In this document: piece by piece, positions 1 to 32,000 of the stretch
Layout of the letters: each line of letters begins with the position of its first letter
Position numbering within the stretch: the stretch's first letter is position 1
Assembly: GCF_900167395.1 (NCBI RefSeq)
Contig: NZ_FUWK01000029.1
Location: 7,192-39,191 of the forward strand
Length of the DNA: 32,000 bases
From: Nitrosomonas europaea
GTDB lineage: Bacteria; Pseudomonadota; Gammaproteobacteria; Burkholderiales; Nitrosomonadaceae
Reading direction: 5' to 3'
Notes under the pieces: generated by a model
Database searches by the model: none
What the model was told of the DNA's origin: nothing
What the model saw: the letters and a program-made list of their open reading frames with translations, nothing else
Made by a program: the position numbers and the translations under genes

Positions 1-35
1 GGCATTAGGCAGCAGCAAAAACATAAGGAGGTGAC

Positions 36-710
36 ATGTCAGAAGTCATTACGGTTGGTGACAAACCAATCCTTCTGAAAGCAATTGAGCTGGTTCTTGC
101 AGAGCCTGCTGCTATCAGAAAAGAGGCTCTGCAACTCAAGGATAAATATGTAACCCGGTATGGGAGTGATCGTTCGGAAGACGAGATCAACGCTTATGCT
201 GCCGACAAGATCATATCGAACTACTCCTACTATACTGCCTTTGTGGGCGGAACGACCGCTCTTACAGGGGTAATCCCCGGGCTGGGCACTGTTCTGGCTG
301 CATTTGGCGGCGCAACAGCCAATACGGCTCTTTCCATGAAGTATCAAATTGAAATGACAATGGCCATTGCAACGATTTACGGCCGTGACATTACCATCGA
401 AGAGGAAAAACGCCTTTGTTTGATGATTGCGGGGCTTGGTGCAATCAGTGAGATGACCAGAGTGGGCGGGAAAGAACCTGGCAAAAAAGCATCAGTAAAA
501 ATGATGCAACAATATCTCCAGGATGCGTCTCTTCAAACGCTAAGAGAGCTATTCAAAAAAGTTGGAATAACCTTCACAAAAAAAGCTGCAGAAAAAGCTA
601 TCCCGTTTGGCGTTGGTGTAATCATTGGCTTCTCTGCCAACAAAGGGTTGACCTGGTATGTCGGGACAAAGGCAAGGGATTTTTTCTCGGTTACTGACTC
701 GATCGTCTGA
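36..710 (+). CDS. EcsC-family-like protein (function unknown)
   Basis: 224-aa ORF with AAGGAGG about 6 nt upstream of the ATG at 36. The Gly/Ala-rich hydrophobic core (GGTTALTGVIPGLGTVLAAFGGATAN ... IATIYGRDIT) resembles EcsC-type proteins. The family call is from memory only. Confidence 0.5.
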   Translation: MSEVITVGDKPILLKAIELVLAEPAAIRKEALQLKDKYVTRYGSDRSEDEINAYAADKIISNYSYYTAFVGGTTALTGVIPGLGTVLAAFGGATANTALSMKYQIEMTMAIATIYGRDITIEEEKRLCLMIAGLGAISEMTRVGGKEPGKKASVKMMQQYLQDASLQTLRELFKKVGITFTKKAAEKAIPFGVGVIIGFSANKGLTWYVGTKARDFFSVTDSIV

Positions 711-765
711 CTTCAAGCAACAGGCCGCACGGGTTATTTATTAACTGACATATCCGGAGAATCGA

Positions 766-1121
766 ATGTCTGGCTCCGCTCGTACAGGTGTGCTGATTTA
801 CGCAAAGCAGCTGGATAAAGTTTCATCCTTCTACGAGCAAGTGCTGGGGGCGAAAGTGCTGCATGCGGACAGTGAACACAGGGTGCTGCAATCACCCGAT
901 GTTCAGCTGATCAGATCACTATTGCCGTACCACCCGTGCCGCGCGAGGAACAGGCAATCAAACCGTTCTTCACTGTTGAGAGCTTGGTCACAGCAGAGCG
1001 TATTGCCGAAGAATACGGTGGCAAGGTGTGGGGGCCATTGTGGCCTGGGCCCAGTTTACGGGCGCGCAATATCTGTGATCCGGAAGGTAATATCGTTCAT
1101 CTGCGTGAGCGTACGGTATAG
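766..1121 (+). pseudogene. VOC/glyoxalase-bleomycin-resistance family gene, frame-disrupted
   Basis: The N-terminal half lies in the frame of ORF 766..1152 (MSGSARTGVLIYAKQLDKVSSFYEQVLGAKVLHADSEHRVLQSPDVQLI). The C-terminal half lies in the frame of ORF 936..1121 (..ITIAVPPVPREEQAIKPFFTVESL..GGKVWGPLWPGP..CDPEGNIVHLRE). The frame switches at about 912-918. There is no homopolymer there, so a small out-of-frame internal deletion is likely. Confidence 0.6.
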
Positions 1122-1208
1122 TAGAACAAAGCCTGCCTGTTTTATTTCCTGAATATATTTTTCCTACGTACAAAACCACGAGTAGATTCGTTTTTATCAG
1201 CCTGATAA

Positions 1209-1227
1209 AATAATAAGCATTCTCATT
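1209..1227 (+). promoter_or_regulatory. possible Fur box upstream of the ECF sigma gene
   Basis: AATAATAAGCATTCTCATT matches 11 of 19 positions of the GATAATGATAATCATTATC consensus (hand count). It sits 14 nt upstream of the ATG at 1241. FecI-type sigma genes are commonly Fur-repressed. Confidence 0.3.
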
Positions 1228-1240
1228 CTTGTTGTTTGTC

Positions 1241-1798
1241 ATGTTGGATAACAGCATTCCTACCGATTCATGTCTGGTGTCTGGTGCTACCGTGTCCACG
1301 GACATTGAGACCCTGTACTGCAATCACCACGACTGGCTGCAGGTTTGGCTGCGCCGCAGACTGAGCAGTGCTGTTGATGCATCCGATCTGGCGCATGACA
1401 CCTTCGTGCGCGTTCTGGTTTCGGGCCGCATGCCCAATGCCGAGCAATCGCGCGCTTTCCTTACTCAGATCGCCAAGGGTCTGGCGGTGGATCTGTACCG
1501 TCGTCGTGCCATCGAAGAGGCTTATCTGGCAGCGCTGGCGCAACTGCCGGAAAATCTTGCGCCCTCGGCTGAGGAGCGTGTGCTGGCGCTGCAAGTGCTG
1601 TTGTTGCTCGATACTGCGCTGGGCAGCCTTCCATCTCGGGTGCGTGAAGTGTTCCTGCTGTCGCGGCTCGACGGATTGACCTATTCTGACATTGCGCAGC
1701 GCCGGGGTATTTCTGTCGCGACAGTGCGCAAGTATATGCTGCGCGCCGCGCAGGCTTGCCATTGTGTCTTGAATTCACCGACTGGCACCGCTCCATGA
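1241..1798 (+). CDS. fecI: ECF sigma-70 factor, FecI type
   Basis: ORF 1229..1798. The first ATG is at 1241; 1229 is TTG. It shows the FecI hallmarks LYCNHHDWLQVWLRRRL..DASDLAHDTFVRV and a C-terminal HTH (LTYSDIAQRRGISVATVRKYMLRA). A FecR gene and a TonB transducer follow directly. Confidence 0.9.
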   Translation: MLDNSIPTDSCLVSGATVSTDIETLYCNHHDWLQVWLRRRLSSAVDASDLAHDTFVRVLVSGRMPNAEQSRAFLTQIAKGLAVDLYRRRAIEEAYLAALAQLPENLAPSAEERVLALQVLLLLDTALGSLPSRVREVFLLSRLDGLTYSDIAQRRGISVATVRKYMLRAAQACHCVLNSPTGTAP

Positions 1799-1811
1799 CA
1801 TTGACACGTGC

Positions 1812-2828
1812 ATGAGCGACAGCAATACATCTTCGTTACCCCGTGCAGCTCAGCTCGAGCCTGATGCCGCACCTGCAGTTGCTGTCCTGCAGCAGGCACT
1901 GCAATGGCAGGTCATCTTCTGGTCGGGGGAGGCTACCGATAGAGATCGTATGCGCTGGCAGAGCTGGCTGGCGGCTGATCCGGCACATGCCCGCGCCTGG
2001 GCGCAGGTGCAACGTACCGATGAACAACTGCAAACACTGGCTTCGCCCGCCGCTGAAGTGCTGCGCAGTGCTGATGCCAGGCGATGTAAAGCGCGCCGCA
2101 CAGTGCTCGGTATGGCAGGTCTGCTGGCAGGCGCCGGTATTATGGGTTGTGGATTGCGGCAAACAGCGCAATGGCAGATGATGATGGCCGATGACCACAC
2201 CGGCTATGGCGAGCGACGTAATATCGAACTTGCCGATGGCACGCAGGTGACGCTCGGCAGTGCCACTGCCATTGATGTGTGCTACAGCGCGCAGGCACGC
2301 CAATTGCTGTTGCGCACGGGTGAGATCTTCATCGTTACAGCGCCAGACAGTGCCGACCGCCCGTTTTTGGTGCAAACCACTCGGGGCAGCGTGCAGGCGC
2401 TGGGTACACGCTTCAATGTGCGTGAATCGGGTGAGCAAATCCAGGTGGCAGTACAGGATGGTGCAGTCGCTATCCGTCCGGCCGGAATGAATCCGGGTGA
2501 TGTCGTACGGCTTGATGCTGGTCAGCAGACGTGTTTCGATCACACCAAAGTCGAAGCAGCCGAGGCATTACAGATCAGTGCGACTGCCTGGACACGCGGT
2601 CTGCTGGTGGCTGAACGCATGCGGCTGGAAGATTTCCTGGTCGAGCTGGGCCGATACCGCAGCGGTGTATTGCGTTGTGACCCGGCAGTCAGGGATCTGA
2701 TCGTCTCCGGCGTTTATTCACTGGACGATACTGACCAGAGTCTGCGCCTGCTTGCCCAGGCGCTGCCGGTACAGGTGCAGACAGTTACGCGCTGGTGGAC
2801 TATCGTCGGACCTCGCCCCATGAAATAA
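1812..2828 (+). CDS. fecR: FecR-family anti-sigma/transmembrane sensor
   Basis: 338 aa. It has an N-terminal FecR cytoplasmic region (ALQWQVIFWSGEAT..RWQSWLAADPAHARAW), one TM segment (VLGMAGLLAGAGIMGCGL) and a periplasmic FecR domain. It starts 14 nt after the fecI stop. Confidence 0.9.
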   Translation: MSDSNTSSLPRAAQLEPDAAPAVAVLQQALQWQVIFWSGEATDRDRMRWQSWLAADPAHARAWAQVQRTDEQLQTLASPAAEVLRSADARRCKARRTVLGMAGLLAGAGIMGCGLRQTAQWQMMMADDHTGYGERRNIELADGTQVTLGSATAIDVCYSAQARQLLLRTGEIFIVTAPDSADRPFLVQTTRGSVQALGTRFNVRESGEQIQVAVQDGAVAIRPAGMNPGDVVRLDAGQQTCFDHTKVEAAEALQISATAWTRGLLVAERMRLEDFLVELGRYRSGVLRCDPAVRDLIVSGVYSLDDTDQSLRLLAQALPVQVQTVTRWWTIVGPRPMK

Positions 2829-2955
2829 AACAGCTATTCCGCTATCCCACCGAAAAAATTTCGCGTCAACCGTAGCACTTTTCTCATCTCGTATCGGGAT
2901 ACAGGTAAGGCCCTGGCAAACAGCCGGGACCATCTATTACTGAAGGGAAAAATCT

Positions 2956-5427
2956 ATGCCAATGAGAAACACCAATCTTCCTGCCAACCCGTGCGTCACA
3001 GGGACTTGTCGTTCGCAAGCGCTATTGCGCCAAATCATGCTGCTGGCCTGTCTGTCCATGGCAGCAGCGTTTGTACCCGTGCGGGCGCAGAGCACGACAG
3101 CGCCTGTTCAGCCGCAAGCAAGCCTCCGCTACGATATTCCGGCCGGCACGCTGGATCAGGTGCTGAACCATTTTGCGGCAGATGCCGGCATTACACTCTC
3201 CATTGACGGCGCACTGACTGCGGGTAAGCACAGTTCCGGCCTGTCAGGCAGCTATAGCGTGCCGGACGGGTTGAAGGCACTGCTGGCGGGAACCGGACTG
3301 GAGGCGGTTGCCACCCCTGGTAGCGGCTACGTGATACGCAGGGCGACTGCTGCCACGATAACGACAAGCGGGACCGTGCTGCCAACGGTAACGGTGGCGG
3401 GCCACCGAGCCGCTATTGATGAGGCACCCCCGCTTTACAAGGGTGGCCAGGTAGGCAGTGGTGCACGTATGGGTGTGCTTGGTAATACCGCAGTGATGGA
3501 TACCCCTTTCAGCGTTACCAGTTACTCGGCGCAAGTGATCGAGAATAACCAGGCACGCTCGGTGGCAGATATTGCGGCGATGGATCCATCGGTGCGTATG
3601 AGCAGTGCTCGCTCCAATATTAACGAAGACCTCACGATGCGCGGTTTTTCGGTCTCCAGCGCAGATTTCGCGCTGAACGGGCTGTTTGGCCTGACACCTT
3701 ACTGGCGGGCACCGCTGGAATCGATAGAACGGGTAGAAGTGATCAAAGGCCCGTCTGCCGCATTGTTTGGTATGGCGCCTGGCAGCAGTGTGGGCGGCGT
3801 CGTTAATCTGGTGCCCAAGCGCGCTGGGGATACGCCGCTGATGCGGATCACGACCGGCATAACTTCAAATTCCCTGTTTGGTGGCCATGCCGATATTGGT
3901 GGCCGTTTCGGGCCGGATAATGTATTCGGTGCACGCCTGAATGTCATGCACCGCGGTGGCAATACGACGATCGATGGTCAGTCTACCTATCAGAGCCTGG
4001 GGTCGCTGGGGTTGGATTTTCGTCAGCGTTCACTGCGAGCTTCTCTCGATCTGTTGTGGCAGCAGGAACGCATCAATAACGTGGTACGCCAGTTCCAGCT
4101 GAGTCCCGGTTTGACAGCGGTCCCGCGTGTGCCGGACAACACCACGGCCTATCCTGGTTATGGCTGGACTGATGGTCGCAATATCTCGTGGCTGTTCAAA
4201 GCGGAGTATGACATCAGCCAGGCTGTTACCGCATACGCGAGCTACGGCATGCGTAAACTTAACTGGGGCGCCATCGCTGCCAATCCGATCCTTCTGAATA
4301 CGGCGGGTGACTATTCCTACGCCGGAGGCTGGCAGCGTATGCCTACTCGTACTCAGTCACTGGAAGCAGGTATGCGCGGCGTATTTGCTACCGGGCCTGT
4401 CAGCCATAGTACTGCACTTGGTTTTACCTGGCTTGACCAGTCGCAAGAGCTGGGCTTTTATACCGGCCTTCCTCCCGGTATTTCCAATTTGTATACCGGC
4501 CAATTGTTTTCGACTCCCTCCATTGAGGGTATCAATAACTTGGCGCGTCCCTACCTCGATACTCAGCTGACCAGTGTGGTACTGGCCGATACGATGTCAT
4601 TCTGGGATGACAGGTTGTTGGCGTCACTTGGCCTACGTTATCAGAAGGTCGAGGGACAAAGCTACAATTTTGCTACGGGTATGGCCAGTGGCCCGCGCTA
4701 CGATAAGAGCGCAATAACGCCTGTCGTTGGCATCGTGTTCAAACTGCGCCCGTCATTGTCGCTGTATGCAAGTTATATCGAAGGATTGTCGAAAGGGGAT
4801 ACAGCACCGATCAGCGCGGCGATTACTAATCCGGGAGAGATTATGTCTCCGTATAAATCCAAGCAGAAAGAAATCGGTGTCAAGTTCGATCAGGGTAATT
4901 TCATGACAACACTGAGCCTGTTCGAATTGACCCGGCCCAGTGCGGGTATATCCGGCACGACATTCGGCGTGTTTGGTGAACAGCGTAATCGCGGTGTGGA
5001 GGCAACCATTGCCGGCGAAGTTGTGCGCGGTGTACGCGTGTTGGGTGGCGCCAGCTATATAGATGCAGTGTTGTCCAAATCGGTGTCAGCAATGCTGAAG
5101 GGCAATAAAGCTATCGGGGTCCCCGAGTGGCAGGCCAATCTGGGAGCAGAGTGGGATGTTGGCTTCCTGCCGGGGCTAACGCTGACAGGCAGAATGGTCT
5201 ACACCGCCAAGACTTTCGTCGATGCGACCAACACTCTGAAGATTCCGGATTGGGTGCGCTTCGATGCAGGCGTGCGCTACGCTGCGCGTATCGTCTCCAG
5301 GCCGGTTATGTTCCGCTTGAATGTCGAAAACCTGTTGGACAAGGATTACTTCGGTGCGGCCACGGCAGGCTATCTCTTCATCGGTACGCCGCGTACCATA
5401 AATTTCTCTGCTTCCATCGATTTGTAA
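2956..5427 (+). CDS. TonB-dependent siderophore receptor with N-terminal STN signalling domain (FecA/FpvA-type transducer)
   Basis: 823 aa. It has a signal peptide ending VRAQS and an STN-like extension (YDIPAGTLDQVLNHFAADAGITLSIDGALTAGKHSSGLSGSYSVPDGLKALLAGTGLEAV). A plug (RVEVIKGPSAALFG) and a beta-barrel follow, ending in ..NFSASIDL. Confidence 0.93.
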   Translation: MPMRNTNLPANPCVTGTCRSQALLRQIMLLACLSMAAAFVPVRAQSTTAPVQPQASLRYDIPAGTLDQVLNHFAADAGITLSIDGALTAGKHSSGLSGSYSVPDGLKALLAGTGLEAVATPGSGYVIRRATAATITTSGTVLPTVTVAGHRAAIDEAPPLYKGGQVGSGARMGVLGNTAVMDTPFSVTSYSAQVIENNQARSVADIAAMDPSVRMSSARSNINEDLTMRGFSVSSADFALNGLFGLTPYWRAPLESIERVEVIKGPSAALFGMAPGSSVGGVVNLVPKRAGDTPLMRITTGITSNSLFGGHADIGGRFGPDNVFGARLNVMHRGGNTTIDGQSTYQSLGSLGLDFRQRSLRASLDLLWQQERINNVVRQFQLSPGLTAVPRVPDNTTAYPGYGWTDGRNISWLFKAEYDISQAVTAYASYGMRKLNWGAIAANPILLNTAGDYSYAGGWQRMPTRTQSLEAGMRGVFATGPVSHSTALGFTWLDQSQELGFYTGLPPGISNLYTGQLFSTPSIEGINNLARPYLDTQLTSVVLADTMSFWDDRLLASLGLRYQKVEGQSYNFATGMASGPRYDKSAITPVVGIVFKLRPSLSLYASYIEGLSKGDTAPISAAITNPGEIMSPYKSKQKEIGVKFDQGNFMTTLSLFELTRPSAGISGTTFGVFGEQRNRGVEATIAGEVVRGVRVLGGASYIDAVLSKSVSAMLKGNKAIGVPEWQANLGAEWDVGFLPGLTLTGRMVYTAKTFVDATNTLKIPDWVRFDAGVRYAARIVSRPVMFRLNVENLLDKDYFGAATAGYLFIGTPRTINFSASIDL

Positions 5428-5437
5428 GGAGATACTG

Positions 5438-6628
5438 ATGTCGTTACAGTCCTGGGCCTGGATTCACAAATGGAGCAGTATTGTTTGCACCTTGTTCATG
5501 TTGCTGTTGTGTCTGACGGGTCTGCCGCTGATTTTTCATGAAGAAATCGAGCATCTTAGCGGGGTGGTGGAGGCACCCCCCATGCCCAAAGGCACGCCGG
5601 ATGCCAGTATGGATCGTATCGCACAGGTGGTGCTCGCACGCCGTCCTGGCGAAGTCATCCGCTTCATGTTCTGGGATCAGGAGGAGCATCCGGATCTGAC
5701 CTATGTATCGATGGCCAGTCGGGTCGATGCCCCGCCGGAGGAAAGTAATTCAGTGGTGATCGATTCCCGTACTGCCAAAGTGCTGGACGAACCCAAGACC
5801 AATGAAGGCTTCATGTATGTGATGCTCAGGCTGCATGTAGACATGTTTGCCGATCTGCCCGGCACACTGTTTCTGGGTTTCATGGGCTTGCTGATGGTGG
5901 TGGCCATCGTATCGGGCGTCGTGCTGTACTATCCATTCATGCAGCGGCTGAAGTTCGGCGTGCTGCGCATGCAGCGCAGTGCACGAATCAAATGGCTGGA
6001 TATACATAATCTGCTGGGTATCGTGACCGTGGTCTGGCTGACAGTAGTGGGTCTGACCGGCTCCATCAACACGCTGGACCGCATTATCCTGAGCCTGTGG
6101 CAAATGGACCAGATGGCTGAAATGACCGCACCCTTTAAAGATCTGCCACCCGTCACACAGCCTGCACATCTTGAAGCATCGCTGCGTGCTGCTCGCGCGG
6201 CGGCGCCGGACATGGAGGTACGACTGGTCGCTTTCCCGGGTACGATGTTTTCCAGCCCGCATCACTATACCTTTTTCCTGAGGGGCAACACGCCGATCAC
6301 ATCGCGGCTGCTGAAGCCGGCGCTGGTCGATGCCAGCAACGGTGAGCTGACCGATTCACGCGATATGCCCTGGTATGTGAAGACATTGTTTTTGTCACAA
6401 CCATTGCACTTTGGTGACTACGGCGGCCTGCCGCTGAAAATTCTGTGGGCAGTGCTCGACCTCATCGCCATCGTCGTGTTGGCTAGTGGCCTGTATCTCT
6501 GGTTGCGTAAACCCAAGACGACGGCAGCATCGGTTTCCAAAGCGGACGATGCTGTACTGCCTCTCGATGACGACCATACAGCACCGAACAACGCGATGGT
6601 CTATATCAATGAGAATAAGGATAGATGA
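5438..6628 (+). CDS. PepSY-associated TM-helix protein (PiuB-like iron-regulated membrane protein)
   Basis: 396 aa. AAGGAG overlaps the receptor stop. The N-terminus (IHKWSSIVCTLFMLLLCLTGLPLIFHEE) and the C-terminal LHFGDYGGLPLKILWAVLDL motif are typical of the family. The position after a TonB receptor is also typical. Confidence 0.88.
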   Translation: MSLQSWAWIHKWSSIVCTLFMLLLCLTGLPLIFHEEIEHLSGVVEAPPMPKGTPDASMDRIAQVVLARRPGEVIRFMFWDQEEHPDLTYVSMASRVDAPPEESNSVVIDSRTAKVLDEPKTNEGFMYVMLRLHVDMFADLPGTLFLGFMGLLMVVAIVSGVVLYYPFMQRLKFGVLRMQRSARIKWLDIHNLLGIVTVVWLTVVGLTGSINTLDRIILSLWQMDQMAEMTAPFKDLPPVTQPAHLEASLRAARAAAPDMEVRLVAFPGTMFSSPHHYTFFLRGNTPITSRLLKPALVDASNGELTDSRDMPWYVKTLFLSQPLHFGDYGGLPLKILWAVLDLIAIVVLASGLYLWLRKPKTTAASVSKADDAVLPLDDDHTAPNNAMVYINENKDR

Positions 6629-6629
6629 C

Positions 6630-6839
6630 ATGACGAATCGGCTGGAATCGCGCACGATGTATACAAAGCACCGACAATCGGTTCGAGAAGTGTTTTTCAT
6701 ACCGACGCTATTAAGCGTGGCAGTCCTGATCGGCCTGGTTTCCGCCCTCATCGGTGACGGTATCTGGGACGTAGTATCGTGGCTGACCATTCTGGCACCT
6801 GTTGTGGTGGTGATCCTGGCCTGGTGGCGTCGGGGCTAA
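6630..6839 (+). CDS. small (69 aa) two-TM membrane protein, translationally coupled to the PepSY gene
   Basis: The ATG at 6630 lies 1 nt after the PepSY stop (TGA 6626-6628). It is the in-frame internal start of listed ORF 6486..6839. There are two hydrophobic segments (VFFIPTLLSVAVLIGLVSALI and WLTILAPVVVVILAWW). Its 5' end is conserved in the decayed second copy at 8410. Confidence 0.55.
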   Translation: MTNRLESRTMYTKHRQSVREVFFIPTLLSVAVLIGLVSALIGDGIWDVVSWLTILAPVVVVILAWWRRG

Positions 6840-7054
6840 GGAATCTCTGATCAAATCCCACAGGGCTGCACACTGTGTTTTGCGGATGGAATACAAGGCG
6901 AGTGAGGCAATGAATGGTTTTGGCCCCTTCACAACGAGCTCAACGCTACAGTCCAGTGCCCCACAAAGGGTTGTGACAAAATCATGTGCTCGCTATGTCG
7001 TGCTCCTTGCGACCATCATGATTTTGCCTGCAATGCGGCTCATGGAGGGTTTTA

Positions 7055-7355
7055 TCAGACGTTCCTTAGCAATTCTTGCAGTACTTCTTCTGTCATACCG
7101 GCTTCCTGCGCCTTGGCGCCGACACGATCGCTGAAGCGCTGAAACTCAGCCACGTTTAGATTGACCAGTCGTTCGTATTCGTCCATCGACATCATCACTG
7201 CCACGTCCCGTTTCTGGCGCTGGATGATGACAGGCTCGCGCCGGGAATTTATCCTGAAAATCGGGGTAATGCGATCGAATCATTTCCAGCAATGACTGGA
7301 GAATAATCCGAGCGATATGGCTCGTACCTCGCCGCATCCTGTCGCGCTTGACCAT
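7055..7355 (-). pseudogene. Phd/YefM-type antitoxin remnant (frame-disrupted)
   Basis: My minus-strand translation of 7249->7055 gives NSRREPVIIQRQKRDVAVMMSMDEYERLVNLNVAEFQRFSDRVGAKAQEAGMTEEVLQELLRNV*. This carries the Phd/YefM core pattern PV.I.R..K..AV..S..EYE.L. An in-frame stop lies just upstream at 7280-7282. The possible N-terminus (listed ORF 7146..7355, MVKRD..IILQSLLEMIRS) is in another frame. No partner toxin ORF survives downstream. Confidence 0.45.
7233..7308. repeat. direct repeat copy 1 (about 75 bp), partner at 8091..8164
   Basis: GGCTCGCGCCGGGAATTTATCCTGAAAATCGGGGTAATGCGATCGAATCATTTCCAGCAATGACTGGAGAATAATC was compared with 8091-8164. The hand alignment shows 4 mismatches and 2 single-nt gaps over 76 columns. 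Confidence 0.85.
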
Positions 7356-7400
7356 CCTTGATCGATAGATGTATCGTAATACTATATTGAGATCGATAGA
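7348..7400 (+). promoter_or_regulatory. putative vapBC promoter/operator
   Basis: The 10-bp direct repeat GATCGATAGA occurs at 7360-7369 and 7391-7400. A possible TTGACC(7348)-18-TATCGT promoter is present, and AGAGG sits 9 nt before the ATG at 7410. VapB-type antitoxins usually autoregulate through repeats like these. Confidence 0.3.
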
Positions 7401-7409
7401 GGCTTGGCT

Positions 7410-7616
7410 ATGACAGCGGTTACCGTTTCACCGAAGTACCAGATTGTAATCCCGAAAGAAATTCGCGAATCAATGGGTATTGTGTCGGGGCAGAAAATCC
7501 AGGTTATGTCCTATCAGGGGCGAATTGAATTGATTCCCCTCAAACCCATGAAGGAGATGAGAGGTTTTCTCAAGGGTATTGATACTACCGTTACCAGAGA
7601 CGAAGATCGGGTATGA
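7410..7616 (+). CDS. vapB: AbrB/MazE/SpoVT-family antitoxin (VapB)
   Basis: ORF 7404..7616; the first ATG is at 7410. It has the SpoVT-AbrB motif VSPKYQIVIPKEIRESMGIVSGQKIQV. Its stop is 3 nt before the PIN gene start. Confidence 0.85.
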   Translation: MTAVTVSPKYQIVIPKEIRESMGIVSGQKIQVMSYQGRIELIPLKPMKEMRGFLKGIDTTVTRDEDRV

Positions 7617-7619
7617 GGT

Positions 7620-8000
7620 ATGAATGTAGTTGATTCTTCCGCCTGGTTGTCCTATTTCGCAGGTGACGCAAATGCCCCGGTATTTACAGGGCCTGTTGAG
7701 CAAATCTCGCAGTTGCTGGTGCCAAGCATCACCATAACGGAAGTTTTCAAAAACGTGTTACACCAACGTGGCGAGGAGGCCGCTTTGGTTGTGGTGGCTC
7801 ATATGGAGCAAGGGCGAGTGGTGCCGCTGGATTCTGAGCTGGCAATGGACGCTGCAAAATTTGGCGTTCTGTATAAGTTGCCATTAGCGGACAGCATCAT
7901 ATTTGCCACTGCGCATAAATACGGTGCCACGCTTTGGACTCAGGATAATGACTTTGAAGGTTTGTTAAACGTCAAGTATGTACCGAAGAGCGGTATATAA
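7620..8000 (+). CDS. vapC: PIN-domain ribonuclease toxin (VapC)
   Basis: 126 aa. It begins MNVVDSSAWLSYF (first acidic PIN residue). It also has ..ITITEV.. and ..LADSIIFATAHKYGATLWTQDNDF, which carry the later PIN acidic residues. Confidence 0.88.
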   Translation: MNVVDSSAWLSYFAGDANAPVFTGPVEQISQLLVPSITITEVFKNVLHQRGEEAALVVVAHMEQGRVVPLDSELAMDAAKFGVLYKLPLADSIIFATAHKYGATLWTQDNDFEGLLNVKYVPKSGI

Positions 8001-8090
8001 CGATTGGGGCCAGATCAGTAGGATGCGGTGGGGTACGCGCATCGTTCGAGAAATCCGTTGAAGAATGGCCTTTTCCAGTTTTCACGGATA

Positions 8091-8164
8091 GGTCGCGCAG
8101 GAAATTTATCCTGAAAATCGGGGTAATGGATCGAATCATTTCCGGCAATGGCTGGAGAATAATC
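8091..8164. repeat. direct repeat copy 2, partner of 7233..7308
   Basis: See copy 1. This copy ends 1 nt before the decayed PepSY 3' fragment begins. Confidence 0.85.
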
Positions 8165-8165
8165 A

Positions 8166-8472
8166 CTGTTTCTAGCGCAATGACTGCATTCTGGCGATTA
8201 TGGCGGGCTGCCGCTGAAAATCCTGTGGGCAGTGCTCGACCTCATCGCCATCGTTGTGTTGGTCAGCGGCCTGTATCTCTGGTTGCGCAAACCCAAGACG
8301 ATAACAGCATCGGCTTCCAACGCGGAAGAGGCTGTACTACCTCTCGACGACGACCATACAGCACCGAACAATACGATGGTCTATATCAATGAAAACAAGG
8401 ATAGATGACATGACAAATCGGCTGGAATCGCGCACGGTACATGCAAAGCACCGGTAATCGGTTCGAGAAGTG
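8166..8472 (+). pseudogene. decayed second copy of the PepSY 3' end plus the start of the small downstream ORF
   Basis: 8201-8472 aligns without gaps to 6421-6692 with 28 mismatches in 272 nt (hand count, about 90%). Weaker similarity extends back to 8166 and 6386. The copy has an in-frame TGA at 8181-8183 (LFLAQ*LHSGDYGG versus LFLSQPLHFGDYGG). The small-ORF copy stops early (MTNRLESRTVHAKHR*, TAA 8455-8457). No 5' part of the gene is present. Confidence 0.8.
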
Positions 8473-8917
8473 GACACTATTCCCCGCCCTCGCGAGGAGG
8501 CTGCAGGCCGACGTGGCGATCCAGCAGCACTGAATGTTGTTCTGGATTGCTTCATCCTTGCAGGATTTGCAAAGAGGAGATTTATCTCACTTGTGCCATA
8601 ATCACCACCGTTTTCGTGAGGTCGCAAGCCGAAGGCTAAACAAGTAATCCATGAAATACAGGTTCTTTCCGACGCTTAAACAGTAGTACTTGCGCTTTAT
8701 TCTCTTCTGTATTTAGTTAAGCAGTTTTTAGGCTGATTGCGCTGTTGTCTTATTTGTCAGCGGAAATTGTTTTGTTGGGTGAAATTTTCATTGAAATACA
8801 TGATGATAATTAACTTATTTCAGAGTTATACGACATTACAAACAGGATTATTGGACAAAATGTCTTATATATTGCGTTGGGCATCTCGTGGGGTACCGAT
8901 ACTACGGAGGCTAAGGA

Positions 8918-9325
8918 ATGGATGAGATCATCAAACAAAGTCCTGTTTTGTGGGTTCTAAGCGCCGTAGTTACTGGCTTCATCGCTGGCATCGCTGCGTA
9001 CATTGGTTTACTCAAGATAACGAATCAGGAGACTATTATAAAAGGGACTTATGAGCCAAAGAAGAACCTAGTGGGCCGTGTCTTGAAGAACGAAGTTCTC
9101 ATCGAATGCGGAAAGCTCATTGAGCTGGCAGGGCGCATAGATGGAGCGACGATGCCGGATAAAGTGGAGGCGTATATGACACAAACACTGATCTTTCTTG
9201 AAGGACTCGATCTTCCCAAAGTACAGCAATATCACCAGCTCAAAATGTCTTGGCCTGCTTATACGATCCAGCTATTGCTGGTGAATGACAAGCTGTCTTC
9301 GTCGCAGAAACTGGGGCGAGCGTAG
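8918..9325 (+). CDS. hypothetical protein with one N-terminal TM helix
   Basis: 135-aa ORF with GGAGG 8 nt upstream of the ATG. The TM segment is VLWVLSAVVTGFIAGIAAYIGLL. No family was recognised. Confidence 0.55.
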   Translation: MDEIIKQSPVLWVLSAVVTGFIAGIAAYIGLLKITNQETIIKGTYEPKKNLVGRVLKNEVLIECGKLIELAGRIDGATMPDKVEAYMTQTLIFLEGLDLPKVQQYHQLKMSWPAYTIQLLLVNDKLSSSQKLGRA

Positions 9326-9383
9326 GGTGTCCTCGAGGGGCTGAGATCAAGTTTTTCTGCCTCTGCAGGTGGTTAATGGAAAA

Positions 9384-9455
9384 GCCCAACAGGGCGCTCA
9401 AGCGGACCGCCAATCCACTGCGCGGCTTGTCGGCCCCTTAGCTTGAGCGTTATAC
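9384..9455 (+). other. attC-like recombination site
   Basis: Reading: GCCCAAC (R''-like) - AGGGC - GCTCAAGC ... GCTTGAGC - GTTATAC (R'-like). The 8-bp arms GCTCAAGC/GCTTGAGC are perfectly complementary. The site is 72 bp long and the next ORF starts 17 nt later. The R' box deviates from GTTRRRY at one position. Confidence 0.5.
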
Positions 9456-9471
9456 CTCTACGGATTGAATC

Positions 9472-9843
9472 ATGAACGATAAATCCAAAATGAAGGTTTA
9501 CTACAATTCAGCTTGCCCAGTTTGTAAAGCAGGGATAGAAGGGCAAATGGATAAGGATAGCGTCTGTGAGATTCAATGGAATGATGTTCACAAGAATAAT
9601 AGCTTGGTATCAGAGGTAGGTTCTGAGCTTGAATTTGTGCGTGAGCGTCTACATGTTGTCGATGAAAATGGCGATCTTCAAGTTGGATTTAATGCATTTC
9701 TGGCAATCTGGCGCAACTCCCCAAAGGAAACATGGAAATCAAGGCTGTTTGGTATGCCTGTCTTAAAACAAATATGCCAAGTTTTCTACAATATCTTTGC
9801 CGCAGCTCTTAATAAATGGAACAGAACAAAGAAACATTGGTAG
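9472..9843 (+). CDS. DCC-family thiol-disulfide oxidoreductase (DUF393)
   Basis: 123 aa. It has an N-terminal KVYYNSACPVCKAGIEG (CxxC) and the C-terminal hydrophobic pattern typical of DCC1-like proteins. Confidence 0.7.
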   Translation: MNDKSKMKVYYNSACPVCKAGIEGQMDKDSVCEIQWNDVHKNNSLVSEVGSELEFVRERLHVVDENGDLQVGFNAFLAIWRNSPKETWKSRLFGMPVLKQICQVFYNIFAAALNKWNRTKKHW

Positions 9844-9876
9844 GGCAACGATATAACCCAGGCGTTAGCTTTCTTT

Positions 9877-10606
9877 ATGACCTACGCAGACATCACGTTC
9901 AAAGACAAAAACGCTATTAAACGCTGGCTTCAGTCACGTAGGCTTGTCGTTGCATCTCGCATTGCTGATGCGGGGGGGGGATCCCCACTGTATTCTCGAT
10001 TTTGGTGCTGGAAATGGCGAGTTATGCAAACTCATTGCATTGCAATTTTGCTACGAACCAACTCCTTCCCTAATGGCCGAGGCAAAGGAAAATTTGGCCG
10101 ACTTGCCACAGATCAGTTTTTGTAGTGATCTAGAAAAAATATCTGATGGTTCAGTAGAGCTTATTTTTTGCCTTGAGGTCTTTGAACATCTTCCAGAAAA
10201 AGAAACAAAAGATGCTTTAGGACAATTCGATAGACTACTGACTGATAACGGCAATGCAGTTATCGGTGTGCCGGTAGAAATTGGGATTCCAGCCTTATAC
10301 AAGGGCATTTTTCGCATGTCACGCCGTTTCAATACATTCGATGCTTCAATCAAAAATGTTTTACTCGCTGCGTTGTCTTTTCCACCAAAAGACCGGCCTG
10401 TGTCGGAAATTACACCTGGTTTCGCCTTCCACCACGAACATATGGGGTTTGACTATCGTAAGTTACAAGCCCTCTTACATGCGCAGTTCGGGTTGCAGCA
10501 AGTTACTACGAGTCCATTTTCAATTTTCGGGCCATGGCTAAATCCGGAGGTAAATTTCCTCATACAGAAAGCTAACCCGGCGGTCAACGCAGACGCTGCG
10601 CGATAA
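9877..10606 (+). pseudogene. class I SAM-dependent methyltransferase split by a G9 homopolymer
   Basis: ORF 9877..10125 (MTYADITFKDKNAIKRWLQSRRLVVASRIADAGG..) and ORF 9944..10606 (..DPHCILDFGAGNGELCKLI ... IFCLEVFEHLPEKETKDALGQFDRLLTDNGNAVIGVP) overlap at the run of nine G at 9972-9980. Eight or eleven G would fuse them into one protein of about 242 aa carrying SAM-binding motif I (DFGAGNG). Confidence 0.7.
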
Positions 10607-10643
10607 AGCCGCGCAGTGTCGCACAATTCGCGGCCCGTTAGAC
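10582..10643 (+). other. attC-like recombination site overlapping the methyltransferase stop
   Basis: GGTCAAC (R''-like) ... GCTGCGCG-ATAAAGC-CGCGCAG hairpin ... GTTAGAC (a perfect GTTRRRY). GTCAACG and CGTTAGAC pair with one bulged base. The site is 62 bp long and the next ATG is at 10652. Confidence 0.5.
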
Positions 10644-10651
10644 ACCACAAT

Positions 10652-11080
10652 ATGCGTCTTTGGTCACTTCACCCCAAATATCTCGATCCTCAAGGTCTTG
10701 TCGCCTTGTGGCGTGAATCACTGCTTGCAAAAGCAGTTCTTCGCGGAGAAACCCGTGGCTACACAAATCATCCGCAACTGGAACGATTCAAAGCGCACCC
10801 TCAGCCTCACTTCGCAATCAATTTCTATCTCGCAGCAATTCATGCAGAAGCCACGGAGCGCGGCTATACTTTTGATTCATCCAAAATCGGGCCAGTTTGT
10901 TCAGTGCAACTCATATTAGTCAATAGCGGACAACTTTCACATGAATGGAACCACTTGCAGCACAAACTGGCTACTCGCAGCCCAATCGTGCATGCCCGTT
11001 GGAGTGATCTTGCCTCACCGATCTGCCATCCATTGTTCCATCCGCAGCCAGGGCCTGTCGCTTCATGGGAGCGAGTGTAG
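10652..11080 (+). CDS. pyrimidine-dimer DNA glycosylase/endonuclease V family protein
   Basis: ORF 10616..11080. The likely start is the ATG at 10652, giving MRLWSLHPKYLDPQGLVALWRESLLAKAVLRGETRGYTNHPQLERF. I recognise this as the conserved N-terminus of that family. Confidence 0.7.
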   Translation: MRLWSLHPKYLDPQGLVALWRESLLAKAVLRGETRGYTNHPQLERFKAHPQPHFAINFYLAAIHAEATERGYTFDSSKIGPVCSVQLILVNSGQLSHEWNHLQHKLATRSPIVHARWSDLASPICHPLFHPQPGPVASWERV

Positions 11081-11086
11081 GGTGGC

Positions 11087-11107
11087 GCCTAACTTTCGGC
11101 GTTAGGG
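11087..11107 (+). other. minimal attC-like relic (R''/R' boxes only)
   Basis: GCCTAAC-TTTCGGC-GTTAGGG. The two 7-mers are inverted core sites, but the element is only 21 bp, too short for a functional attC. The next ATG is at 11111. Confidence 0.3.
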
Positions 11108-11110
11108 TCC

Positions 11111-11407
11111 ATGACCAAGCCTCTCGACCGTCTCATTGGCATGACACTCCTGAGCGCAGAGATCGCCTCGGGGTCCGCAGAGCTACGATTCTCTCGCTGC
11201 GACTTCTCCGCATATTCAACCTATAGTTCGTTCCCTGATTTTGGCAGCCTTGTGGGCCAAACCGTACAGTCGATCGTTGGCTCCATGGATAGACTGGTCA
11301 TTCGCTTTGCTTTCGGTGAGTTTTTTATTTCGCTGCATCCAGACGACTATCGTGGTCCAGAAGCTTTCTGTGCCAGGTTTGCTGACGGGCCCTGGGTCGT
11401 TGAATAG
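11111..11407 (+). CDS. hypothetical protein (cassette ORF)
   Basis: 98-aa ORF that starts 3 nt after the GTTAGGG box and ends 6 nt before the canonical attC. No family was recognised. Confidence 0.5.
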   Translation: MTKPLDRLIGMTLLSAEIASGSAELRFSRCDFSAYSTYSSFPDFGSLVGQTVQSIVGSMDRLVIRFAFGEFFISLHPDDYRGPEAFCARFADGPWVVE

Positions 11408-11413
11408 CATGGG

Positions 11414-11473
11414 TCCTAACAATTCATTCAAGCGGATGGCGCTACGCGCAGCCGTTTAACCCCAGCGTTGGGC
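11414..11473 (+). other. canonical attC (59-be) site
   Basis: TCCTAAC-AATTC-ATTCAAGC-GGATGGCGCTACGCGCAGCC-GTTTAACCCC-AGC-GTTGGGC, 60 bp. The layout and much of the sequence parallel classical attC sites such as attC-aadA7 (TCTAAC AATTC GTTCAAGC ... GCTTAACTC AAGC GTTAGAT), recalled from memory. Confidence 0.7.
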
Positions 11474-11610
11474 ATCTGAACGACCACTTTTGAAGCGACG
11501 ATCTCTGCTGTACTTCCGTCAGCCGTATAGTTTGACAAAAAGACAGCGCTCTCAATTTACCCAAGGTAGCAAGGCGGATAGCGCACCTGTATGCCGCTTC
11601 TTAAATGCAA

Positions 11611-14600
11611 TCACAGATCGGGTTGTTGCAGCACCCATTCGTGCAGTGATACGTAGTCGGTTTTTCCGGTAGCGAGCAGCGGTAGCTTGTCGATGTACAG
11701 GATGCTCTTCGGTATTCCCAGTTCTCCCAGGCCATTCTGGTTGAAATAAGCAACGATTTCGCTGCGGTCCGCCGGTTGGCGGGTTGTGATCAGAACGAGC
11801 TGTTCGCCTTTTCTGGCATCGGGAATCTGAATGACAGCATGGCTGTAGTCCGGCCACAGCTGATGGATCGATTCTTCTATGGCCGGCAGTGAAATCATTT
11901 CCCCGCCTATTTTGGCAAACCGCTTGGCGCGCCCTTTGATGAAAACGTAGCCTTCTTCGTTGATTTCAACGATGTCGCCGGTATCATGCCAGCCCTCGAC
12001 AGGGGGTATGACCATCCCGGGGTTGGCTGCCAGATAGTAGCCCAGCATCACATTCGGGCCGGATACCAGTAGTTTGCCCCCTTGCGTGATTCCCGGAACA
12101 GGTTCCAGTTTGCTGGAAATGCCGGGTAGCAGGCGGCCGACTGATCCGGGATGGTTGTGCATGGGGGTGTTCAAACTGAGGATCGGAGCAGTTTCAGTTG
12201 TGCCATAGCCTTCGAAGATACGCACACCAAAATTCTCCGACCACAGTCTGCGTGTGCTTTCCCGCAATTTTTCGGCGCCGGCAAATGCGTAACGAACGCT
12301 GTAAAAATCGTAGGCGTTGGCATGGCGCGCATAACCGGCGAGGAAAGTATCAGTACCGAACAGCAGGTTGCATTGGTGTCGTAGATCAGCTCGGGAATGA
12401 CGCGGTAATGCAGAGGAGACGGGTACAGAAAGACCCGCATACCGGACAGTACCGGCAGCAGCATGCCGCCTGTCAATCCAAAGGAATGGAAGAGGGGCAG
12501 TGCATTGAATACCAGGTCAGTCGGGCCGAAATCGATCCGGGCGGATACCTGGAAACGATTGGCCTGCAGGTTGGTATGGCTGAGCACCACGCCTTTGGGT
12601 ACGTCTTCCGATCCGGAAGTGAACAGGACGACTGCCGGTGCATCCGGATTACGCCGGGAATGGGTATAGCGATAACTGATTCCCGGCAGCAGGCTTGCTA
12701 CCAGCCCTGCCAGTTTGTGCCACCAGTGCACCTGATGTTTCAGATCTTCCAGATAGATCAGTGTGATCTGCTGTGCTTTCAGACTGTCGGCCAGTCCGGT
12801 CAGTTTGGCGGCTTCGATGAATCTGCGTGCAGTGATGATGGTCCGGATCTGTGCTACCTGGCAGGCTGTCATGAGATTTCTGGGGCTGACCGAAAAATTT
12901 AGGAGGGCAGGTACACGTCCGAAAGCCTGCAAGGCAAAAAAACTGATCACGCTGCTCACCATGTTGGGCAGCATGATTCCCACGTTTTCCTGCGTGTGGG
13001 TATAGCGGCGCAGAACAATACCCAGGATGAAGCTGCGTGTGATCAGTTGAGAATAGTTCAATGGGTTGCGTTCGACATCTTCCGCGATGACGTGCTTTCT
13101 GCCGTGCGTGGCCGCAGCATCGAGCAGTGACTGAAACAGAGTTTGCCGCAGGACATTGCTCTGAAAAATCGTTGTGGTCATGATGTCGTACAGTTTCAGG
13201 CCGGCAGCGCGGCGACGGCGTTTGCCACGGATCGAATCCGGCAGATCGAAGCTTTCCGGCGGCATGACGGTTACGGTGATCCGCGGGAACCAGTGTATCC
13301 TCACCTTCCCTTTCAGTCTGGAGAAGAGCGTGTATTGCGGGCCTGAAAGGCTTACCGGCAACAGTTTTGCCCCGGCCTTATCCGCGATCATGGCCGGGCC
13401 TTCGTAGATTTTCATGAGTGACCCGGTCAATGTCAGCCGGCCTTCAGGGAAAATCACCACCCTGTCACCGTTTCTGACGCGTTCGATCAGCAGACGGGTG
13501 GACAAAGGATTGGTCGGGTCAAGCGCAATGGTGTCCGCCAGAAACAGGAAGGGCCGTACCCACCATTTGCGGGCAATACTGGTGTTGATGGCGAAGCACA
13601 GGCGTTCGGGAAAGCATACGCTCAGCAGTGTGGCATCCAGGAACGACAGGTGATTGGCGACGATCAGCACTTTTTCTCCTGCCTGCCGATAATGTTCCAG
13701 CCCTCTGATTTTCAGGCGATAGAACGTATGGAATCCCCACTGCAGAATGGATCTGGCCAGTTCATACGGCAACAGTCCCGCGATATAAACCGCAACCAGG
13801 CCATTTAACAGAGCGAGGGTGAGAAAGACTTCAGAAACAGTGAAATCCAATGCCAGCATTACGCTGATACCCGCTGCGGAAACCACCATGAACAGGGCAT
13901 TCATAATGTTGTTGGCGGCAATGGCGCGCGAACGGTGGGAGGGTTTCGTATAGTTTTGCACGATGGCATAGAGCGGCACGATGTAGAGGCCGCCGCAGAT
14001 CGAGATGGCCAGCAGATCCAGCAAAATGCGCCAGTGGGCGAATGATTCCAGGAAATTCAGCACGCCGATGAGTGTTCCATTCGCTGCAGGTGTGAATGAT
14101 GTACTGGCAAAATACAGATCGATGGTGAAGATCGTCATGCCCAGTACGCCTAAAGGAACATAAGTTGCGGCCACTTCACCTTTGAGCAGTTTGTCGCACA
14201 GCAGCGCACCGATACCGATTCCCACCGAAAAGAGTGTCAGGAACAGCGTAACCACCTGTTCATTTCCACCAATGATTTCTTTGGCGAAGGTGGGAAATTG
14301 TGACAGAAATGTCGCGCCAAACAGCCAGAACCACGAGACTCCGAGAATGGCGTGAAACACCGTGGTGTTCTCACGTGCCTGCCGGATGAGGGTGCGCGTT
14401 TCTTCAAGCACATGCCAGTTGACGATCGTATCTGCTGCTGCCGGGCGGACCGGGGGAATGAACAGACTGGACAGCCAGCCGGCCAGCGCTATCCCGATCG
14501 TTATGCCGGATACGATCGCCCCTCCCTGCTCGGCCAGAATGAGCAACCCGCCTATGATCGTCCCCAGCAGAATGGCAATGAATGTTCCGGCACTGACCAG

Positions 14601-15044
14601 TGCATTGCCGCCGATCAGCTCATCTTCACGCAACTGGTCCGGCAGGATGCTGTATTTCAATGGCCCGAAGAAAGCGGACTGGGCGCCCATCAGAAACAGA
14701 ATCATCATGAGCAGTATGACGCTATCCAGATAAAACCCCGCCGCCGCGCCTCCCATCAGAATGATTTCGACGAATTTGACGTGGCGGATCAGCCGTGCCT
14801 TATCCCATTTATCCGCCAGCTGGCCGGCAGTAGCGGAAAAGATGAAAAACGGCAGGATGAAAATACCGGCCGCCAGCGTGACCATGATCTGCGGGCTCAG
14901 GCCCGCGTTGTCCATGGTGGTGTAGGTAATCAGAATGACCAGCGCATTCTTGAAAACATTGTCATTGAATGCACCCAGAAACTGGGTAACGAAAAAGGGT
15001 AAAAAGCGTCTGCTCGAAAGCAGCTTCCATTGACTTGGGTGCAT
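11611..15044 (-). pseudogene. aas: fused lysophospholipid transporter (MFS LplT) / PlsC acyltransferase / acyl-ACP synthetase (Aas), with a 1-nt frameshift
   Basis: ORF 12171..15044 carries the MFS N-terminus (RRFLPFFVTQFLGAFNDNVFKNAL), the acyltransferase HX4D motif (VANHLSFLD, ..FPEGRLT) and an AMP-binding domain (LFTSGSEDVPKGVVLSH). After ..ELIYDTNAT the frame is lost. The correct continuation (L)LFGTDTFLAGYARHANAYDFYSVRYAFAGAEKLRESTRRLW..EGYGTTE.. lies in the frame of ORF 11611..12267. The junction is at about 12361-12372, where one base appears to be missing. Confidence 0.8.
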
Positions 15045-15128
15045 AACGAACCTTCCCGGATAGCGATATTCTGATTATAGGGAACTCCTCCCGGAAACCC
15101 TAGCATCATGACAAAAATCTATCTGCTG

Positions 15129-15158
15129 TTGACAATAGCATTTCACAACAGGTACCAT
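15129..15158 (+). promoter_or_regulatory. putative nrdAB sigma-70 promoter
   Basis: TTGACA (15129-15134), an 18-nt spacer, then TACCAT (15153-15158). It sits 133 nt upstream of the nrdA ATG. Confidence 0.4.
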
Positions 15159-15174
15159 TGTTTTATCCTGTCAA

Positions 15175-15190
15175 ACACAATATATTGTGT
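15175..15190 (+). promoter_or_regulatory. NrdR box
   Basis: ACACAATATATTGTGT is a perfect 16-bp palindrome that matches the NrdR operator consensus acaCwAtATaTwGtgt. It lies just downstream of the putative -10. A weaker half-matching box is at 15143-15158. Confidence 0.7.
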
Positions 15191-15290
15191 TCTCAGGTGT
15201 CCAGCAGTGTTCAGCCAATTCCTTCCCAGCTACTTGATTTTCGACCATTTTTCGATCAGCAGTACCATCGTCGTACAGGAGAATTTGACC

Positions 15291-18158
15291 ATGCAGCTTG
15301 CCACAGACCTCCCTTCTTCCTCTCCCGTCCAGCAGAAAAATTTTCTGGAAGAGATGACCGATTTGCCGGCGACCCGGCAGAATTATTCCCAGTATAAGAT
15401 CATCCGCCGCAATGGTGCCGTGGTGGCATTTGAGCCGGGCAAGATTTCCATCGCGCTGACCAAGGCGTTCATTGCCGTAAGAGGCGGGCAGAGTGCTGCT
15501 TCTTCCAGCATGCGTGAGATCGTGGCGCAACTGACCGGAGAAGTCGTGCATGCCCTGACTCGCCGGCGGCCGGAAGGTGGTACGTTTCATATCGAGGATA
15601 TTCAGGATCAGGTCGAGCTGGCACTGATGCGCTCGGGTGACCATGATATCGCTCGTGCGTATGTGTTGTACCGTGAGGAGCGGGCGCGTGAACGGGCCAG
15701 GCAGCAATCAGCCCAGCCGGCTTCCGGTCAGGTGGCTGTGTTGCATGTCGTGGAAAACGGGCAAAAGATTCCGCTCGATCCGGCCCAGCTGATGGCCCGT
15801 ATCGAATCAGCCTGCCAAAATCTGGGGAATACGGTCGATGCCGCGCTGATCGTCAAATCGATGCTCAAGGATTTGTACGATGGTGTGCCTGCCGAGGAAG
15901 TCAGAAAATCTGCCATCCTGTCTGCCCGTGCGCTGATCGAGAAAGAGCCTGCCTACAGTTTTGTGACAGCACGGCTTTTGCTGGATAACATCCGTTATGA
16001 AGTCCTGGGTGAAGAAGTTGCCCATGAGGCCATGCAATCGCGCTATGCCGAATATTTCCCGGAGTTTGTCCGGAAAGGGATCGAGGCCGGGCTGCTGGAT
16101 GAACGTTTGGGACAGTTTGACCTGGCACGGTTGTCAGAAGCTCTGGCTGCCGATCGTGATCTGCAGTTTGGCTACCTTGGCCTGCAGACCTTGTACGACC
16201 GCTATTTTCTGCATGTTTCCGAACGGCGTATCGAACTGCCGCAAATATTCTTCATGCGTGTTGCCATGGGATTGGCGCTGAACGAAATCGATCGTGAAGC
16301 CCGCGCCATCGAGTTTTATCACCTGCTGTCCAAGTTCGATTTCATGAGCTCGACACCCACCCTGTTCAATTCGGGTACACGGCGCTCGCAATTGTCCTCA
16401 TGCTATCTGAGCACTGTGCCGGACAGTCTCGATGGCATTTATGAAGCCATCAAGGAAAACGCGCTGCTATCGAAGTTTGCGGGCGGACTGGGCAACGACT
16501 GGACGCCGGTCAGGGCAATGGGTGCGCGCATCAAGGGAACCAATGGCAAGTCGCAAGGGGTGGTGCCTTTTCTCAAAGTGGTATCGGATACAGCAGTGGC
16601 AGTCAATCAGGGCGGCAAGCGCAAGGGAGCGGTTTGTGCCTATCTGGAAACCTGGCATCTCGATATCGAGGAATTTCTGGAATTGCGTAAAAACACCGGG
16701 GATGACCGGAGGCGAACGCATGACATGAATACTGCCGTCTGGGTGCCGGATCTGTTCATGAAGCGTATGCAGGAAGATCAGGAATGGACGCTGTTTTCAC
16801 CTTCCGATACGCCGGATCTGCACGACAAATTCGGCAGAGCATTTGAAGAAGCCTATATCGCCTATGAAGAGCAGGCGGCACAAGGCAGGCTGACCCTGTT
16901 CAAGCGTATCCCGGCCCGGCAATTGTGGCGCAAGATGCTGACCATGCTGTTTGAAACCGGGCATCCGTGGATTACGTTCAAGGATCCCTGCAATATCCGT
17001 TCACCGCAGAATCATGTCGGCGTCGTGCACAGCTCCAATTTGTGTACTGAGATCACGCTGAATACCAGCGAAAAGGAAATTGCCGTATGCAATCTAGGGT
17101 CGGTCAACCTGCTGGCCCATATCGTCGATGGCAAACTGGATCAGGCCAGGCTCAAACAGACGGTTACGACAGCGATGCGTATGCTGGACAATGTGATCGA
17201 CATCAATTTCTACGCGGTGGCAAAAGCGCGCAATGCTAATTTCCGGCATCGCCCGGTCGGGCTGGGGATCATGGGTTTCCAGGATTGTCTGCATAAGCTG
17301 GGCATTTCCTATGCTTCCCCGGAAGCAGTCGAATTTGCTGACAGGTCGATGGAAGCAGTTGCATACCATACCTACTGGGCTTCCACTGAACTGGCTGAAG
17401 AGCGTGGCACCTATGCCACTTACCGGGGTAGTTTGTGGGATCGTGGCATTCTGCCGCAGGATACGCTGGAGTTGTTGCGTGAGGAGCGCGGCGGCCATGT
17501 GGAAATCGATACCTCATCCACGCAGGACTGGGATGCTCTGCGTGACCGGATCAGACAGTACGGCATGCGTAATTCCAACTGCCTGGCGATTGCACCGACT
17601 GCGACGATCTCCAACATCATTGGAGTCTCCGCCAGTATCGAACCCACTTATCAGAATCTGTATGTCAAATCCAATCTTTCCGGAGAGTTTACGGTCGTCA
17701 ACCAGTGGCTGGTAAATGATCTGAAAAAGCAGGACTTGTGGGATGAAGTCATGATCGCCGATCTCAAGCATTACGATGGAGCGGTCAGCAAGATTGACCG
17801 GGTGCCGGAGAATTTGCGCAACCTGTACGCTACGGCGTTCGAAGTTGATCCTCGATGGCTGGTCGAAGCAGCATCCAGAAGGCAGAAATGGATCGACCAG
17901 GCGCAATCGCTCAATCTTTACATGGCAGGTGCTTCCGGCAAAAAAATGGATGAGCTGTACCGGCTTGCCTGGTTGCGCGGACTCAAGACGACCTATTATC
18001 TGCGCGCGCTGGGGGCAACCACTGCCGAAAAATCGACGGTTCATACCGGTACCTTGAATGCAGTTCCCGCGCAGCACGAAGCGCATGCGGGCAATCTGGC
18101 TCATTCAGCCCCGCAGCAATGTGCAATCGACAATCCGGAATGTGAAGCATGCCAGTAA
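15291..18158 (+). CDS. nrdA: class Ia ribonucleotide reductase alpha subunit
   Basis: ORF 15108..18158. The start is chosen at the ATG at 15291, preceded by AGGAG; the upstream extension overlaps the promoter and NrdR box. It has an ATP-cone ([26 protein letters not shown]), the catalytic region ([20 protein letters not shown]) and a C-terminal ..CEACQ tail. Confidence 0.95.
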
Positions 18159-18198
18159 GTATCGAACAATCCACCACCAGAACCCAAGGAGCAACATC

Positions 18199-19347
18199 AT
18201 GCTGACTTTTGAAGATGAAGTATTTCAGCCGGGCAATATCCTGGCAGGCACGAGCGCACAAGCAGGGATGGCCAACAAAATGATTGCTGAGCGGCAGGTG
18301 CTGGACGAGGAAATACCGGCAGAGGATCATCGTCGGGTATCCGTGGAAGACAAGCGCATCATCAACTGCAAGGCGGATGTCAATCAGCTGGTGCCGTTCA
18401 AGTACAAATGGGCGTGGGAAAAATACTTATCTGCCTGTGCCAATCACTGGATGCCGCAGGAAATCAACATGACGCGGGATATCGCTCTCTGGAAAGATCC
18501 CAACGGGTTGACCGAGGATGAACGCCGTATCGTCAAACGCAACCTCGGCTTTTTCGTCACGGCCGATTCACTGGCAGCCAACAATATCGTGCTGGGGACC
18601 TATCGGCACATTACCAACCCTGAATGCCGCCAGTATTTGTTGCGACAGGCGTTCGAGGAAGCCATCCACACGCACGCCTATCAGTACATCGTCGAATCAA
18701 TCGGCCTGGATGAAGGTGAAATTTTTAATGCCTATCATGAAATCGGGTCGATACGTGACAAAGATGAGTTCCTGATTCCTTTTATCGATACACTCACCGA
18801 TCCTTCATTCCGGACAGGTACACTGGAAACCGACCAGCAACTGCTGAAAAGCCTGATCGTGTTTGCCTGCATCATGGAAGGGCTGTTTTTCTATGTCGGT
18901 TTTGTACAGATTCTGGCACTCGGCCGGCAGAACAAGATGACCGGGGCGGCCGAGCAATACCAGTACATCCTGCGTGATGAATCCATGCATTGCAATTTCG
19001 GCATCGATGTCATCAACCAGATAAAACTTGAAAACCCGCATCTGTGGACCCGGGAATTCCGCGAGGAAATCAGCGCCCTGATGCGCAAGGCAGTGGAACT
19101 GGAATACCGTTATGCGGAAGACACCATGCCGCGCGGCGTGCTCGGTTTGAACGCGCCGATGTTCAAGGAATATCTGCGTTTCATTATCAATCGTCGCAGC
19201 CATCAGATCGGCCTCGATCCATTGTTCCCCGAAGCGGGTAACCCTTTCCCATGGATGTCGGAAATGATCGATCTGAAGAAAGAAAAGAATTTCTTTGAAA
19301 CGCGTGTGATCGAGTATCAGACAGGGGGCGTATTAAGTTGGGATTAA
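18199..19347 (+). CDS. nrdB: class Ia ribonucleotide reductase beta subunit
   Basis: ORF 18058..19347. The start is chosen at the ATG at 18199, preceded by AAGGAG; the longer ORF overlaps the nrdA 3' end. It has the di-iron/tyrosyl motifs ([37 protein letters not shown]). Confidence 0.95.
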
Positions 19348-19402
19348 CGGTGTTAATCAATCGATTGCCGATCGATAAAATCATGTAGAATGACAACGGG
19401 CC

Positions 19403-19452
19403 GGCTGGTTCACTTTAAAATTAAAAAATACAGGTGACCAGCCTTTTTTATT
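19403..19452 (+). terminator. rho-independent terminator after nrdB
   Basis: GGCTGGTTCAC (19403-19413) pairs with GTGACCAGCC (19434-19443) with one bulge across a 20-nt A/T loop. TTTTTTATTTT follows. Confidence 0.6.
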
Positions 19453-19496
19453 TTCAGAAAATCAATTATGCGAGCGAACCGTTCATTTTATTCAGG

Positions 19497-20882
19497 ATGA
19501 AGACAAAATCGAATACCTCACTAGTATTGATTGCCGCAGTAGTATTGGCTTCTCTCTCTGTTACGGTGCAAGCCGGCAGAACTTTAGAAAAAAATATAAG
19601 TATCACTGTACTGGATACGAGACAGTATCAGGTACCACCACACAAGCAGCAGGATGATCTATGGATGCGCGTACGAGCCGGATTTTCCCTGGCGAACATT
19701 CAAAGCCAGGAAGTACGGCAGCACGAAAGCAATTTCAGTAAAAATCAGCGATTCATAGATCATATTGTTGGACGTAGTCAGCGTTATCTGTTTTACATCA
19801 TCGAAGAAGTGGAACGTCGGCGCATGCCGGCTGAGATTGCGCTGCTGCCGATCATCGAGAGCGAGTTTGATCCGGATGCTTACTCTCACAGGCATGCTGC
19901 GGGGTTGTGGCAGTTTGTTCCCTCGACGGCAAAAGCGTTCGGGCTGGAGCAGAACTGGTGGCATGACGAACGGCGCGATATCATCGCGGCTACCCAGGCT
20001 GCGCTGGATTATCTGCAGATGCTCTACAAAATGTTTGGAAACTGGAAGCTGGCACTGGCTGCTTACAACTGGGGACAGGGATCACTGAAGAAAGTGATCG
20101 ACGAAGGTCATGGAGGTAATAAATCTGTCAACTACCAGGAAATCGGGCTTCCGGCTGAAACCAGAAACTATATTTCCAAGCTGATCGCCATCAGAAATAT
20201 CATTGCCAATCCTCGCCGCTATGGCATCAAGCTGAAGCCCATTTCAAACCGGCCTTATTTCGAACAGATCACGATCACCCAGCAGATCGATGTACAACTG
20301 GCCGCTCGGCTTGCCGGAATTTCAGAAAGCGAATTCAATGCGTTGAATCCGGCCTATCACAGACCCCTCATCAAGGCCGAAGATTCTCCACGGACACTGT
20401 TGCTGCCCGTTACCAAAGTCAAAACTTTCGTGGACAACCTCGAAAATTATGACAAGTCACTGGTGTCGTGGCGAATTTACCAGATTGAGCAAACGGAAAC
20501 CTTGCGCGACTTATCCAGCCGGTATCGTATCCCGGTTGCCCGGCTGGCTGAGATCAATGGCATTTCTGAACGTGCTACTCTGAAAAAAGGCCAGATATTG
20601 CTGGTGCCACGTGACGGCAGCAGTGCAAGAGAAATGACCTATCTTGCACACTATCAGCTCAAACAACCGGCACGACCGGCTACGAGGCGCTCTCAATCAT
20701 CGGAAGAACGCATCGTTTATACCGTCAAAAAGGGTGATACGCTCCACGCTATCGCCAAACGCTACGGTATCGATATCAAAACGATCCGTTTATGGAACAA
20801 GGGAAGTGATCAGCTTTCCATCGGGCAAAAGCTTACACTCAAGCTGACATCACCCGCCTTCAGCAGCCCTTATTCTTCCTGA
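19497..20882 (+). CDS. mltD: MltD-like lytic transglycosylase with C-terminal LysM domains
   Basis: ORF 19434..20882. The start is set at the ATG at 19497 because the GTG at 19434 lies inside the nrdB terminator stem. It has a signal peptide (MKTKSNTSLVLIAAVVLASLSVTVQA, with no lipobox Cys) and an SLT domain (LLPIIESEFDPDAYSHRHAAGLWQFVPSTA ... AAYNWGQGSL). Two LysM-like repeats follow (YQIEQTETLRDLSSRYRIPVARLAEINGI and YTVKKGDTLHAIAKRYGIDIKTIRLWN). Confidence 0.85.
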   Translation: MKTKSNTSLVLIAAVVLASLSVTVQAGRTLEKNISITVLDTRQYQVPPHKQQDDLWMRVRAGFSLANIQSQEVRQHESNFSKNQRFIDHIVGRSQRYLFYIIEEVERRRMPAEIALLPIIESEFDPDAYSHRHAAGLWQFVPSTAKAFGLEQNWWHDERRDIIAATQAALDYLQMLYKMFGNWKLALAAYNWGQGSLKKVIDEGHGGNKSVNYQEIGLPAETRNYISKLIAIRNIIANPRRYGIKLKPISNRPYFEQITITQQIDVQLAARLAGISESEFNALNPAYHRPLIKAEDSPRTLLLPVTKVKTFVDNLENYDKSLVSWRIYQIEQTETLRDLSSRYRIPVARLAEINGISERATLKKGQILLVPRDGSSAREMTYLAHYQLKQPARPATRRSQSSEERIVYTVKKGDTLHAIAKRYGIDIKTIRLWNKGSDQLSIGQKLTLKLTSPAFSSPYSS

Positions 20883-23800
20883 ACGATCAGCAGCATCTGG
20901 CCGGAAAATACATAATCACCCTGTCTGCAGCTGATCTGCTTCACGATCCCGCTGACCGGTGCACTCAGGGTGATTTCCATTTTCATGGATTCGATGATGA
21001 TGACCGGATCTCCGGCATTGACCAGTTGTCTGGTTTCGATCAGCAGTTTCCATACAGTACCGGTCACATCTGAACTGATGGCGTATGCTCCGTCGGGTAA
21101 ATCAGGTGCATTTTGCATACCGGGTTTATCAAGCACGCCTTCACCCTCATCGCTGATACTGTTTTCTTCCTGTACGTTCCCGATCTTCCAGCGCTCGCGT
21201 TCAGCCTCAAAAGCCTTTTGCTGACGGGTTTTGAATGCTTGAATACTGTCTGCATGCTGATGCAGGAATGCATGATAGTTGCGCAGACTGAAAACGGTAT
21301 CTTCGGTATGAAGTGTAAAACGCCCGGTGATAAAGTCGTGGCGTAACTCAAGCAGCTCCTGTTCAGAAACAGGGTAAAACCTGATCTGATCAAAAAAGCG
21401 CAGCAGCCAGGGTTTACCGGCGGTAAAGTCCCGAGTCTGACGGTAACGATTCCACATCTGCACTGTTCTTCCGACAAACTGATATCCTCCGGGACCTTCC
21501 ATACCATAAATACAGAGATAGGCTCCTCCTATTCCGACTGCATTTTCGGGTGTCCAGGTGCGTGCCGGGTTGTATTTGGTGGTGACCAGCCGATGGCGCG
21601 GATCGATCGGCGTGGCCACCGGGGCGCCCAGGTAGACATCTCCCAGCCCCATGACCAGATAGCTGGCATCGAAAATGATACGTTTGACCTCATCGATACT
21701 GTCCAGTCCGTTGATACGCCGGATGAATTCGATGTTGCTCGGGCACCAGGGTGCATCCGGCCGGACTGACTGCATATATTTTTCGATGGCAAGTTTTGTG
21801 GCAGCGTCATCCCAGGAAAGGGGTAAATGCACGATACGCGAAGGCATTTCCATATCGTCGCTTGCCGGTAAATCCTTCTCGGCGGTAATGAGTTTATTCA
21901 GGAGATGGTCACGATCCAGAAGCCGCGAATCGAAATGTATCTGCAAAGAGCGAATGCCCGGTGTCATGTCGAGAATTCCGGGCAGATCGCCTTTTTCAAC
22001 ACAGTGCTGCAGCCAGGCCATCAGGGCATGTGCGCGAAAATGCAGTGCGATATCGAGTACCGCTTCGCCATACTCGATCAGCAGATATTTATCCCCGGAT
22101 TGTCGGTAAACCACTTGTACCTGCCCGTTATTTGCCGGAATCCGATGCAGTACAGGATCACTCGGCTCAACCAGGGAAGCAGGAATATCGGGTGGTACGC
22201 GAGTGAAGGAATCCAGCTGCTGGATCATCTTGTCCTGTTGCTTTTCCAGCTTCAGCGCCTGTTCCGCTGTGAGCGGGTGAAAACGCACGCTATCACCAGG
22301 TTTGAGCTGACCGGTTTTCCATAATTCCGCCTGTACGATCACAGCAGGACAGACAAATCCTCCCAGGCTGGGGCCATCCGGGCCAAGGATGATGGGCATA
22401 TCACCGGTAAAATCGATCGCACCGACCGCATAGGGATTGTCATGGATGTTGGAGGGGTGCAGGCCGGCTTCACCTCCGTCTTTGCGTGCCCATTGTGGTT
22501 TGGGGCCGATCAGGCGTATACCGGTACGGCTGGAATTGTGATGCACCTTCCAGTCGGTGGTAAAGAATTCATCGATGTCAGCCCCGGTAAAGAAATCCGG
22601 TGCACCATGCGGACCATACAGGACTCCGATTTCCCACCGGCTGGTGTAGTGGGGAATGTTTTCGGAGGGCAATATGCTTGGCTCAGTATCTTCTGCTGGC
22701 AGGATATGCAGCACATCCCCGGTGCACAGCGCCCGTCCGGCATGCCCGCCGAACTGCCCCAGTGTAAAAGTGGAGCGGCTGCCCAAATAATCCGGTACCT
22801 GAATCCCACCCTTGATGGCCAGGCAGGATCGGCTGCCAAACTGACGGATTTTACCGAATCGTAACAGCGAACCTGCTTTGATGAAGTGAGATCGCCACTG
22901 TTCCAGGGGGGCACCATCCAGCCAGACATCAATGGGTGCTCCACATACTGCAATCAGACTGTTGCAGTTGAATCTCAACGTTGGCCCGGCCAGCGTGATT
23001 TCCAATCCCGCCGAGTCATCGGGGTTTCCAACCAGATGATTGGCCAGACGAAAAGCCAGACTGTCCATCGGACCGGATGGAGGTACTCCTACGTTCCAAT
23101 AGCCTGTTCTGCCCGGGTAATCTTGCACTGTCGTCTGTACACCGGCGTTGAGTACATCCAGGGTATGCGGTTGGTAGTGAAACCCGGAAAGGAATTGGGT
23201 GCTGACCTGCCCGCTGCGGAATACCGTTCCGGATAATACCTGCCTGAGATAATCCAGATTGGTTTCAATGCCGTAGAGCGTGGTTTTGTCTAATGCGGCG
23301 ATCAAACGGTCGATGGCCTGATCACGATTGCTGGCGTGAACGATGATCTTAGCGAGCATTGGGTCATAGAAGGCCGATACTTCACAACCCGCGTCCACCC
23401 AGGTTTCAATCCGTGCAGTTTCCGGAAATTCGACAGCGCTCAGCAAACCACTGGCCGGCTGAAAATTCTTGGCTGGATTTTCCGCATACACACGAGCCTG
23501 TATGGAAGCTCCCTGCAGTTGAATGGTAAATGATTCCAGTGGCGGTAAAGCATCGGCACCCAGCAGCACCATCCATTCGACCAGATCAATGCCGGTCACC
23601 ATCTCGGTGACGCCATGTTCCACCTGCAGGCGGGTATTGACTTCCAGAAAATAAAACCGATCGACCGAGGGGTCGTAGACATATTCCACTGTGCCGGCAG
23701 ATCGGTATTGAACTGATTCTCCCAGGCGTATGGCTGTTTCCTGTAACGCGTTACGGGTTGCTGGCGACAGACCCGGTGCTGGTGTTTCCTCGATCACTTT

Positions 23801-24505
23801 CTGGTTGCGCCGCTGCATGGAACAATCACGTTCTTCTAATGCAATCACTTTTCCACGGCCGTCGCCGAAAATCTGTACTTCGATATGGCGAGCCTGGTCG
23901 ATGTATTTTTCCAGGAACAAGCCGGCATTACTGAAATTACTTTGTGCCAGGTTTTTGACAGACTCATAGGCATCAATCAGCTCTTGCCGGTTGCGGCACA
24001 AGCGCATACCGATCCCCCCCCCTCCTGCCGTACTTTTGAGCATGACTGGGTAACCGATCCGGTGTGCTTCCTCGCAGGCGGTTTCGAGGTGTTCCAATAA
24101 TCCGGTACCCGGCAGCATCGGCGCGTCGAGTTGCTGTGCGAGCGCACGGGCAGTATGTTTCAGACCGAAAGTGCGTATCTGTTCAGGAGTGGGGCCCAGA
24201 AAACAAATCCCTTCTGCGGCACATTGCTCGGCAAATGAAGCATTTTCACTGAGGAATCCGTACCCCGGGTGGATTGCCTGAGCACCGGTGCGGTGTGCAA
24301 CTTCCAGTATTTTATCGGCACGCAAATAACTTTCGCTGGCAAGTCCATCGCCGATACAAATACTGTCATCAGCATCCAGCACATGCCGTGATAGCGCGTC
24401 AGCTTTCGTAAAAACAGCCACACTCCCGATGCCCATCCGATGCAAAGTACGGATAACACGGCAGGCAATGGCGCCCCGATTGGCGATCAGAACTTTTGTA
24501 AACAT
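20870..24505 (-). CDS. uca: urea/guanidine carboxylase, full length (biotin carboxylase + carboxyltransferase + BCCP)
   Basis: 1211 aa. It has an N-terminal ATP-grasp biotin carboxylase (MFTKVLIANRGAIACRVIRT..., KSTAGGGGIGM, EVNTRLQVEHGVTE). AHS2/AHS1-like carboxyltransferase regions follow. The C-terminus has a biotinyl motif (IIIESMKMEI). A guanidine-I riboswitch lies in the 5' leader. Confidence 0.92.
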   Translation of the reverse strand: MFTKVLIANRGAIACRVIRTLHRMGIGSVAVFTKADALSRHVLDADDSICIGDGLASESYLRADKILEVAHRTGAQAIHPGYGFLSENASFAEQCAAEGICFLGPTPEQIRTFGLKHTARALAQQLDAPMLPGTGLLEHLETACEEAHRIGYPVMLKSTAGGGGIGMRLCRNRQELIDAYESVKNLAQSNFSNAGLFLEKYIDQARHIEVQIFGDGRGKVIALEERDCSMQRRNQKVIEETPAPGLSPATRNALQETAIRLGESVQYRSAGTVEYVYDPSVDRFYFLEVNTRLQVEHGVTEMVTGIDLVEWMVLLGADALPPLESFTIQLQGASIQARVYAENPAKNFQPASGLLSAVEFPETARIETWVDAGCEVSAFYDPMLAKIIVHASNRDQAIDRLIAALDKTTLYGIETNLDYLRQVLSGTVFRSGQVSTQFLSGFHYQPHTLDVLNAGVQTTVQDYPGRTGYWNVGVPPSGPMDSLAFRLANHLVGNPDDSAGLEITLAGPTLRFNCNSLIAVCGAPIDVWLDGAPLEQWRSHFIKAGSLLRFGKIRQFGSRSCLAIKGGIQVPDYLGSRSTFTLGQFGGHAGRALCTGDVLHILPAEDTEPSILPSENIPHYTSRWEIGVLYGPHGAPDFFTGADIDEFFTTDWKVHHNSSRTGIRLIGPKPQWARKDGGEAGLHPSNIHDNPYAVGAIDFTGDMPIILGPDGPSLGGFVCPAVIVQAELWKTGQLKPGDSVRFHPLTAEQALKLEKQQDKMIQQLDSFTRVPPDIPASLVEPSDPVLHRIPANNGQVQVVYRQSGDKYLLIEYGEAVLDIALHFRAHALMAWLQHCVEKGDLPGILDMTPGIRSLQIHFDSRLLDRDHLLNKLITAEKDLPASDDMEMPSRIVHLPLSWDDAATKLAIEKYMQSVRPDAPWCPSNIEFIRRINGLDSIDEVKRIIFDASYLVMGLGDVYLGAPVATPIDPRHRLVTTKYNPARTWTPENAVGIGGAYLCIYGMEGPGGYQFVGRTVQMWNRYRQTRDFTAGKPWLLRFFDQIRFYPVSEQELLELRHDFITGRFTLHTEDTVFSLRNYHAFLHQHADSIQAFKTRQQKAFEAERERWKIGNVQEENSISDEGEGVLDKPGMQNAPDLPDGAYAISSDVTGTVWKLLIETRQLVNAGDPVIIIESMKMEITLSAPVSGIVKQISCRQGDYVFSGQMLLIVQEE

Positions 24506-24761
24506 AAATTCCCCTTACTGTGCTACCTGATCAAGCAGGCCATATTGTGATACATGCTGACTGTGCCAGCGGAAACGAATACAGATTTTTTAAAGTCGAT
24601 GGAAAATACAGATCTTCGCTTCCCGTAGAGGGTGGGCCGTGGGCGGGGAATACAGGAAACGTGGTGTAAAGCCGGAGATAGAAGCAGGTAAGCAGATAGT
24701 ACATATAACGAATCTCCAGGAGTCAGGAAATGACAGAAATCAATAATGCATTGGCATTATG

Positions 24762-24862
24762 TAACCTCCCGGGCTTTTATCCCTCCGTGGAGCTTCGTAT
24801 GACGAAGCCTCAAGCTCTCGGACCAGTCACTTTCCCTGGGAAAGCCGGAACCCTAGCCTGAA
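24762..24862 (-). promoter_or_regulatory. guanidine-I (ykkC) riboswitch aptamer, minus strand
   Basis: The reverse complement reads CTAGGGTTCCGGCTTTCCCAGGGAAAGTGACTGGTCCGAGAGCTTGAGGCTTCGTCATACGAAGCTCCACGGAGGGATAAAAGCCCGGGAGG. It contains the ykkC signature blocks CUAGGGUUCCG, GGUCCGAGAG, ACGGAGGGA and AAAGCCCGGGAG. It lies about 257 nt upstream of the carboxylase ATG at 24505. Confidence 0.88.
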
Positions 24863-24940
24863 GTAATTTCAATCAGCCACCAGTACAGTCGATGCCGATG
24901 ATGTCGGTGCTGCTGGCCGTAATCAAAACATATGTGCCAT

Positions 24941-24970
24941 TTTATAGGCAGCTGATCTTTTCTGAAACAA
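24941..24970 (-). promoter_or_regulatory. putative promoter for the minus-strand riboswitch/carboxylase transcript
   Basis: On the minus strand: TTGTTT (plus-strand AAACAA, 24965-24970), an 18-nt spacer, then TATAAA (plus-strand TTTATA, 24941-24946). Confidence 0.35.
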
Positions 24971-24980
24971 TAATATTTTC

Positions 24981-25010
24981 TTGTCTTTCAAAAATTCCGG
25001 TGTATATAAT
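24981..25010 (+). promoter_or_regulatory. putative promoter for the plus-strand riboswitch/permease operon
   Basis: TTGTCT (24981-24986), an 18-nt spacer, then TATAAT (25005-25010). Its -35 lies back to back with the minus-strand -35, about 10 bp away. Confidence 0.35.
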
Positions 25011-25089
25011 TATCACCATGTTTTATCTGTGATGGTTGAAGCTAGGCCATGTCTCTAGGCAGATAAGGCATCAGAAGCACAGTCGTTTC

Positions 25090-25189
25090 ACGAAACTAGG
25101 GTTCCGGCTTTCCCAGGGAAAGTGACTGGTCCGAGAGTTTCGGGCCCTGCCAGCAGGGTTCCACGGAGGGATAAAAGCCCGGGAGGTTA
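25090..25189 (+). promoter_or_regulatory. guanidine-I (ykkC) riboswitch aptamer, plus strand
   Basis: CTAGGGTTCCGGCTTTCCCAGGGAAAGTGACTGGTCCGAGAGTTTCGGGCCCTGCCAGCAGGGTTCCACGGAGGGATAAAAGCCCGGGAGG. It carries the same signature blocks as the minus-strand copy. It lies about 267 nt upstream of the permease ATG at 25456. Confidence 0.88.
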
Positions 25190-25455
25190 TGTTCAATACA
25201 TTAACTACCGGGAGCCAGAGTGGAAAAACTATCGCGTGTGTGCGCTGCAGTTCAGAATCCAGATTTTCCTCATGTTTTTCCTTTTTCATCGATAGCCGAT
25301 TGCCATTTGCCTGTTGGCGTTCGGTTACATATCCATTTTTCCAGTAGCAGCACTTTCGAGCTGATATCTCTTGCTGTCAGGTATTGTTTTCCGGCAGCAG
25401 ATTCCATTGCCTCCTGTTGGCATATAGCGCCCTTAATTTTCAAGGAGGAACCAGT

Positions 25456-26973
25456 ATGCCGGTAGACGAAAAGAAAGGTCCTTTTTCTGCGATCAATAAC
25501 AGATCGGCTGGTGAAGCCGAAGCAGGGGGCGAGATCATTCACGAAACAGGCCAGCTTCGTCGCAGCATGAGCGTATGGAACTGTTTCACGCTGGGGTTCT
25601 CGGTCGTGTCACCGGTAGTAGGGTTATACGCTATTTTCGGAGTCCAGAATCTGGTGACGGGAGGGGGGTGGATTGCCGCACTCATCTTGAGTTTGTTCAT
25701 GCAACTCATGGTAGCAACCGTCTATGCCGAGCTTTCCTCACAATTTCCCATTGCAGGCGGGGCTTATAAATGGTCCCGGCATCTGATCGGGCCCAGAACA
25801 GGGCAGTATGCCGGGGCCATTTATGTCAGTTCGACGATCGCCATGCTGACTACGACTGCGTATACGGGTGGAATGTGGCTTTCCGCGGTGATTGTGGGAG
25901 GAGATATACAGGGAGCCTCGGCAGTCCTGTGGGGAGTTGTATTCCTGTTGATTTGCACCACAGTCAACATAGTAAATCAGAAAGTTTACAAGGTAATCAA
26001 TCTGCTGGGTGTCAGTGCTGAAGTCTTGGGTTCGATATGTGTGGCACTGGTCCTGTTTTTCTTCTTTCGAATCTATCCGGTTTCGGAGTTATTTCAACAT
26101 CTGGGCACGGGACTTGCACCCACCAGCCTGACTGCCTTCCTGGCAGCATTGGCCATCGCAGGCTGGGCATTCATCGGTTTTGATTCCTGCTCGACTATTG
26201 CTGAGGAAGCACACAATCCCGAAAGAATGATTCCACGTGCAATCTTCTTGTCTCTGCTGGCAGTAGGCAGTGTAGTGCTCTTCAATTCCTCTGCCCTAAC
26301 GTTGTCGATCAGTCACGATACGCTGGTCGAGGCCAGCGCTACATCCGACCCTATCTCGCCGATCATTACCAGCACGATCGGAGCCTGGGCCGCAAAACCG
26401 TTTCTGGTGATTGTCATGACAGCCTTTCTTTCCTGCGGATCCTCAGTGGTCAATTACGTTTCACGCATCGTTTTTTCGATGGCGCGTGAAGGTAATTTGC
26501 CCGCTTTCTTTTCACAGGTAACAAGAAAAACGCAACTGCCGCGCAATGCAATCGGCGGGACCGTGCTCATGGCAGGTCTCGGGTTGCTTTTCGGACTGAA
26601 TGACGGGGCCGTTGCAACCATTATCGCTTTCGGTACCGGTGGCCTGTACGCCATGTTTTCCATGACCACGGGCGTTGGTCTATACGCACGCCTGATGGGG
26701 CGGTGGAATCCTGCATTGGGCGCGTTCAGGCTGGGAAGATGGGGGTTGGTGATCAACACCGTGGCTTTTGTCTGGGCATTATTCGAACTGATCAATATCG
26801 GCTGGCCGCGGGAATATGTGGCAGCCCCCGGAGCGCCATGGTGGCAGCTCTGGGCGGTACCTCTGGTGCTGGGCACCATACTGGCTCTGACGACGCTGCA
26901 CGTGCAGATGGGCCACAAGCGTCGGATGAAGAGGGCTCTGAGCGGTACTGTCACGGACGATCTGCAGAAGTAG
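25456..26973 (+). CDS. APC-superfamily amino acid/polyamine-type permease (candidate guanidine or urea importer)
   Basis: ORF 25384..26973. The start is set at the ATG at 25456, preceded by AAGGAGG. There are about 12 hydrophobic segments and an APC-like TM1 (FTLGFSVVSPVVGLYAIFG). It is the first gene after the riboswitch. Confidence 0.85.
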   Translation: MPVDEKKGPFSAINNRSAGEAEAGGEIIHETGQLRRSMSVWNCFTLGFSVVSPVVGLYAIFGVQNLVTGGGWIAALILSLFMQLMVATVYAELSSQFPIAGGAYKWSRHLIGPRTGQYAGAIYVSSTIAMLTTTAYTGGMWLSAVIVGGDIQGASAVLWGVVFLLICTTVNIVNQKVYKVINLLGVSAEVLGSICVALVLFFFFRIYPVSELFQHLGTGLAPTSLTAFLAALAIAGWAFIGFDSCSTIAEEAHNPERMIPRAIFLSLLAVGSVVLFNSSALTLSISHDTLVEASATSDPISPIITSTIGAWAAKPFLVIVMTAFLSCGSSVVNYVSRIVFSMAREGNLPAFFSQVTRKTQLPRNAIGGTVLMAGLGLLFGLNDGAVATIIAFGTGGLYAMFSMTTGVGLYARLMGRWNPALGAFRLGRWGLVINTVAFVWALFELINIGWPREYVAAPGAPWWQLWAVPLVLGTILALTTLHVQMGHKRRMKRALSGTVTDDLQK

Positions 26974-27050
26974 ATTGGCAGAAACTCTGTTTACAGCGGT
27001 TGGCTTGTACGGTTATCAACTGAAGTCCAATGATGATGAGGAGGTAAAAC

Positions 27051-27779
27051 ATGAATCAGGTAACGACCTATCTTTGGGAAACACATCTCCCCGGTGGCAG
27101 CCACTGGTCTGGTGTCGTGCGCCGGGGAACGACCTTGCGCCTGACAGATGTGTCAGGCGGGGCCAACGCCGCAGTGTTATTTTACAACCTGGAAGAGAAG
27201 CTGGAGCGTTACAACATGGCTGATACGCTCAAGACCCAACATACTTTCTGTTTAACCAAGGGGCACGCCTGCCATTCCGATATGGGACGGATTTTCTGCT
27301 GTATCACCGAAGATACTGCCGGTTGGCACGATACCGTATGTGGCCTGAGCGATGCTGAGCTGATACAGCAGAAATACGGTACGGGCCGGTATCAGGAGCT
27401 TCGTAATGATATGTACCGTAACGGGCTCGACGGGATGCTGGTCGAGTTGGGGAAATGGGGCCTGGGCAGACGTGACGTGGTTTCCAACATCAATTTCTTC
27501 AGCAAAGTGACGGCCAATTCTGTCGGGGAGCTGCAGTTTCATGTCAGTCACAGCAAAGCGGGTGATCACGTGGATCTGGCGTTTGCAATGGATACACTGG
27601 TGGTGCTGTCCGCTGCACCACATCCGCTCGATCCGGCAGCAACCTATCGTCCCGGTGCAGTTAACCTGGCAGTGTTTCCGTCGACACCTGCAGTAACAGG
27701 AGCCTGTGCACATATCGCGGAGAATGCACGTGGTTTGGAAAATACCCGACGTCTTTATGCTTATGGAGGTGTTAAATGA
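27051..27779 (+). CDS. DUF1989 protein, urea-carboxylase-associated family 2 (carboxyguanidine deiminase subunit type)
   Basis: 242 aa with GAGGAGG upstream. It has [53 protein letters not shown], characteristic of the family-2 member of the DUF1989 pair. Confidence 0.85.
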
Positions 27780-28435
27780 GCGCACAAAACCTGGTTGAAA
27801 GTACACTGAATCCTGATCATGCAGTCATAAACGAGATCTGTGACGCAGGCGAACCTTGGGTCAAGGAAATAAAGAAGGGACAGATATTTCGTATCGTCGA
27901 TCTCGAGGGTAATCAGGCGGTGGATACGCTGTTTTACAACGCACATGATGCAATGGAACGTTACAGTGCCACCGATACGGTACGTCGGCAGCACCGTCTA
28001 TATCTGACGACCGGCAGCAAACTGTATTCCAATTTCGGCAATGTCATGCTCGTCATCACGGCGGATACCTGCGGGCGGCATGATACGGTGGGCGGCGCTT
28101 GTGCAGCAGAAAGCAATACTACGCGCTATGCCCTCGATAAATATCCGATGCACAGTTGCCGGGACAGCTTTCTATATGCCCTGGCACATGACCCGGTGTG
28201 TGAGCGGCTCGGCATGAGCAAGCGAGATGTTCCAGCCAACATCAATTTCTTCATGAATGTCCCGGTAACAGAAGCAGGCAAGCTGGAATTTGCAGATGGG
28301 GTATCAGCCCCGGGCAAATATGTGGAAATGCGGGCTGAGATGGATGTGGTGGTACTGATTTCGAATTGCCCGCAGCTGAATAATCCGTGCAATGCCTATA
28401 ACCCTACGCCTGTTCGCTTACTGGTCTGGAATTGA
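27776..28435 (+). CDS. DUF1989 protein, urea-carboxylase-associated family 1 (carboxyguanidine deiminase subunit type)
   Basis: 219 aa. A 4-nt ATGA overlap with the upstream gene indicates translational coupling. It has [39 protein letters not shown] and [16 protein letters not shown], characteristic of the family-1 member. Confidence 0.85.
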
Positions 28436-28498
28436 TCACCCGTATATCGAACACAGGTATTTCTGAATTTGAACGTAACGCTGGACATGGAGATAACG

Positions 28499-30829
28499 AT
28501 GTCTGAAAAAACGTTGGATACGAACAAGATAGCTGCGCCCACCATCGATGTGCTCGTTCCGGGAATACAAACGACTATCCAGGATTATCCGGGAAGACGG
28601 GGTTACTGGAATATCGGCGTACCACCCTCGGGACCGATGGACAATCTGGCGTTCAGACTGGCCAATCGTCTGGCAGGTAATGAAGAAGGGCAGGCTGCGA
28701 TCGAGATCACTTTTGCCGGGCCAACCTTGCGCATCAACTGTGACACTGTCATCGCGGTGACAGGCGCGCCAATCGAAGTAAATCTGAACGGGAAACCACT
28801 GGCTCAGTGGAAATCGCACGAGGTTGCAGCAGGCGCACTACTTGCGTTCGGTGATGTACTGGGTCAGGGTAGCCGGGTTTATCTGGCAATTCAGGGTGGT
28901 ATTCAGGTACCAGACTACCTTGGCAGCAAGGCTACGTTCATGCTGGGCCAATTTGGCGGACATGAAGGACGCATACTGCAGGCAGGTGACGTGCTGAATG
29001 TCGTGGCAGGTAAGCATGATGGTTATACACCGCGCGAATTACCGCAGGTATCCATTCCGCACTATACCCATCACTGGGAAATCGCTGTATTGTACGGGCC
29101 GCATGGTGCGCCGGACTTTTTTACGGAAGAGGGGGTTGCCAATTTCTTTGCTGCCGATTGGACGGTGCATCATAATTCCGACCGTACCGGGGTGCGTTTG
29201 ATTGGCCCGAAACCCAAATGGGCGCGTACCGATGGCGGCGAAGCTGGATTGCATCCTTCTAACGTTCACGATGTTGCCTATTCCATCGGCGCGGTGGATT
29301 TCACCGGGGATCTGCCGGTGATACTCGGTCCGGATGGTCCCAGTCTGGGGGGCTTTGTCTGCCTGGTGACCCTTGTCCATGCGGAATTGTGGAAAATGGG
29401 ACAGCTGCGCCCGGGTGACCGTATCACTTTCCGCCGGATATCAGCTGGCGAAGCTGCAACACTGGAAGCAGTTCAAGATGCGCTCATCAGTGACTTGCGT
29501 TTGCCAGAGGCAGCATCGGTATCGACCAGCGCGAAAGTGGCAGCAACTACTGAAAGCCCGATTTTGCACACTATTCCTGAGAGTAGCGGGCAAGTGCAGG
29601 TGGTTTACCGGCAGGGTGGAGACAGGAATCTGCTGGTGGAATACGGGCCGATGATGCTCGATTTCAACCTGCGTTTCCGTGTCCATGTTTTGATGGAATG
29701 GTTGCAGCAGGCTGTAGAAAGTGGTGATCTGCCGGGAATTATAGATTTGACTCCCGGCATTCGCTCACTGCATATCCGTTTCGACGCAAAATTATTGCCA
29801 CGTAAACGGTTGCTGGATACGCTGATCACTGCAGAAAAACAGTTGCCTGCCATCGAAAATGTGGAGGTGCCGACACGTATCGTTCATCTGCCGCTATCCT
29901 GGAACGATTCGTCCGTCCAGCTGGCGATGAAGAAATACATGCAATCGGTGCGCAAGGATGCGCCCTGGAATCCGGATAACATCGAGTTTATCCGCCGTAT
30001 CAACGGACTGGACAGCATCGATGAGGTCAGACGTATCGTTTTCGATGCCAGTTATATGGTTATGGGGCTGGGGGATGTCTATCTGGGGGCGCCACTCGGC
30101 ACCCCTGTCGATCCCAGACATCGTCTGGTCACCACCAAATACAACCCGGCGCGCACCTGGACACCGGAAAATGCGGTGGGTATCGGCGGCGCTTATATGT
30201 GCGTGTATGGTATGGAAAGCCCCGGGGGTTATCAGTTAGTCGGGCGTACTGTACAGATGTGGAACACGCATGTTCAGACAAAAGATTTCAGGGAAGGCAA
30301 ACCCTGGCTCCTGCGTTTCTTTGACCAGGTAAGATTCTATCCCGTGACTGAAGCTGAACTGGCCGAGATGCGCAAAGATTTTCCGAGCGGAAAATTCACG
30401 TTGCGTATCGAGGAAGATCGTTTCAGTCTGAAACAGTACAACGATTTTCTGAAGGAGAATGCTGCCTCCATTGACACATTCAGAACGAAGCAGAAGGCCG
30501 CTTACATCGCCGAACGCGAACGCTGGAAAGCAGAAGGTCAGGAAAATTACACCACCAGTGAAATTCTGGAAGATGGTTCTGCTCCGGCTGATATTACTAT
30601 CTCGGCAGGAGCGCATGCTATACACACGCATGTAACCGGCATTGTATGGAAATTGTTGGTAAGTGAAGGACAGCGCGTGAATGCGGGCGATGATCTGGCC
30701 GTGTTGGAGTCAATGAAAATGGAATTCACGGTCAACGCGCCCATTAGTGGAGTGATACAGCGTGTATTGAGTAAAGCGGGCAGCAAAGTTACTGCCCGGC
30801 AAGTTCTTTTCGTGATCGAGGGGGGGTGA
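28499..30829 (+). CDS. carboxylase paralog with carboxyltransferase (AHS2/AHS1-like) and BCCP domains but no biotin-carboxylase domain
   Basis: ORF 28469..30829. The ATG at 28499 is preferred because GGAGA sits 5 nt upstream. It aligns from residue about 458 of the 1211-aa carboxylase onward (65 of 93 identical in the first aligned stretch, hand count). A biotinylation motif is present (VLESMKMEF). The 63 nt between the upstream stop and the start hold no ATP-grasp remnant. Confidence 0.85.
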
Positions 30830-30965
30830 AATCATTACTACCCGTGATTATGAGAATCAGCTGGGTACTCTGGAAAAAGTCCATAATGCCGGTGTCAATG
30901 TATGCTGCGGGGTATCGCCAGAGTGGGGGAATCCCGGCGGACTCGCGCTGGCTTAGTGGAACCAG
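30828..30965 (+). pseudogene. bioB: internal fragment of biotin synthase gene (bioB relic)
   Basis: My translation from 30828 gives [28 protein letters not shown]. After a 1-nt slip in a G run at 30909-30912 it continues [15 protein letters not shown]. This matches the BioB segment [43 protein letters not shown] (E. coli, from memory). Only about 45 codons are present, with no start and no radical-SAM CxxxCxxC region. Confidence 0.65.
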
Positions 30966-30967
30966 TT

Positions 30968-31681
30968 TTAATAAAAACTCAATATTGCCTTTGTTCCTTT
31001 GCCGGCAACCGATTCGAAATTAAGTTTCCAGCCAAAGTGGGTACAGATACGTATGATCAGATCAATGCCAATTCCTCCTGATATGTATTGCCCAGACTTA
31101 GCCATTTGGGTATAGATCCTGCTTATCTCCACTGGGGACATACCGTACCCTGGATCATCAATCGTAATTGTTCCAGGGTGCTCTGAATAAATACGGATAA
31201 CACCACGGTCACAGTTCTCGATTGCATTGCGCACCAGGTTACCAATTGCGACACGAACGATATGAAGTGGTGCAACGACTGGTATTGGAGATTCGATTTC
31301 CACAGCTAGAAGCAGGTCTTTTCCCCGACAAAGATATTCGTGATCCGCCACAATGGCCGGTATTTCTGCCCGGACGTCAATGTTTTCGTTATTGTTGATG
31401 AGCGTATCCGGAGCACGTGCAAGCGCGAGAAGAATTTCCACCAGATCTTCCATCTGACTGATGATGCGCCTGGACCGAAGCAGATGAGGCTTAATGGCTG
31501 ACGTGGTATCGGGGTGATCCAGTACTACTTCGGTCACTCCGGACATGGCTGCAATAGGTGTGCGCAACTCATGACTGGCTGTGTTGATGAAATTACGTTC
31601 ACGCTCGACATATTCCTGGATTCGATCGGTAAAACGGTTAATGGCGTCTGCGATAATATAGGTTTCATAAGCTGTAGTAGT
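30968..31681 (-). pseudogene. sensor histidine kinase lacking its N-terminal sensor/TM region
   Basis: ORF 30968..31567 plus in-frame upstream codons to 31681 gives ..ADAINRFTDRIQEYVERERNFINTASHELRTPIAAMSG (H-box), NLVRNAIEN (N-box), DDPGYGM (G1) and GGIGIDL (G2). The open frame ends at a stop at 31682-31684, only about 37 codons upstream of the H-box histidine. An IS transposase gene begins about 100 nt further on. Confidence 0.7.
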
Positions 31682-31684
31682 TCA

Positions 31685-32000
31685 GATTTGATCTGACAGC
31701 AGGTCTTGCCAAGAGGTGGGATTACCCGGTTTGATAGAGGTGCGAATCTTTATCAACCAAACGCGAAAGCGTAAAGGAGTAATCCCATGAGCAGTGTTCA
31801 TCATAAAATCATTAAACACAAGATTGGCTTGCTTAATCTGGCAGCTGAGCTTGGCAATGTATCCCGTGCCTGTAAGGTGATGGGTTTTTCTCGCGATACT
31901 TTCTATCGCTATCAGGCAGCTGTGGAAACAGGAGGTGTTGAAGCTCTGATAGATGCAAACCGACGTAAGCCCAATATCAAGAACCGTGTAGAAGAAGCGA
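31685..32000 (+). mobile_element. left end of an insertion sequence (continues beyond the window)
   Basis: It abuts the truncated kinase and contains a transposase 5' end. The exact inverted-repeat boundary was not determined. Confidence 0.5.
31787..32000 (+). CDS. IS transposase, N-terminal HTH part (partial; IS481-like by recollection)
   Basis: AAGGAG sits 7 nt upstream of the ATG at 31787. My translation is MSSVHHKIIKHKIGLLNLAAELGNVSRACKVMGFSRDTFYRYQAAVETGGVEALIDANRRKPNIKNRVEEA. This resembles the N-terminus of HTH + rve-type transposases. The frame stays open to the window edge, which is why it is missing from the ORF track. Confidence 0.6.
   Translation, partial: MSSVHHKIIKHKIGLLNLAAELGNVSRACKVMGFSRDTFYRYQAAVETGGVEALIDANRRKPNIKNRVEEA

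Follow-up and report, generated by a model that had tools for sequence, protein, structure and literature searches.

The locus described here is very probably the remnant of a Nitrosomonas-type chromosomal integron, from which most of intI has been deleted and in which attI and five gene cassettes have been kept. The array, with all cassettes on the + strand, occupies positions 8877–11473 of the window (the whole analyzed stretch of 32,000 nucleotides, in which all coordinates are counted) and comes from N. europaea ATCC 19718 (AL954747, about 2.65 Mb). As attI and an intI stump lie next to the array, the latter appears to represent the remains of a complete integron rather than cassettes dropped at a secondary site. 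The original prediction of a CALIN-like element holds insofar as covariance-model and tblastn searches show a genuine cassette array with no intI gene nearby; the array is not a bare one, given the adjacent attI and stump. It thus fits the definition of a CALIN, and its origin is that of a chromosomal integron, now degenerate.

Cassettes and attC sites

Each of the five cassettes carries one ORF, always on the + strand, with a GTT box 9–80 nt ahead of it; in 4/5 cassettes (1, 2, 4, and 5) the ORF starts 9–41 nt past G|TT. The boxes, all on the + strand, are GTTGGGC (8876), GTTATAC (9449), GTTAGCT (9864), GTTAGAC (10637), and GTTAGGG (11101), while a sixth one, GTTGGGC at 11467, forms the closing end of the array. 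ORF calls and box positions hence agree with the predicted set of five small same-strand ORFs, each just past a GTTRRRY-type box.

Cassette 1 (8877–9449) encodes a protein of 135 aa with a hydrophobic N-terminal stretch (ORF 8918–9325); in other strains this ORF comprises 152 aa, since the stop at 9323 of the window is CAG there. Cassette 2 (9450–9864) encodes a DCC1-like thiol-disulfide oxidoreductase of 123 aa (ORF 9472–9843; Pfam PF04134, E 2e-20), and cassette 3 (9865–10637), a SAM-dependent methyltransferase (ORF 9944–10606; Pfam Methyltransf_11/12/23/25). An upstream ATG of cassette 3 at 9877, 13 nt past the box, is out of frame with the methyltransferase ORF across a poly-G tract, which is G9 in the window versus G10 in other strains; the strains also differ by an 18-bp indel. 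Cassette 4 (10638–11101) encodes a pyrimidine-dimer DNA glycosylase of the endonuclease V family, 142 aa (ORF 10652–11080; PF03013, Pyr_excise, E 3e-23). The ORF of cassette 5 (11102–11467) spans 11111–11407 (98 aa), and the 3' half of this cassette is replaced in lineages L126 and L135. A Pfam search gave no match for the ORFs of cassettes 1 and 5. Pfam thus agrees with the cassette-type cargo proposed from the sequence (DCC oxidoreductase, methyltransferase, UV-damage glycosylase, and two orphans), and the predicted mosaic composition is confirmed, with a G+C content of 0.40–0.54 per cassette versus 0.52 for the window. A simple consensus scan yields two promoter-like sites inside the array, both weak and fewer than in shuffles; the number of terminator-like structures equals the shuffle expectation.

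The attC sites were scored with a covariance model, R1, whose only training data were attC sites of class 1 resistance cassettes, 13 in all, from plasmid records, and which was run over both strands of the whole 32-kb window with filters off; in the controls, training sites score 43–80 bits and no false positives occur in 127 kb of plasmid DNA. Two sites on the + strand are canonical. Site attC1 (9384–9455) is formed by R'' GCCCAAC (9384–9390) and R' GTTATAC (9449–9455) and matches R1 at 9382–9455 with 46.4 bits (E 5e-10); its bottom strand folds with −21.9 kcal/mol (z −3.75). Site attC5 (11414–11473), a 60-nt site of the aadA type with R'' TCCTAAC (11414–11420) and R' GTTGGGC (11467–11473), matches at 11412–11473 with 38.8 bits (E 4e-8), in line with its suggested resemblance to classical attC sites. 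Despite this strong score, the fold of attC5 is uninformative (z +0.24), and thermodynamic folding was therefore left out as a criterion. Within 8.4–11.6 kb, the region singled out by the original prediction for an attC-model search, R1 thus finds attC1 and attC5.

Two further + strand sites match only in their R'/spacer/R'' part, the L''-loop-L' segment being missing: attC2 (9851–9870; R'' ATATAAC, spacer CCAGGC, R' GTTAGCT; match at 9849–9870, 14.5 bits, E 0.07) and attC4 (11087–11107; R'' GCCTAAC, spacer TTTCGGC, R' GTTAGGG; match at 11085–11107, 16.5 bits, E 0.02). All remaining R1 matches in the 32-kb window are below 10 bits. The fifth site, attC3 (10570–10643, + strand), is atypical, with R'' AGCTAAC (10570–10576), a central palindrome, and R' GTTAGAC (10637–10643), and gives no R1 match with E up to 10. 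Its R'' box lies within a 17-nt inverted repeat paired with the start of cassette 3. The site shows a 94-nt indel between strains, and the longer form, present in L006 and L007, scores 12.6 bits under R1 (L006) and folds no better than shuffles. The evidence for the cassette 3/4 boundary therefore comes from the homology of cassette 4 together with the 17-nt inverted repeat and the R''/R' boxes. The three inverted-repeat sites predicted as full ones thus fare differently: those at 9384–9455 and 11414–11473 stand, but the one at 10582–10643 lacks an R1 match, and its left end is really the R'' box at 10570.

Taken singly, attC3 and the two short sites are insignificant. A joint measure is given by the variable positions of R'', of which 17/20 agree with the start of the site's own cassette versus 10/20 with the start of the next one; among 120 permutations, only the true assignment reaches 17/20. 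Cassette 1 opens with GTTGGGC, to which its own R'' box, GCCCAAC, is complementary over the full length, and in cassette 3 the complementarity between start and R'' extends to 17 nt.

The conserved attI and the integrase stump

An attI of the Nitrosomonas-type integron family is assigned by homology to 8790–8882 (+ strand), with the crossover between G8876 and T8877. The stretch from ~8790 to 8876 of the window recurs in 31 metagenome loci, where it is conserved as far as ..ATTRCG|TT, and divergence begins immediately beyond. The intact integron L147 has this sequence, too, bounded by the start codon of intI, 113 nt upstream of the G, on one side and by the first cassette on the other, and it holds the same place between intI start codon and first cassette in L114. 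Among 30 attI-bearing loci searched, 22 contain an attC match at E up to 0.01, always on the strand expected for an array leading away from attI. Judged by this sequence homology, the conserved attI takes up the 90 nt that precede the first G|TT (8876|8877), and the statement that no attI is visible in the window does not hold, the homology to the 31 loci and L147 placing one at ~8790–8876. As to the Pc promoter, which in a complete integron lies upstream of attI and drives the cassettes, a simple consensus scan of 8450–8900 finds no sigma-70-like site; the region is AT-rich (0.41 G+C) and conserved.

Farther left, on the − strand, lies a decayed 5' stump of intI (8645–8763; about 40–60 codons, with in-frame stops and a frameshift), the homology extending perhaps to ~8581. 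In tblastn, an IntI N-terminal fragment gives collinear − strand matches at 8872–8753 and 8763–8665 (for example, KLLN*IQKRIKRKYY versus KLLDQVREKIRSKHY). The protein-level signal is weak (E about 1e-4 to 1e-2) and partly overlaps attI, so the stump assignment rests mainly on ~70% nucleotide homology over 240–300 nt, blastn of the stump region to intI-proximal DNA giving 73% over 304 nt for L118 and 71% over 241 nt for L128. The IntI catalytic domain has no match in the 32-kb window (tblastn with IntI1 and two IntIs of the family), and no integrase gene is found within 8.8 kb left or 20 kb right of the array. The earlier remark that no intI is visible is therefore right for the gene and its catalytic domain, but overlooks the decayed 5' stump at ~8645–8763 (−).

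Among the papers searched, none describes the array itself; the N. europaea IntI was reportedly studied by Leon & Roy (2003). Elsewhere in the N. europaea genome two intI genes are listed, NE0450 and NE2189 (supplementary file 1, PMC2426708). In the available part of the PMC3108266 supplements, one of the pair is scored as functional and the other as inactivated, the latter having normal gene length with an early in-frame defect. N. europaea's own IntI is absent among the best 120 relatives of the IntI of the present family, whose intact form is about 51% identical to IntI1.

Lineage variation, attC decay, and competing readings

A scan of a genome collection based on aas, in which N. europaea itself was not among the returns, shows that in the other Nitrosomonas species examined synteny ends directly after aas and the block is absent. 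Closer lineages are represented by metagenome contigs, which could be chimeric at repeats; MAG L005, in which the region is rearranged and the sequence contains runs of N, was disregarded as unreliable. In L126 and L144 the flanks are 96–99% identical to those of the window, with the same left flank from 8013, and the array reads attI-A-B-C'-C4-C5; L135 has other proximal cassettes, but C4-C5 and the right flank as in the window. Lineages with the same stump and flanks thus differ in the attI-proximal cassettes and have cassettes 4–5 in common. Of the two outcomes that were to refute the original prediction, neither is seen: the attC model has matches in the array, and the block, far from being fixed throughout the genus, changes even between close lineages. 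N. europaea-like lineages show at least three left junctions of the element (the window, L009, and L135). These junctions, the break in synteny, and the absence of an empty site from the metagenome collection do not establish the insertion between the siderophore locus and aas that the original prediction proposed. Of the related metagenome loci, 11 have a left flank longer than 1.1 kb; intact intI is present in none of these, and the breakpoints differ. On the left side of the element we also observe a duplicated 3' end of a PepSY_TM gene.

Two cassettes were compared with homologues in other arrays, and both behave as mobile units. For cassette 2, L114 contains a homologue of 80% identity that is itself a cassette ending in a full attC (GGTATAAC-AAGTC-GTTCAAG...TCAATTAAC-TCCAGC-GTTAAGG; 40.4 bits under R1), the DNA homology extending from the GTYATAC cassette start to R''. 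Cassette 4 is 85% identical to P0002 of L101, a cassette between two attC sites; here the homologous stretch has G|TTAG and R'' GCCTAAC as its exact limits, and the position of attC4 is taken by a full 60-nt attC (67.4 bits). As both homologues end in full attC sites, the collapsed attC2 and attC4 are deletion derivatives with R'' fused to L', which agrees with their initial description (for 9843–9870 and 11087–11107) as collapsed R''/R' pairs, R1 matching only the R boxes with 14–17 bits. In L135 the L''-loop-L' part of attC4 is kept (GTCAAGCCGATCCACCTGGCTTAC), followed by the same TTTCGGC-GTTAGGG, and R'' is lost; the window and L135 thus contain complementary parts of one attC4, left by two different deletions. 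In attC2 and attC4, L''-loop-L' was apparently removed by a deletion for which the R'' and L' boxes, as direct repeats, formed the endpoints; attC3 is rearranged, and attC1 and attC5 are still canonical.

A 13-bp direct repeat, GCGTTGGGCATCT, brackets the array on the + strand (8874–8886 and 11465–11477; exactly 2591 bp). IntI recombination produces no target duplications, and GTTRGGCATC recurs at the starts of unrelated cassettes in other arrays; the repeat was accordingly rejected as a duplication or a circle-insertion scar. The recurring starts explain the repeat only in part, its chance of occurrence being about 0.01 by hand estimate.

It is scarcely credible that the block contains no cassettes at all, but ordinary genes of the chromosome with palindromes or terminators between them by chance. 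Such a reading can appeal to the individual insignificance of attC3 and both short sites and to the terminator-like count at shuffle expectation, but two sites score as bona fide attC under an independent model, the R''/own-start statistics (17/20, best of 120 permutations) argue against chance, other arrays contain cassettes 2 and 4 again, delimited by G|TT and R'', and cassette content differs between close lineages; the R1 scores, the homology of cassettes 2 and 4, and the lineage variation together refute it. A bare cassette array that never had its own attI and intI, i.e., a multi-cassette circle integrated by a distant integrase at a secondary GTT site beside aas, is highly unlikely. The exact bracketing by the 13-bp repeat, the lack of an integrase within 8.8 kb left and 20 kb right, and the existence of integrases elsewhere in the genome would favor it; the repeat is weakened as evidence, since IntI makes no target duplication and the GTTRGGCATC start recurs at other cassettes, and the empty site, with joined flanks ATATTGCGTTGGGCATCTGAACG, was not found in the metagenome collection. 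This reading is largely refuted by the attI homology, as the 90-nt stretch that ends at the first G|TT has its homologues in the attI regions of 31 arrays and one intact integron, and the homology farther left is to the 5' end of intI.

A split integron, with a rearrangement breakpoint inside intI and the rest of the integrase gene elsewhere, e.g., at NE2189 or NE0450, is also improbable, if somewhat less so. N. europaea does have two intI loci, the element has a rearrangement hotspot on its left, with three junctions there (the window, L009, and L135) and the duplicated 3' end of the PepSY_TM gene, and splitting is one route to CALINs according to Cury et al. (PMC4889954). In the available part of the PMC3108266 supplements, however, the inactivated intI is of normal length with an early in-frame defect, not 5'-truncated; moreover, the integrase is missing in 11 related loci with differing breakpoints, which looks like recurrent deletion rather than one split. 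The preferred reading thus remains an integron that lost most of intI by deletion.

Proposed history and significance

In the history that we propose for this decayed integron, established integron biology suggests that the cassettes were captured singly as circles, IntI recombining attI at G|TT with the attC of each cassette, the bottom strand of the latter being folded; this would be the reason that the first bases of every cassette are the distal half of the R' box belonging to its own site. The most likely reading of the lineage pattern is that cassette exchange at this attI continued after the local integrase was lost, the enzyme presumably being supplied by an IntI encoded elsewhere; the genome has NE0450 and NE2189. 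An identical pattern would also result with no servicing in trans, either by differential loss from a longer ancestral array or by exchange of the attI-stump segment among lineages through homologous recombination. If the damaged attC sites are inactive, cassettes 2+3 and 4+5 would be fused into larger units or frozen in place.

In class 1 integrons, loss of attC leads to fused or frozen cassettes. The array resembles these in that, with attC2 and attC4 damaged, 2+3 and 4+5 would form larger units; it differs in that both losses share a precise junction (R'' to L'-R' spacer to R') and in the complementary deletion of attC4 in a sister lineage. Site attC5 resembles the 60-nt attC sites of class 1 cassettes (aadA1, aadA2, and aadB); R1, with its training sites of this class, gives it 38.8 bits, and inspection by eye shows near-collinearity with the attC of aadA2 (R'' box, spacer AATTC, L'' TTCAAGC, GC-rich loop, L' TTAAC, GTTRRRY). 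Unlike class 1 cassettes, those described here have no antibiotic-resistance cargo, and the attI/IntI family is unrelated to attI1/IntI1. With Nitrosomonas and related beta/gamma-proteobacterial chromosomal integrons (IntI of 330–331 aa, e.g., P0245 on L147) the array shares the attI sequence up to G|TT, the divergent orientation of the intI 5' end, and similar cassettes and attC sites, but its integrase is a stump, 3/5 attC sites are damaged, and it lies beside aas, whereas L147 and L114 lie beside hrpA.

IntegronFinder defines a CALIN, a cluster of attC sites lacking an integron integrase, by two or more attC sites spaced by 4 kb at most and by the lack of a nearby intI, the latter recognized by PF00589 plus an IntI-specific patch (Cury et al., 2016; PMC4889954). 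By R1 and tblastn, the window has two R1-positive attC sites 2 kb apart and no catalytic-domain match in 32 kb. The array also resembles CALINs in having its attC sites within 4 kb on one strand, about five cassettes of mostly unknown or non-resistance function, heterogeneous attC sites, and an IntI elsewhere in the genome; it differs in keeping attI and an N-terminal intI stump. Compared with a complete integron, an adjacent functional intI is absent, and an attI between intI and the first cassette is present by homology. By origin, the array corresponds to route (iii) of PMC4889954, the loss of intI. The published screen for intI pseudogenes uses the IntI C-terminal patch profile and PF00589, both covering the catalytic part (PMC4889954), and an N-terminal stump such as this one would escape it.

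As a find the array is an ordinary one: the integron is small and decayed, and the presence of integron integrases in this genome has been established for a long time. The array nonetheless provides a concrete route to a CALIN, namely an intI deletion that leaves attI and a short N-terminal stump, and, as a C-terminal-profile screen misses such stumps, the share of CALINs that are former integrons may be underestimated. It also displays attC decay at the sequence level, with complementary deletions of one site in sister lineages and recurrent R''/L' fusions. We suggest, tentatively, that loss of the integrase with retention of attI could be the usual state, not an exception, in this Nitrosomonas-type family and that the orphan attI might still gain and lose cassettes via an integrase acting in trans. 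As close lineages share the stump and differ in the attI-proximal cassettes, the servicing of orphan arrays in trans is directly testable, and this in a cultivable organism with a characterized integrase. If orphan attI sites are active in trans, many of the elements classed as CALINs would be docking sites that are still live and whose N-terminal intI stumps escape current screens, and R''/L' deletion would be a recurrent way to freeze cassettes into the chromosome.

attC sites and cassette structure of the array

The five small ORFs of the array all lie on the + strand, as originally predicted, and a GTT box stands ahead of each (8876, 9449, 9864, 10637, and 11101); a sixth box is found at 11467. 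We constructed a covariance model, R1, from 13 attC sites of class 1 integron cassettes on plasmids (aadA1, aadA2, aadB, a HAD-hydrolase cassette, qacL, cmlA1, blaVIM-2, aac(6')-Ib, estX, dfrA27, arr-3, and aac(6')-29a/b), with bottom strands aligned and R-box and L-box pairs annotated. R1 regained its training sites at 43–80 bits, also detected attC sites outside the training set, and yielded no false positives in 127 kb of plasmid DNA. Applied to the whole 32-kb window, on both strands and with filters off, it strongly matches attC1 at 9382–9455 (46.4 bits, E = 5e-10) and attC5 at 11412–11473 (38.8 bits, E = 4e-8) and, more weakly, attC4 at 11085–11107 (16.5 bits) and attC2 at 9849–9870 (14.5 bits); all remaining matches in the window are below 10 bits. 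In attC4 and attC2 only R', the spacer, and R'' are aligned, the inner 44–45 model positions being skipped. Of the three full inverted-repeat sites proposed earlier, those at 9384–9455 and 11414–11473 are hence canonical, while the one at 10582–10643 (attC3) is missed by R1 in the window search; it comprises R'' AGCTAAC (10570–10576) and R' GTTAGAC (10637–10643), with a palindrome between them.

The variable positions of the R'' boxes (four per box) match the start of their own cassette in 17 of 20 cases and the start of the following cassette in 10 of 20; in a permutation test of this pairing (n = 120), 17 is reached by the true assignment only. In attC3, the R'' region and the first bases of its own cassette form a 17-nt inverted repeat (94%). 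Such agreement is a signature of units that were formerly circular with a single attC. The R1 matches and the pairing statistics together confirm the cassette array.

An exact 13-bp direct repeat, GCGTTGGGCATCT, encloses the whole array (8874–8886 and 11465–11477, period 2591 bp). IntI recombination does not duplicate its target sequence. Among the 31 loci of the family of Nitrosomonas-type integrons sharing attI, 15 (counted by hand) have GTTRGGC as R' box, more than have any other, and GTTRGGCATC turns up again at unrelated cassette starts; this recurrent start motif accounts for the repeat only partly, the chance of full 13-nt identity being roughly estimated as ~0.01. Speculatively, the repeat would be explained if a second, truncated cassette 1 lay downstream of attC5.

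In a class 1 integron on plasmid NZ_CP038280.1 (L099), a group II intron reverse transcriptase gene (3198–4547) is located between the last cassette and qacEdelta1; this intron recalls the group IIC-attC introns, which include N.e.I1 from N. europaea (PMC3001079).

Related cassettes and collapsed attC sites

Outside N. europaea, the Pyr_excise protein of cassette 4 is most closely related to P0002 (85% identity), whose gene on metagenome contig L101 has one attC upstream (24.8 bits) and a complete 60-nt attC downstream (67.4 bits). The DNA homology starts exactly at G|TTAG, where the bar marks the crossover point, and ends exactly after R'' GCCTAAC; beyond it, L101 reads AATTC-ATTCAAGCC...GGCTTAAC-TCAGGT-GTTGGGC, whereas the window reads only TTTCGGC-GTTAGGG. 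The DCC-family protein of cassette 2 (ORF 9472–9843) has a relative, P0130, on contig L114 (80% identity), followed by a 40.4-bit attC, and here the homology spans from the GTYATAC start to R''. As these boundaries show, cassettes 2 and 4 are mobile units that are also present in other arrays. Further relatives of the two proteins (L107, L111, L112) are encoded by ordinary chromosomal genes with no attC sites around them.

The same homologues, with their full attC sites, bear out the proposal that two sites of the array are collapsed R''/R' pairs: in both, R'' abuts the spacer that normally comes after L'. At 11087–11107 (attC4), R'' is kept and L''-loop-L' is absent. At the same place, the sister lineage L135 reads GGCGC-TGTA-GTCAAGCCGATCCACCTGGCTTAC-TTTCGGC-GTTAGGG, that is, L''-loop-L' is retained with the same spacer and R', and R'' is lost. 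The two forms of attC4 represent two distinct deletions of one ancestral attC. In each collapsed window site, the deleted part terminates with an L' box in direct repeat of R'' (CTAAC/CTTAC for attC4; TATAAC/ATTAAC for attC2), and both sites probably collapsed through a deletion bounded by these two boxes, the simplest route being replication slippage across the hairpin. The end site of the first cassette in the degenerate integron of L114 (7940–7990) is likewise shortened (GCCCAAC, 14 nt, GTCATAC); therefore, collapsed attC sites are not unique to N. europaea.

attI and the integrase remnant

Contig L114 also carries a 94-codon N-terminal fragment of IntI (Phage_int_SAM_4), divergent from its cassettes, and the 45 nt ahead of its first cassette are ~89% identical to 8838–8882 of the window. 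A metagenome-collection search with the motif TTATTGGAYAAAATGTCTTATAYATT gave 31 loci. In all of them conservation runs to ...ATTRCG|TT and is followed by unrelated sequence, with its own GTTRRRY and its own downstream gene. R1, run on 30 of these loci, found at least one attC match at E up to 0.01 in 22, in each case with the orientation of an array that extends away from attI. The integrase of this family, an 'integron integrase' of 330–331 aa, occurs in Nitrosomonas, Methylomonas, Nitrotoga, and their relatives. In the intact integron L147, the conserved sequence sits between the intI start codon and G|TT, which are 113 nt apart, and a cassette with a 38-bit attC follows G|TT. Since the same sequence lies between intI and the first cassette in L147 and runs up to G|TT in the 31 loci, we assign ~8790–8876 as attI by homology, contrary to the original prediction that none is visible in the window.

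Left of attI, on the − strand at ~8645–8763, is a decayed 5' stump of intI. Nucleotide identity to the first part of intI (L128, L118) is 70–73% over 240–300 nt, and in translation the matches are collinear but interrupted by stop codons and a frameshift, e.g., KLLN*IQKRIKRKYY vs KLLDQVREKIRSKHY. The IntI catalytic domain has no match anywhere in the window; the predicted lack of intI thus holds for the catalytic domain, but not for the 5' end of the gene. CALINs (attC clusters lacking an integron integrase) have been screened for nearby intI pseudogenes with the C-terminal IntI patch and PF00589 (PMC4889954), a screen that would miss an N-terminal stump such as this one.

In 11 attI loci outside N. 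europaea (among L117–L143), the sequence on the integrase side of attI exceeds 1.1 kb. None of these 11 has an intact intI; N-terminal fragments or nothing are seen, with differing breakpoints, and attI is kept in all 11, over at least 40–60 nt. The attI-proximal region could possibly be kept for a promoter; a simple consensus scan of the attI region gave none. On L118, a 5.3-kb metagenome contig, attI and the intI 5' region are present twice (746–983 and 4732–5006).

Variation among lineages and origin of the element

The array maps to ~2.649 Mb on the N. europaea ATCC 19718 chromosome (AL954747.1), with 100% identity of the DNA around 9472–9843. On its left are a FecI/FecR/TonB-receptor/PepSY_TM siderophore cluster, a PhdYeFM fragment, and a vapBC pair; on its right is aas (11611–15044, − strand). 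Two copies of the PepSY_TM 3' end (6384–6692 and 8164–8472; 87% identity) enclose the PhdYeFM antitoxin fragment (7055–7204, − strand) and vapBC (7404–8000), the latter having 73-bp direct repeats on both sides (7236–7308 and 8093–8164; 93% identity). In the N. europaea-like contig L009 (SRR32307836), another FecI/FecR/TonB-receptor/PepSY cluster, encoded on the other strand, takes the place of the DNA left of ~8518, with no change to the stump, attI, or array. The DNA left of the stump looks like a rearrangement hotspot. Gene aas itself is broken into a 957-aa and a 218-aa ORF, which overlap, because 1 nt at ~12364 is missing compared with strains L006 and L126, whose aas is uninterrupted (1144 aa). 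Either the type-strain gene is a pseudogene or the 2003 record contains a sequencing error.

Homology ends at the aas 3' end in N. eutropha and in the further Nitrosomonas species compared, and hence the cassette block is not conserved in the genus; beyond aas, N. eutropha has ORFs resembling speD and speE by our reading of the translations. N. europaea strains are 99–100% identical, with small differences: a stop-codon polymorphism at 9323 makes cassette 1 encode 135 or 152 aa; the poly-G tract of cassette 3 (~9966–9974) is G9 in the window and G10 in other strains; and strains L006/L007 have 94 additional nt inside attC3 (10614–10615; L006 9600–9695) and 18 nt in the methyltransferase gene at 10046. 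The upstream ATG at 9877 reaches the methyltransferase frame at G8 or G11, at neither G9 nor G10; the tract may be slippage-prone or reflect homopolymer sequencing errors.

Integron dynamics predict variable cassettes beside attI and conserved distal ones. L126/L144 are 96–99% identical to the window on both flanks: the left flank is shared from 8013, hence the same integrase stump, and the right one contains aas. Three cassettes other than those of the window separate their attI from cassette 4; attC matches of 30.7 and 38.9 bits follow the first and second of these, and R1 finds none after the third. L135, 92–95% identical, has its left junction 40 nt from G|TT, still other proximal cassettes, and a 507-aa ORF resembling, in our reading, an IS transposase; cassettes 4–5 and the right flank are as in the window. 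The comparison with relatives suggested alongside the original prediction finds the block absent in the other Nitrosomonas species compared and variable between close lineages.

As the stump appears to be common to lineages with different proximal cassettes, cassette exchange at the window attI would have gone on after the local integrase was lost, through an integrase made elsewhere. Differential loss from a longer ancestral array would also fit the lineage pattern, as would homologous exchange of the stump–attI segment between lineages. As to an enzyme for continued exchange, two intI genes, NE0450 and NE2189, are listed for N. europaea (supplementary file 1, PMC2426708); one is scored functional and one inactivated (supplements of PMC3108266). 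Each is estimated, from the order of locus tags and protein accessions, to be >200 kb from the array. The N. europaea integrase was reportedly found active by Leon and Roy in 2003.

The element consists of an intI stump, attI, and five cassettes, whose attC sites are intact in two cases, atypical in one, and collapsed in two. Operationally, the earlier description as an integrase-less, CALIN-like array holds, and the element counts as a CALIN; in origin, given the attI and the intI stump, it is a degenerate chromosomal integron. It is of modest interest as a well-resolved example of a known integron type.

Follow-up and report, generated by a model that had tools for sequence, protein, structure and literature searches.

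The window, by which we mean the whole 32,000-nucleotide stretch analysed here, is the reverse complement of approximately positions 2,627,288-2,659,287 of AL954747.1 (Nitrosomonas europaea ATCC 19718), as established by exact protein matches and exact synteny. It contains this ammonia oxidiser's guanidine-degradation genes, a cluster already on record, whose features are collected in Table 1. In Supplementary Table 1 of Palatinszky 2024, the N. europaea row contains both "guanidine carboxylases" together with cgdAB and the permease, gives allophanate hydrolase (AH) as NA and reports no urease. The riboswitch supplementary table of the same study also lists both guanidine-I riboswitches, and the coordinates of the locus are consistent with the two tables. 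The missing amidase at N. europaea had already been remarked by Strope 2011. Since Palatinszky 2024 thus records the genes as well as the riboswitches, the puzzle of a guanidine locus without AH is not new. A sequence-only reading of this DNA had proposed a guanidine carboxylase-pathway locus and guessed that the host is an ammonia oxidiser. The first proposal is borne out by the riboswitches, the family scores and the Asp signature, and the second by the exact protein match to strain ATCC 19718; domain and family scores place every gene that it named where it had put them.

Table 1. Features of the guanidine locus and its flanks (window positions).
Feature	Position	Strand	Basis or remark
mltD	19434-20882		left flank
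Full-length guanidine carboxylase (GC), CAD86332.1, 1211 aa	20870..24505	-	biotin carboxylase (BC) + carboxyltransferase (CT_A_B, CT_C_D) + BCCP
Guanidine-I riboswitch aptamer	24764..24867	-	leader of full-length carboxylase; RF00442 97.2 bits, E = 9e-17
Back-to-back sigma-70-like promoter candidates	24939..25010	both	between the two aptamers; weak consensus matches only
Guanidine-I (ykkC) riboswitch aptamer	25085..25187	+	leader of permease operon; RF00442 95.5 bits, E = 2.1e-16
APC-superfamily permease, CAD86331.1, 505 aa	25456..26973	+	PF13520, PF00324
CgdA (carboxyguanidine deiminase subunit, DUF1989/UAAP1), CAD86330.1	27051..27779	+	TIGR03425, PF09347
CgdB (carboxyguanidine deiminase subunit, DUF1989/UAAP2), CAD86329.1	27776..28435	+	TIGR03424
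CT + BCCP-only paralogue, 776 aa, Q82SC7	28499..30829	+	TIGR02712 partial match; no BC Pfam domains
bioB relic	30825..30958	+	tblastn, Nitrosospira Nsp5 BioB query
Truncated histidine kinase	30968..31567	-	PF02518 (HATPase_c) + partial PF00512 (HisKA), no sensor part
IS transposase	starts 31787		right flank

The leftmost gene of the cluster encodes a protein identical to its AL954747.1 counterpart that matches TIGR02712 over the entire model (positions 1-1201 of 1201; 2021.8 bits, cut-off 1303.85) and carries all the Pfam domains for BC, CT and BCCP. According to the criterion of Palatinszky 2024, the guanidine-type signature consists of Asp at Kluyveromyces lactis positions 1584 and 1330; the equivalent positions are occupied by Asp here (D956 and D698), and both the Lys1605 equivalent and the SMKME biotin motif are present. 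By family score, domains and Asp signature the protein is a guanidine carboxylase, with a predicted preference for guanidine over urea.

Two divergent guanidine-I riboswitches head the two transcription units of the locus. Both aptamers cover the full RF00442 covariance model of Rfam (positions 1-107) and lie above its gathering score of 63. In the riboswitch table of Palatinszky 2024 they appear at 2634421-2634524 (the element preceding the full-length carboxylase) and 2634203-2634101 (the element preceding the permease). The P1 and P2 stem sequences differ between the two aptamers yet pair in each, and the alignment marks no non-standard pairs. Control by ykkC had been recognised for the transporter only, and this stands; the second riboswitch, before the full-length carboxylase, had been missed. 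Between the aptamers, candidate promoters were recognised on the + strand (TTGTCT-18-TATAAT, 24981-25010, 10/12 match) and on the - strand (24966-24939, 9/12 match), where three sigma-70-like sites were found versus 1.6 +/- 1.5 in shuffled sequences. A terminator scan gave no match to an intrinsic terminator after either aptamer, nor did a clear expression platform emerge after either, the leaders of about 260 nt folding only into A/U-rich hairpins directly past the aptamer.

The rightward unit begins with a permease whose ATG is preceded by a AAGGAGGA ribosome-binding site. Its best NCBIfam match, TIGR03428, reaches 167 bits, far under the cut-off of 740, and it is presumed from its context to be the guanidine importer. 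The two adjacent DUF1989 genes that follow both exceed the UAAP1 and UAAP2 cut-offs (333.7 bits against 205.95 for TIGR03425; 345.8 bits against 284.7 for TIGR03424) and constitute the CgdAB pair, the cgdB start overlapping the cgdA stop by 4 nt.

The last gene of this unit is the second of the "two carboxylases" expected from sequence, a description that suits the full-length protein and fails for this one, which has no ATP-dependent biotin carboxylase domain. Its match to TIGR02712 is confined to model positions 433-1201 and, at 1135.5 bits, falls below the cut-off of 1303.85; a Pfam scan detected no PF00289, PF02786 or PF02785, that is, no biotin carboxylase (ATP-grasp) domain. The protein shares 62% identity with residues 448-1209 of the full-length GC and begins cleanly at the CT domain boundary. 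The gap between cgdB and this gene is just 63 nt, too short to encode a BC domain. The likely start is the ATG at 28499, preceded by a GGAGA ribosome-binding site, with CAD86328.1 annotated from 28487; a TTG start at 28469 (786 aa) was considered and rejected, because no database record uses it and the database start is the ATG at either 28499 or 28487. NCBI names the protein "5-oxoprolinase/urea amidolyase family protein". A literature search combining guanidine carboxylase with biotin carboxylase domain retrieved no published description of the BC-less nature of this second "carboxylase", and one by the presumed locus tags NE2416-2421 retrieved no experiments on the N. europaea guanidine locus. 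Nor was any published account found of the paralogue family that the protein represents, a family seen only in Nitrosomonadaceae.

Without the ATP-dependent domain, the paralogue is unable to carboxylate anything alone. What remains of it is well preserved. Residues D267, D526 and K547 correspond to K. lactis D1330, D1584 and K1605, and these three positions together with the SMKME motif are invariant in all 46 aligned members of the family. The dN/dS ratio over 776 codons is 0.068, within the range of the other locus genes (0.036-0.082), among them CgdB at 0.036 and CgdA at 0.064, the latter calculated against its orthologue in the orthologous locus L009. These values indicate a gene under purifying selection, not a decayed one. 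The paralogue is accordingly predicted from its sequence to be functional as a guanidine-type carboxyltransferase that carries biotin on a domain of its own; it is unable to charge this biotin by itself.

Among the best 47 database relatives of the paralogue (73-100% identical), all consist of Pfam CT and BCCP domains only, with lengths of 678-784 aa and a few partial sequences; those with a named source belong to Nitrosomonas, Nitrosospira, Nitrosovibrio or an unclassified Betaproteobacteria MAG. Proteins of full length are found among the relatives only at 68% identity or less. In an unrooted tree, the bipartition defining the paralogue clade was recovered in 100 of 100 bootstraps. Rooting with K. 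lactis proved unstable: of 50 replicates, 28 recovered the paralogue clade as monophyletic and 22 the full-length clade, and therefore only the unrooted split is relied upon. At 22 positions the two clades are conserved differently, and several of these lie near D1330, D1584 and K1605 in sequence; for example, an exchange of N for V eight residues before D1330 separates the clades completely (100% versus 100%). The carriers represent no more than two or three lineages. The N. europaea-type operon also occurs, without the IS, in a Nitrosomonas-like MAG, while in one Nitrosospira MAG a guanidine-I riboswitch dedicated to the paralogue gene lies immediately before it. Outside this clade, a standalone CT-BCCP homologue (P0309) and, judging from hit lengths, possible CT-only homologues were found, so split architectures may not be rare. 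Another protein, P0106 (763 aa), was considered as an independent BC-less form outside the clade and rejected as an assembly artefact: on its contig, which has many split genes, a canonical GC interrupted by a frameshift precedes AH.

The flanks are as previously described, with mltD on the left and a bioB relic, a broken kinase and an IS on the right. In the relic, a frameshift places the matches to BioB residues 194-222 (72% identity) and to residues 223-238 (62%) in different reading frames. In Nitrosospira the paralogue is flanked by biotin-synthesis genes, of which the N. europaea relic is the remnant; another locus (L008) has an intact bioB directly after the paralogue. The truncated histidine kinase marks the rearranged right border of the locus, and at its position L009 has a Usp gene and no IS.

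The observation that AH is not adjacent to these genes also holds. None of the 17 large ORFs scanned in the window contains the amidase signature PF01425, and a tblastn search of the window with a Nitrosomonadaceae-type AH yielded nothing better than E = 0.017. The absence extends beyond the window, as two published genome-wide screens (Palatinszky 2024, Strope 2011) report no AH in the N. europaea genome. Genome-wide, the absence rests on these two screens and one indirect search: the best 120 AH relatives, where named, include none from N. europaea or N. eutropha, and none from other named paralogue carriers except under the multi-strain species name Nitrosospira multiformis. A scan of a genome collection with an AH query, based on exact peptide patterns, missed even known Nitrosospira AHs and is uninformative for N. 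europaea.

In the examined rows of the Palatinszky 2024 table, all 14 genomes carrying the paralogue also have a full-length GC, and AH is present in none of the 14, as against 24 of 43 genomes with a single GC (Fisher p = 1.2e-4, uncorrected for phylogeny). In the part of that table covered, at least 19 AOB genomes whose only GC is a single full-length one lack AH too, which is therefore dispensable without the paralogue as well.

Taken as a whole, we read the locus as a guanidine-inducible guanidine-carboxylase pathway, present in a variant form in a subset of Nitrosomonadaceae, and assign to this reading, together with the following mechanism, a probability of about 0.7. Guanidine would turn on both transcription units and be imported by the permease. 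The full-length GC would then carboxylate it at the cost of ATP, and CgdAB would convert the resulting carboxyguanidine into allophanate and one ammonia. Allophanate decarboxylates spontaneously to urea. In a cell with neither AH nor urease, allophanate would thus lose CO2 and the other two nitrogens would exit as urea, so that just one of the three guanidine nitrogens would be freed as ammonia; the expected yield per guanidine is one NH3 (nitrite) and one urea. Ammonia release from guanidine may bear on the energy metabolism of the host, as was suspected before the host was identified.

For the paralogue itself, our preferred reading, held at somewhat less than even odds, is that the full-length GC, induced alongside it, uses its BC domain to load the paralogue's biotin in trans. 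The paralogue would then serve as an additional module for carboxyl transfer, perhaps with an altered range of substrates. The presence of a full-length GC in all 14 carriers of the examined rows fits such charging. On the other side, K. lactis urea carboxylase is monomeric, and no inter-subunit biotin traffic is therefore known in the family. Charging in trans also leaves unexplained why the paralogue never co-occurs with AH, as well as the 22 clade-specific substitutions, several of them next to signature residues. The latter, and the retained guanidine-type Asp, would suit a paralogue that carboxylates a different guanidine-like compound (methylguanidine, or one derived from guanylurea) after being charged in trans by GC or by the housekeeping AccC, thereby widening the substrate range of the pathway. 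In Nitrosospira Nsp5, moreover, the partner GC is followed by a BiuH-like isochorismatase-family hydrolase (best NCBIfam match biuret amidohydrolase, at 278.7 bits short of the 370-bit cut-off), and guanylurea hydrolase belongs to the same superfamily. We regard a different substrate as unlikely nonetheless, given that CgdAB would need to accept the altered product too and that the riboswitch is specific for guanidine. Least credible is that the paralogue is a functionless remnant of a duplicated carboxylase and the AH-less locus a product of genome decay. Erosion is plain to see in the right flank, with its IS insertions, bioB remnant and disrupted kinase; five other AOB strains in Palatinszky 2024 did not use guanidine as sole substrate, and older work cited there, as far as that study relays it, found guanidine inhibitory to N. 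europaea at 1 mM. This disfavoured explanation conflicts, however, with a dN/dS like that of the neighbours, with an intact frame whose catalytic and biotin motifs are invariant across two or more genera, and with the dedicated riboswitch in the Nitrosospira MAG.

A more far-reaching proposal, speculative and in our view improbable, is that the paralogue is an ATP-independent allophanate:guanidine transcarboxylase that makes AH unnecessary. The carboxyl group of allophanate would be transferred onto the biotin of the paralogue, freeing urea, and handed to a new guanidine; together with CgdAB, the net reaction would be guanidine + H2O -> urea + NH3 with CO2 acting catalytically, and the ATP-dependent full-length GC would only prime and top up the cycle. 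CT and BCCP without BC is the architecture of the alpha subunits of biotin-dependent decarboxylases and of transcarboxylases, which the paralogue matches, and its CT site and biotin motif are intact. It also sits in the operon slot held by GC and then AH in canonical AOB loci, its clade-specific changes flank a substrate-signature residue, and such a cycle would make energetic sense for a urease-less lithotroph gaining one NH3 per guanidine. If true, it would explain both the mutual exclusivity with AH, which counts in its favour, and the guanidine riboswitches adjoining biotin-synthesis genes in Nitrosospira. Several points oppose it. The Asn at position 1330 expected of a CT specific for allophanate or urea is replaced in all 46 aligned members of the family by the guanidine-type Asp, which speaks against the simplest form of the cycle. 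The single-GC genomes lacking AH weigh against it too, as does the restriction of the carriers to so few lineages. AH being the last operon gene in canonical loci, the exclusivity could merely reflect two alternative operon types. Finally, we know of no precedent for a reversed urea or guanidine CT reaction.

Guanidine use by nitrifiers has been a research topic since 2024, when betaproteobacterial ammonia oxidisers were treated as having one ATP-costly carboxylase pathway. A distinct version of it occurs in N. europaea and, within the examined rows, in at least 13 further genomes; this version lacks AH and includes an extra, strongly conserved CT/BCCP protein that is unable to use ATP. If the paralogue only adds capacity, the consequence would be modest, N. 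europaea releasing one ammonia and one urea per guanidine and published tables over-counting its "guanidine carboxylases". Carboxyl recycling, if true, would amount to a new biotin-enzyme mechanism and change the energy accounting for guanidine-driven nitrification.

Among known systems, the CT and BCCP regions align end to end with the K. lactis urea carboxylase/urea amidolyase (PDB 3VA7, 5I8I; E = 6e-206). The N. europaea proteins retain the general base Lys1605 as well as Asp1584, whereas position 1330 is Asp (guanidine type) in these and Asn in K. lactis; in contrast to the K. lactis enzyme, the paralogue lacks the BC domain, and N. europaea has neither a fused nor a separate AH. OadA, PycB and transcarboxylase 5S/1.3S likewise combine CT and a biotin carrier with no ATP-grasp domain, and the BCCP part of the paralogue gives weak matches to models of these types. 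Their CT folds are nevertheless unrelated, that of OadA and PycB being a TIM barrel and that of the paralogue being of the KipA/KipI-PxpBC type (PF02626/PF02682). A domain scan of the window ORFs found neither a membrane subunit like OadB nor a separate BC gene like PycA in the locus. A second CT does exist there, within the full-length GC, and is no more than a candidate partner for the paralogue. PxpB and PxpC, the 5-oxoprolinase subunits formerly called allophanate hydrolase subunits 1 and 2, are homologous to the CT subdomains of the paralogue, on which the PxpC model scores 149 bits (cut-off 500); unlike them, the paralogue has fused subdomains A-D plus BCCP, and no PxpA is present.

The closest comparisons are with guanidine pathways themselves. 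In the part of the genome table covered, AH-less loci with a single GC (Nitrosomonas oligotropha-type AOB and two clade B comammox genomes) have the order permease-cgdA-cgdB-GC in genomes without AH, and the pathway is therefore kept without this enzyme. These genomes have only the full-length GC and most have a urease, whereas N. europaea has no urease and an extra paralogue. The canonical GC-CgdAB-AH pathway is that of Pseudomonas syringae, Raoultella and Klebsiella, with an AOB form in Nitrosospira multiformis ATCC 25196 (permease-cgdA-cgdB-GC-AH). N. europaea shares with it the guanidine-I riboswitch control, a biotin carboxylase with the Asp signature and a heteromeric DUF1989 deiminase pair encoded by overlapping genes, and its APC permease is as in other nitrifiers. 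It departs from the canonical pathway in a genome lacking both AH and urease according to the published screens, in a full-length GC that forms a separate divergent unit with its own riboswitch, and in the gene after cgdB, which is the BC-less paralogue in place of GC-AH.

The window is the reverse complement of approximately 2,627,288–2,659,287 (matching coordinates) of the Nitrosomonas europaea ATCC 19718 chromosome (AL954747.1), which encodes the 1211-aa guanidine carboxylase (GC) residue for residue with the same surrounding gene order. The sequence-only reading was therefore right in guessing that the host is an ammonia oxidizer, and the guanidine-type locus it described was found again, with corrections. 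Its interpretation stands in part: the parts of the pathway are present, while the second of its two "carboxylases" (hereafter the paralogue) has no biotin carboxylase (BC) domain. The gene inventory it flagged is already public, since Supplementary Table 1 of Palatinszky et al. (2024) lists for N. europaea the permease CAD86331.1, cgdA, cgdB, and two "guanidine carboxylases", CAD86328.1 and CAD86332.1; the riboswitch table of the same paper holds both aptamers described here and a mini-ykkC elsewhere in the genome.

Features of the guanidine locus (BC, biotin carboxylase; CT, carboxyltransferase; BCCP, biotin carrier; CgdAB, carboxyguanidine deiminase)
Feature	Position	Strand	Remarks
Guanidine-I riboswitch aptamer	24867–24764	-	97.2 bits (gathering score 63); leads into GC
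Guanidine-I riboswitch aptamer	25085–25187	+	95.5 bits (gathering score 63); leads into four genes
GC, BC + CT + BCCP domains	24505–20870	-	TIGR02712, 2021.8 bits (cut-off 1303.85)
APC permease (CAD86331.1)	25456–26973	+	first gene after plus-strand aptamer
CgdA	27051–27779	+	second gene after plus-strand aptamer
CgdB	27776–28435	+	4-nt overlap with cgdA
Paralogue, 776 aa	28499–30829	+	fourth gene after plus-strand aptamer

The two aptamers are divergent and face away from each other; their stems P1 and P2 are unlike, yet paired in each, with no non-standard pairs marked in the alignments. Back-to-back promoter-like hexamers lie between them (weak evidence), and downstream of both aptamers a terminator scan and leader folding turned up no convincing terminator or expression platform of another kind. 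On its left side, the window carries a FecI–FecR–TonB receptor–PepSY cluster, an aas-like fusion gene, nrdAB, and mltD, whose stop-proximal end on the plus strand overlaps that of GC convergently by 13 nt (20870–20882), as it does in a Nitrosomonas-like MAG (L009). The aas/LplT-like gene (MFS–acyltransferase–AMP-binding; 11611–15044, minus strand) is split into ORFs of 957 and 218 aa overlapping by ~100 nt. In one metagenomic relative an undivided ORF of 1144 aa takes its place, which points to a frameshift in the type strain and in some relatives. The region ~7000–11100, of lower GC content (0.46–0.49 vs ~0.54) and with short ORFs only, a methyltransferase, and a pyrimidine-dimer glycosylase gene (10616–11080), may be acquired DNA. 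At the right end, an Rfam psRNA2 match (141.5 bits, 31606–31785, minus strand; no second copy elsewhere in the sequence examined) adjoins an IS transposase gene (HTH + rve, 31787–32000, plus strand) and starts 1 nt from its ATG. The 5′ end of the match is the reverse complement of the AAGGAG ribosome-binding site of the transposase gene, so the "sRNA" may belong to the IS, as an antisense or terminal feature, and not be a gene in its own right.

The paralogue aligns to the urea carboxylase model TIGR02712 at positions 433–1201 only (1135.5 bits, under the cut-off) and contains two carboxyltransferase domains and a biotinyl domain, with none of the three Pfam biotin carboxylase domains. After some 20 unrelated residues it opens right at the CT domain boundary, and it shows 62% identity to GC residues 448–1209. 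The gap to cgdB is only 63 nt; a BC domain has therefore not merely been overlooked, and on its own this second "carboxylase" is not a carboxylase.

The same architecture is shared by all 47 of its closest database relatives (73–100% identity; Pfam CT + BCCP only; 678–784 aa, a few partial), whose named sources are Nitrosomonas, Nitrosospira, Nitrosovibrio, and an unclassified Betaproteobacteria MAG; no full-length enzyme among the relatives exceeds 68% identity. A neighbor-joining tree of the shared region, which could not be rooted, groups the truncated proteins in a single clade (bootstrap 100/100, 45-taxon subsample). All 46 aligned clade members keep Lys1605, the general base (PMC5770610), Asp1584, Asp1330, the guanidine-specific criterion (Palatinszky 2024), and the SMKME biotinylation motif (K. 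lactis numbering, taken from alignments to PDB 3VA7 and 5I8I). The paralogue and full-length clades differ at 22 columns with 90% or higher conservation in each, among them position 1322 (Val in 100% of paralogues vs Asn in 100% of full-length proteins); 1325, 1335, 1591, and 1592 are further clade-specific columns close in sequence to the signature residues. In the numbering of the paralogue itself, V259, S262, and L289 are examples of clade-specific residues. The locus of L009 has the same synteny without the IS, and dN/dS between the two orthologous copies of the paralogue is 0.068, compared with 0.036–0.082 for the other locus genes (rough values, as dS is saturated). These selection data effectively exclude a decaying remnant: judged by its sequence, the paralogue belongs to a conserved family and is not a wreck.

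Outside this clade, one candidate BC-less form (P0106) was rejected as a frameshifted canonical gene with allophanate hydrolase (AH) after it. Another locus (L057; 2847–5012, plus strand) encodes a BC-less CT–BCCP protein of 721 aa with 42% identity to the paralogue. Its gene stands by itself, flanked by thiamine/lipoate-type genes and a MarR gene, and cgdAB is absent from its vicinity. Urea/guanidine carboxylase relatives that lack BC therefore also occur in unrelated contexts. Match lengths suggest CT-only forms elsewhere.

In the known pathway, GC forms carboxyguanidine at ATP cost, CgdAB converts it to allophanate and ammonia, and AH performs the final step (Palatinszky 2024; 2025 review). 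Published screens extend the absence of AH beyond the window. Within it, none of 17 large ORFs scanned has an amidase domain, and tblastn with a Nitrosomonadaceae-type AH drew a blank both there and in four related loci. For the whole genome, Strope et al. (2011) report urea carboxylase, no amidase, and no urease, and Supplementary Table 1 of Palatinszky et al. (2024) gives AH, guanidinase, and ureABC as NA. Of the best 120 relatives of an AH query, those with names represent over 15 strains of Nitrosomonas, Nitrosospira, and Nitrosovibrio; N. europaea, N. eutropha, HPC101, NpAV, Nsp5, Nsp13, Nl5, and Nv17 are not among them. Because N. europaea has neither AH nor urease, allophanate would decarboxylate to urea, and only one ammonia per guanidine would reach ammonia monooxygenase, for a predicted yield of 1 nitrite and 1 urea from each guanidine.

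The distribution was counted in 88 Nitrosomonadaceae rows of that table, leaving out cases at contig edges; the paper itself counts 145 betaproteobacterial ammonia-oxidizing (AOB) genomes. In these rows, a short GC (~760–785 aa) after cgdB together with a separate ~1,210-aa GC occurs in 14 genomes, all without AH, whereas genomes with a single full-length GC and cgdAB have AH in 24 cases and lack it in 19 (Fisher's exact p = 1.2e-4, with carriers in only two or three lineages). Urease is absent in 11/11 Nitrosomonas carriers and present in 3/3 from Nitrosospira. In most of the 24, AH lies directly downstream of GC, and canonical operons end with it; with so few carrier lineages, the exclusivity may be no more than the mark of two alternative kinds of operon. 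The 19 clear AH-less cases are mostly N. oligotropha-like, mostly with urease, and include two complete genomes; among the rows covered, AH is therefore dispensable in many AOB that have no paralogue. The two clade B comammox genomes with the carboxylase pathway (GCA_003135435, GCA_013140715) and many N. oligotropha-type AOB are likewise listed in the part covered as having urease and no AH, and urea, instead of AH-catalyzed hydrolysis, may commonly be the endpoint of the guanidine pathway.

The paralogue always co-occurs with a full-length enzyme in the rows covered. This, the standalone CT–BCCP homologue, and the suspected CT-only forms lead us to favor, at a probability of about 45%, that its biotin is charged in trans by the BC domain of the co-induced GC. 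A more novel proposal is that the paralogue recycles the carboxyl group from allophanate to guanidine in an ATP-free cycle, which would fit its CT + BCCP architecture, its place in the operon, and its exclusivity with AH. Two points weaken that proposal: the guanidine-type Asp is invariant, and many genomes lack AH and the paralogue alike. We consider it unlikely.

Biotin also marks the Nitrosospira loci, in which guanidine genes are interleaved with biotin-synthesis genes. In Nitrosospira sp. Nsp5 (locus L007, 1935–13375), riboswitch–permease–cgdA–cgdB–paralogue is followed by bioC–bioH–bioF–bioB on the other strand, GC, and a BiuH-like hydrolase, with bioA upstream (TIGR00508, 543.8 bits). 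In a Nitrosospira MAG (BAAGBF010000001.1; locus L008, 9402–21196), one strand carries riboswitch, paralogue, bioB, bioF, bioC, GC, an Aminotran_3 gene (probably bioA, by analogy with Nsp5), riboswitch, and permease. A guanidine-I riboswitch ahead of bio genes on one strand suggests guanidine-induced biotin synthesis in Nitrosospira. The 134-nt bioB relic directly after the N. europaea paralogue, ended by a truncated kinase and the IS, is a remnant of this arrangement. The Nsp5 hydrolase after GC is a 298-aa isochorismatase-family protein (L007, 17835–18731, plus strand), best matched by biuret amidohydrolase BiuH at 278.7 bits, short of its cut-off (370). In this AH-less genome it may supply the pathway as a hydrolase of the biuret/guanylurea type. 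An isochorismatase gene likewise follows P0292, a distant homologue that lacks a BC domain.

The text of Palatinszky et al. (2024) does not discuss AH-less AOB or loss of the BC domain, and no earlier recognition of a conserved, BC-less, guanidine-type CT–BCCP family specific to AH-less Nitrosomonadaceae loci was found in the searchable literature. Carboxyl recycling, of low probability, would be of high value if true; the locus as a whole is a variant of the known guanidine pathway.

Follow-up and report, generated by a model that had tools for sequence, protein, structure and literature searches.

Guanidine-I riboswitches (ykkC subtype 1, RF00442; Nelson et al. 2017 as cited in PMC11410670 and PMC12186494) share an architecture of the helices P1, P1a/P1b, P2 and P3 and are associated with genes for ‘urea’ (guanidine) carboxylase, for the DUF1989 proteins CgdAB and for transporters. 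ON polarity is expected of them, and the canonical expression platform is a terminator, the 5' strand of which overlaps the 3' strand of P3. In operons of Raoultella, Erwinia and Klebsiella, the importer and CgdAB are under one riboswitch and the carboxylase is under another; the two riboswitches, a guanidine-I and a guanidine-II element, lie in the same orientation, the importer is of the ABC type and an allophanate hydrolase is present (PMC12186494). Ammonia oxidisers with a single riboswitch, such as Nitrosospira multiformis (PMC11410670, Fig. 1c), have one aptamer and keep the full-length carboxylase and the allophanate hydrolase in the same operon. The closest mechanistic match to the locus described below is the ppe2 B12 riboswitch of Mycobacterium tuberculosis, which gates a leader open reading frame (uORF). 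PPE2 expression requires this uORF and proceeds mainly through termination-reinitiation, with stop and start codons that overlap or adjoin each other (Kipkorir et al. 2024, PMC11260477).

The DNA analysed here, a window of 32,000 nucleotides, comes from Nitrosomonas europaea ATCC 19718, and its positions 17776-32000 are identical to AL954747.1. With the guanidine-I class the locus has the helices and the associated genes in common, but its two aptamer copies stand head to head, lack an intrinsic terminator and are followed by a hairpin that carries or precedes the ribosome-binding site of a leader ORF and not that of the regulated gene. Importer plus CgdAB under one riboswitch and carboxylase under another are also found in Raoultella, Erwinia and Klebsiella; in N. 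europaea, however, the two elements are divergent guanidine-I paralogs, the permease is of the APC family and there is an extra carboxylase paralog that lacks the biotin carboxylase domain. The single-riboswitch operons likewise have the aptamer, genes in the order permease-cgdA-cgdB, a long leader (265 nt in N. multiformis) and a leader ORF, whereas in the N. europaea clade the full carboxylase lies upstream and divergent, with an aptamer copy of its own. Like the ppe2 system, the N. europaea locus has a leader-ORF stop near the main start, at nucleotides 8-10 of the permease on the right and across a 25-nt gap on the left, and gating of the leader ORF by the riboswitch would be a further similarity. 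The ppe2 riboswitch is an OFF switch for another class of ligand in another phylum and its mechanism was shown experimentally, while that proposed for N. europaea is drawn from sequence only. On balance we think it probable that the locus holds two functional guanidine-I riboswitches that are transcribed outward from back-to-back promoters and act as ON switches, each controlling whether a leader ORF is translated, with this translation passed on to the main gene.

The genes on both sides belong to the guanidine pathway. On the reverse strand, positions 20870-24505 encode a full-length guanidine/urea carboxylase of 1211 aa with biotin carboxylase, carboxyltransferase and biotinyl carrier domains (Pfam), which exceeds the TIGR02712 cut-off of 1303.85 with 2021.8 bits and is the guanidine carboxylase CAD86332.1 of PMC11410670. 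The forward-strand operon opens with an APC-family permease of 505 aa (25456-26973; Pfam AA_permease_2), a predicted guanidine importer with an ATG at 25456 behind the Shine-Dalgarno (SD) sequence AAGGAGG; it is listed as CAD86331.1 in the same paper, and its match to TIGR03428 is below the cut-off. Next come the two DUF1989 genes (PF09347) for the carboxyguanidine deiminase subunits at 27051-27779 and 27776-28435, named cgdA and cgdB in PMC11410670, with matches to TIGR03425 and TIGR03424 above the cut-offs. Only 33 nt after cgdB follows a guanidine carboxylase paralog of 786 aa (28469-30829; start at about 28487 or 28499 in public gene calls) which has no biotin carboxylase domain: the protein begins at the carboxyltransferase domain and Pfam assigns it nothing beyond CT_A_B, CT_C_D and Biotin_lipoyl. 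The paralog aligns with residues 448-1209 of the full enzyme at 62% identity, reaches 1135 bits over positions 433-1201 of TIGR02712, which is below the 1304 cut-off, and has orthologs of 75-90% identity in 16 further loci retrieved from the genome collection. Both paralogs are listed as guanidine carboxylases in PMC11410670, where the presence of the Asp residues that tell guanidine enzymes apart from urea enzymes was a requirement. The paralog may depend in trans on the biotin carboxylase of the full enzyme.

The preliminary description had placed one aptamer in front of the 1211-aa carboxylase, and this gene indeed lies 258 nt downstream of the left copy. It had placed the other in front of an operon of permease, two DUF1989 genes and a carboxylase paralog; the operon is found there, 268 nt downstream of the right copy, with the amendment that the paralog is the one without a biotin carboxylase domain. 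Neither operon is flanked by an allophanate hydrolase gene in the window, and the enzyme is given as NA for the N. europaea genome (Supplementary Table 1, PMC11410670); in a Nitrosospira locus (L031) it follows the carboxylase. No riboswitch was found upstream of a permease homolog from Nitrospiraceae (L050). Other features of the window include a psRNA2 match and nrdAB neighbours.

Both elements had been named as ykkC/guanidine-I aptamers, and cmscan with RF00442 on both strands bears this out. The left aptamer (24764-24867, reverse strand), facing the full-length carboxylase, scores 97.2 bits (E 9e-17) and the right one (25085-25187, forward strand), facing the permease-cgdA-cgdB-paralog operon, 95.5 bits (E 2.1e-16), against a gathering score of 63, and both copies span model positions 1-107 of 107. 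The matches were reproduced in a second scan of 24400-25600, in which no Rfam family besides RF00442, guanidine-II included, was found in either leader. In the cmscan alignment both copies match all upper-case consensus positions of the core blocks CUAGGGUUCCG, GGUCCGAGAG and ACGGAGGGAUAAAAGCCCGGGAG, and P1 is different but compensated, with CGAAAC/GUUUCG in the right copy and UCAGGC/GCUUGA in the left. P1, P1a/P1b, P2 and P3 are all kept in both copies, and compensatory changes were found in the aptamer helices. When 50 ammonia-oxidiser aptamers are compared, 14 of the 28 pairs have changed on both sides, in P1, P1b and P2; 96.9% of cells over the 28 pairs are paired, a value matched by none of 500 shuffles (slid controls reach 31-62%), while P3 and P1a are uninformative on covariation as they are invariant across the 50. 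The sequence evidence supports two guanidine-I aptamers in opposite orientation, each facing guanidine-pathway genes.

The similarity between the two copies is patchy. Their first 42 nt had been described as identical, and the block CTAGGG...GAGAG is the same in both; at the 3' end the identity extends over the last 30 nt, one more than the 29 first reported. A repeat finder returns these stretches as inverted arms at 24807-24856 and 25096-25145 (50 nt, 94%) and at 24762-24791 and 25160-25189 (30 nt, 100%). The P2 hairpin between them was said to differ completely and still to pair; it is paired in both copies, but the difference is near-complete, with 8 of 21 aligned columns the same. This pattern had been taken as that of a conserved RNA structure, which holds for P2. 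The 42-nt identity, on the other hand, does not follow from structure alone, as the variable P1b hairpin lies inside it.

P1b bears on the history of the pair. Comparing copy with copy inside one genome, 17/17, 16/16, 14/14 and 15/16 of its columns are identical, whereas the same side compared between genomes matches in only 12-15 of 17 columns. As a variable hairpin is identical within a genome and differs between genomes, gene conversion is indicated, and it most likely keeps the 5' halves of the inverted aptamers identical in each genome. P1 and P2 behave in another way: they track the side and not the genome and are orthologous across five genomes. The right-copy P1 is as in single-copy relatives and the right-copy P2 is of a derived type, while the left-copy P2 matches that of single-copy relatives in 18-19 of 21 columns. 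Judged by these alignments, the two aptamers diverged long ago as paralogs, and each side has a P1 and a P2 of its own.

An inverted repeat of 42-50 bp with a 239-bp spacer could also be a plain DNA element, for instance a site of promoter-segment inversion, or one of the two copies could be decaying, and the breaks of short-read contigs within the repeat (L005 and L008 start inside the aptamer) would fit such an element. We regard this as very improbable. Both copies are full length and far above the gathering score, P1 and P2 have diverged between them and yet pair in each, and the pair is retained with both leaders in N. europaea, N. eutropha and related genomes. Its orientation is the same in the complete N. 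europaea sequences and in the five pair-carrying relatives that were fetched, and an inversion inside the identical block would presumably leave the P1 strands of both copies mismatched. Nor is the pair a new sighting: both aptamers of the N. europaea genome are listed in Supplementary Table 2 of Palatinszky et al. 2024 (PMC11410670), which has the same divergent pair in at least nine Nitrosomonas genomes. The mirrored twin arrangement, put forward in the preliminary description as the unusual part, is thus real and public, and what is unusual at this locus is the expression platform instead.

Between the aptamers lie the promoter-like sites of the two transcripts. For the right transcript, a consensus scan gives TTGTCT (24981-24986) as -35 and TATAAT (25005-25010) as -10 with 10/12 matches on the forward strand (24981-25010), and the block TTCTTGTnTTTCAAAAA...TGTATATAAT that includes it is conserved in six genomes. 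For the left transcript the promoter scan returned another pair, TTCAGA/TAAAAT, and the six-genome alignment suggests TTGTTT (24972-24967) and TATAAA (24948-24943) on the reverse strand (24943-24972), an assignment that is weak and uncertain. With these best conserved candidates the -35 boxes are 8 bp apart, close to the 10 bp or so proposed earlier, though the left box shares the weakness of its promoter. In relatives, up to about 80 bp of additional sequence stands between the boxes.

Downstream of the aptamers, each leader is predicted to form a hairpin that competes with P3. On the right (25178-25212, forward strand), folding predicts a hairpin with a 5' strand made of the P3 3' strand and the aptamer tail and a 3' strand that ends in the GGG of the leader-ORF SD. 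On the left (24716-24772, reverse strand), it is a long-range stem of CCGGGAG (24772-24766) and CUCCUGG (24722-24716), with an inner hairpin enclosed. Folding gives the right hairpin in each of the 44 distinct permease-side leaders, with a median z of -3.4 and every z below -1, although its z in the window itself is modest at about -1.8. The left one has likewise modest z values of -1.5 to -1.8 in the window and values of -3.6 to +0.8 in relatives and is thus less well conserved than the right. The partners in the lower stem vary only between C and U opposite G, and the upper stems have clade-specific sequences with pairing retained. Applied to the platform alignment (A2), RNAalifold found just 8 pairs, none of them changed on both sides, and it is uninformative there due to the invariant 5' strand and register shifts introduced by MAFFT; folds and z-scores of single sequences were used for the platform instead.

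In the canonical arrangement such a P3-overlapping hairpin would be an intrinsic terminator that guanidine relieves, with the leader ORFs as bystanders. The class usually is a transcriptional ON switch (PMC12186494, PMC11410670), and relatives from Nitrosospira and N. communis have AAUUUAA, AGUUUUAA or UAUUUGA after the hairpin. In these relatives the hairpin gives way to a short U-rich stretch, the SD of the leader ORF lies 20-25 nt past the hairpin, and the switch may act on transcription with the leader ORF merely downstream. Downstream of the hairpins in the window come AGCCAGAGUGG on the forward and AGAUUCGUUAUA on the reverse strand: a competing hairpin is present, but the U run that would complete the canonical platform is absent. 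A terminator scan found no intrinsic terminator in either leader of about 260 nt. A terminator would also leave the conservation of SD and start codon, the open reading frame and the fixed position of its stop unexplained, and termination at this hairpin is improbable for N. europaea.

These three features belong to the leader ORFs, on which the proposed uORF-gated mechanism depends. The right one (25220-25465, forward strand) has a GTG start, 81 codons and a TAG stop at 25463-25465, which are nucleotides 8-10 of the permease ORF; the left one (24531-24704, reverse strand) has an ATG start, 57 codons and a TGA stop at 24533-24531, 25 nt before the carboxylase ATG. All 46 permease-side leaders of ammonia oxidisers contain a leader ORF with SD and start codon. 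In most ammonia oxidisers the ORF begins 55-67 nt past the aptamer; in Nitrospira inopinata it is the permease’s own start that lies 58 nt after the aptamer, at the offset which the leader ORF has elsewhere. In 35 of the 46 leaders the frame of the leader ORF remains open until 30 nt or less before the main ATG, compared with 4 and 5 for the control frames. In 21 of the 46 the stop falls exactly on permease nucleotides 8-10 (+8 to +10) despite ORF lengths of 47-123 codons, and this out-of-frame stop is kept throughout while permease codon 3 varies between Val (GTA), Ile (ATA) and Met (ATG). On the carboxylase side, the motif CUGGAGAUUnGUUAUAUG is conserved in four of five left-copy relatives, the fifth (L011) having a variant; the left leader ORF has 47-60 codons in three relatives and only 17-22 in two N. 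eutropha strains.

The cross-lineage comparison of frames was adopted because a shuffle test on single loci is too weak: with dinucleotide shuffles the openness of a single ORF gave p = 0.036 for the right, 0.13 for the left and a median of 0.12 over all loci, which is not significant alone. Substitutions in the leader ORFs have no codon-position bias (0.478, 0.462, 0.478), so that selection on a leader peptide was rejected and lends no support to translation, and an explanation at the RNA level fits the N-terminal similarity (MHFSS... / MEKLS...) equally well. Two other interpretations were also discarded. A conserved ATG 3 nt after GGGAG, directly past the aptamer, is an unlikely start, since it lies within the upper stem of the competing hairpin, and its ORFs, of 1-81 codons, are unconserved. 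An N-terminal extension of the permease is not encoded either, as the leader ORF is never in the permease frame.

The ribosome-binding sites of the leader ORFs would provide the connection to the aptamer. In the right leader the SD GGGAG (25210-25214, forward strand) lies 5 nt upstream of the GTG at 25220, and all ten N. europaea-clade genomes keep an SD ahead of a start codon. Its five bases have predicted unpaired probabilities of 0, 0, 0, 0.97 and 0.98, which become 0.52, 0.90, 0.62, 0.94 and 0.35 when the aptamer pairs are enforced; for the start codon the values go from about 0.01 up to 0.15-0.44. On this side, thermodynamic modelling favours a site that is masked in one aptamer state and exposed in the other. 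In the left leader, the SD GGAG (24717-24714, reverse strand) remains paired in the ‘bound’ model via weak local pairing and the start codon alone opens. Around the SDs of the two main genes, folding into hairpins is no better than in shuffles (z of +0.1 and +0.65).

Regulation by riboswitches through Rho-dependent termination is an established mechanism, and leaders of about 260 nt could be subject to Rho-dependent attenuation, or to long-range RNA refolding, set directly by the aptamer and with no need for translation of the leader ORF. The leaders are long, U-rich and weakly structured, and C exceeds G in the left one (0.26 vs 0.18). In the right one C and G are about equal (0.235 vs 0.213); as this leader is not clearly C-rich over G, the argument for a rut site is a weak one. 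Direct control of this kind does not lead one to expect conservation of an SD and a start at a set spacing from the aptamer, or a frame that stays open across many length changes, or a stop kept on permease nucleotides 8-10 while the residue changes. We consider it unlikely as a full account. Rho attenuation can still be part of a uORF relay, as the step that translation of the leader ORF counteracts.

The leader-ORF relay that is preferred here would proceed as follows, with guanidine binding, ON polarity, leader-ORF translation and the coupling step all inferred from the sequences. When guanidine is absent, the 3' strand of P3 (CCGGGAG) would pair with the downstream CUnCCGG or CUCCUGG and bury part of the leader-ORF SD; on the right the start codon would be buried as well, because GUGGA pairs with UCCAC of the aptamer. 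Binding of guanidine would let P3 form, exclude the competing hairpin and free the ribosome-binding site of the leader ORF. Ribosomes could then traverse the leader of about 250 nt by translation and halt on permease nucleotides 8-10 (ATGCCGGTAG) on the right and 25 nt before the carboxylase ATG on the left. From there, the signal would be passed to the main gene, likely by termination-reinitiation, by opening of the main ribosome-binding site or by protection of the leader from Rho. With the left copy before the carboxylase and the right copy before the operon of permease, CgdA/B and paralog, guanidine would therefore co-induce both halves of the pathway.

Extended to the whole family, the proposal becomes more tentative, though we hold it to be a serious possibility: in Nitrosomonadaceae, guanidine-I, instead of acting straight on the regulated gene, would gate a non-conserved leader ORF of 30-123 codons, relayed via a stop on permease nucleotides 8-10, and in the N. 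europaea clade a head-to-head duplicate subject to gene conversion would co-induce the full carboxylase and the paralog that lacks the biotin carboxylase domain. The aptamers themselves add nothing new to this picture, as the class, its link to ‘urea’ carboxylase genes and both instances are already public. A uORF-relay platform, if real, would be one not described for any guanidine riboswitch. The locus also raises the questions of how concerted evolution keeps paralogous aptamers partly identical and what role is played by the paralog without a biotin carboxylase domain.

If the relay is true, guanidine-I joins the few riboswitches known to work through the translation of a uORF. The mechanism would then cover the guanidine operons of most betaproteobacterial ammonia oxidisers, which are central to nitrification, and would explain the unannotated leaders of 200-430 nt in these operons. 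Annotation of a riboswitch by ‘the next gene within 1 kb’ would miss its true direct target, and reporters built to sense guanidine in such bacteria would have to carry the leader ORF as well.

An Rfam cmscan returned two full-length matches to RF00442 (Guanidine-I), at 24764-24867 (-) with 97.2 bits (E 9e-17) and at 25085-25187 (+) with 95.5 bits (E 2.1e-16), against a gathering score of 63, which bears out the preliminary description of two opposed ykkC/guanidine-I aptamers. Scanning 24400-25600 under looser settings again gave these two matches and no other credible Rfam family. The aptamers are members of RF00442, and guanidine binding is predicted from their sequence. At the pair, a repeat finder places inverted arms of 50 nt (94%) and 30 nt (100%); the 42-nt block CTAGGG...GAGAG is identical between the copies, as had been noted, and so are the final 30 nt. 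The P2 hairpin is indeed divergent yet paired, with 8 of 21 columns alike and pairing in both copies, and P1, which the first account did not mention, also differs between the copies with compensation. In an alignment of 50 distinct aptamers out of 48 related loci, found via the permease, 96.9% of cells were paired in the Rfam-type structure, a level matched by none of 500 shuffles, while slid controls gave 31-62%. Compensatory change on both sides was seen in 14 of 28 pairs, within P1, P1b and P2.

Conserved RNA structure had been offered as the explanation for this pattern, and the compensated P1 and P2 agree with it. Compared segment by segment, both helices follow the side of the pair and are orthologous from genome to genome: the left P2 agrees with that of single-copy relatives in 18-19 of 21 columns, and the right P1 is of the P1 type of these relatives. 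The variable P1b hairpin, on the other hand, is alike within a genome (17/17, 16/16, 14/14 and 15/16 columns) and different between genomes, where only 12-15 of 17 columns match on the same side; L016, at 10/17, departs from this pattern. Such a pattern is what gene conversion between the two inverted copies would leave, and structural constraint does not by itself account for the 42-nt identity.

Several relatives carry altered aptamers. A N. eutropha MAG (L011 9103-9357 (-)) has an insertion of about 146 nt within the left-aptamer P1b, between CTAGGGTTCCG and GGTCCGAGAG. In N. eutropha Nm57 (L014 9633-9738 (+) and 9314-9422 (-)) the conserved block GGUCCGAGAG is altered in both copies, to GGUCCAAGGG and GGUCCGAGGG; of the changes, a G-to-A and an extra A-to-G, the former is probably tolerated because GGUCCAAGAG is common in the N. 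communis clade. A metagenome contig otherwise 100% identical to N. europaea there has a 42-nt deletion (L001 7436-7439, corresponding to window 25169-25210) through which the right riboswitch loses the 3' half of P3 and the competing hairpin described below but keeps the Shine-Dalgarno (SD) sequence of the leader ORF. Its left carboxylase is rearranged, with window 23235-23277 replaced, and the variant could be a natural constitutive form or an assembly artefact.

Both aptamers are already listed in Supplementary Table 2 of Palatinszky et al. 2024 (PMC11410670), at AL954747 2634101-2634203 (-) and 2634421-2634524 (+). The same table shows this divergent pair for no fewer than eight other Nitrosomonas genomes, the two elements lying about 213-441 nt apart, and mostly a single copy in other ammonia oxidisers. 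The divergent arrangement is not mentioned in the main-text passages covered from that paper, nor in a 2025 review (PMC12186494). The pair is real and was correctly identified, although both its elements had been catalogued before and belong to a well-known class. Its head-to-head layout is a variant particular to this lineage, and the two copies have in part evolved in concert.

Over 17776-32000 the window shows no difference from AL954747.1 (Nitrosomonas europaea ATCC 19718). The left aptamer faces a full carboxylase of 1211 aa (20870-24505 (-)), which scores 2021.8 bits with TIGR02712 against a cut-off of 1303.85. The right one faces four genes in a row on the (+) strand: an APC permease, whose real start is ATG 25456 with the SD AAGGAGG, the DUF1989 proteins CgdA and CgdB (TIGR03425 and TIGR03424), and a 786-aa paralog (28469-30829 (+)) only 33 nt from cgdB and 62% identical to residues 448-1209 of the full enzyme. 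The claim of two carboxylase paralogs, one per aptamer, therefore holds for the gene layout, but the second "carboxylase" has no biotin carboxylase domain, only carboxyltransferase and biotinyl domains, and would need a biotin carboxylase in trans. As orthologs at 75-90% identity occur in 16 other loci from the genome collection, the paralog is maintained and is not a pseudogene; it also retains the biotin attachment motif ESMKME. Supplementary Table 1 of PMC11410670 files both paralogs as guanidine carboxylase and has neither allophanate hydrolase nor urease for N. europaea, and no allophanate hydrolase gene lies near either operon in the window.

Gene maps show that the common ammonia-oxidiser operon consists of riboswitch, permease, cgdA, cgdB and full carboxylase, followed in one Nitrosospira locus by allophanate hydrolase (L031 16516-18588). 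The paralog without a biotin carboxylase domain follows cgdB in the N. europaea/N. eutropha clade and a few Nitrosospira and Nitrosovibrio genomes. Six genomes have the full carboxylase upstream and divergent with its own aptamer; in HPC101 the second aptamer is located on a separate contig, and in Nitrosospira sp. NpAV the full carboxylase lies downstream of the paralog on the same strand. Between the two, NpAV carries a bioB-like gene (Radical SAM + BATS) and a methyltransferase gene (L020 9155-11502), which suggests that biotin supply is co-expressed with the pathway. Beyond the paralog, a 199-aa histidine-kinase fragment (30968-31567 (-)) is a remnant, with transposase genes following in the reference genome, and the truncated ORF adjoins a full-length psRNA2 match (RF02349, 31606-31785 (-), 141.5 bits). 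Another contig (L005 5861-7860) has in the same place a complete 421-aa kinase, a response regulator, a TonB-dependent receptor and a urea transporter.

The predicted right promoter (TTGTCT 24981-24986, 18-nt spacer, TATAAT 25005-25010, (+)) is conserved in six genomes, and the best conserved left candidate, itself uncertain, is TTGTTT 24972-24967 with TATAAA 24948-24943 (-). This candidate would set the -35 boxes 8 bp apart, close to the 10 bp or so first proposed; in relatives, however, insertions of as much as about 80 bp separate the two boxes, so that their nearness is not conserved. Between the promoters, six genomes share the block AGCTGATCTTT (24950-24965), which may belong to the (-) promoter or serve as a protein-binding site. 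The predicted promoters, if correct, would leave some 65-75 nt upstream of P1 in each transcript (24868-24936 and 25017-25084), with an imperfect inverted repeat in the (+) one (25018-25029/25060-25071).

A terminator platform is described as usual for the guanidine-I class (PMC12186494), and the window departs from this: a scan found no intrinsic terminator in either leader (268 nt (+), 258 nt (-)). Instead, the 3' strand of P3 and the aptamer tail CCGGGAG... are predicted to pair with downstream CUnCCGG on the right (25178-25212 (+)) and with CUCCUGG on the left (24772-24716 (-)). The permease-side hairpin is predicted in every relative (median z -3.4, with 44/44 distinct leaders below -1); z-scores are modest in the window's own leaders, and the left side is less conserved, reaching +0.8 in relatives. 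Lower-stem partners show only C/U variation opposite G, and upper stems differ from clade to clade with pairing still kept. A conserved ATG just 3' of the aptamer was rejected as a start codon, as it belongs to this stem.

An SD lies within or after the 3' end of the hairpin, followed 5-9 nt on by a start codon: GGGAG 25210-25214 and GTG 25220 for the right leader ORF (25220-25465 (+), 81 codons), GGAG 24717-24714 and ATG 24704 for the left (24704-24531 (-), 57 codons; 17-22 codons in two N. eutropha strains). At its 3' end the (+) leader ORF reads ATGCCGGTAG, and its stop codon covers nucleotides 8-10 of the permease ORF. Such an ORF is present in 46/46 permease-side leaders and in frame with the permease in none, and its stop falls exactly on these nucleotides in 21 of the 46 despite lengths of 47-123 codons; permease codon 3 varies between GTA, ATA and ATG, yet the out-of-frame stop is retained. 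With reading begun at the same start, the leader-ORF frame stays open to 30 nt or less from the main ATG in 35/46 leaders, the other two frames in 4 and 5. ORF openness at single loci is not significant (p 0.036 and 0.13). Leader-ORF substitutions have no codon-position bias, which implies that the peptide is not under selection; the conserved property is the act of reading through the leader. The permease's own start in the comammox Nitrospira inopinata lies 58 nt after the aptamer, within the 55-67 nt at which the leader ORF begins in most ammonia oxidisers.

Nitrosospira and N. communis relatives have the SD beyond the hairpin and a short U-rich run 3' of it; transcription may be what the aptamer controls here, the leader ORF coming after that step. 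The first leader-ORF codons of such loci (L031 9780-9810, L046 9700-9740), CAC UUC UCU UCC, giving MHFSS or MYSPS, are complementary to their own SD AAAGGAGAC and could fold with it into a local SD/anti-SD hairpin that has the start codon in its loop, which may account, at the level of the RNA, for the conserved N-terminus.

Folding of the leaders, by equilibrium models that are no more than suggestive, kept P1 to P2 in the unconstrained right leader, with the competing hairpin in place of P3 and the start GUGGA paired with aptamer UCCAC. With the aptamer pairs enforced, the SD G's became more likely to be unpaired (probability from 0.0 to 0.5-0.9), as did the start codon (from about 0.01 to 0.15-0.44). 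In the left leader only the start codon opened (0.13-0.19 to 0.41-0.67), the SD staying in weak local pairing. A guanidine response would thereby expose the ribosome-binding site of the leader ORF, and translation through the leader would be relayed to the permease or carboxylase, likely by termination-reinitiation, by unmasking of the main ribosome-binding site or by shielding of the leader from Rho. The case for Rho is weak since C is not clearly in excess of G in the right leader.

In mechanism, the closest known case is M. tuberculosis ppe2, whose uORF is controlled by a B12 riboswitch and must be translated for PPE2 expression, mainly by termination-reinitiation (PMC11260477). Raoultella, Erwinia and Klebsiella split the guanidine pathway between two riboswitches, but these are guanidine-I and guanidine-II elements in the same orientation (PMC12186494). 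Among the titles and abstract openings returned by a full-text search, none links a guanidine riboswitch to a uORF. From this computational evidence, the most interesting part of the system is the leader-ORF platform, and the best-supported model is one of two guanidine-responsive ON switches which would expose the ribosome-binding site of a leader ORF whose translation is relayed to the permease on one side and the carboxylase on the other.

Follow-up and report, generated by a model that had tools for sequence, protein, structure and literature searches.

Guanidine carboxylase (Gca; urea carboxylase family, TIGR02712, EC 6.3.4.6-type) joins a biotin carboxylase (BC, ATP-grasp) domain of ~445 aa to the carboxyltransferase (CT) subdomains CT_A_B and CT_C_D and a C-terminal biotin carrier. 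Within the window analysed here, a stretch of 32,000 nucleotides from Nitrosomonas europaea, we find a gene whose product (the short protein) has homologous CT_A_B, CT_C_D and carrier regions, at 55–67% identity to family members from outside the window, but lacks the BC domain in its entirety. The short protein shares with guanidine carboxylase both Asp signatures, the general-base lysine, control by a guanidine-I riboswitch and linkage to cgdAB; it differs in falling below the TIGR02712 cut-off, in replacements at 12 near-invariant positions, and in having no allophanate hydrolase (AH) gene downstream.

Other described proteins resemble the short protein in part. The beta subunit of two-subunit pyruvate carboxylase (PycB) likewise has CT and carrier in one polypeptide without BC, but with a CT of unrelated fold. 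A BC alpha subunit with a gene of its own invariably accompanies PycB, and the two form a stable complex, whereas loci of the short gene have only a complete full-length paralog. Biotin-dependent transcarboxylase and decarboxylases also lack BC, moving a carboxyl group from a donor to biotin without ATP; they differ from the short protein in their CT families and in using two CT subunits (transcarboxylase) or a membrane subunit (decarboxylases). We know of no transcarboxylase or biotin decarboxylase that acts on allophanate or guanidine. The 5-oxoprolinase proteins PxpB and PxpC have the CT_A_B and CT_C_D folds in common with the short protein but no biotin carrier, and they act with PxpA, which is not encoded at the short-gene locus. 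The NCBI family name 5-oxoprolinase PxpBC was rejected for the short protein (149 bits vs 500 for PxpC, 38 vs 146 for PxpB; carrier present). Finally, MSMEG_0435-0436 are urea-carboxylase-CT-like proteins acting in trans on the carrier biotin of another enzyme, but they are two small proteins without a carrier domain or catalytic residues, and they showed no carboxylase activity (PMC13012033). PDB entries 3MML and 9YX5 are weak sequence matches to the CT_A_B part of the short protein.

The short gene and its full-length neighbour

The short gene is the last of an operon, permease-cgdA-cgdB-short, with a guanidine-I riboswitch at its head (Table 1). Its mechanically called frame is 28469..30829(+), within which the conserved start is ATG 28499, preceded by the Shine-Dalgarno sequence GGAGA at 28489-28493; a 2331-nt RefSeq gene model in a published RNA-seq table agrees with this start, and upstream of it the frame is open for only 21 codons. 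The mechanical frame of the permease begins at 25384, and its published gene model is 1518 nt long. No promoter-like site was seen in the spacer between cgdB (stop 28435) and the short gene, and a tblastn search of the window with the BC domain (E<=10) matched the full-length gene only.

Table 1. Features of the locus, in positions of the window
Feature	Position	Strand	Evidence or remarks
Full-length guanidine carboxylase, 1211 aa, BC + CT + BCCP	20870..24505	-	TIGR02712, 2022 bits
Second Guanidine-I riboswitch, divergent, ahead of full-length carboxylase	24764..24867	-	97.2 bits, gathering score 63
Sigma-70-like promoter candidate, TTGTCT-18-TATAAT, ~75 nt upstream of riboswitch	24981..25010	+	Consensus match only
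Guanidine-I riboswitch of operon permease-cgdA-cgdB-short	25085..25187	+	95.5 bits, gathering score 63
APC-family permease, putative guanidine importer	25456..26973	+	ATG 25456 after AAGGAGG, the likely start
cgdA (DUF1989, UAAP1), carboxyguanidine deiminase subunit	27051..27779	+	TIGR03425, 334 bits vs cut-off 206
cgdB (DUF1989, UAAP2), carboxyguanidine deiminase subunit	27776..28435	+	TIGR03424, 346 bits vs cut-off 285
Spacer between cgdB and short gene, 63 nt	28436..28498	+	Shine-Dalgarno GGAGA; without BC remnant
Short gene: BC-less guanidine-carboxylase paralog, 776 aa, CT + biotin carrier	28499..30829	+	Domain and family scans
CT_A_B subdomain, aa 39-312	28613..29434	+	Pfam E=9e-96; Y261, D267; clade-specific V259, S262, L272, L289
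CT_C_D subdomain, aa 370-593	29606..30277	+	Pfam E=1e-37; D526, K547, Y570
Biotin carboxyl carrier domain, motif ESMKME	30614..30826	+	Biotin_lipoyl Pfam aa 712-773, E=2e-15

A Pfam scan of the short protein returned CT_A_B, CT_C_D and Biotin_lipoyl, and none of Biotin_carb_N, CPSase_L_D2 and Biotin_carb_C, all three of which are present in the full-length protein of 20870..24505(-). BLASTP aligns the short protein with residues 448-1209 of the full-length one (62% identity, 765 aa); TIGR02712 matches the short protein with 1134 bits across model positions 436-1201, below the 1304-bit cut-off. Within ESMKME, K740 (codon 30716-30718) is the predicted site of biotin attachment. Among solved structures the nearest is the Kluyveromyces lactis urea carboxylase 3VA7, and because that sequence match is so strong (E=6e-206) we take the fold as fixed. 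A preliminary description, made from the sequence of the window, had presented this gene as a riboswitch-controlled, BC-less paralog colinear with the neighbouring carboxylase, keeping the ESMKME motif, starting 63 nt past the second DUF1989 gene with its own Shine-Dalgarno sequence, and preceded by no trace of ATP-grasp in the spacer. These results bear this out in each respect, down to the hand-counted identity of 70% over the first 93 aligned residues (65/93).

The short protein retains the catalytic residues D526 (K. lactis D1584), K547 (K1605, the proposed general base), Y261 and Y570, and at D267 (codon 29297-29299) it has the Asp of guanidine-type enzymes. We take K. lactis Y1324 and Y1628 to have an active-site role. 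The two signature positions, numbered 1330 and 1584 in K. lactis, are both Asp (D267 in GAVDFTGD and D526 in GLGDVYLG), and the guanidine-specific subtype is recognized by Asp at 1330 (Asn in urea-specific enzymes) together with Asp 1584 (Palatinszky 2024, after Schneider 2020); the Palatinszky 2024 table enters the short protein (CAD86328.1) as a guanidine carboxylase. Across 29 positions that discriminate guanidine-type from urea-type enzymes, the short protein is guanidine-type at 22 and changed at seven (V259, N491, L533, A/T535, S574, L580 and S/T590), with S574, L580 and partly S/T590 in the urea-type state in the short clade. A description of the clade as a hybrid of guanidine and urea carboxylases was toned down, this unbiased position list being mostly guanidine-type. 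The short clade has fixed replacements at 12 positions that are invariant or nearly so (<=2 exceptions/137) in full-length enzymes, two or three of these replacements being like urea carboxylase, the nearness of the replaced positions to the active site being judged by distance along the sequence rather than in three dimensions. Clade-specific residues of CT_C_D are H425, V473, M477, N491, D493, L533, S574 and L580. The full-length carboxylase of the window retains 323/331 family-conserved CT/BCCP positions, and is presumed to be either an ATP-dependent primer or a BC donor for the short protein.

Conservation, expression and allophanate hydrolase

The same short architecture and start were found in 55 sequences from three genera (Nitrosomonas, Nitrosospira and Nitrosovibrio), down to 73% identity, and the short forms of these genera group as one clade; a 100%-identical protein is present on 47 contigs. 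We found no published description of this short gene in the literature. Its dN/dS is 0.065-0.11, compared with 0.077-0.095 for the corresponding region of the full-length paralog. The two differ in where they are conserved among Nitrosomonas orthologs: the biotin carrier is less conserved in the short form (68-82% vs 85-94%) and the tether more so (59-76% vs 34-48%), which fits a carrier that no longer visits a BC site. In published N. europaea RNA-seq data the short gene has a log2 fold change of 5.05 (~33-fold; baseMean 29341) and rises together with the full-length gene, uca (5.46), with UAAP1/2 (6.27, 6.03) and with the permease (6.03) (PMC13356812 supplement).

About 70 other genomes have a full-length gene at this operon position, in keeping with the origin by deletion that the preliminary description had listed among its options; a full-length gene is found there only in distant relatives or in those with the other cassette type. 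The arrangement of riboswitch and permease-cgdA-cgdB-short recurs in loci L001-L007, with the second riboswitch ahead of the full-length gene also in L004, L005 and L006. Some Nitrosomonas genomes have the full-length gene in a position not adjacent to the short gene. Ahead of the Nitrosospira full-length gene there was no Rfam match, even at E<=1, and the guanidine riboswitch of Nitrosospira is found only on the short-gene operon. No stand-alone BC-only gene was found in the window or in loci L001-L008, and the scanned neighbours of the short gene include none of LamB/YcsF type.

Canonical loci read cgdA-cgdB-full carboxylase-AH in 48/55 cases. At the short-gene loci, searched within ~10 kb where the contig reaches that far, an AH homolog was found in 0/10 (Fisher p=1e-7, shared ancestry ignored), and none was found in the window; the short gene stands there in place of 'carboxylase + AH'. 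The preliminary description had noted the DUF1989 operon but missed both this replacement and the absence of AH. The table published by Palatinszky et al. (2024) agrees, listing AH as absent in 11/11 Nitrosomonadaceae genomes with the short gene and present in 15/20 with the full-length gene only (p=7e-5). The full-length carboxylase is also present in 11/11 short-bearing genomes, in one of them on a different contig. The absence of AH from short-bearing genomes is based on one published HMM screen together with the best 120 AH homologs, which span the family and include none from a short-bearing species. Another paper asserts, with no data shown, that the ammonia-oxidizing bacteria (AOB) whose genomes it analysed have atzF (PMC11135946).

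A possible carboxyl shuttle

We tentatively suggest, from sequence and gene context, that the short protein may be an allophanate:guanidine transcarboxylase, an ATP-independent shuttle that would replace AH and be primed by the full-length enzyme. It would be a functional biotin-dependent CT-plus-carrier protein derived from guanidine carboxylase, whose BC domain would have been lost once, in the ancestor of the cassette common to Nitrosomonas, Nitrosospira and Nitrosovibrio. CgdAB would convert carboxyguanidine to allophanate + NH3. The short enzyme would run one half-reaction backwards (allophanate + biotin-enzyme -> urea + carboxybiotin-enzyme) and the other forwards (carboxybiotin-enzyme + guanidine -> carboxyguanidine), so that the shuttle would sum to allophanate + guanidine -> urea + carboxyguanidine. 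With CgdAB the net reaction would be guanidine + H2O -> urea + NH3, the carboxyl group being catalytic, and the full-length ATP-dependent carboxylase would be needed just to start the cycle and to make good any carboxyl groups that decarboxylation removes. We infer the biotinylation of the short protein, as well as transcarboxylation, its direction and its substrates.

The suggestion draws on domain content, constraint and expression, operon position, the constant company of a full-length carboxylase, active-site residues, regulation and the conservation of carrier and tether. A BC domain is confined to carboxylases, while those biotin-carrier enzymes that lack it act as transcarboxylases or as decarboxylases (PMC3199775), and the short protein, with CT and biotin carrier but no BC, has the domain content of that class. 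The preliminary description named a BC acting in trans, a non-catalytic role and a deletion derivative, and overlooked these BC-independent biotin enzymes. With the short gene replacing carboxylase and AH, and AH absent, the operon position points to allophanate as a substrate; the confinement of the Nitrosospira riboswitch to the short operon is in line with the short enzyme doing most of the catalysis and the other a low level of priming. After loss of BC, exchange would be the only retained activity not already supplied by the intact duplicate.

Several considerations weigh against a shuttle. The known transcarboxylase has two different CT subunits, and we know of no precedent for a single CT site that serves both donor and acceptor in ping-pong fashion. 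Urease is absent in N. europaea and N. eutropha, so in these species urea would be a dead-end product and only 1/3 of the nitrogens would be gained. A divergent amidase could take the AH role in short-bearing genomes. Since AH is unlisted in five of the full-length-only genomes, bacteria may also manage without it on other grounds, for instance because allophanate decays spontaneously. Furthermore, the cassette passes as one unit, by descent or by transfer, so that the association of the short gene with lack of AH reflects few independent events.

The proposal bears on the energetics of guanidine use. Guanidine breakdown by the carboxylase pathway is described as costing one ATP per guanidine, and on that ground betaproteobacterial ammonia oxidizers have been argued to be at a disadvantage in energy against the guanidinase-using comammox Nitrospira (PMC11410670, PMC12186494). 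The short-gene cassette occurs in a large group of ammonia oxidizers, including the models N. europaea and N. eutropha, and none of the five AOB strains in the one guanidine-use experiment that we found has it (PMC11410670). If the carboxyl group were recycled, the ATP cost of the pathway, its products (urea, not CO2 + 2 NH3) and the ecological interpretation would all change, and part of the AOB would be far more energy-efficient on guanidine than the published ATP-dependent pathway implies; biotin enzymology would gain a single-site transcarboxylase for N-carboxylated substrates.

Alternatives to a shuttle

A serious but somewhat doubtful alternative is that the short protein is a CT subunit for guanidine whose biotin receives its carboxyl group in trans, either from the BC domain of the co-regulated full-length paralog or from housekeeping AccC, with ATP still spent. 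Two-subunit pyruvate carboxylase already pairs a CT + BCCP subunit with a BC on a second subunit (PMC3199775), and the possible donor is at hand: all 11 short-bearing genomes have the full-length paralog. In the N. europaea lineage this paralog lies next to the short gene under a guanidine riboswitch of its own, and its transcripts rise with those of the short gene to a comparable level. The mostly retained guanidine-type residues (22/29) suit this reading too, and the fixed replacements could form a new docking surface. On the other hand, the K. lactis urea carboxylase is monomeric (PMC5770610), so there is no known interface for a foreign BC; the Nitrosospira full-length gene has no guanidine riboswitch, and the genes are non-adjacent in some Nitrosomonas; and the loss of AH and the urea-type S574 and L580 are left unexplained. 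No dedicated BC gene was found in the window or in L001-L008, which also counts against the split carboxylase pictured in the preliminary description. Nothing would be gained over the intact paralog alone. Betaproteobacterial ammonia oxidizers have a crown age of 785-961 Ma (PMC11135946), and strong purifying selection over such a span is hard to explain if BC is borrowed. Were borrowing nevertheless the case, this would be, to our knowledge, the first known example of a urea-carboxylase-family heteromer formed with its own full-length paralog. The current annotations of the short protein are misleading whether it borrows BC or recycles the carboxyl group.

We consider it improbable that the short protein is an allophanate decarboxylase, taking the carboxyl group onto biotin and releasing it as CO2 to give urea, so that AH would be replaced but the carboxyl group would not go on to guanidine. 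The context that suggests a shuttle, with the short gene in the place of an absent AH, would suit this equally, and BC-less CT + BCCP proteins do include decarboxylases, such as the alpha subunit of oxaloacetate decarboxylase. Yet known biotin decarboxylases require a separate membrane subunit, and none is encoded here; an enzyme for allophanate and urea only would have no reason to retain Asp267 and 22/29 guanidine-type positions; and allophanate slowly decays unaided.

There is similarly little to recommend a non-catalytic, regulatory role, in which the short protein would tune the pathway by binding the full-length enzyme at its carrier domain or biotin, or by binding guanidine or carboxyguanidine. 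MSMEG_0435-0436 set a precedent with the mycobacterial acyl-CoA carboxylase, in that they bind a carboxylase complex, sequester the carrier biotin of another protein and lower activity (PMC13012033). However, MSMEG_0435 is without key catalytic residues, whereas the short protein retains D526, K547, Y261 and Y570, and purifying selection also maintains the carrier domain that it has of its own, with the biotinyl lysine.

That the short gene is an assembly artefact, a recent deletion or a decaying pseudogene we count as already refuted, even though most bacteria have a full-length gene at this operon position: close relatives carry the same short gene, contrary to the artefact that the preliminary description had allowed for, and the shared architecture and start in 55 sequences of three genera, the single clade, the low dN/dS (0.07-0.11), the identical protein on 47 contigs and the strong transcription together rule it out.

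The search for naturally split carboxylases (a BC gene plus a CT-BCCP gene) elsewhere gave mostly partial proteins in the BC-domain search. The two best split-form candidates, P0129 and P0106, both on long contigs, proved to be full-length genes frameshifted in error-rich assemblies, and the other BC-only matches were contig-edge fragments or frameshifted gene calls; the apparent split forms are gene-calling artefacts. Independent BC-less lineages were likewise rejected after an exhaustive search of representatives, in which most short matches start inside Biotin_carb_C and hence are fragments. One orphan, P0290, a urea-type protein of 721 aa in an unrelated context, looks genuinely BC-less.

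A carboxylase paralog without its biotin carboxylase part

The preliminary description held that the last gene of the plus-strand operon (the short gene) is colinear with the full-length carboxylase but lacks its biotin carboxylase (BC) part. This is borne out, the short protein aligning by BLASTP with full-length residues 448-1209 at 62% identity over 765 aa, and our recount over the first 93 aligned residues returned the same 70% identity. Pfam scanning of the short protein found CT_A_B (aa 39-312), CT_C_D (370-593) and Biotin_lipoyl (712-773), that is, carboxyltransferase (CT) and biotin carrier (BCCP) domains, and no BC domain. The clean start and own Shine-Dalgarno sequence also stand: a 63-nt spacer follows cgdB, with GGAGA five bases 5' of the ATG. 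The spacer had been said to hold no trace of ATP-grasp, and tblastn with the BC domain detected no remnant outside the full-length gene in the whole window, even at E<=10. No promoter-like site was found directly before the short gene; the sole good candidate lies upstream of the riboswitch. The products that NCBIfam calls UAAP1 and UAAP2 now go by the names CgdA and CgdB, subunits of the carboxyguanidine deiminase.

Features of the guanidine locus and other genes of the window
Feature	Position	Strand	Remarks
Iron-uptake cluster	1229-6628		ECF sigma/FecR/TonB-receptor/PepSY
PIN-domain toxin ORF	7620-8000		
957-aa fusion protein	12171-15044	-	MFS transporter + acyltransferase + AMP-binding domain (Aas-like)
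SLT/LysM transglycosylase ORF	19434-20882	+	Converges with the carboxylase gene; 3' ends overlap by 13 nt
Full-length carboxylase, 1211 aa	20870..24505	-	Biotin_carb_N, ATP-grasp, Biotin_carb_C, CT_A_B, CT_C_D, Biotin_lipoyl
Guanidine-I riboswitch	24764-24867	-	Divergent from the second one
Guanidine-I riboswitch	25085-25187	+	Divergent from the first one
APC permease	25456..26973	+	Plus-strand operon
cgdA (DUF1989)	27051..27779	+	NCBIfam UAAP1
cgdB (DUF1989)	27776..28435	+	NCBIfam UAAP2
Short gene, 776 aa	28499..30829	+	Same operon as permease and cgdAB
Histidine-kinase ORF, 199 aa	30968-31567	-	HisKA and HATPase_c parts only, without sensor region
psRNA2 sRNA	31606-31785	-	Rfam RF02349, 141 bits; directly upstream of the kinase ORF

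The 199-aa ORF resembles a shortened kinase gene; psRNA2 could be the leader of this gene or a remnant.

The short protein clearly derives from the urea/guanidine carboxylase family, but its domain content, without BC, places it outside the family equivalog (1134 bits, with the cut-off at 1304). Its NCBI name notwithstanding, it is not a PxpBC 5-oxoprolinase. The preliminary description knew of no characterized split enzyme of this kind, and no paper found in our literature search describes or discusses the BC-less protein; Palatinszky et al. 2024 counts it as a guanidine carboxylase, its text being silent on truncation or paralogs. The protein is of clear interest to specialists in biotin enzymology, nitrifier physiology and guanidine metabolism.

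Conservation of the short gene and its residues

As a neighborhood survey suggested by the preliminary description might reveal, proteins of the same architecture (756-785 aa) recur, down to 73% identity, the named ones all from Nitrosomonas, Nitrosospira or Nitrosovibrio, and in nine further loci (L001-L008 and L085) the short gene is the last of permease-cgdA-cgdB-short. Where contigs extend far enough, the frame is closed by a stop 12-34 codons 5' of the conserved start; in all loci of the other kind the frame runs at least 432 codons further upstream into a fused BC domain. The N-terminus M-S/F-E/D-K... is kept throughout. In a neighbor-joining tree of the CT-BCCP region the short forms make one clade on a long stem, with full-length enzymes of Nitrosospira, N. 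aestuarii and Ferriphaselus as sister, which means that BC was lost once. Pairwise dN/dS is 0.065-0.11, as low as in the corresponding part of the full-length paralog (0.077-0.095). In N. europaea RNA-seq the short gene (log2 fold change 5.05) is up together with uca, as the full-length gene is named there (5.46), UAAP1 (6.27), UAAP2 (6.03) and the permease (6.03) (PMC13356812). With betaproteobacterial ammonia oxidizers estimated to have a crown age of 785-961 Ma (PMC11135946), the short gene may go back very far, provided that the cassette did not spread by transfer. The short gene is genuine, old, under selection and expressed.

Frameshifts in L082 and L083, long-read metagenome contigs from ENA, break carboxylase and hydrolase genes into 2-5 gene calls, and such error-rich assemblies yield false "BC-only" and "CT-only" proteins. 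P0290 (L084 2847-5012) is an orphan 721-aa CT+BCCP protein without BC, urea-type with Asn at the specificity position, in an unrelated context (thiG, thiS, a lipA-like gene, a MarR regulator); absence of BC may thus have more than one origin in the family.

Aligned to the Kluyveromyces lactis urea carboxylase 3VA7 (E=6e-206), the short protein keeps Y261 and Y570, equivalent to Y1324 and Y1628, which we take to have an active-site role. Also kept are D526 (D1584), K547 (K1605, the proposed general base; PMC5770610) and D267, at position 1330, where Asp marks guanidine-specific enzymes and Asn urea-specific ones (PMC11410670, PMC12186494). Comparison of 55 short sequences with 137 full-length guanidine carboxylases found that 293 of the 327 positions at least 95% conserved in the latter are kept. 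The short clade nevertheless has fixed replacements (N259V, A262S, M272L, P289L, Q425H, T473V, I477M, C491N, S493D, V533L, G574S, F580L) at sites invariant or nearly so (at most two exceptions) across the 137. Of 331 conserved positions, a short protein has lost 22-27, compared with 1-8 in its full-length partner and no more than 15 in any other full-length enzyme. On an unbiased list, 22 of 29 positions discriminating guanidine from urea enzymes are still guanidine-type; S574 and L580 are urea-type, S/T590 partly so, and V259, N491, L533 and A/T535 are novel. Measured along the sequence, several changed positions are a few residues at most from catalytic ones.

Two cassette types and the allophanate hydrolase

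Scanning a single genome for each species gave 80 loci. Outside Nitrosomonadaceae all of these have cgdA-cgdB-full-length carboxylase, and allophanate hydrolase (AH) lies directly 3' of the carboxylase in 48 of the 55 canonical loci with enough downstream sequence, as against 0 of 10 short-gene loci. Nitrosomonadaceae hold two types of cassette. In type A, seen in N. lacus, N. aestuarii, two metagenomic contigs and, per the published table, N. multiformis ATCC 25196, the order is permease-cgdA-cgdB-full carboxylase-AH. Type B has permease-cgdA-cgdB-short without AH, and its full-length carboxylase is elsewhere: in divergent orientation and with its own riboswitch in the N. europaea/eutropha lineage, some 5 kb downstream, past biotin-synthesis genes, in Nitrosospira, and not adjacent in some Nitrosomonas genomes. 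Upstream of the Nitrosospira full-length gene no guanidine riboswitch or other Rfam element was found (L001 13376-14064 at E<=1; L008 at the gathering threshold only). The flanks of type A contig L082 (Pribosyltran, Alginate_exp, GreA, methyltransferase) are those of type B Nitrosovibrio/Nitrosospira loci, so that both types occupy the same chromosomal site. Type B permeases share 76-90% identity among genera, against 57-71% to type A permeases, marking the type B cassette as a coherent unit.

Biotin-synthesis genes adjoin the guanidine cassette at L001 9407-13375, L085 11722-12726 and L087 15550-16527. BioB is the only such neighbor in Nitrosovibrio and N. aestuarii; Nitrosospira has in addition BioF-like, BioH-like and BioC-like genes, and there the biotin-synthesis genes separate the short gene from the full-length carboxylase.

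For each genome, a table in the supplement of Palatinszky et al. 2024 records the permease, guanidine carboxylase(s), cgdA, cgdB, AH, guanidinase and urease. Two "guanidine carboxylases" (~2.3 kb and ~3.6 kb) occur in 11 Nitrosomonadaceae genomes (N. europaea ATCC 19718 and H1_AOB3, four of the N. eutropha group, HPC101, one Nitrosomonas MAG, Nitrosospira NpAV and Nsp5, and one Nitrosospira MAG). AH is "NA" in all 11, and present, always adjacent, in 15 of 20 genomes with cgdAB and the full-length carboxylase only (Fisher p=7e-5, shared ancestry leaving few independent events). Urease is listed for none of the eight Nitrosomonas and all three Nitrosospira among the 11. The best 120 matches to the N. 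aestuarii AH include named orthologs (65-80% identity) from many type A Nitrosomonas/Nitrosospira species and none from type B species. By the table, our locus survey and this search together, type B differs from type A in gene content by lacking AH and having the short gene; AH absence from type B is drawn from one published HMM screen and the best-120 list, and a contrary statement, with data not shown, has atzF present in the AOB genomes analyzed (PMC11135946). Nor is an AH listed for five type A-like genomes. In the same table two comammox clade B Nitrospira MAGs and N. oligotropha genomes have permease-cgdA-cgdB-full carboxylase and urease with no listed AH; AH may be dispensable where urease is present.

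What the short protein may do

Having no BC, the short protein has no means of producing carboxybiotin from ATP and bicarbonate, so that it either gets carboxybiotin chemistry from elsewhere or has no need of it. Its architecture resembles that of PycB-type subunits, and the missing BC is a trait shared with transcarboxylases and decarboxylases. The reading we favor, tentatively, is an ATP-independent carboxyl shuttle. The reversible CT half-reaction would remove the carboxyl group of allophanate, the CgdAB product, freeing urea, and hand it to guanidine, so that carboxyguanidine would again be available to CgdAB; the net reaction would be guanidine + H2O -> urea + NH3, in a cycle primed by the full-length enzyme. 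Such a shuttle would account for BC loss alongside kept carrier and catalytic residues, the disappearance of AH, the obligatory co-occurrence with a full-length copy, the mix of guanidine-type and urea-type residues, the Nitrosospira riboswitch on the short-gene operon only, and a carrier domain under less constraint with a tether under more. A BC-less duplicate could survive because exchange activity, available right after the deletion, is something the intact copy does not give. N. europaea has no urease, so urea from the shuttle would simply be excreted. We know of no precedent for a single-site transcarboxylase.

The main rival, carboxylation of the short protein's biotin in trans by the BC of the full-length paralog or by AccC, has a well-precedented design in two-subunit pyruvate carboxylase, but it leaves the selective value, AH loss and changed positions unexplained, and the K. 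lactis urea carboxylase is a monomer (PMC5770610); we hold it only slightly less likely than the shuttle. That the short protein is an allophanate decarboxylase seems improbable, and we give equally little weight to a regulatory, biotin-sequestering role like that of MSMEG_0435-0436 (PMC13012033).

Late in phage Nir1 infection of N. europaea the entire regulon under guanidine riboswitches (permease, cgdA, cgdB, the short gene and uca) is up 33- to 77-fold, which the authors read as pyrimidine or urea salvage (PMC13356812). Since both transcription units lie behind guanidine-I riboswitches, free guanidine accumulating in infected cells is the more likely cause.
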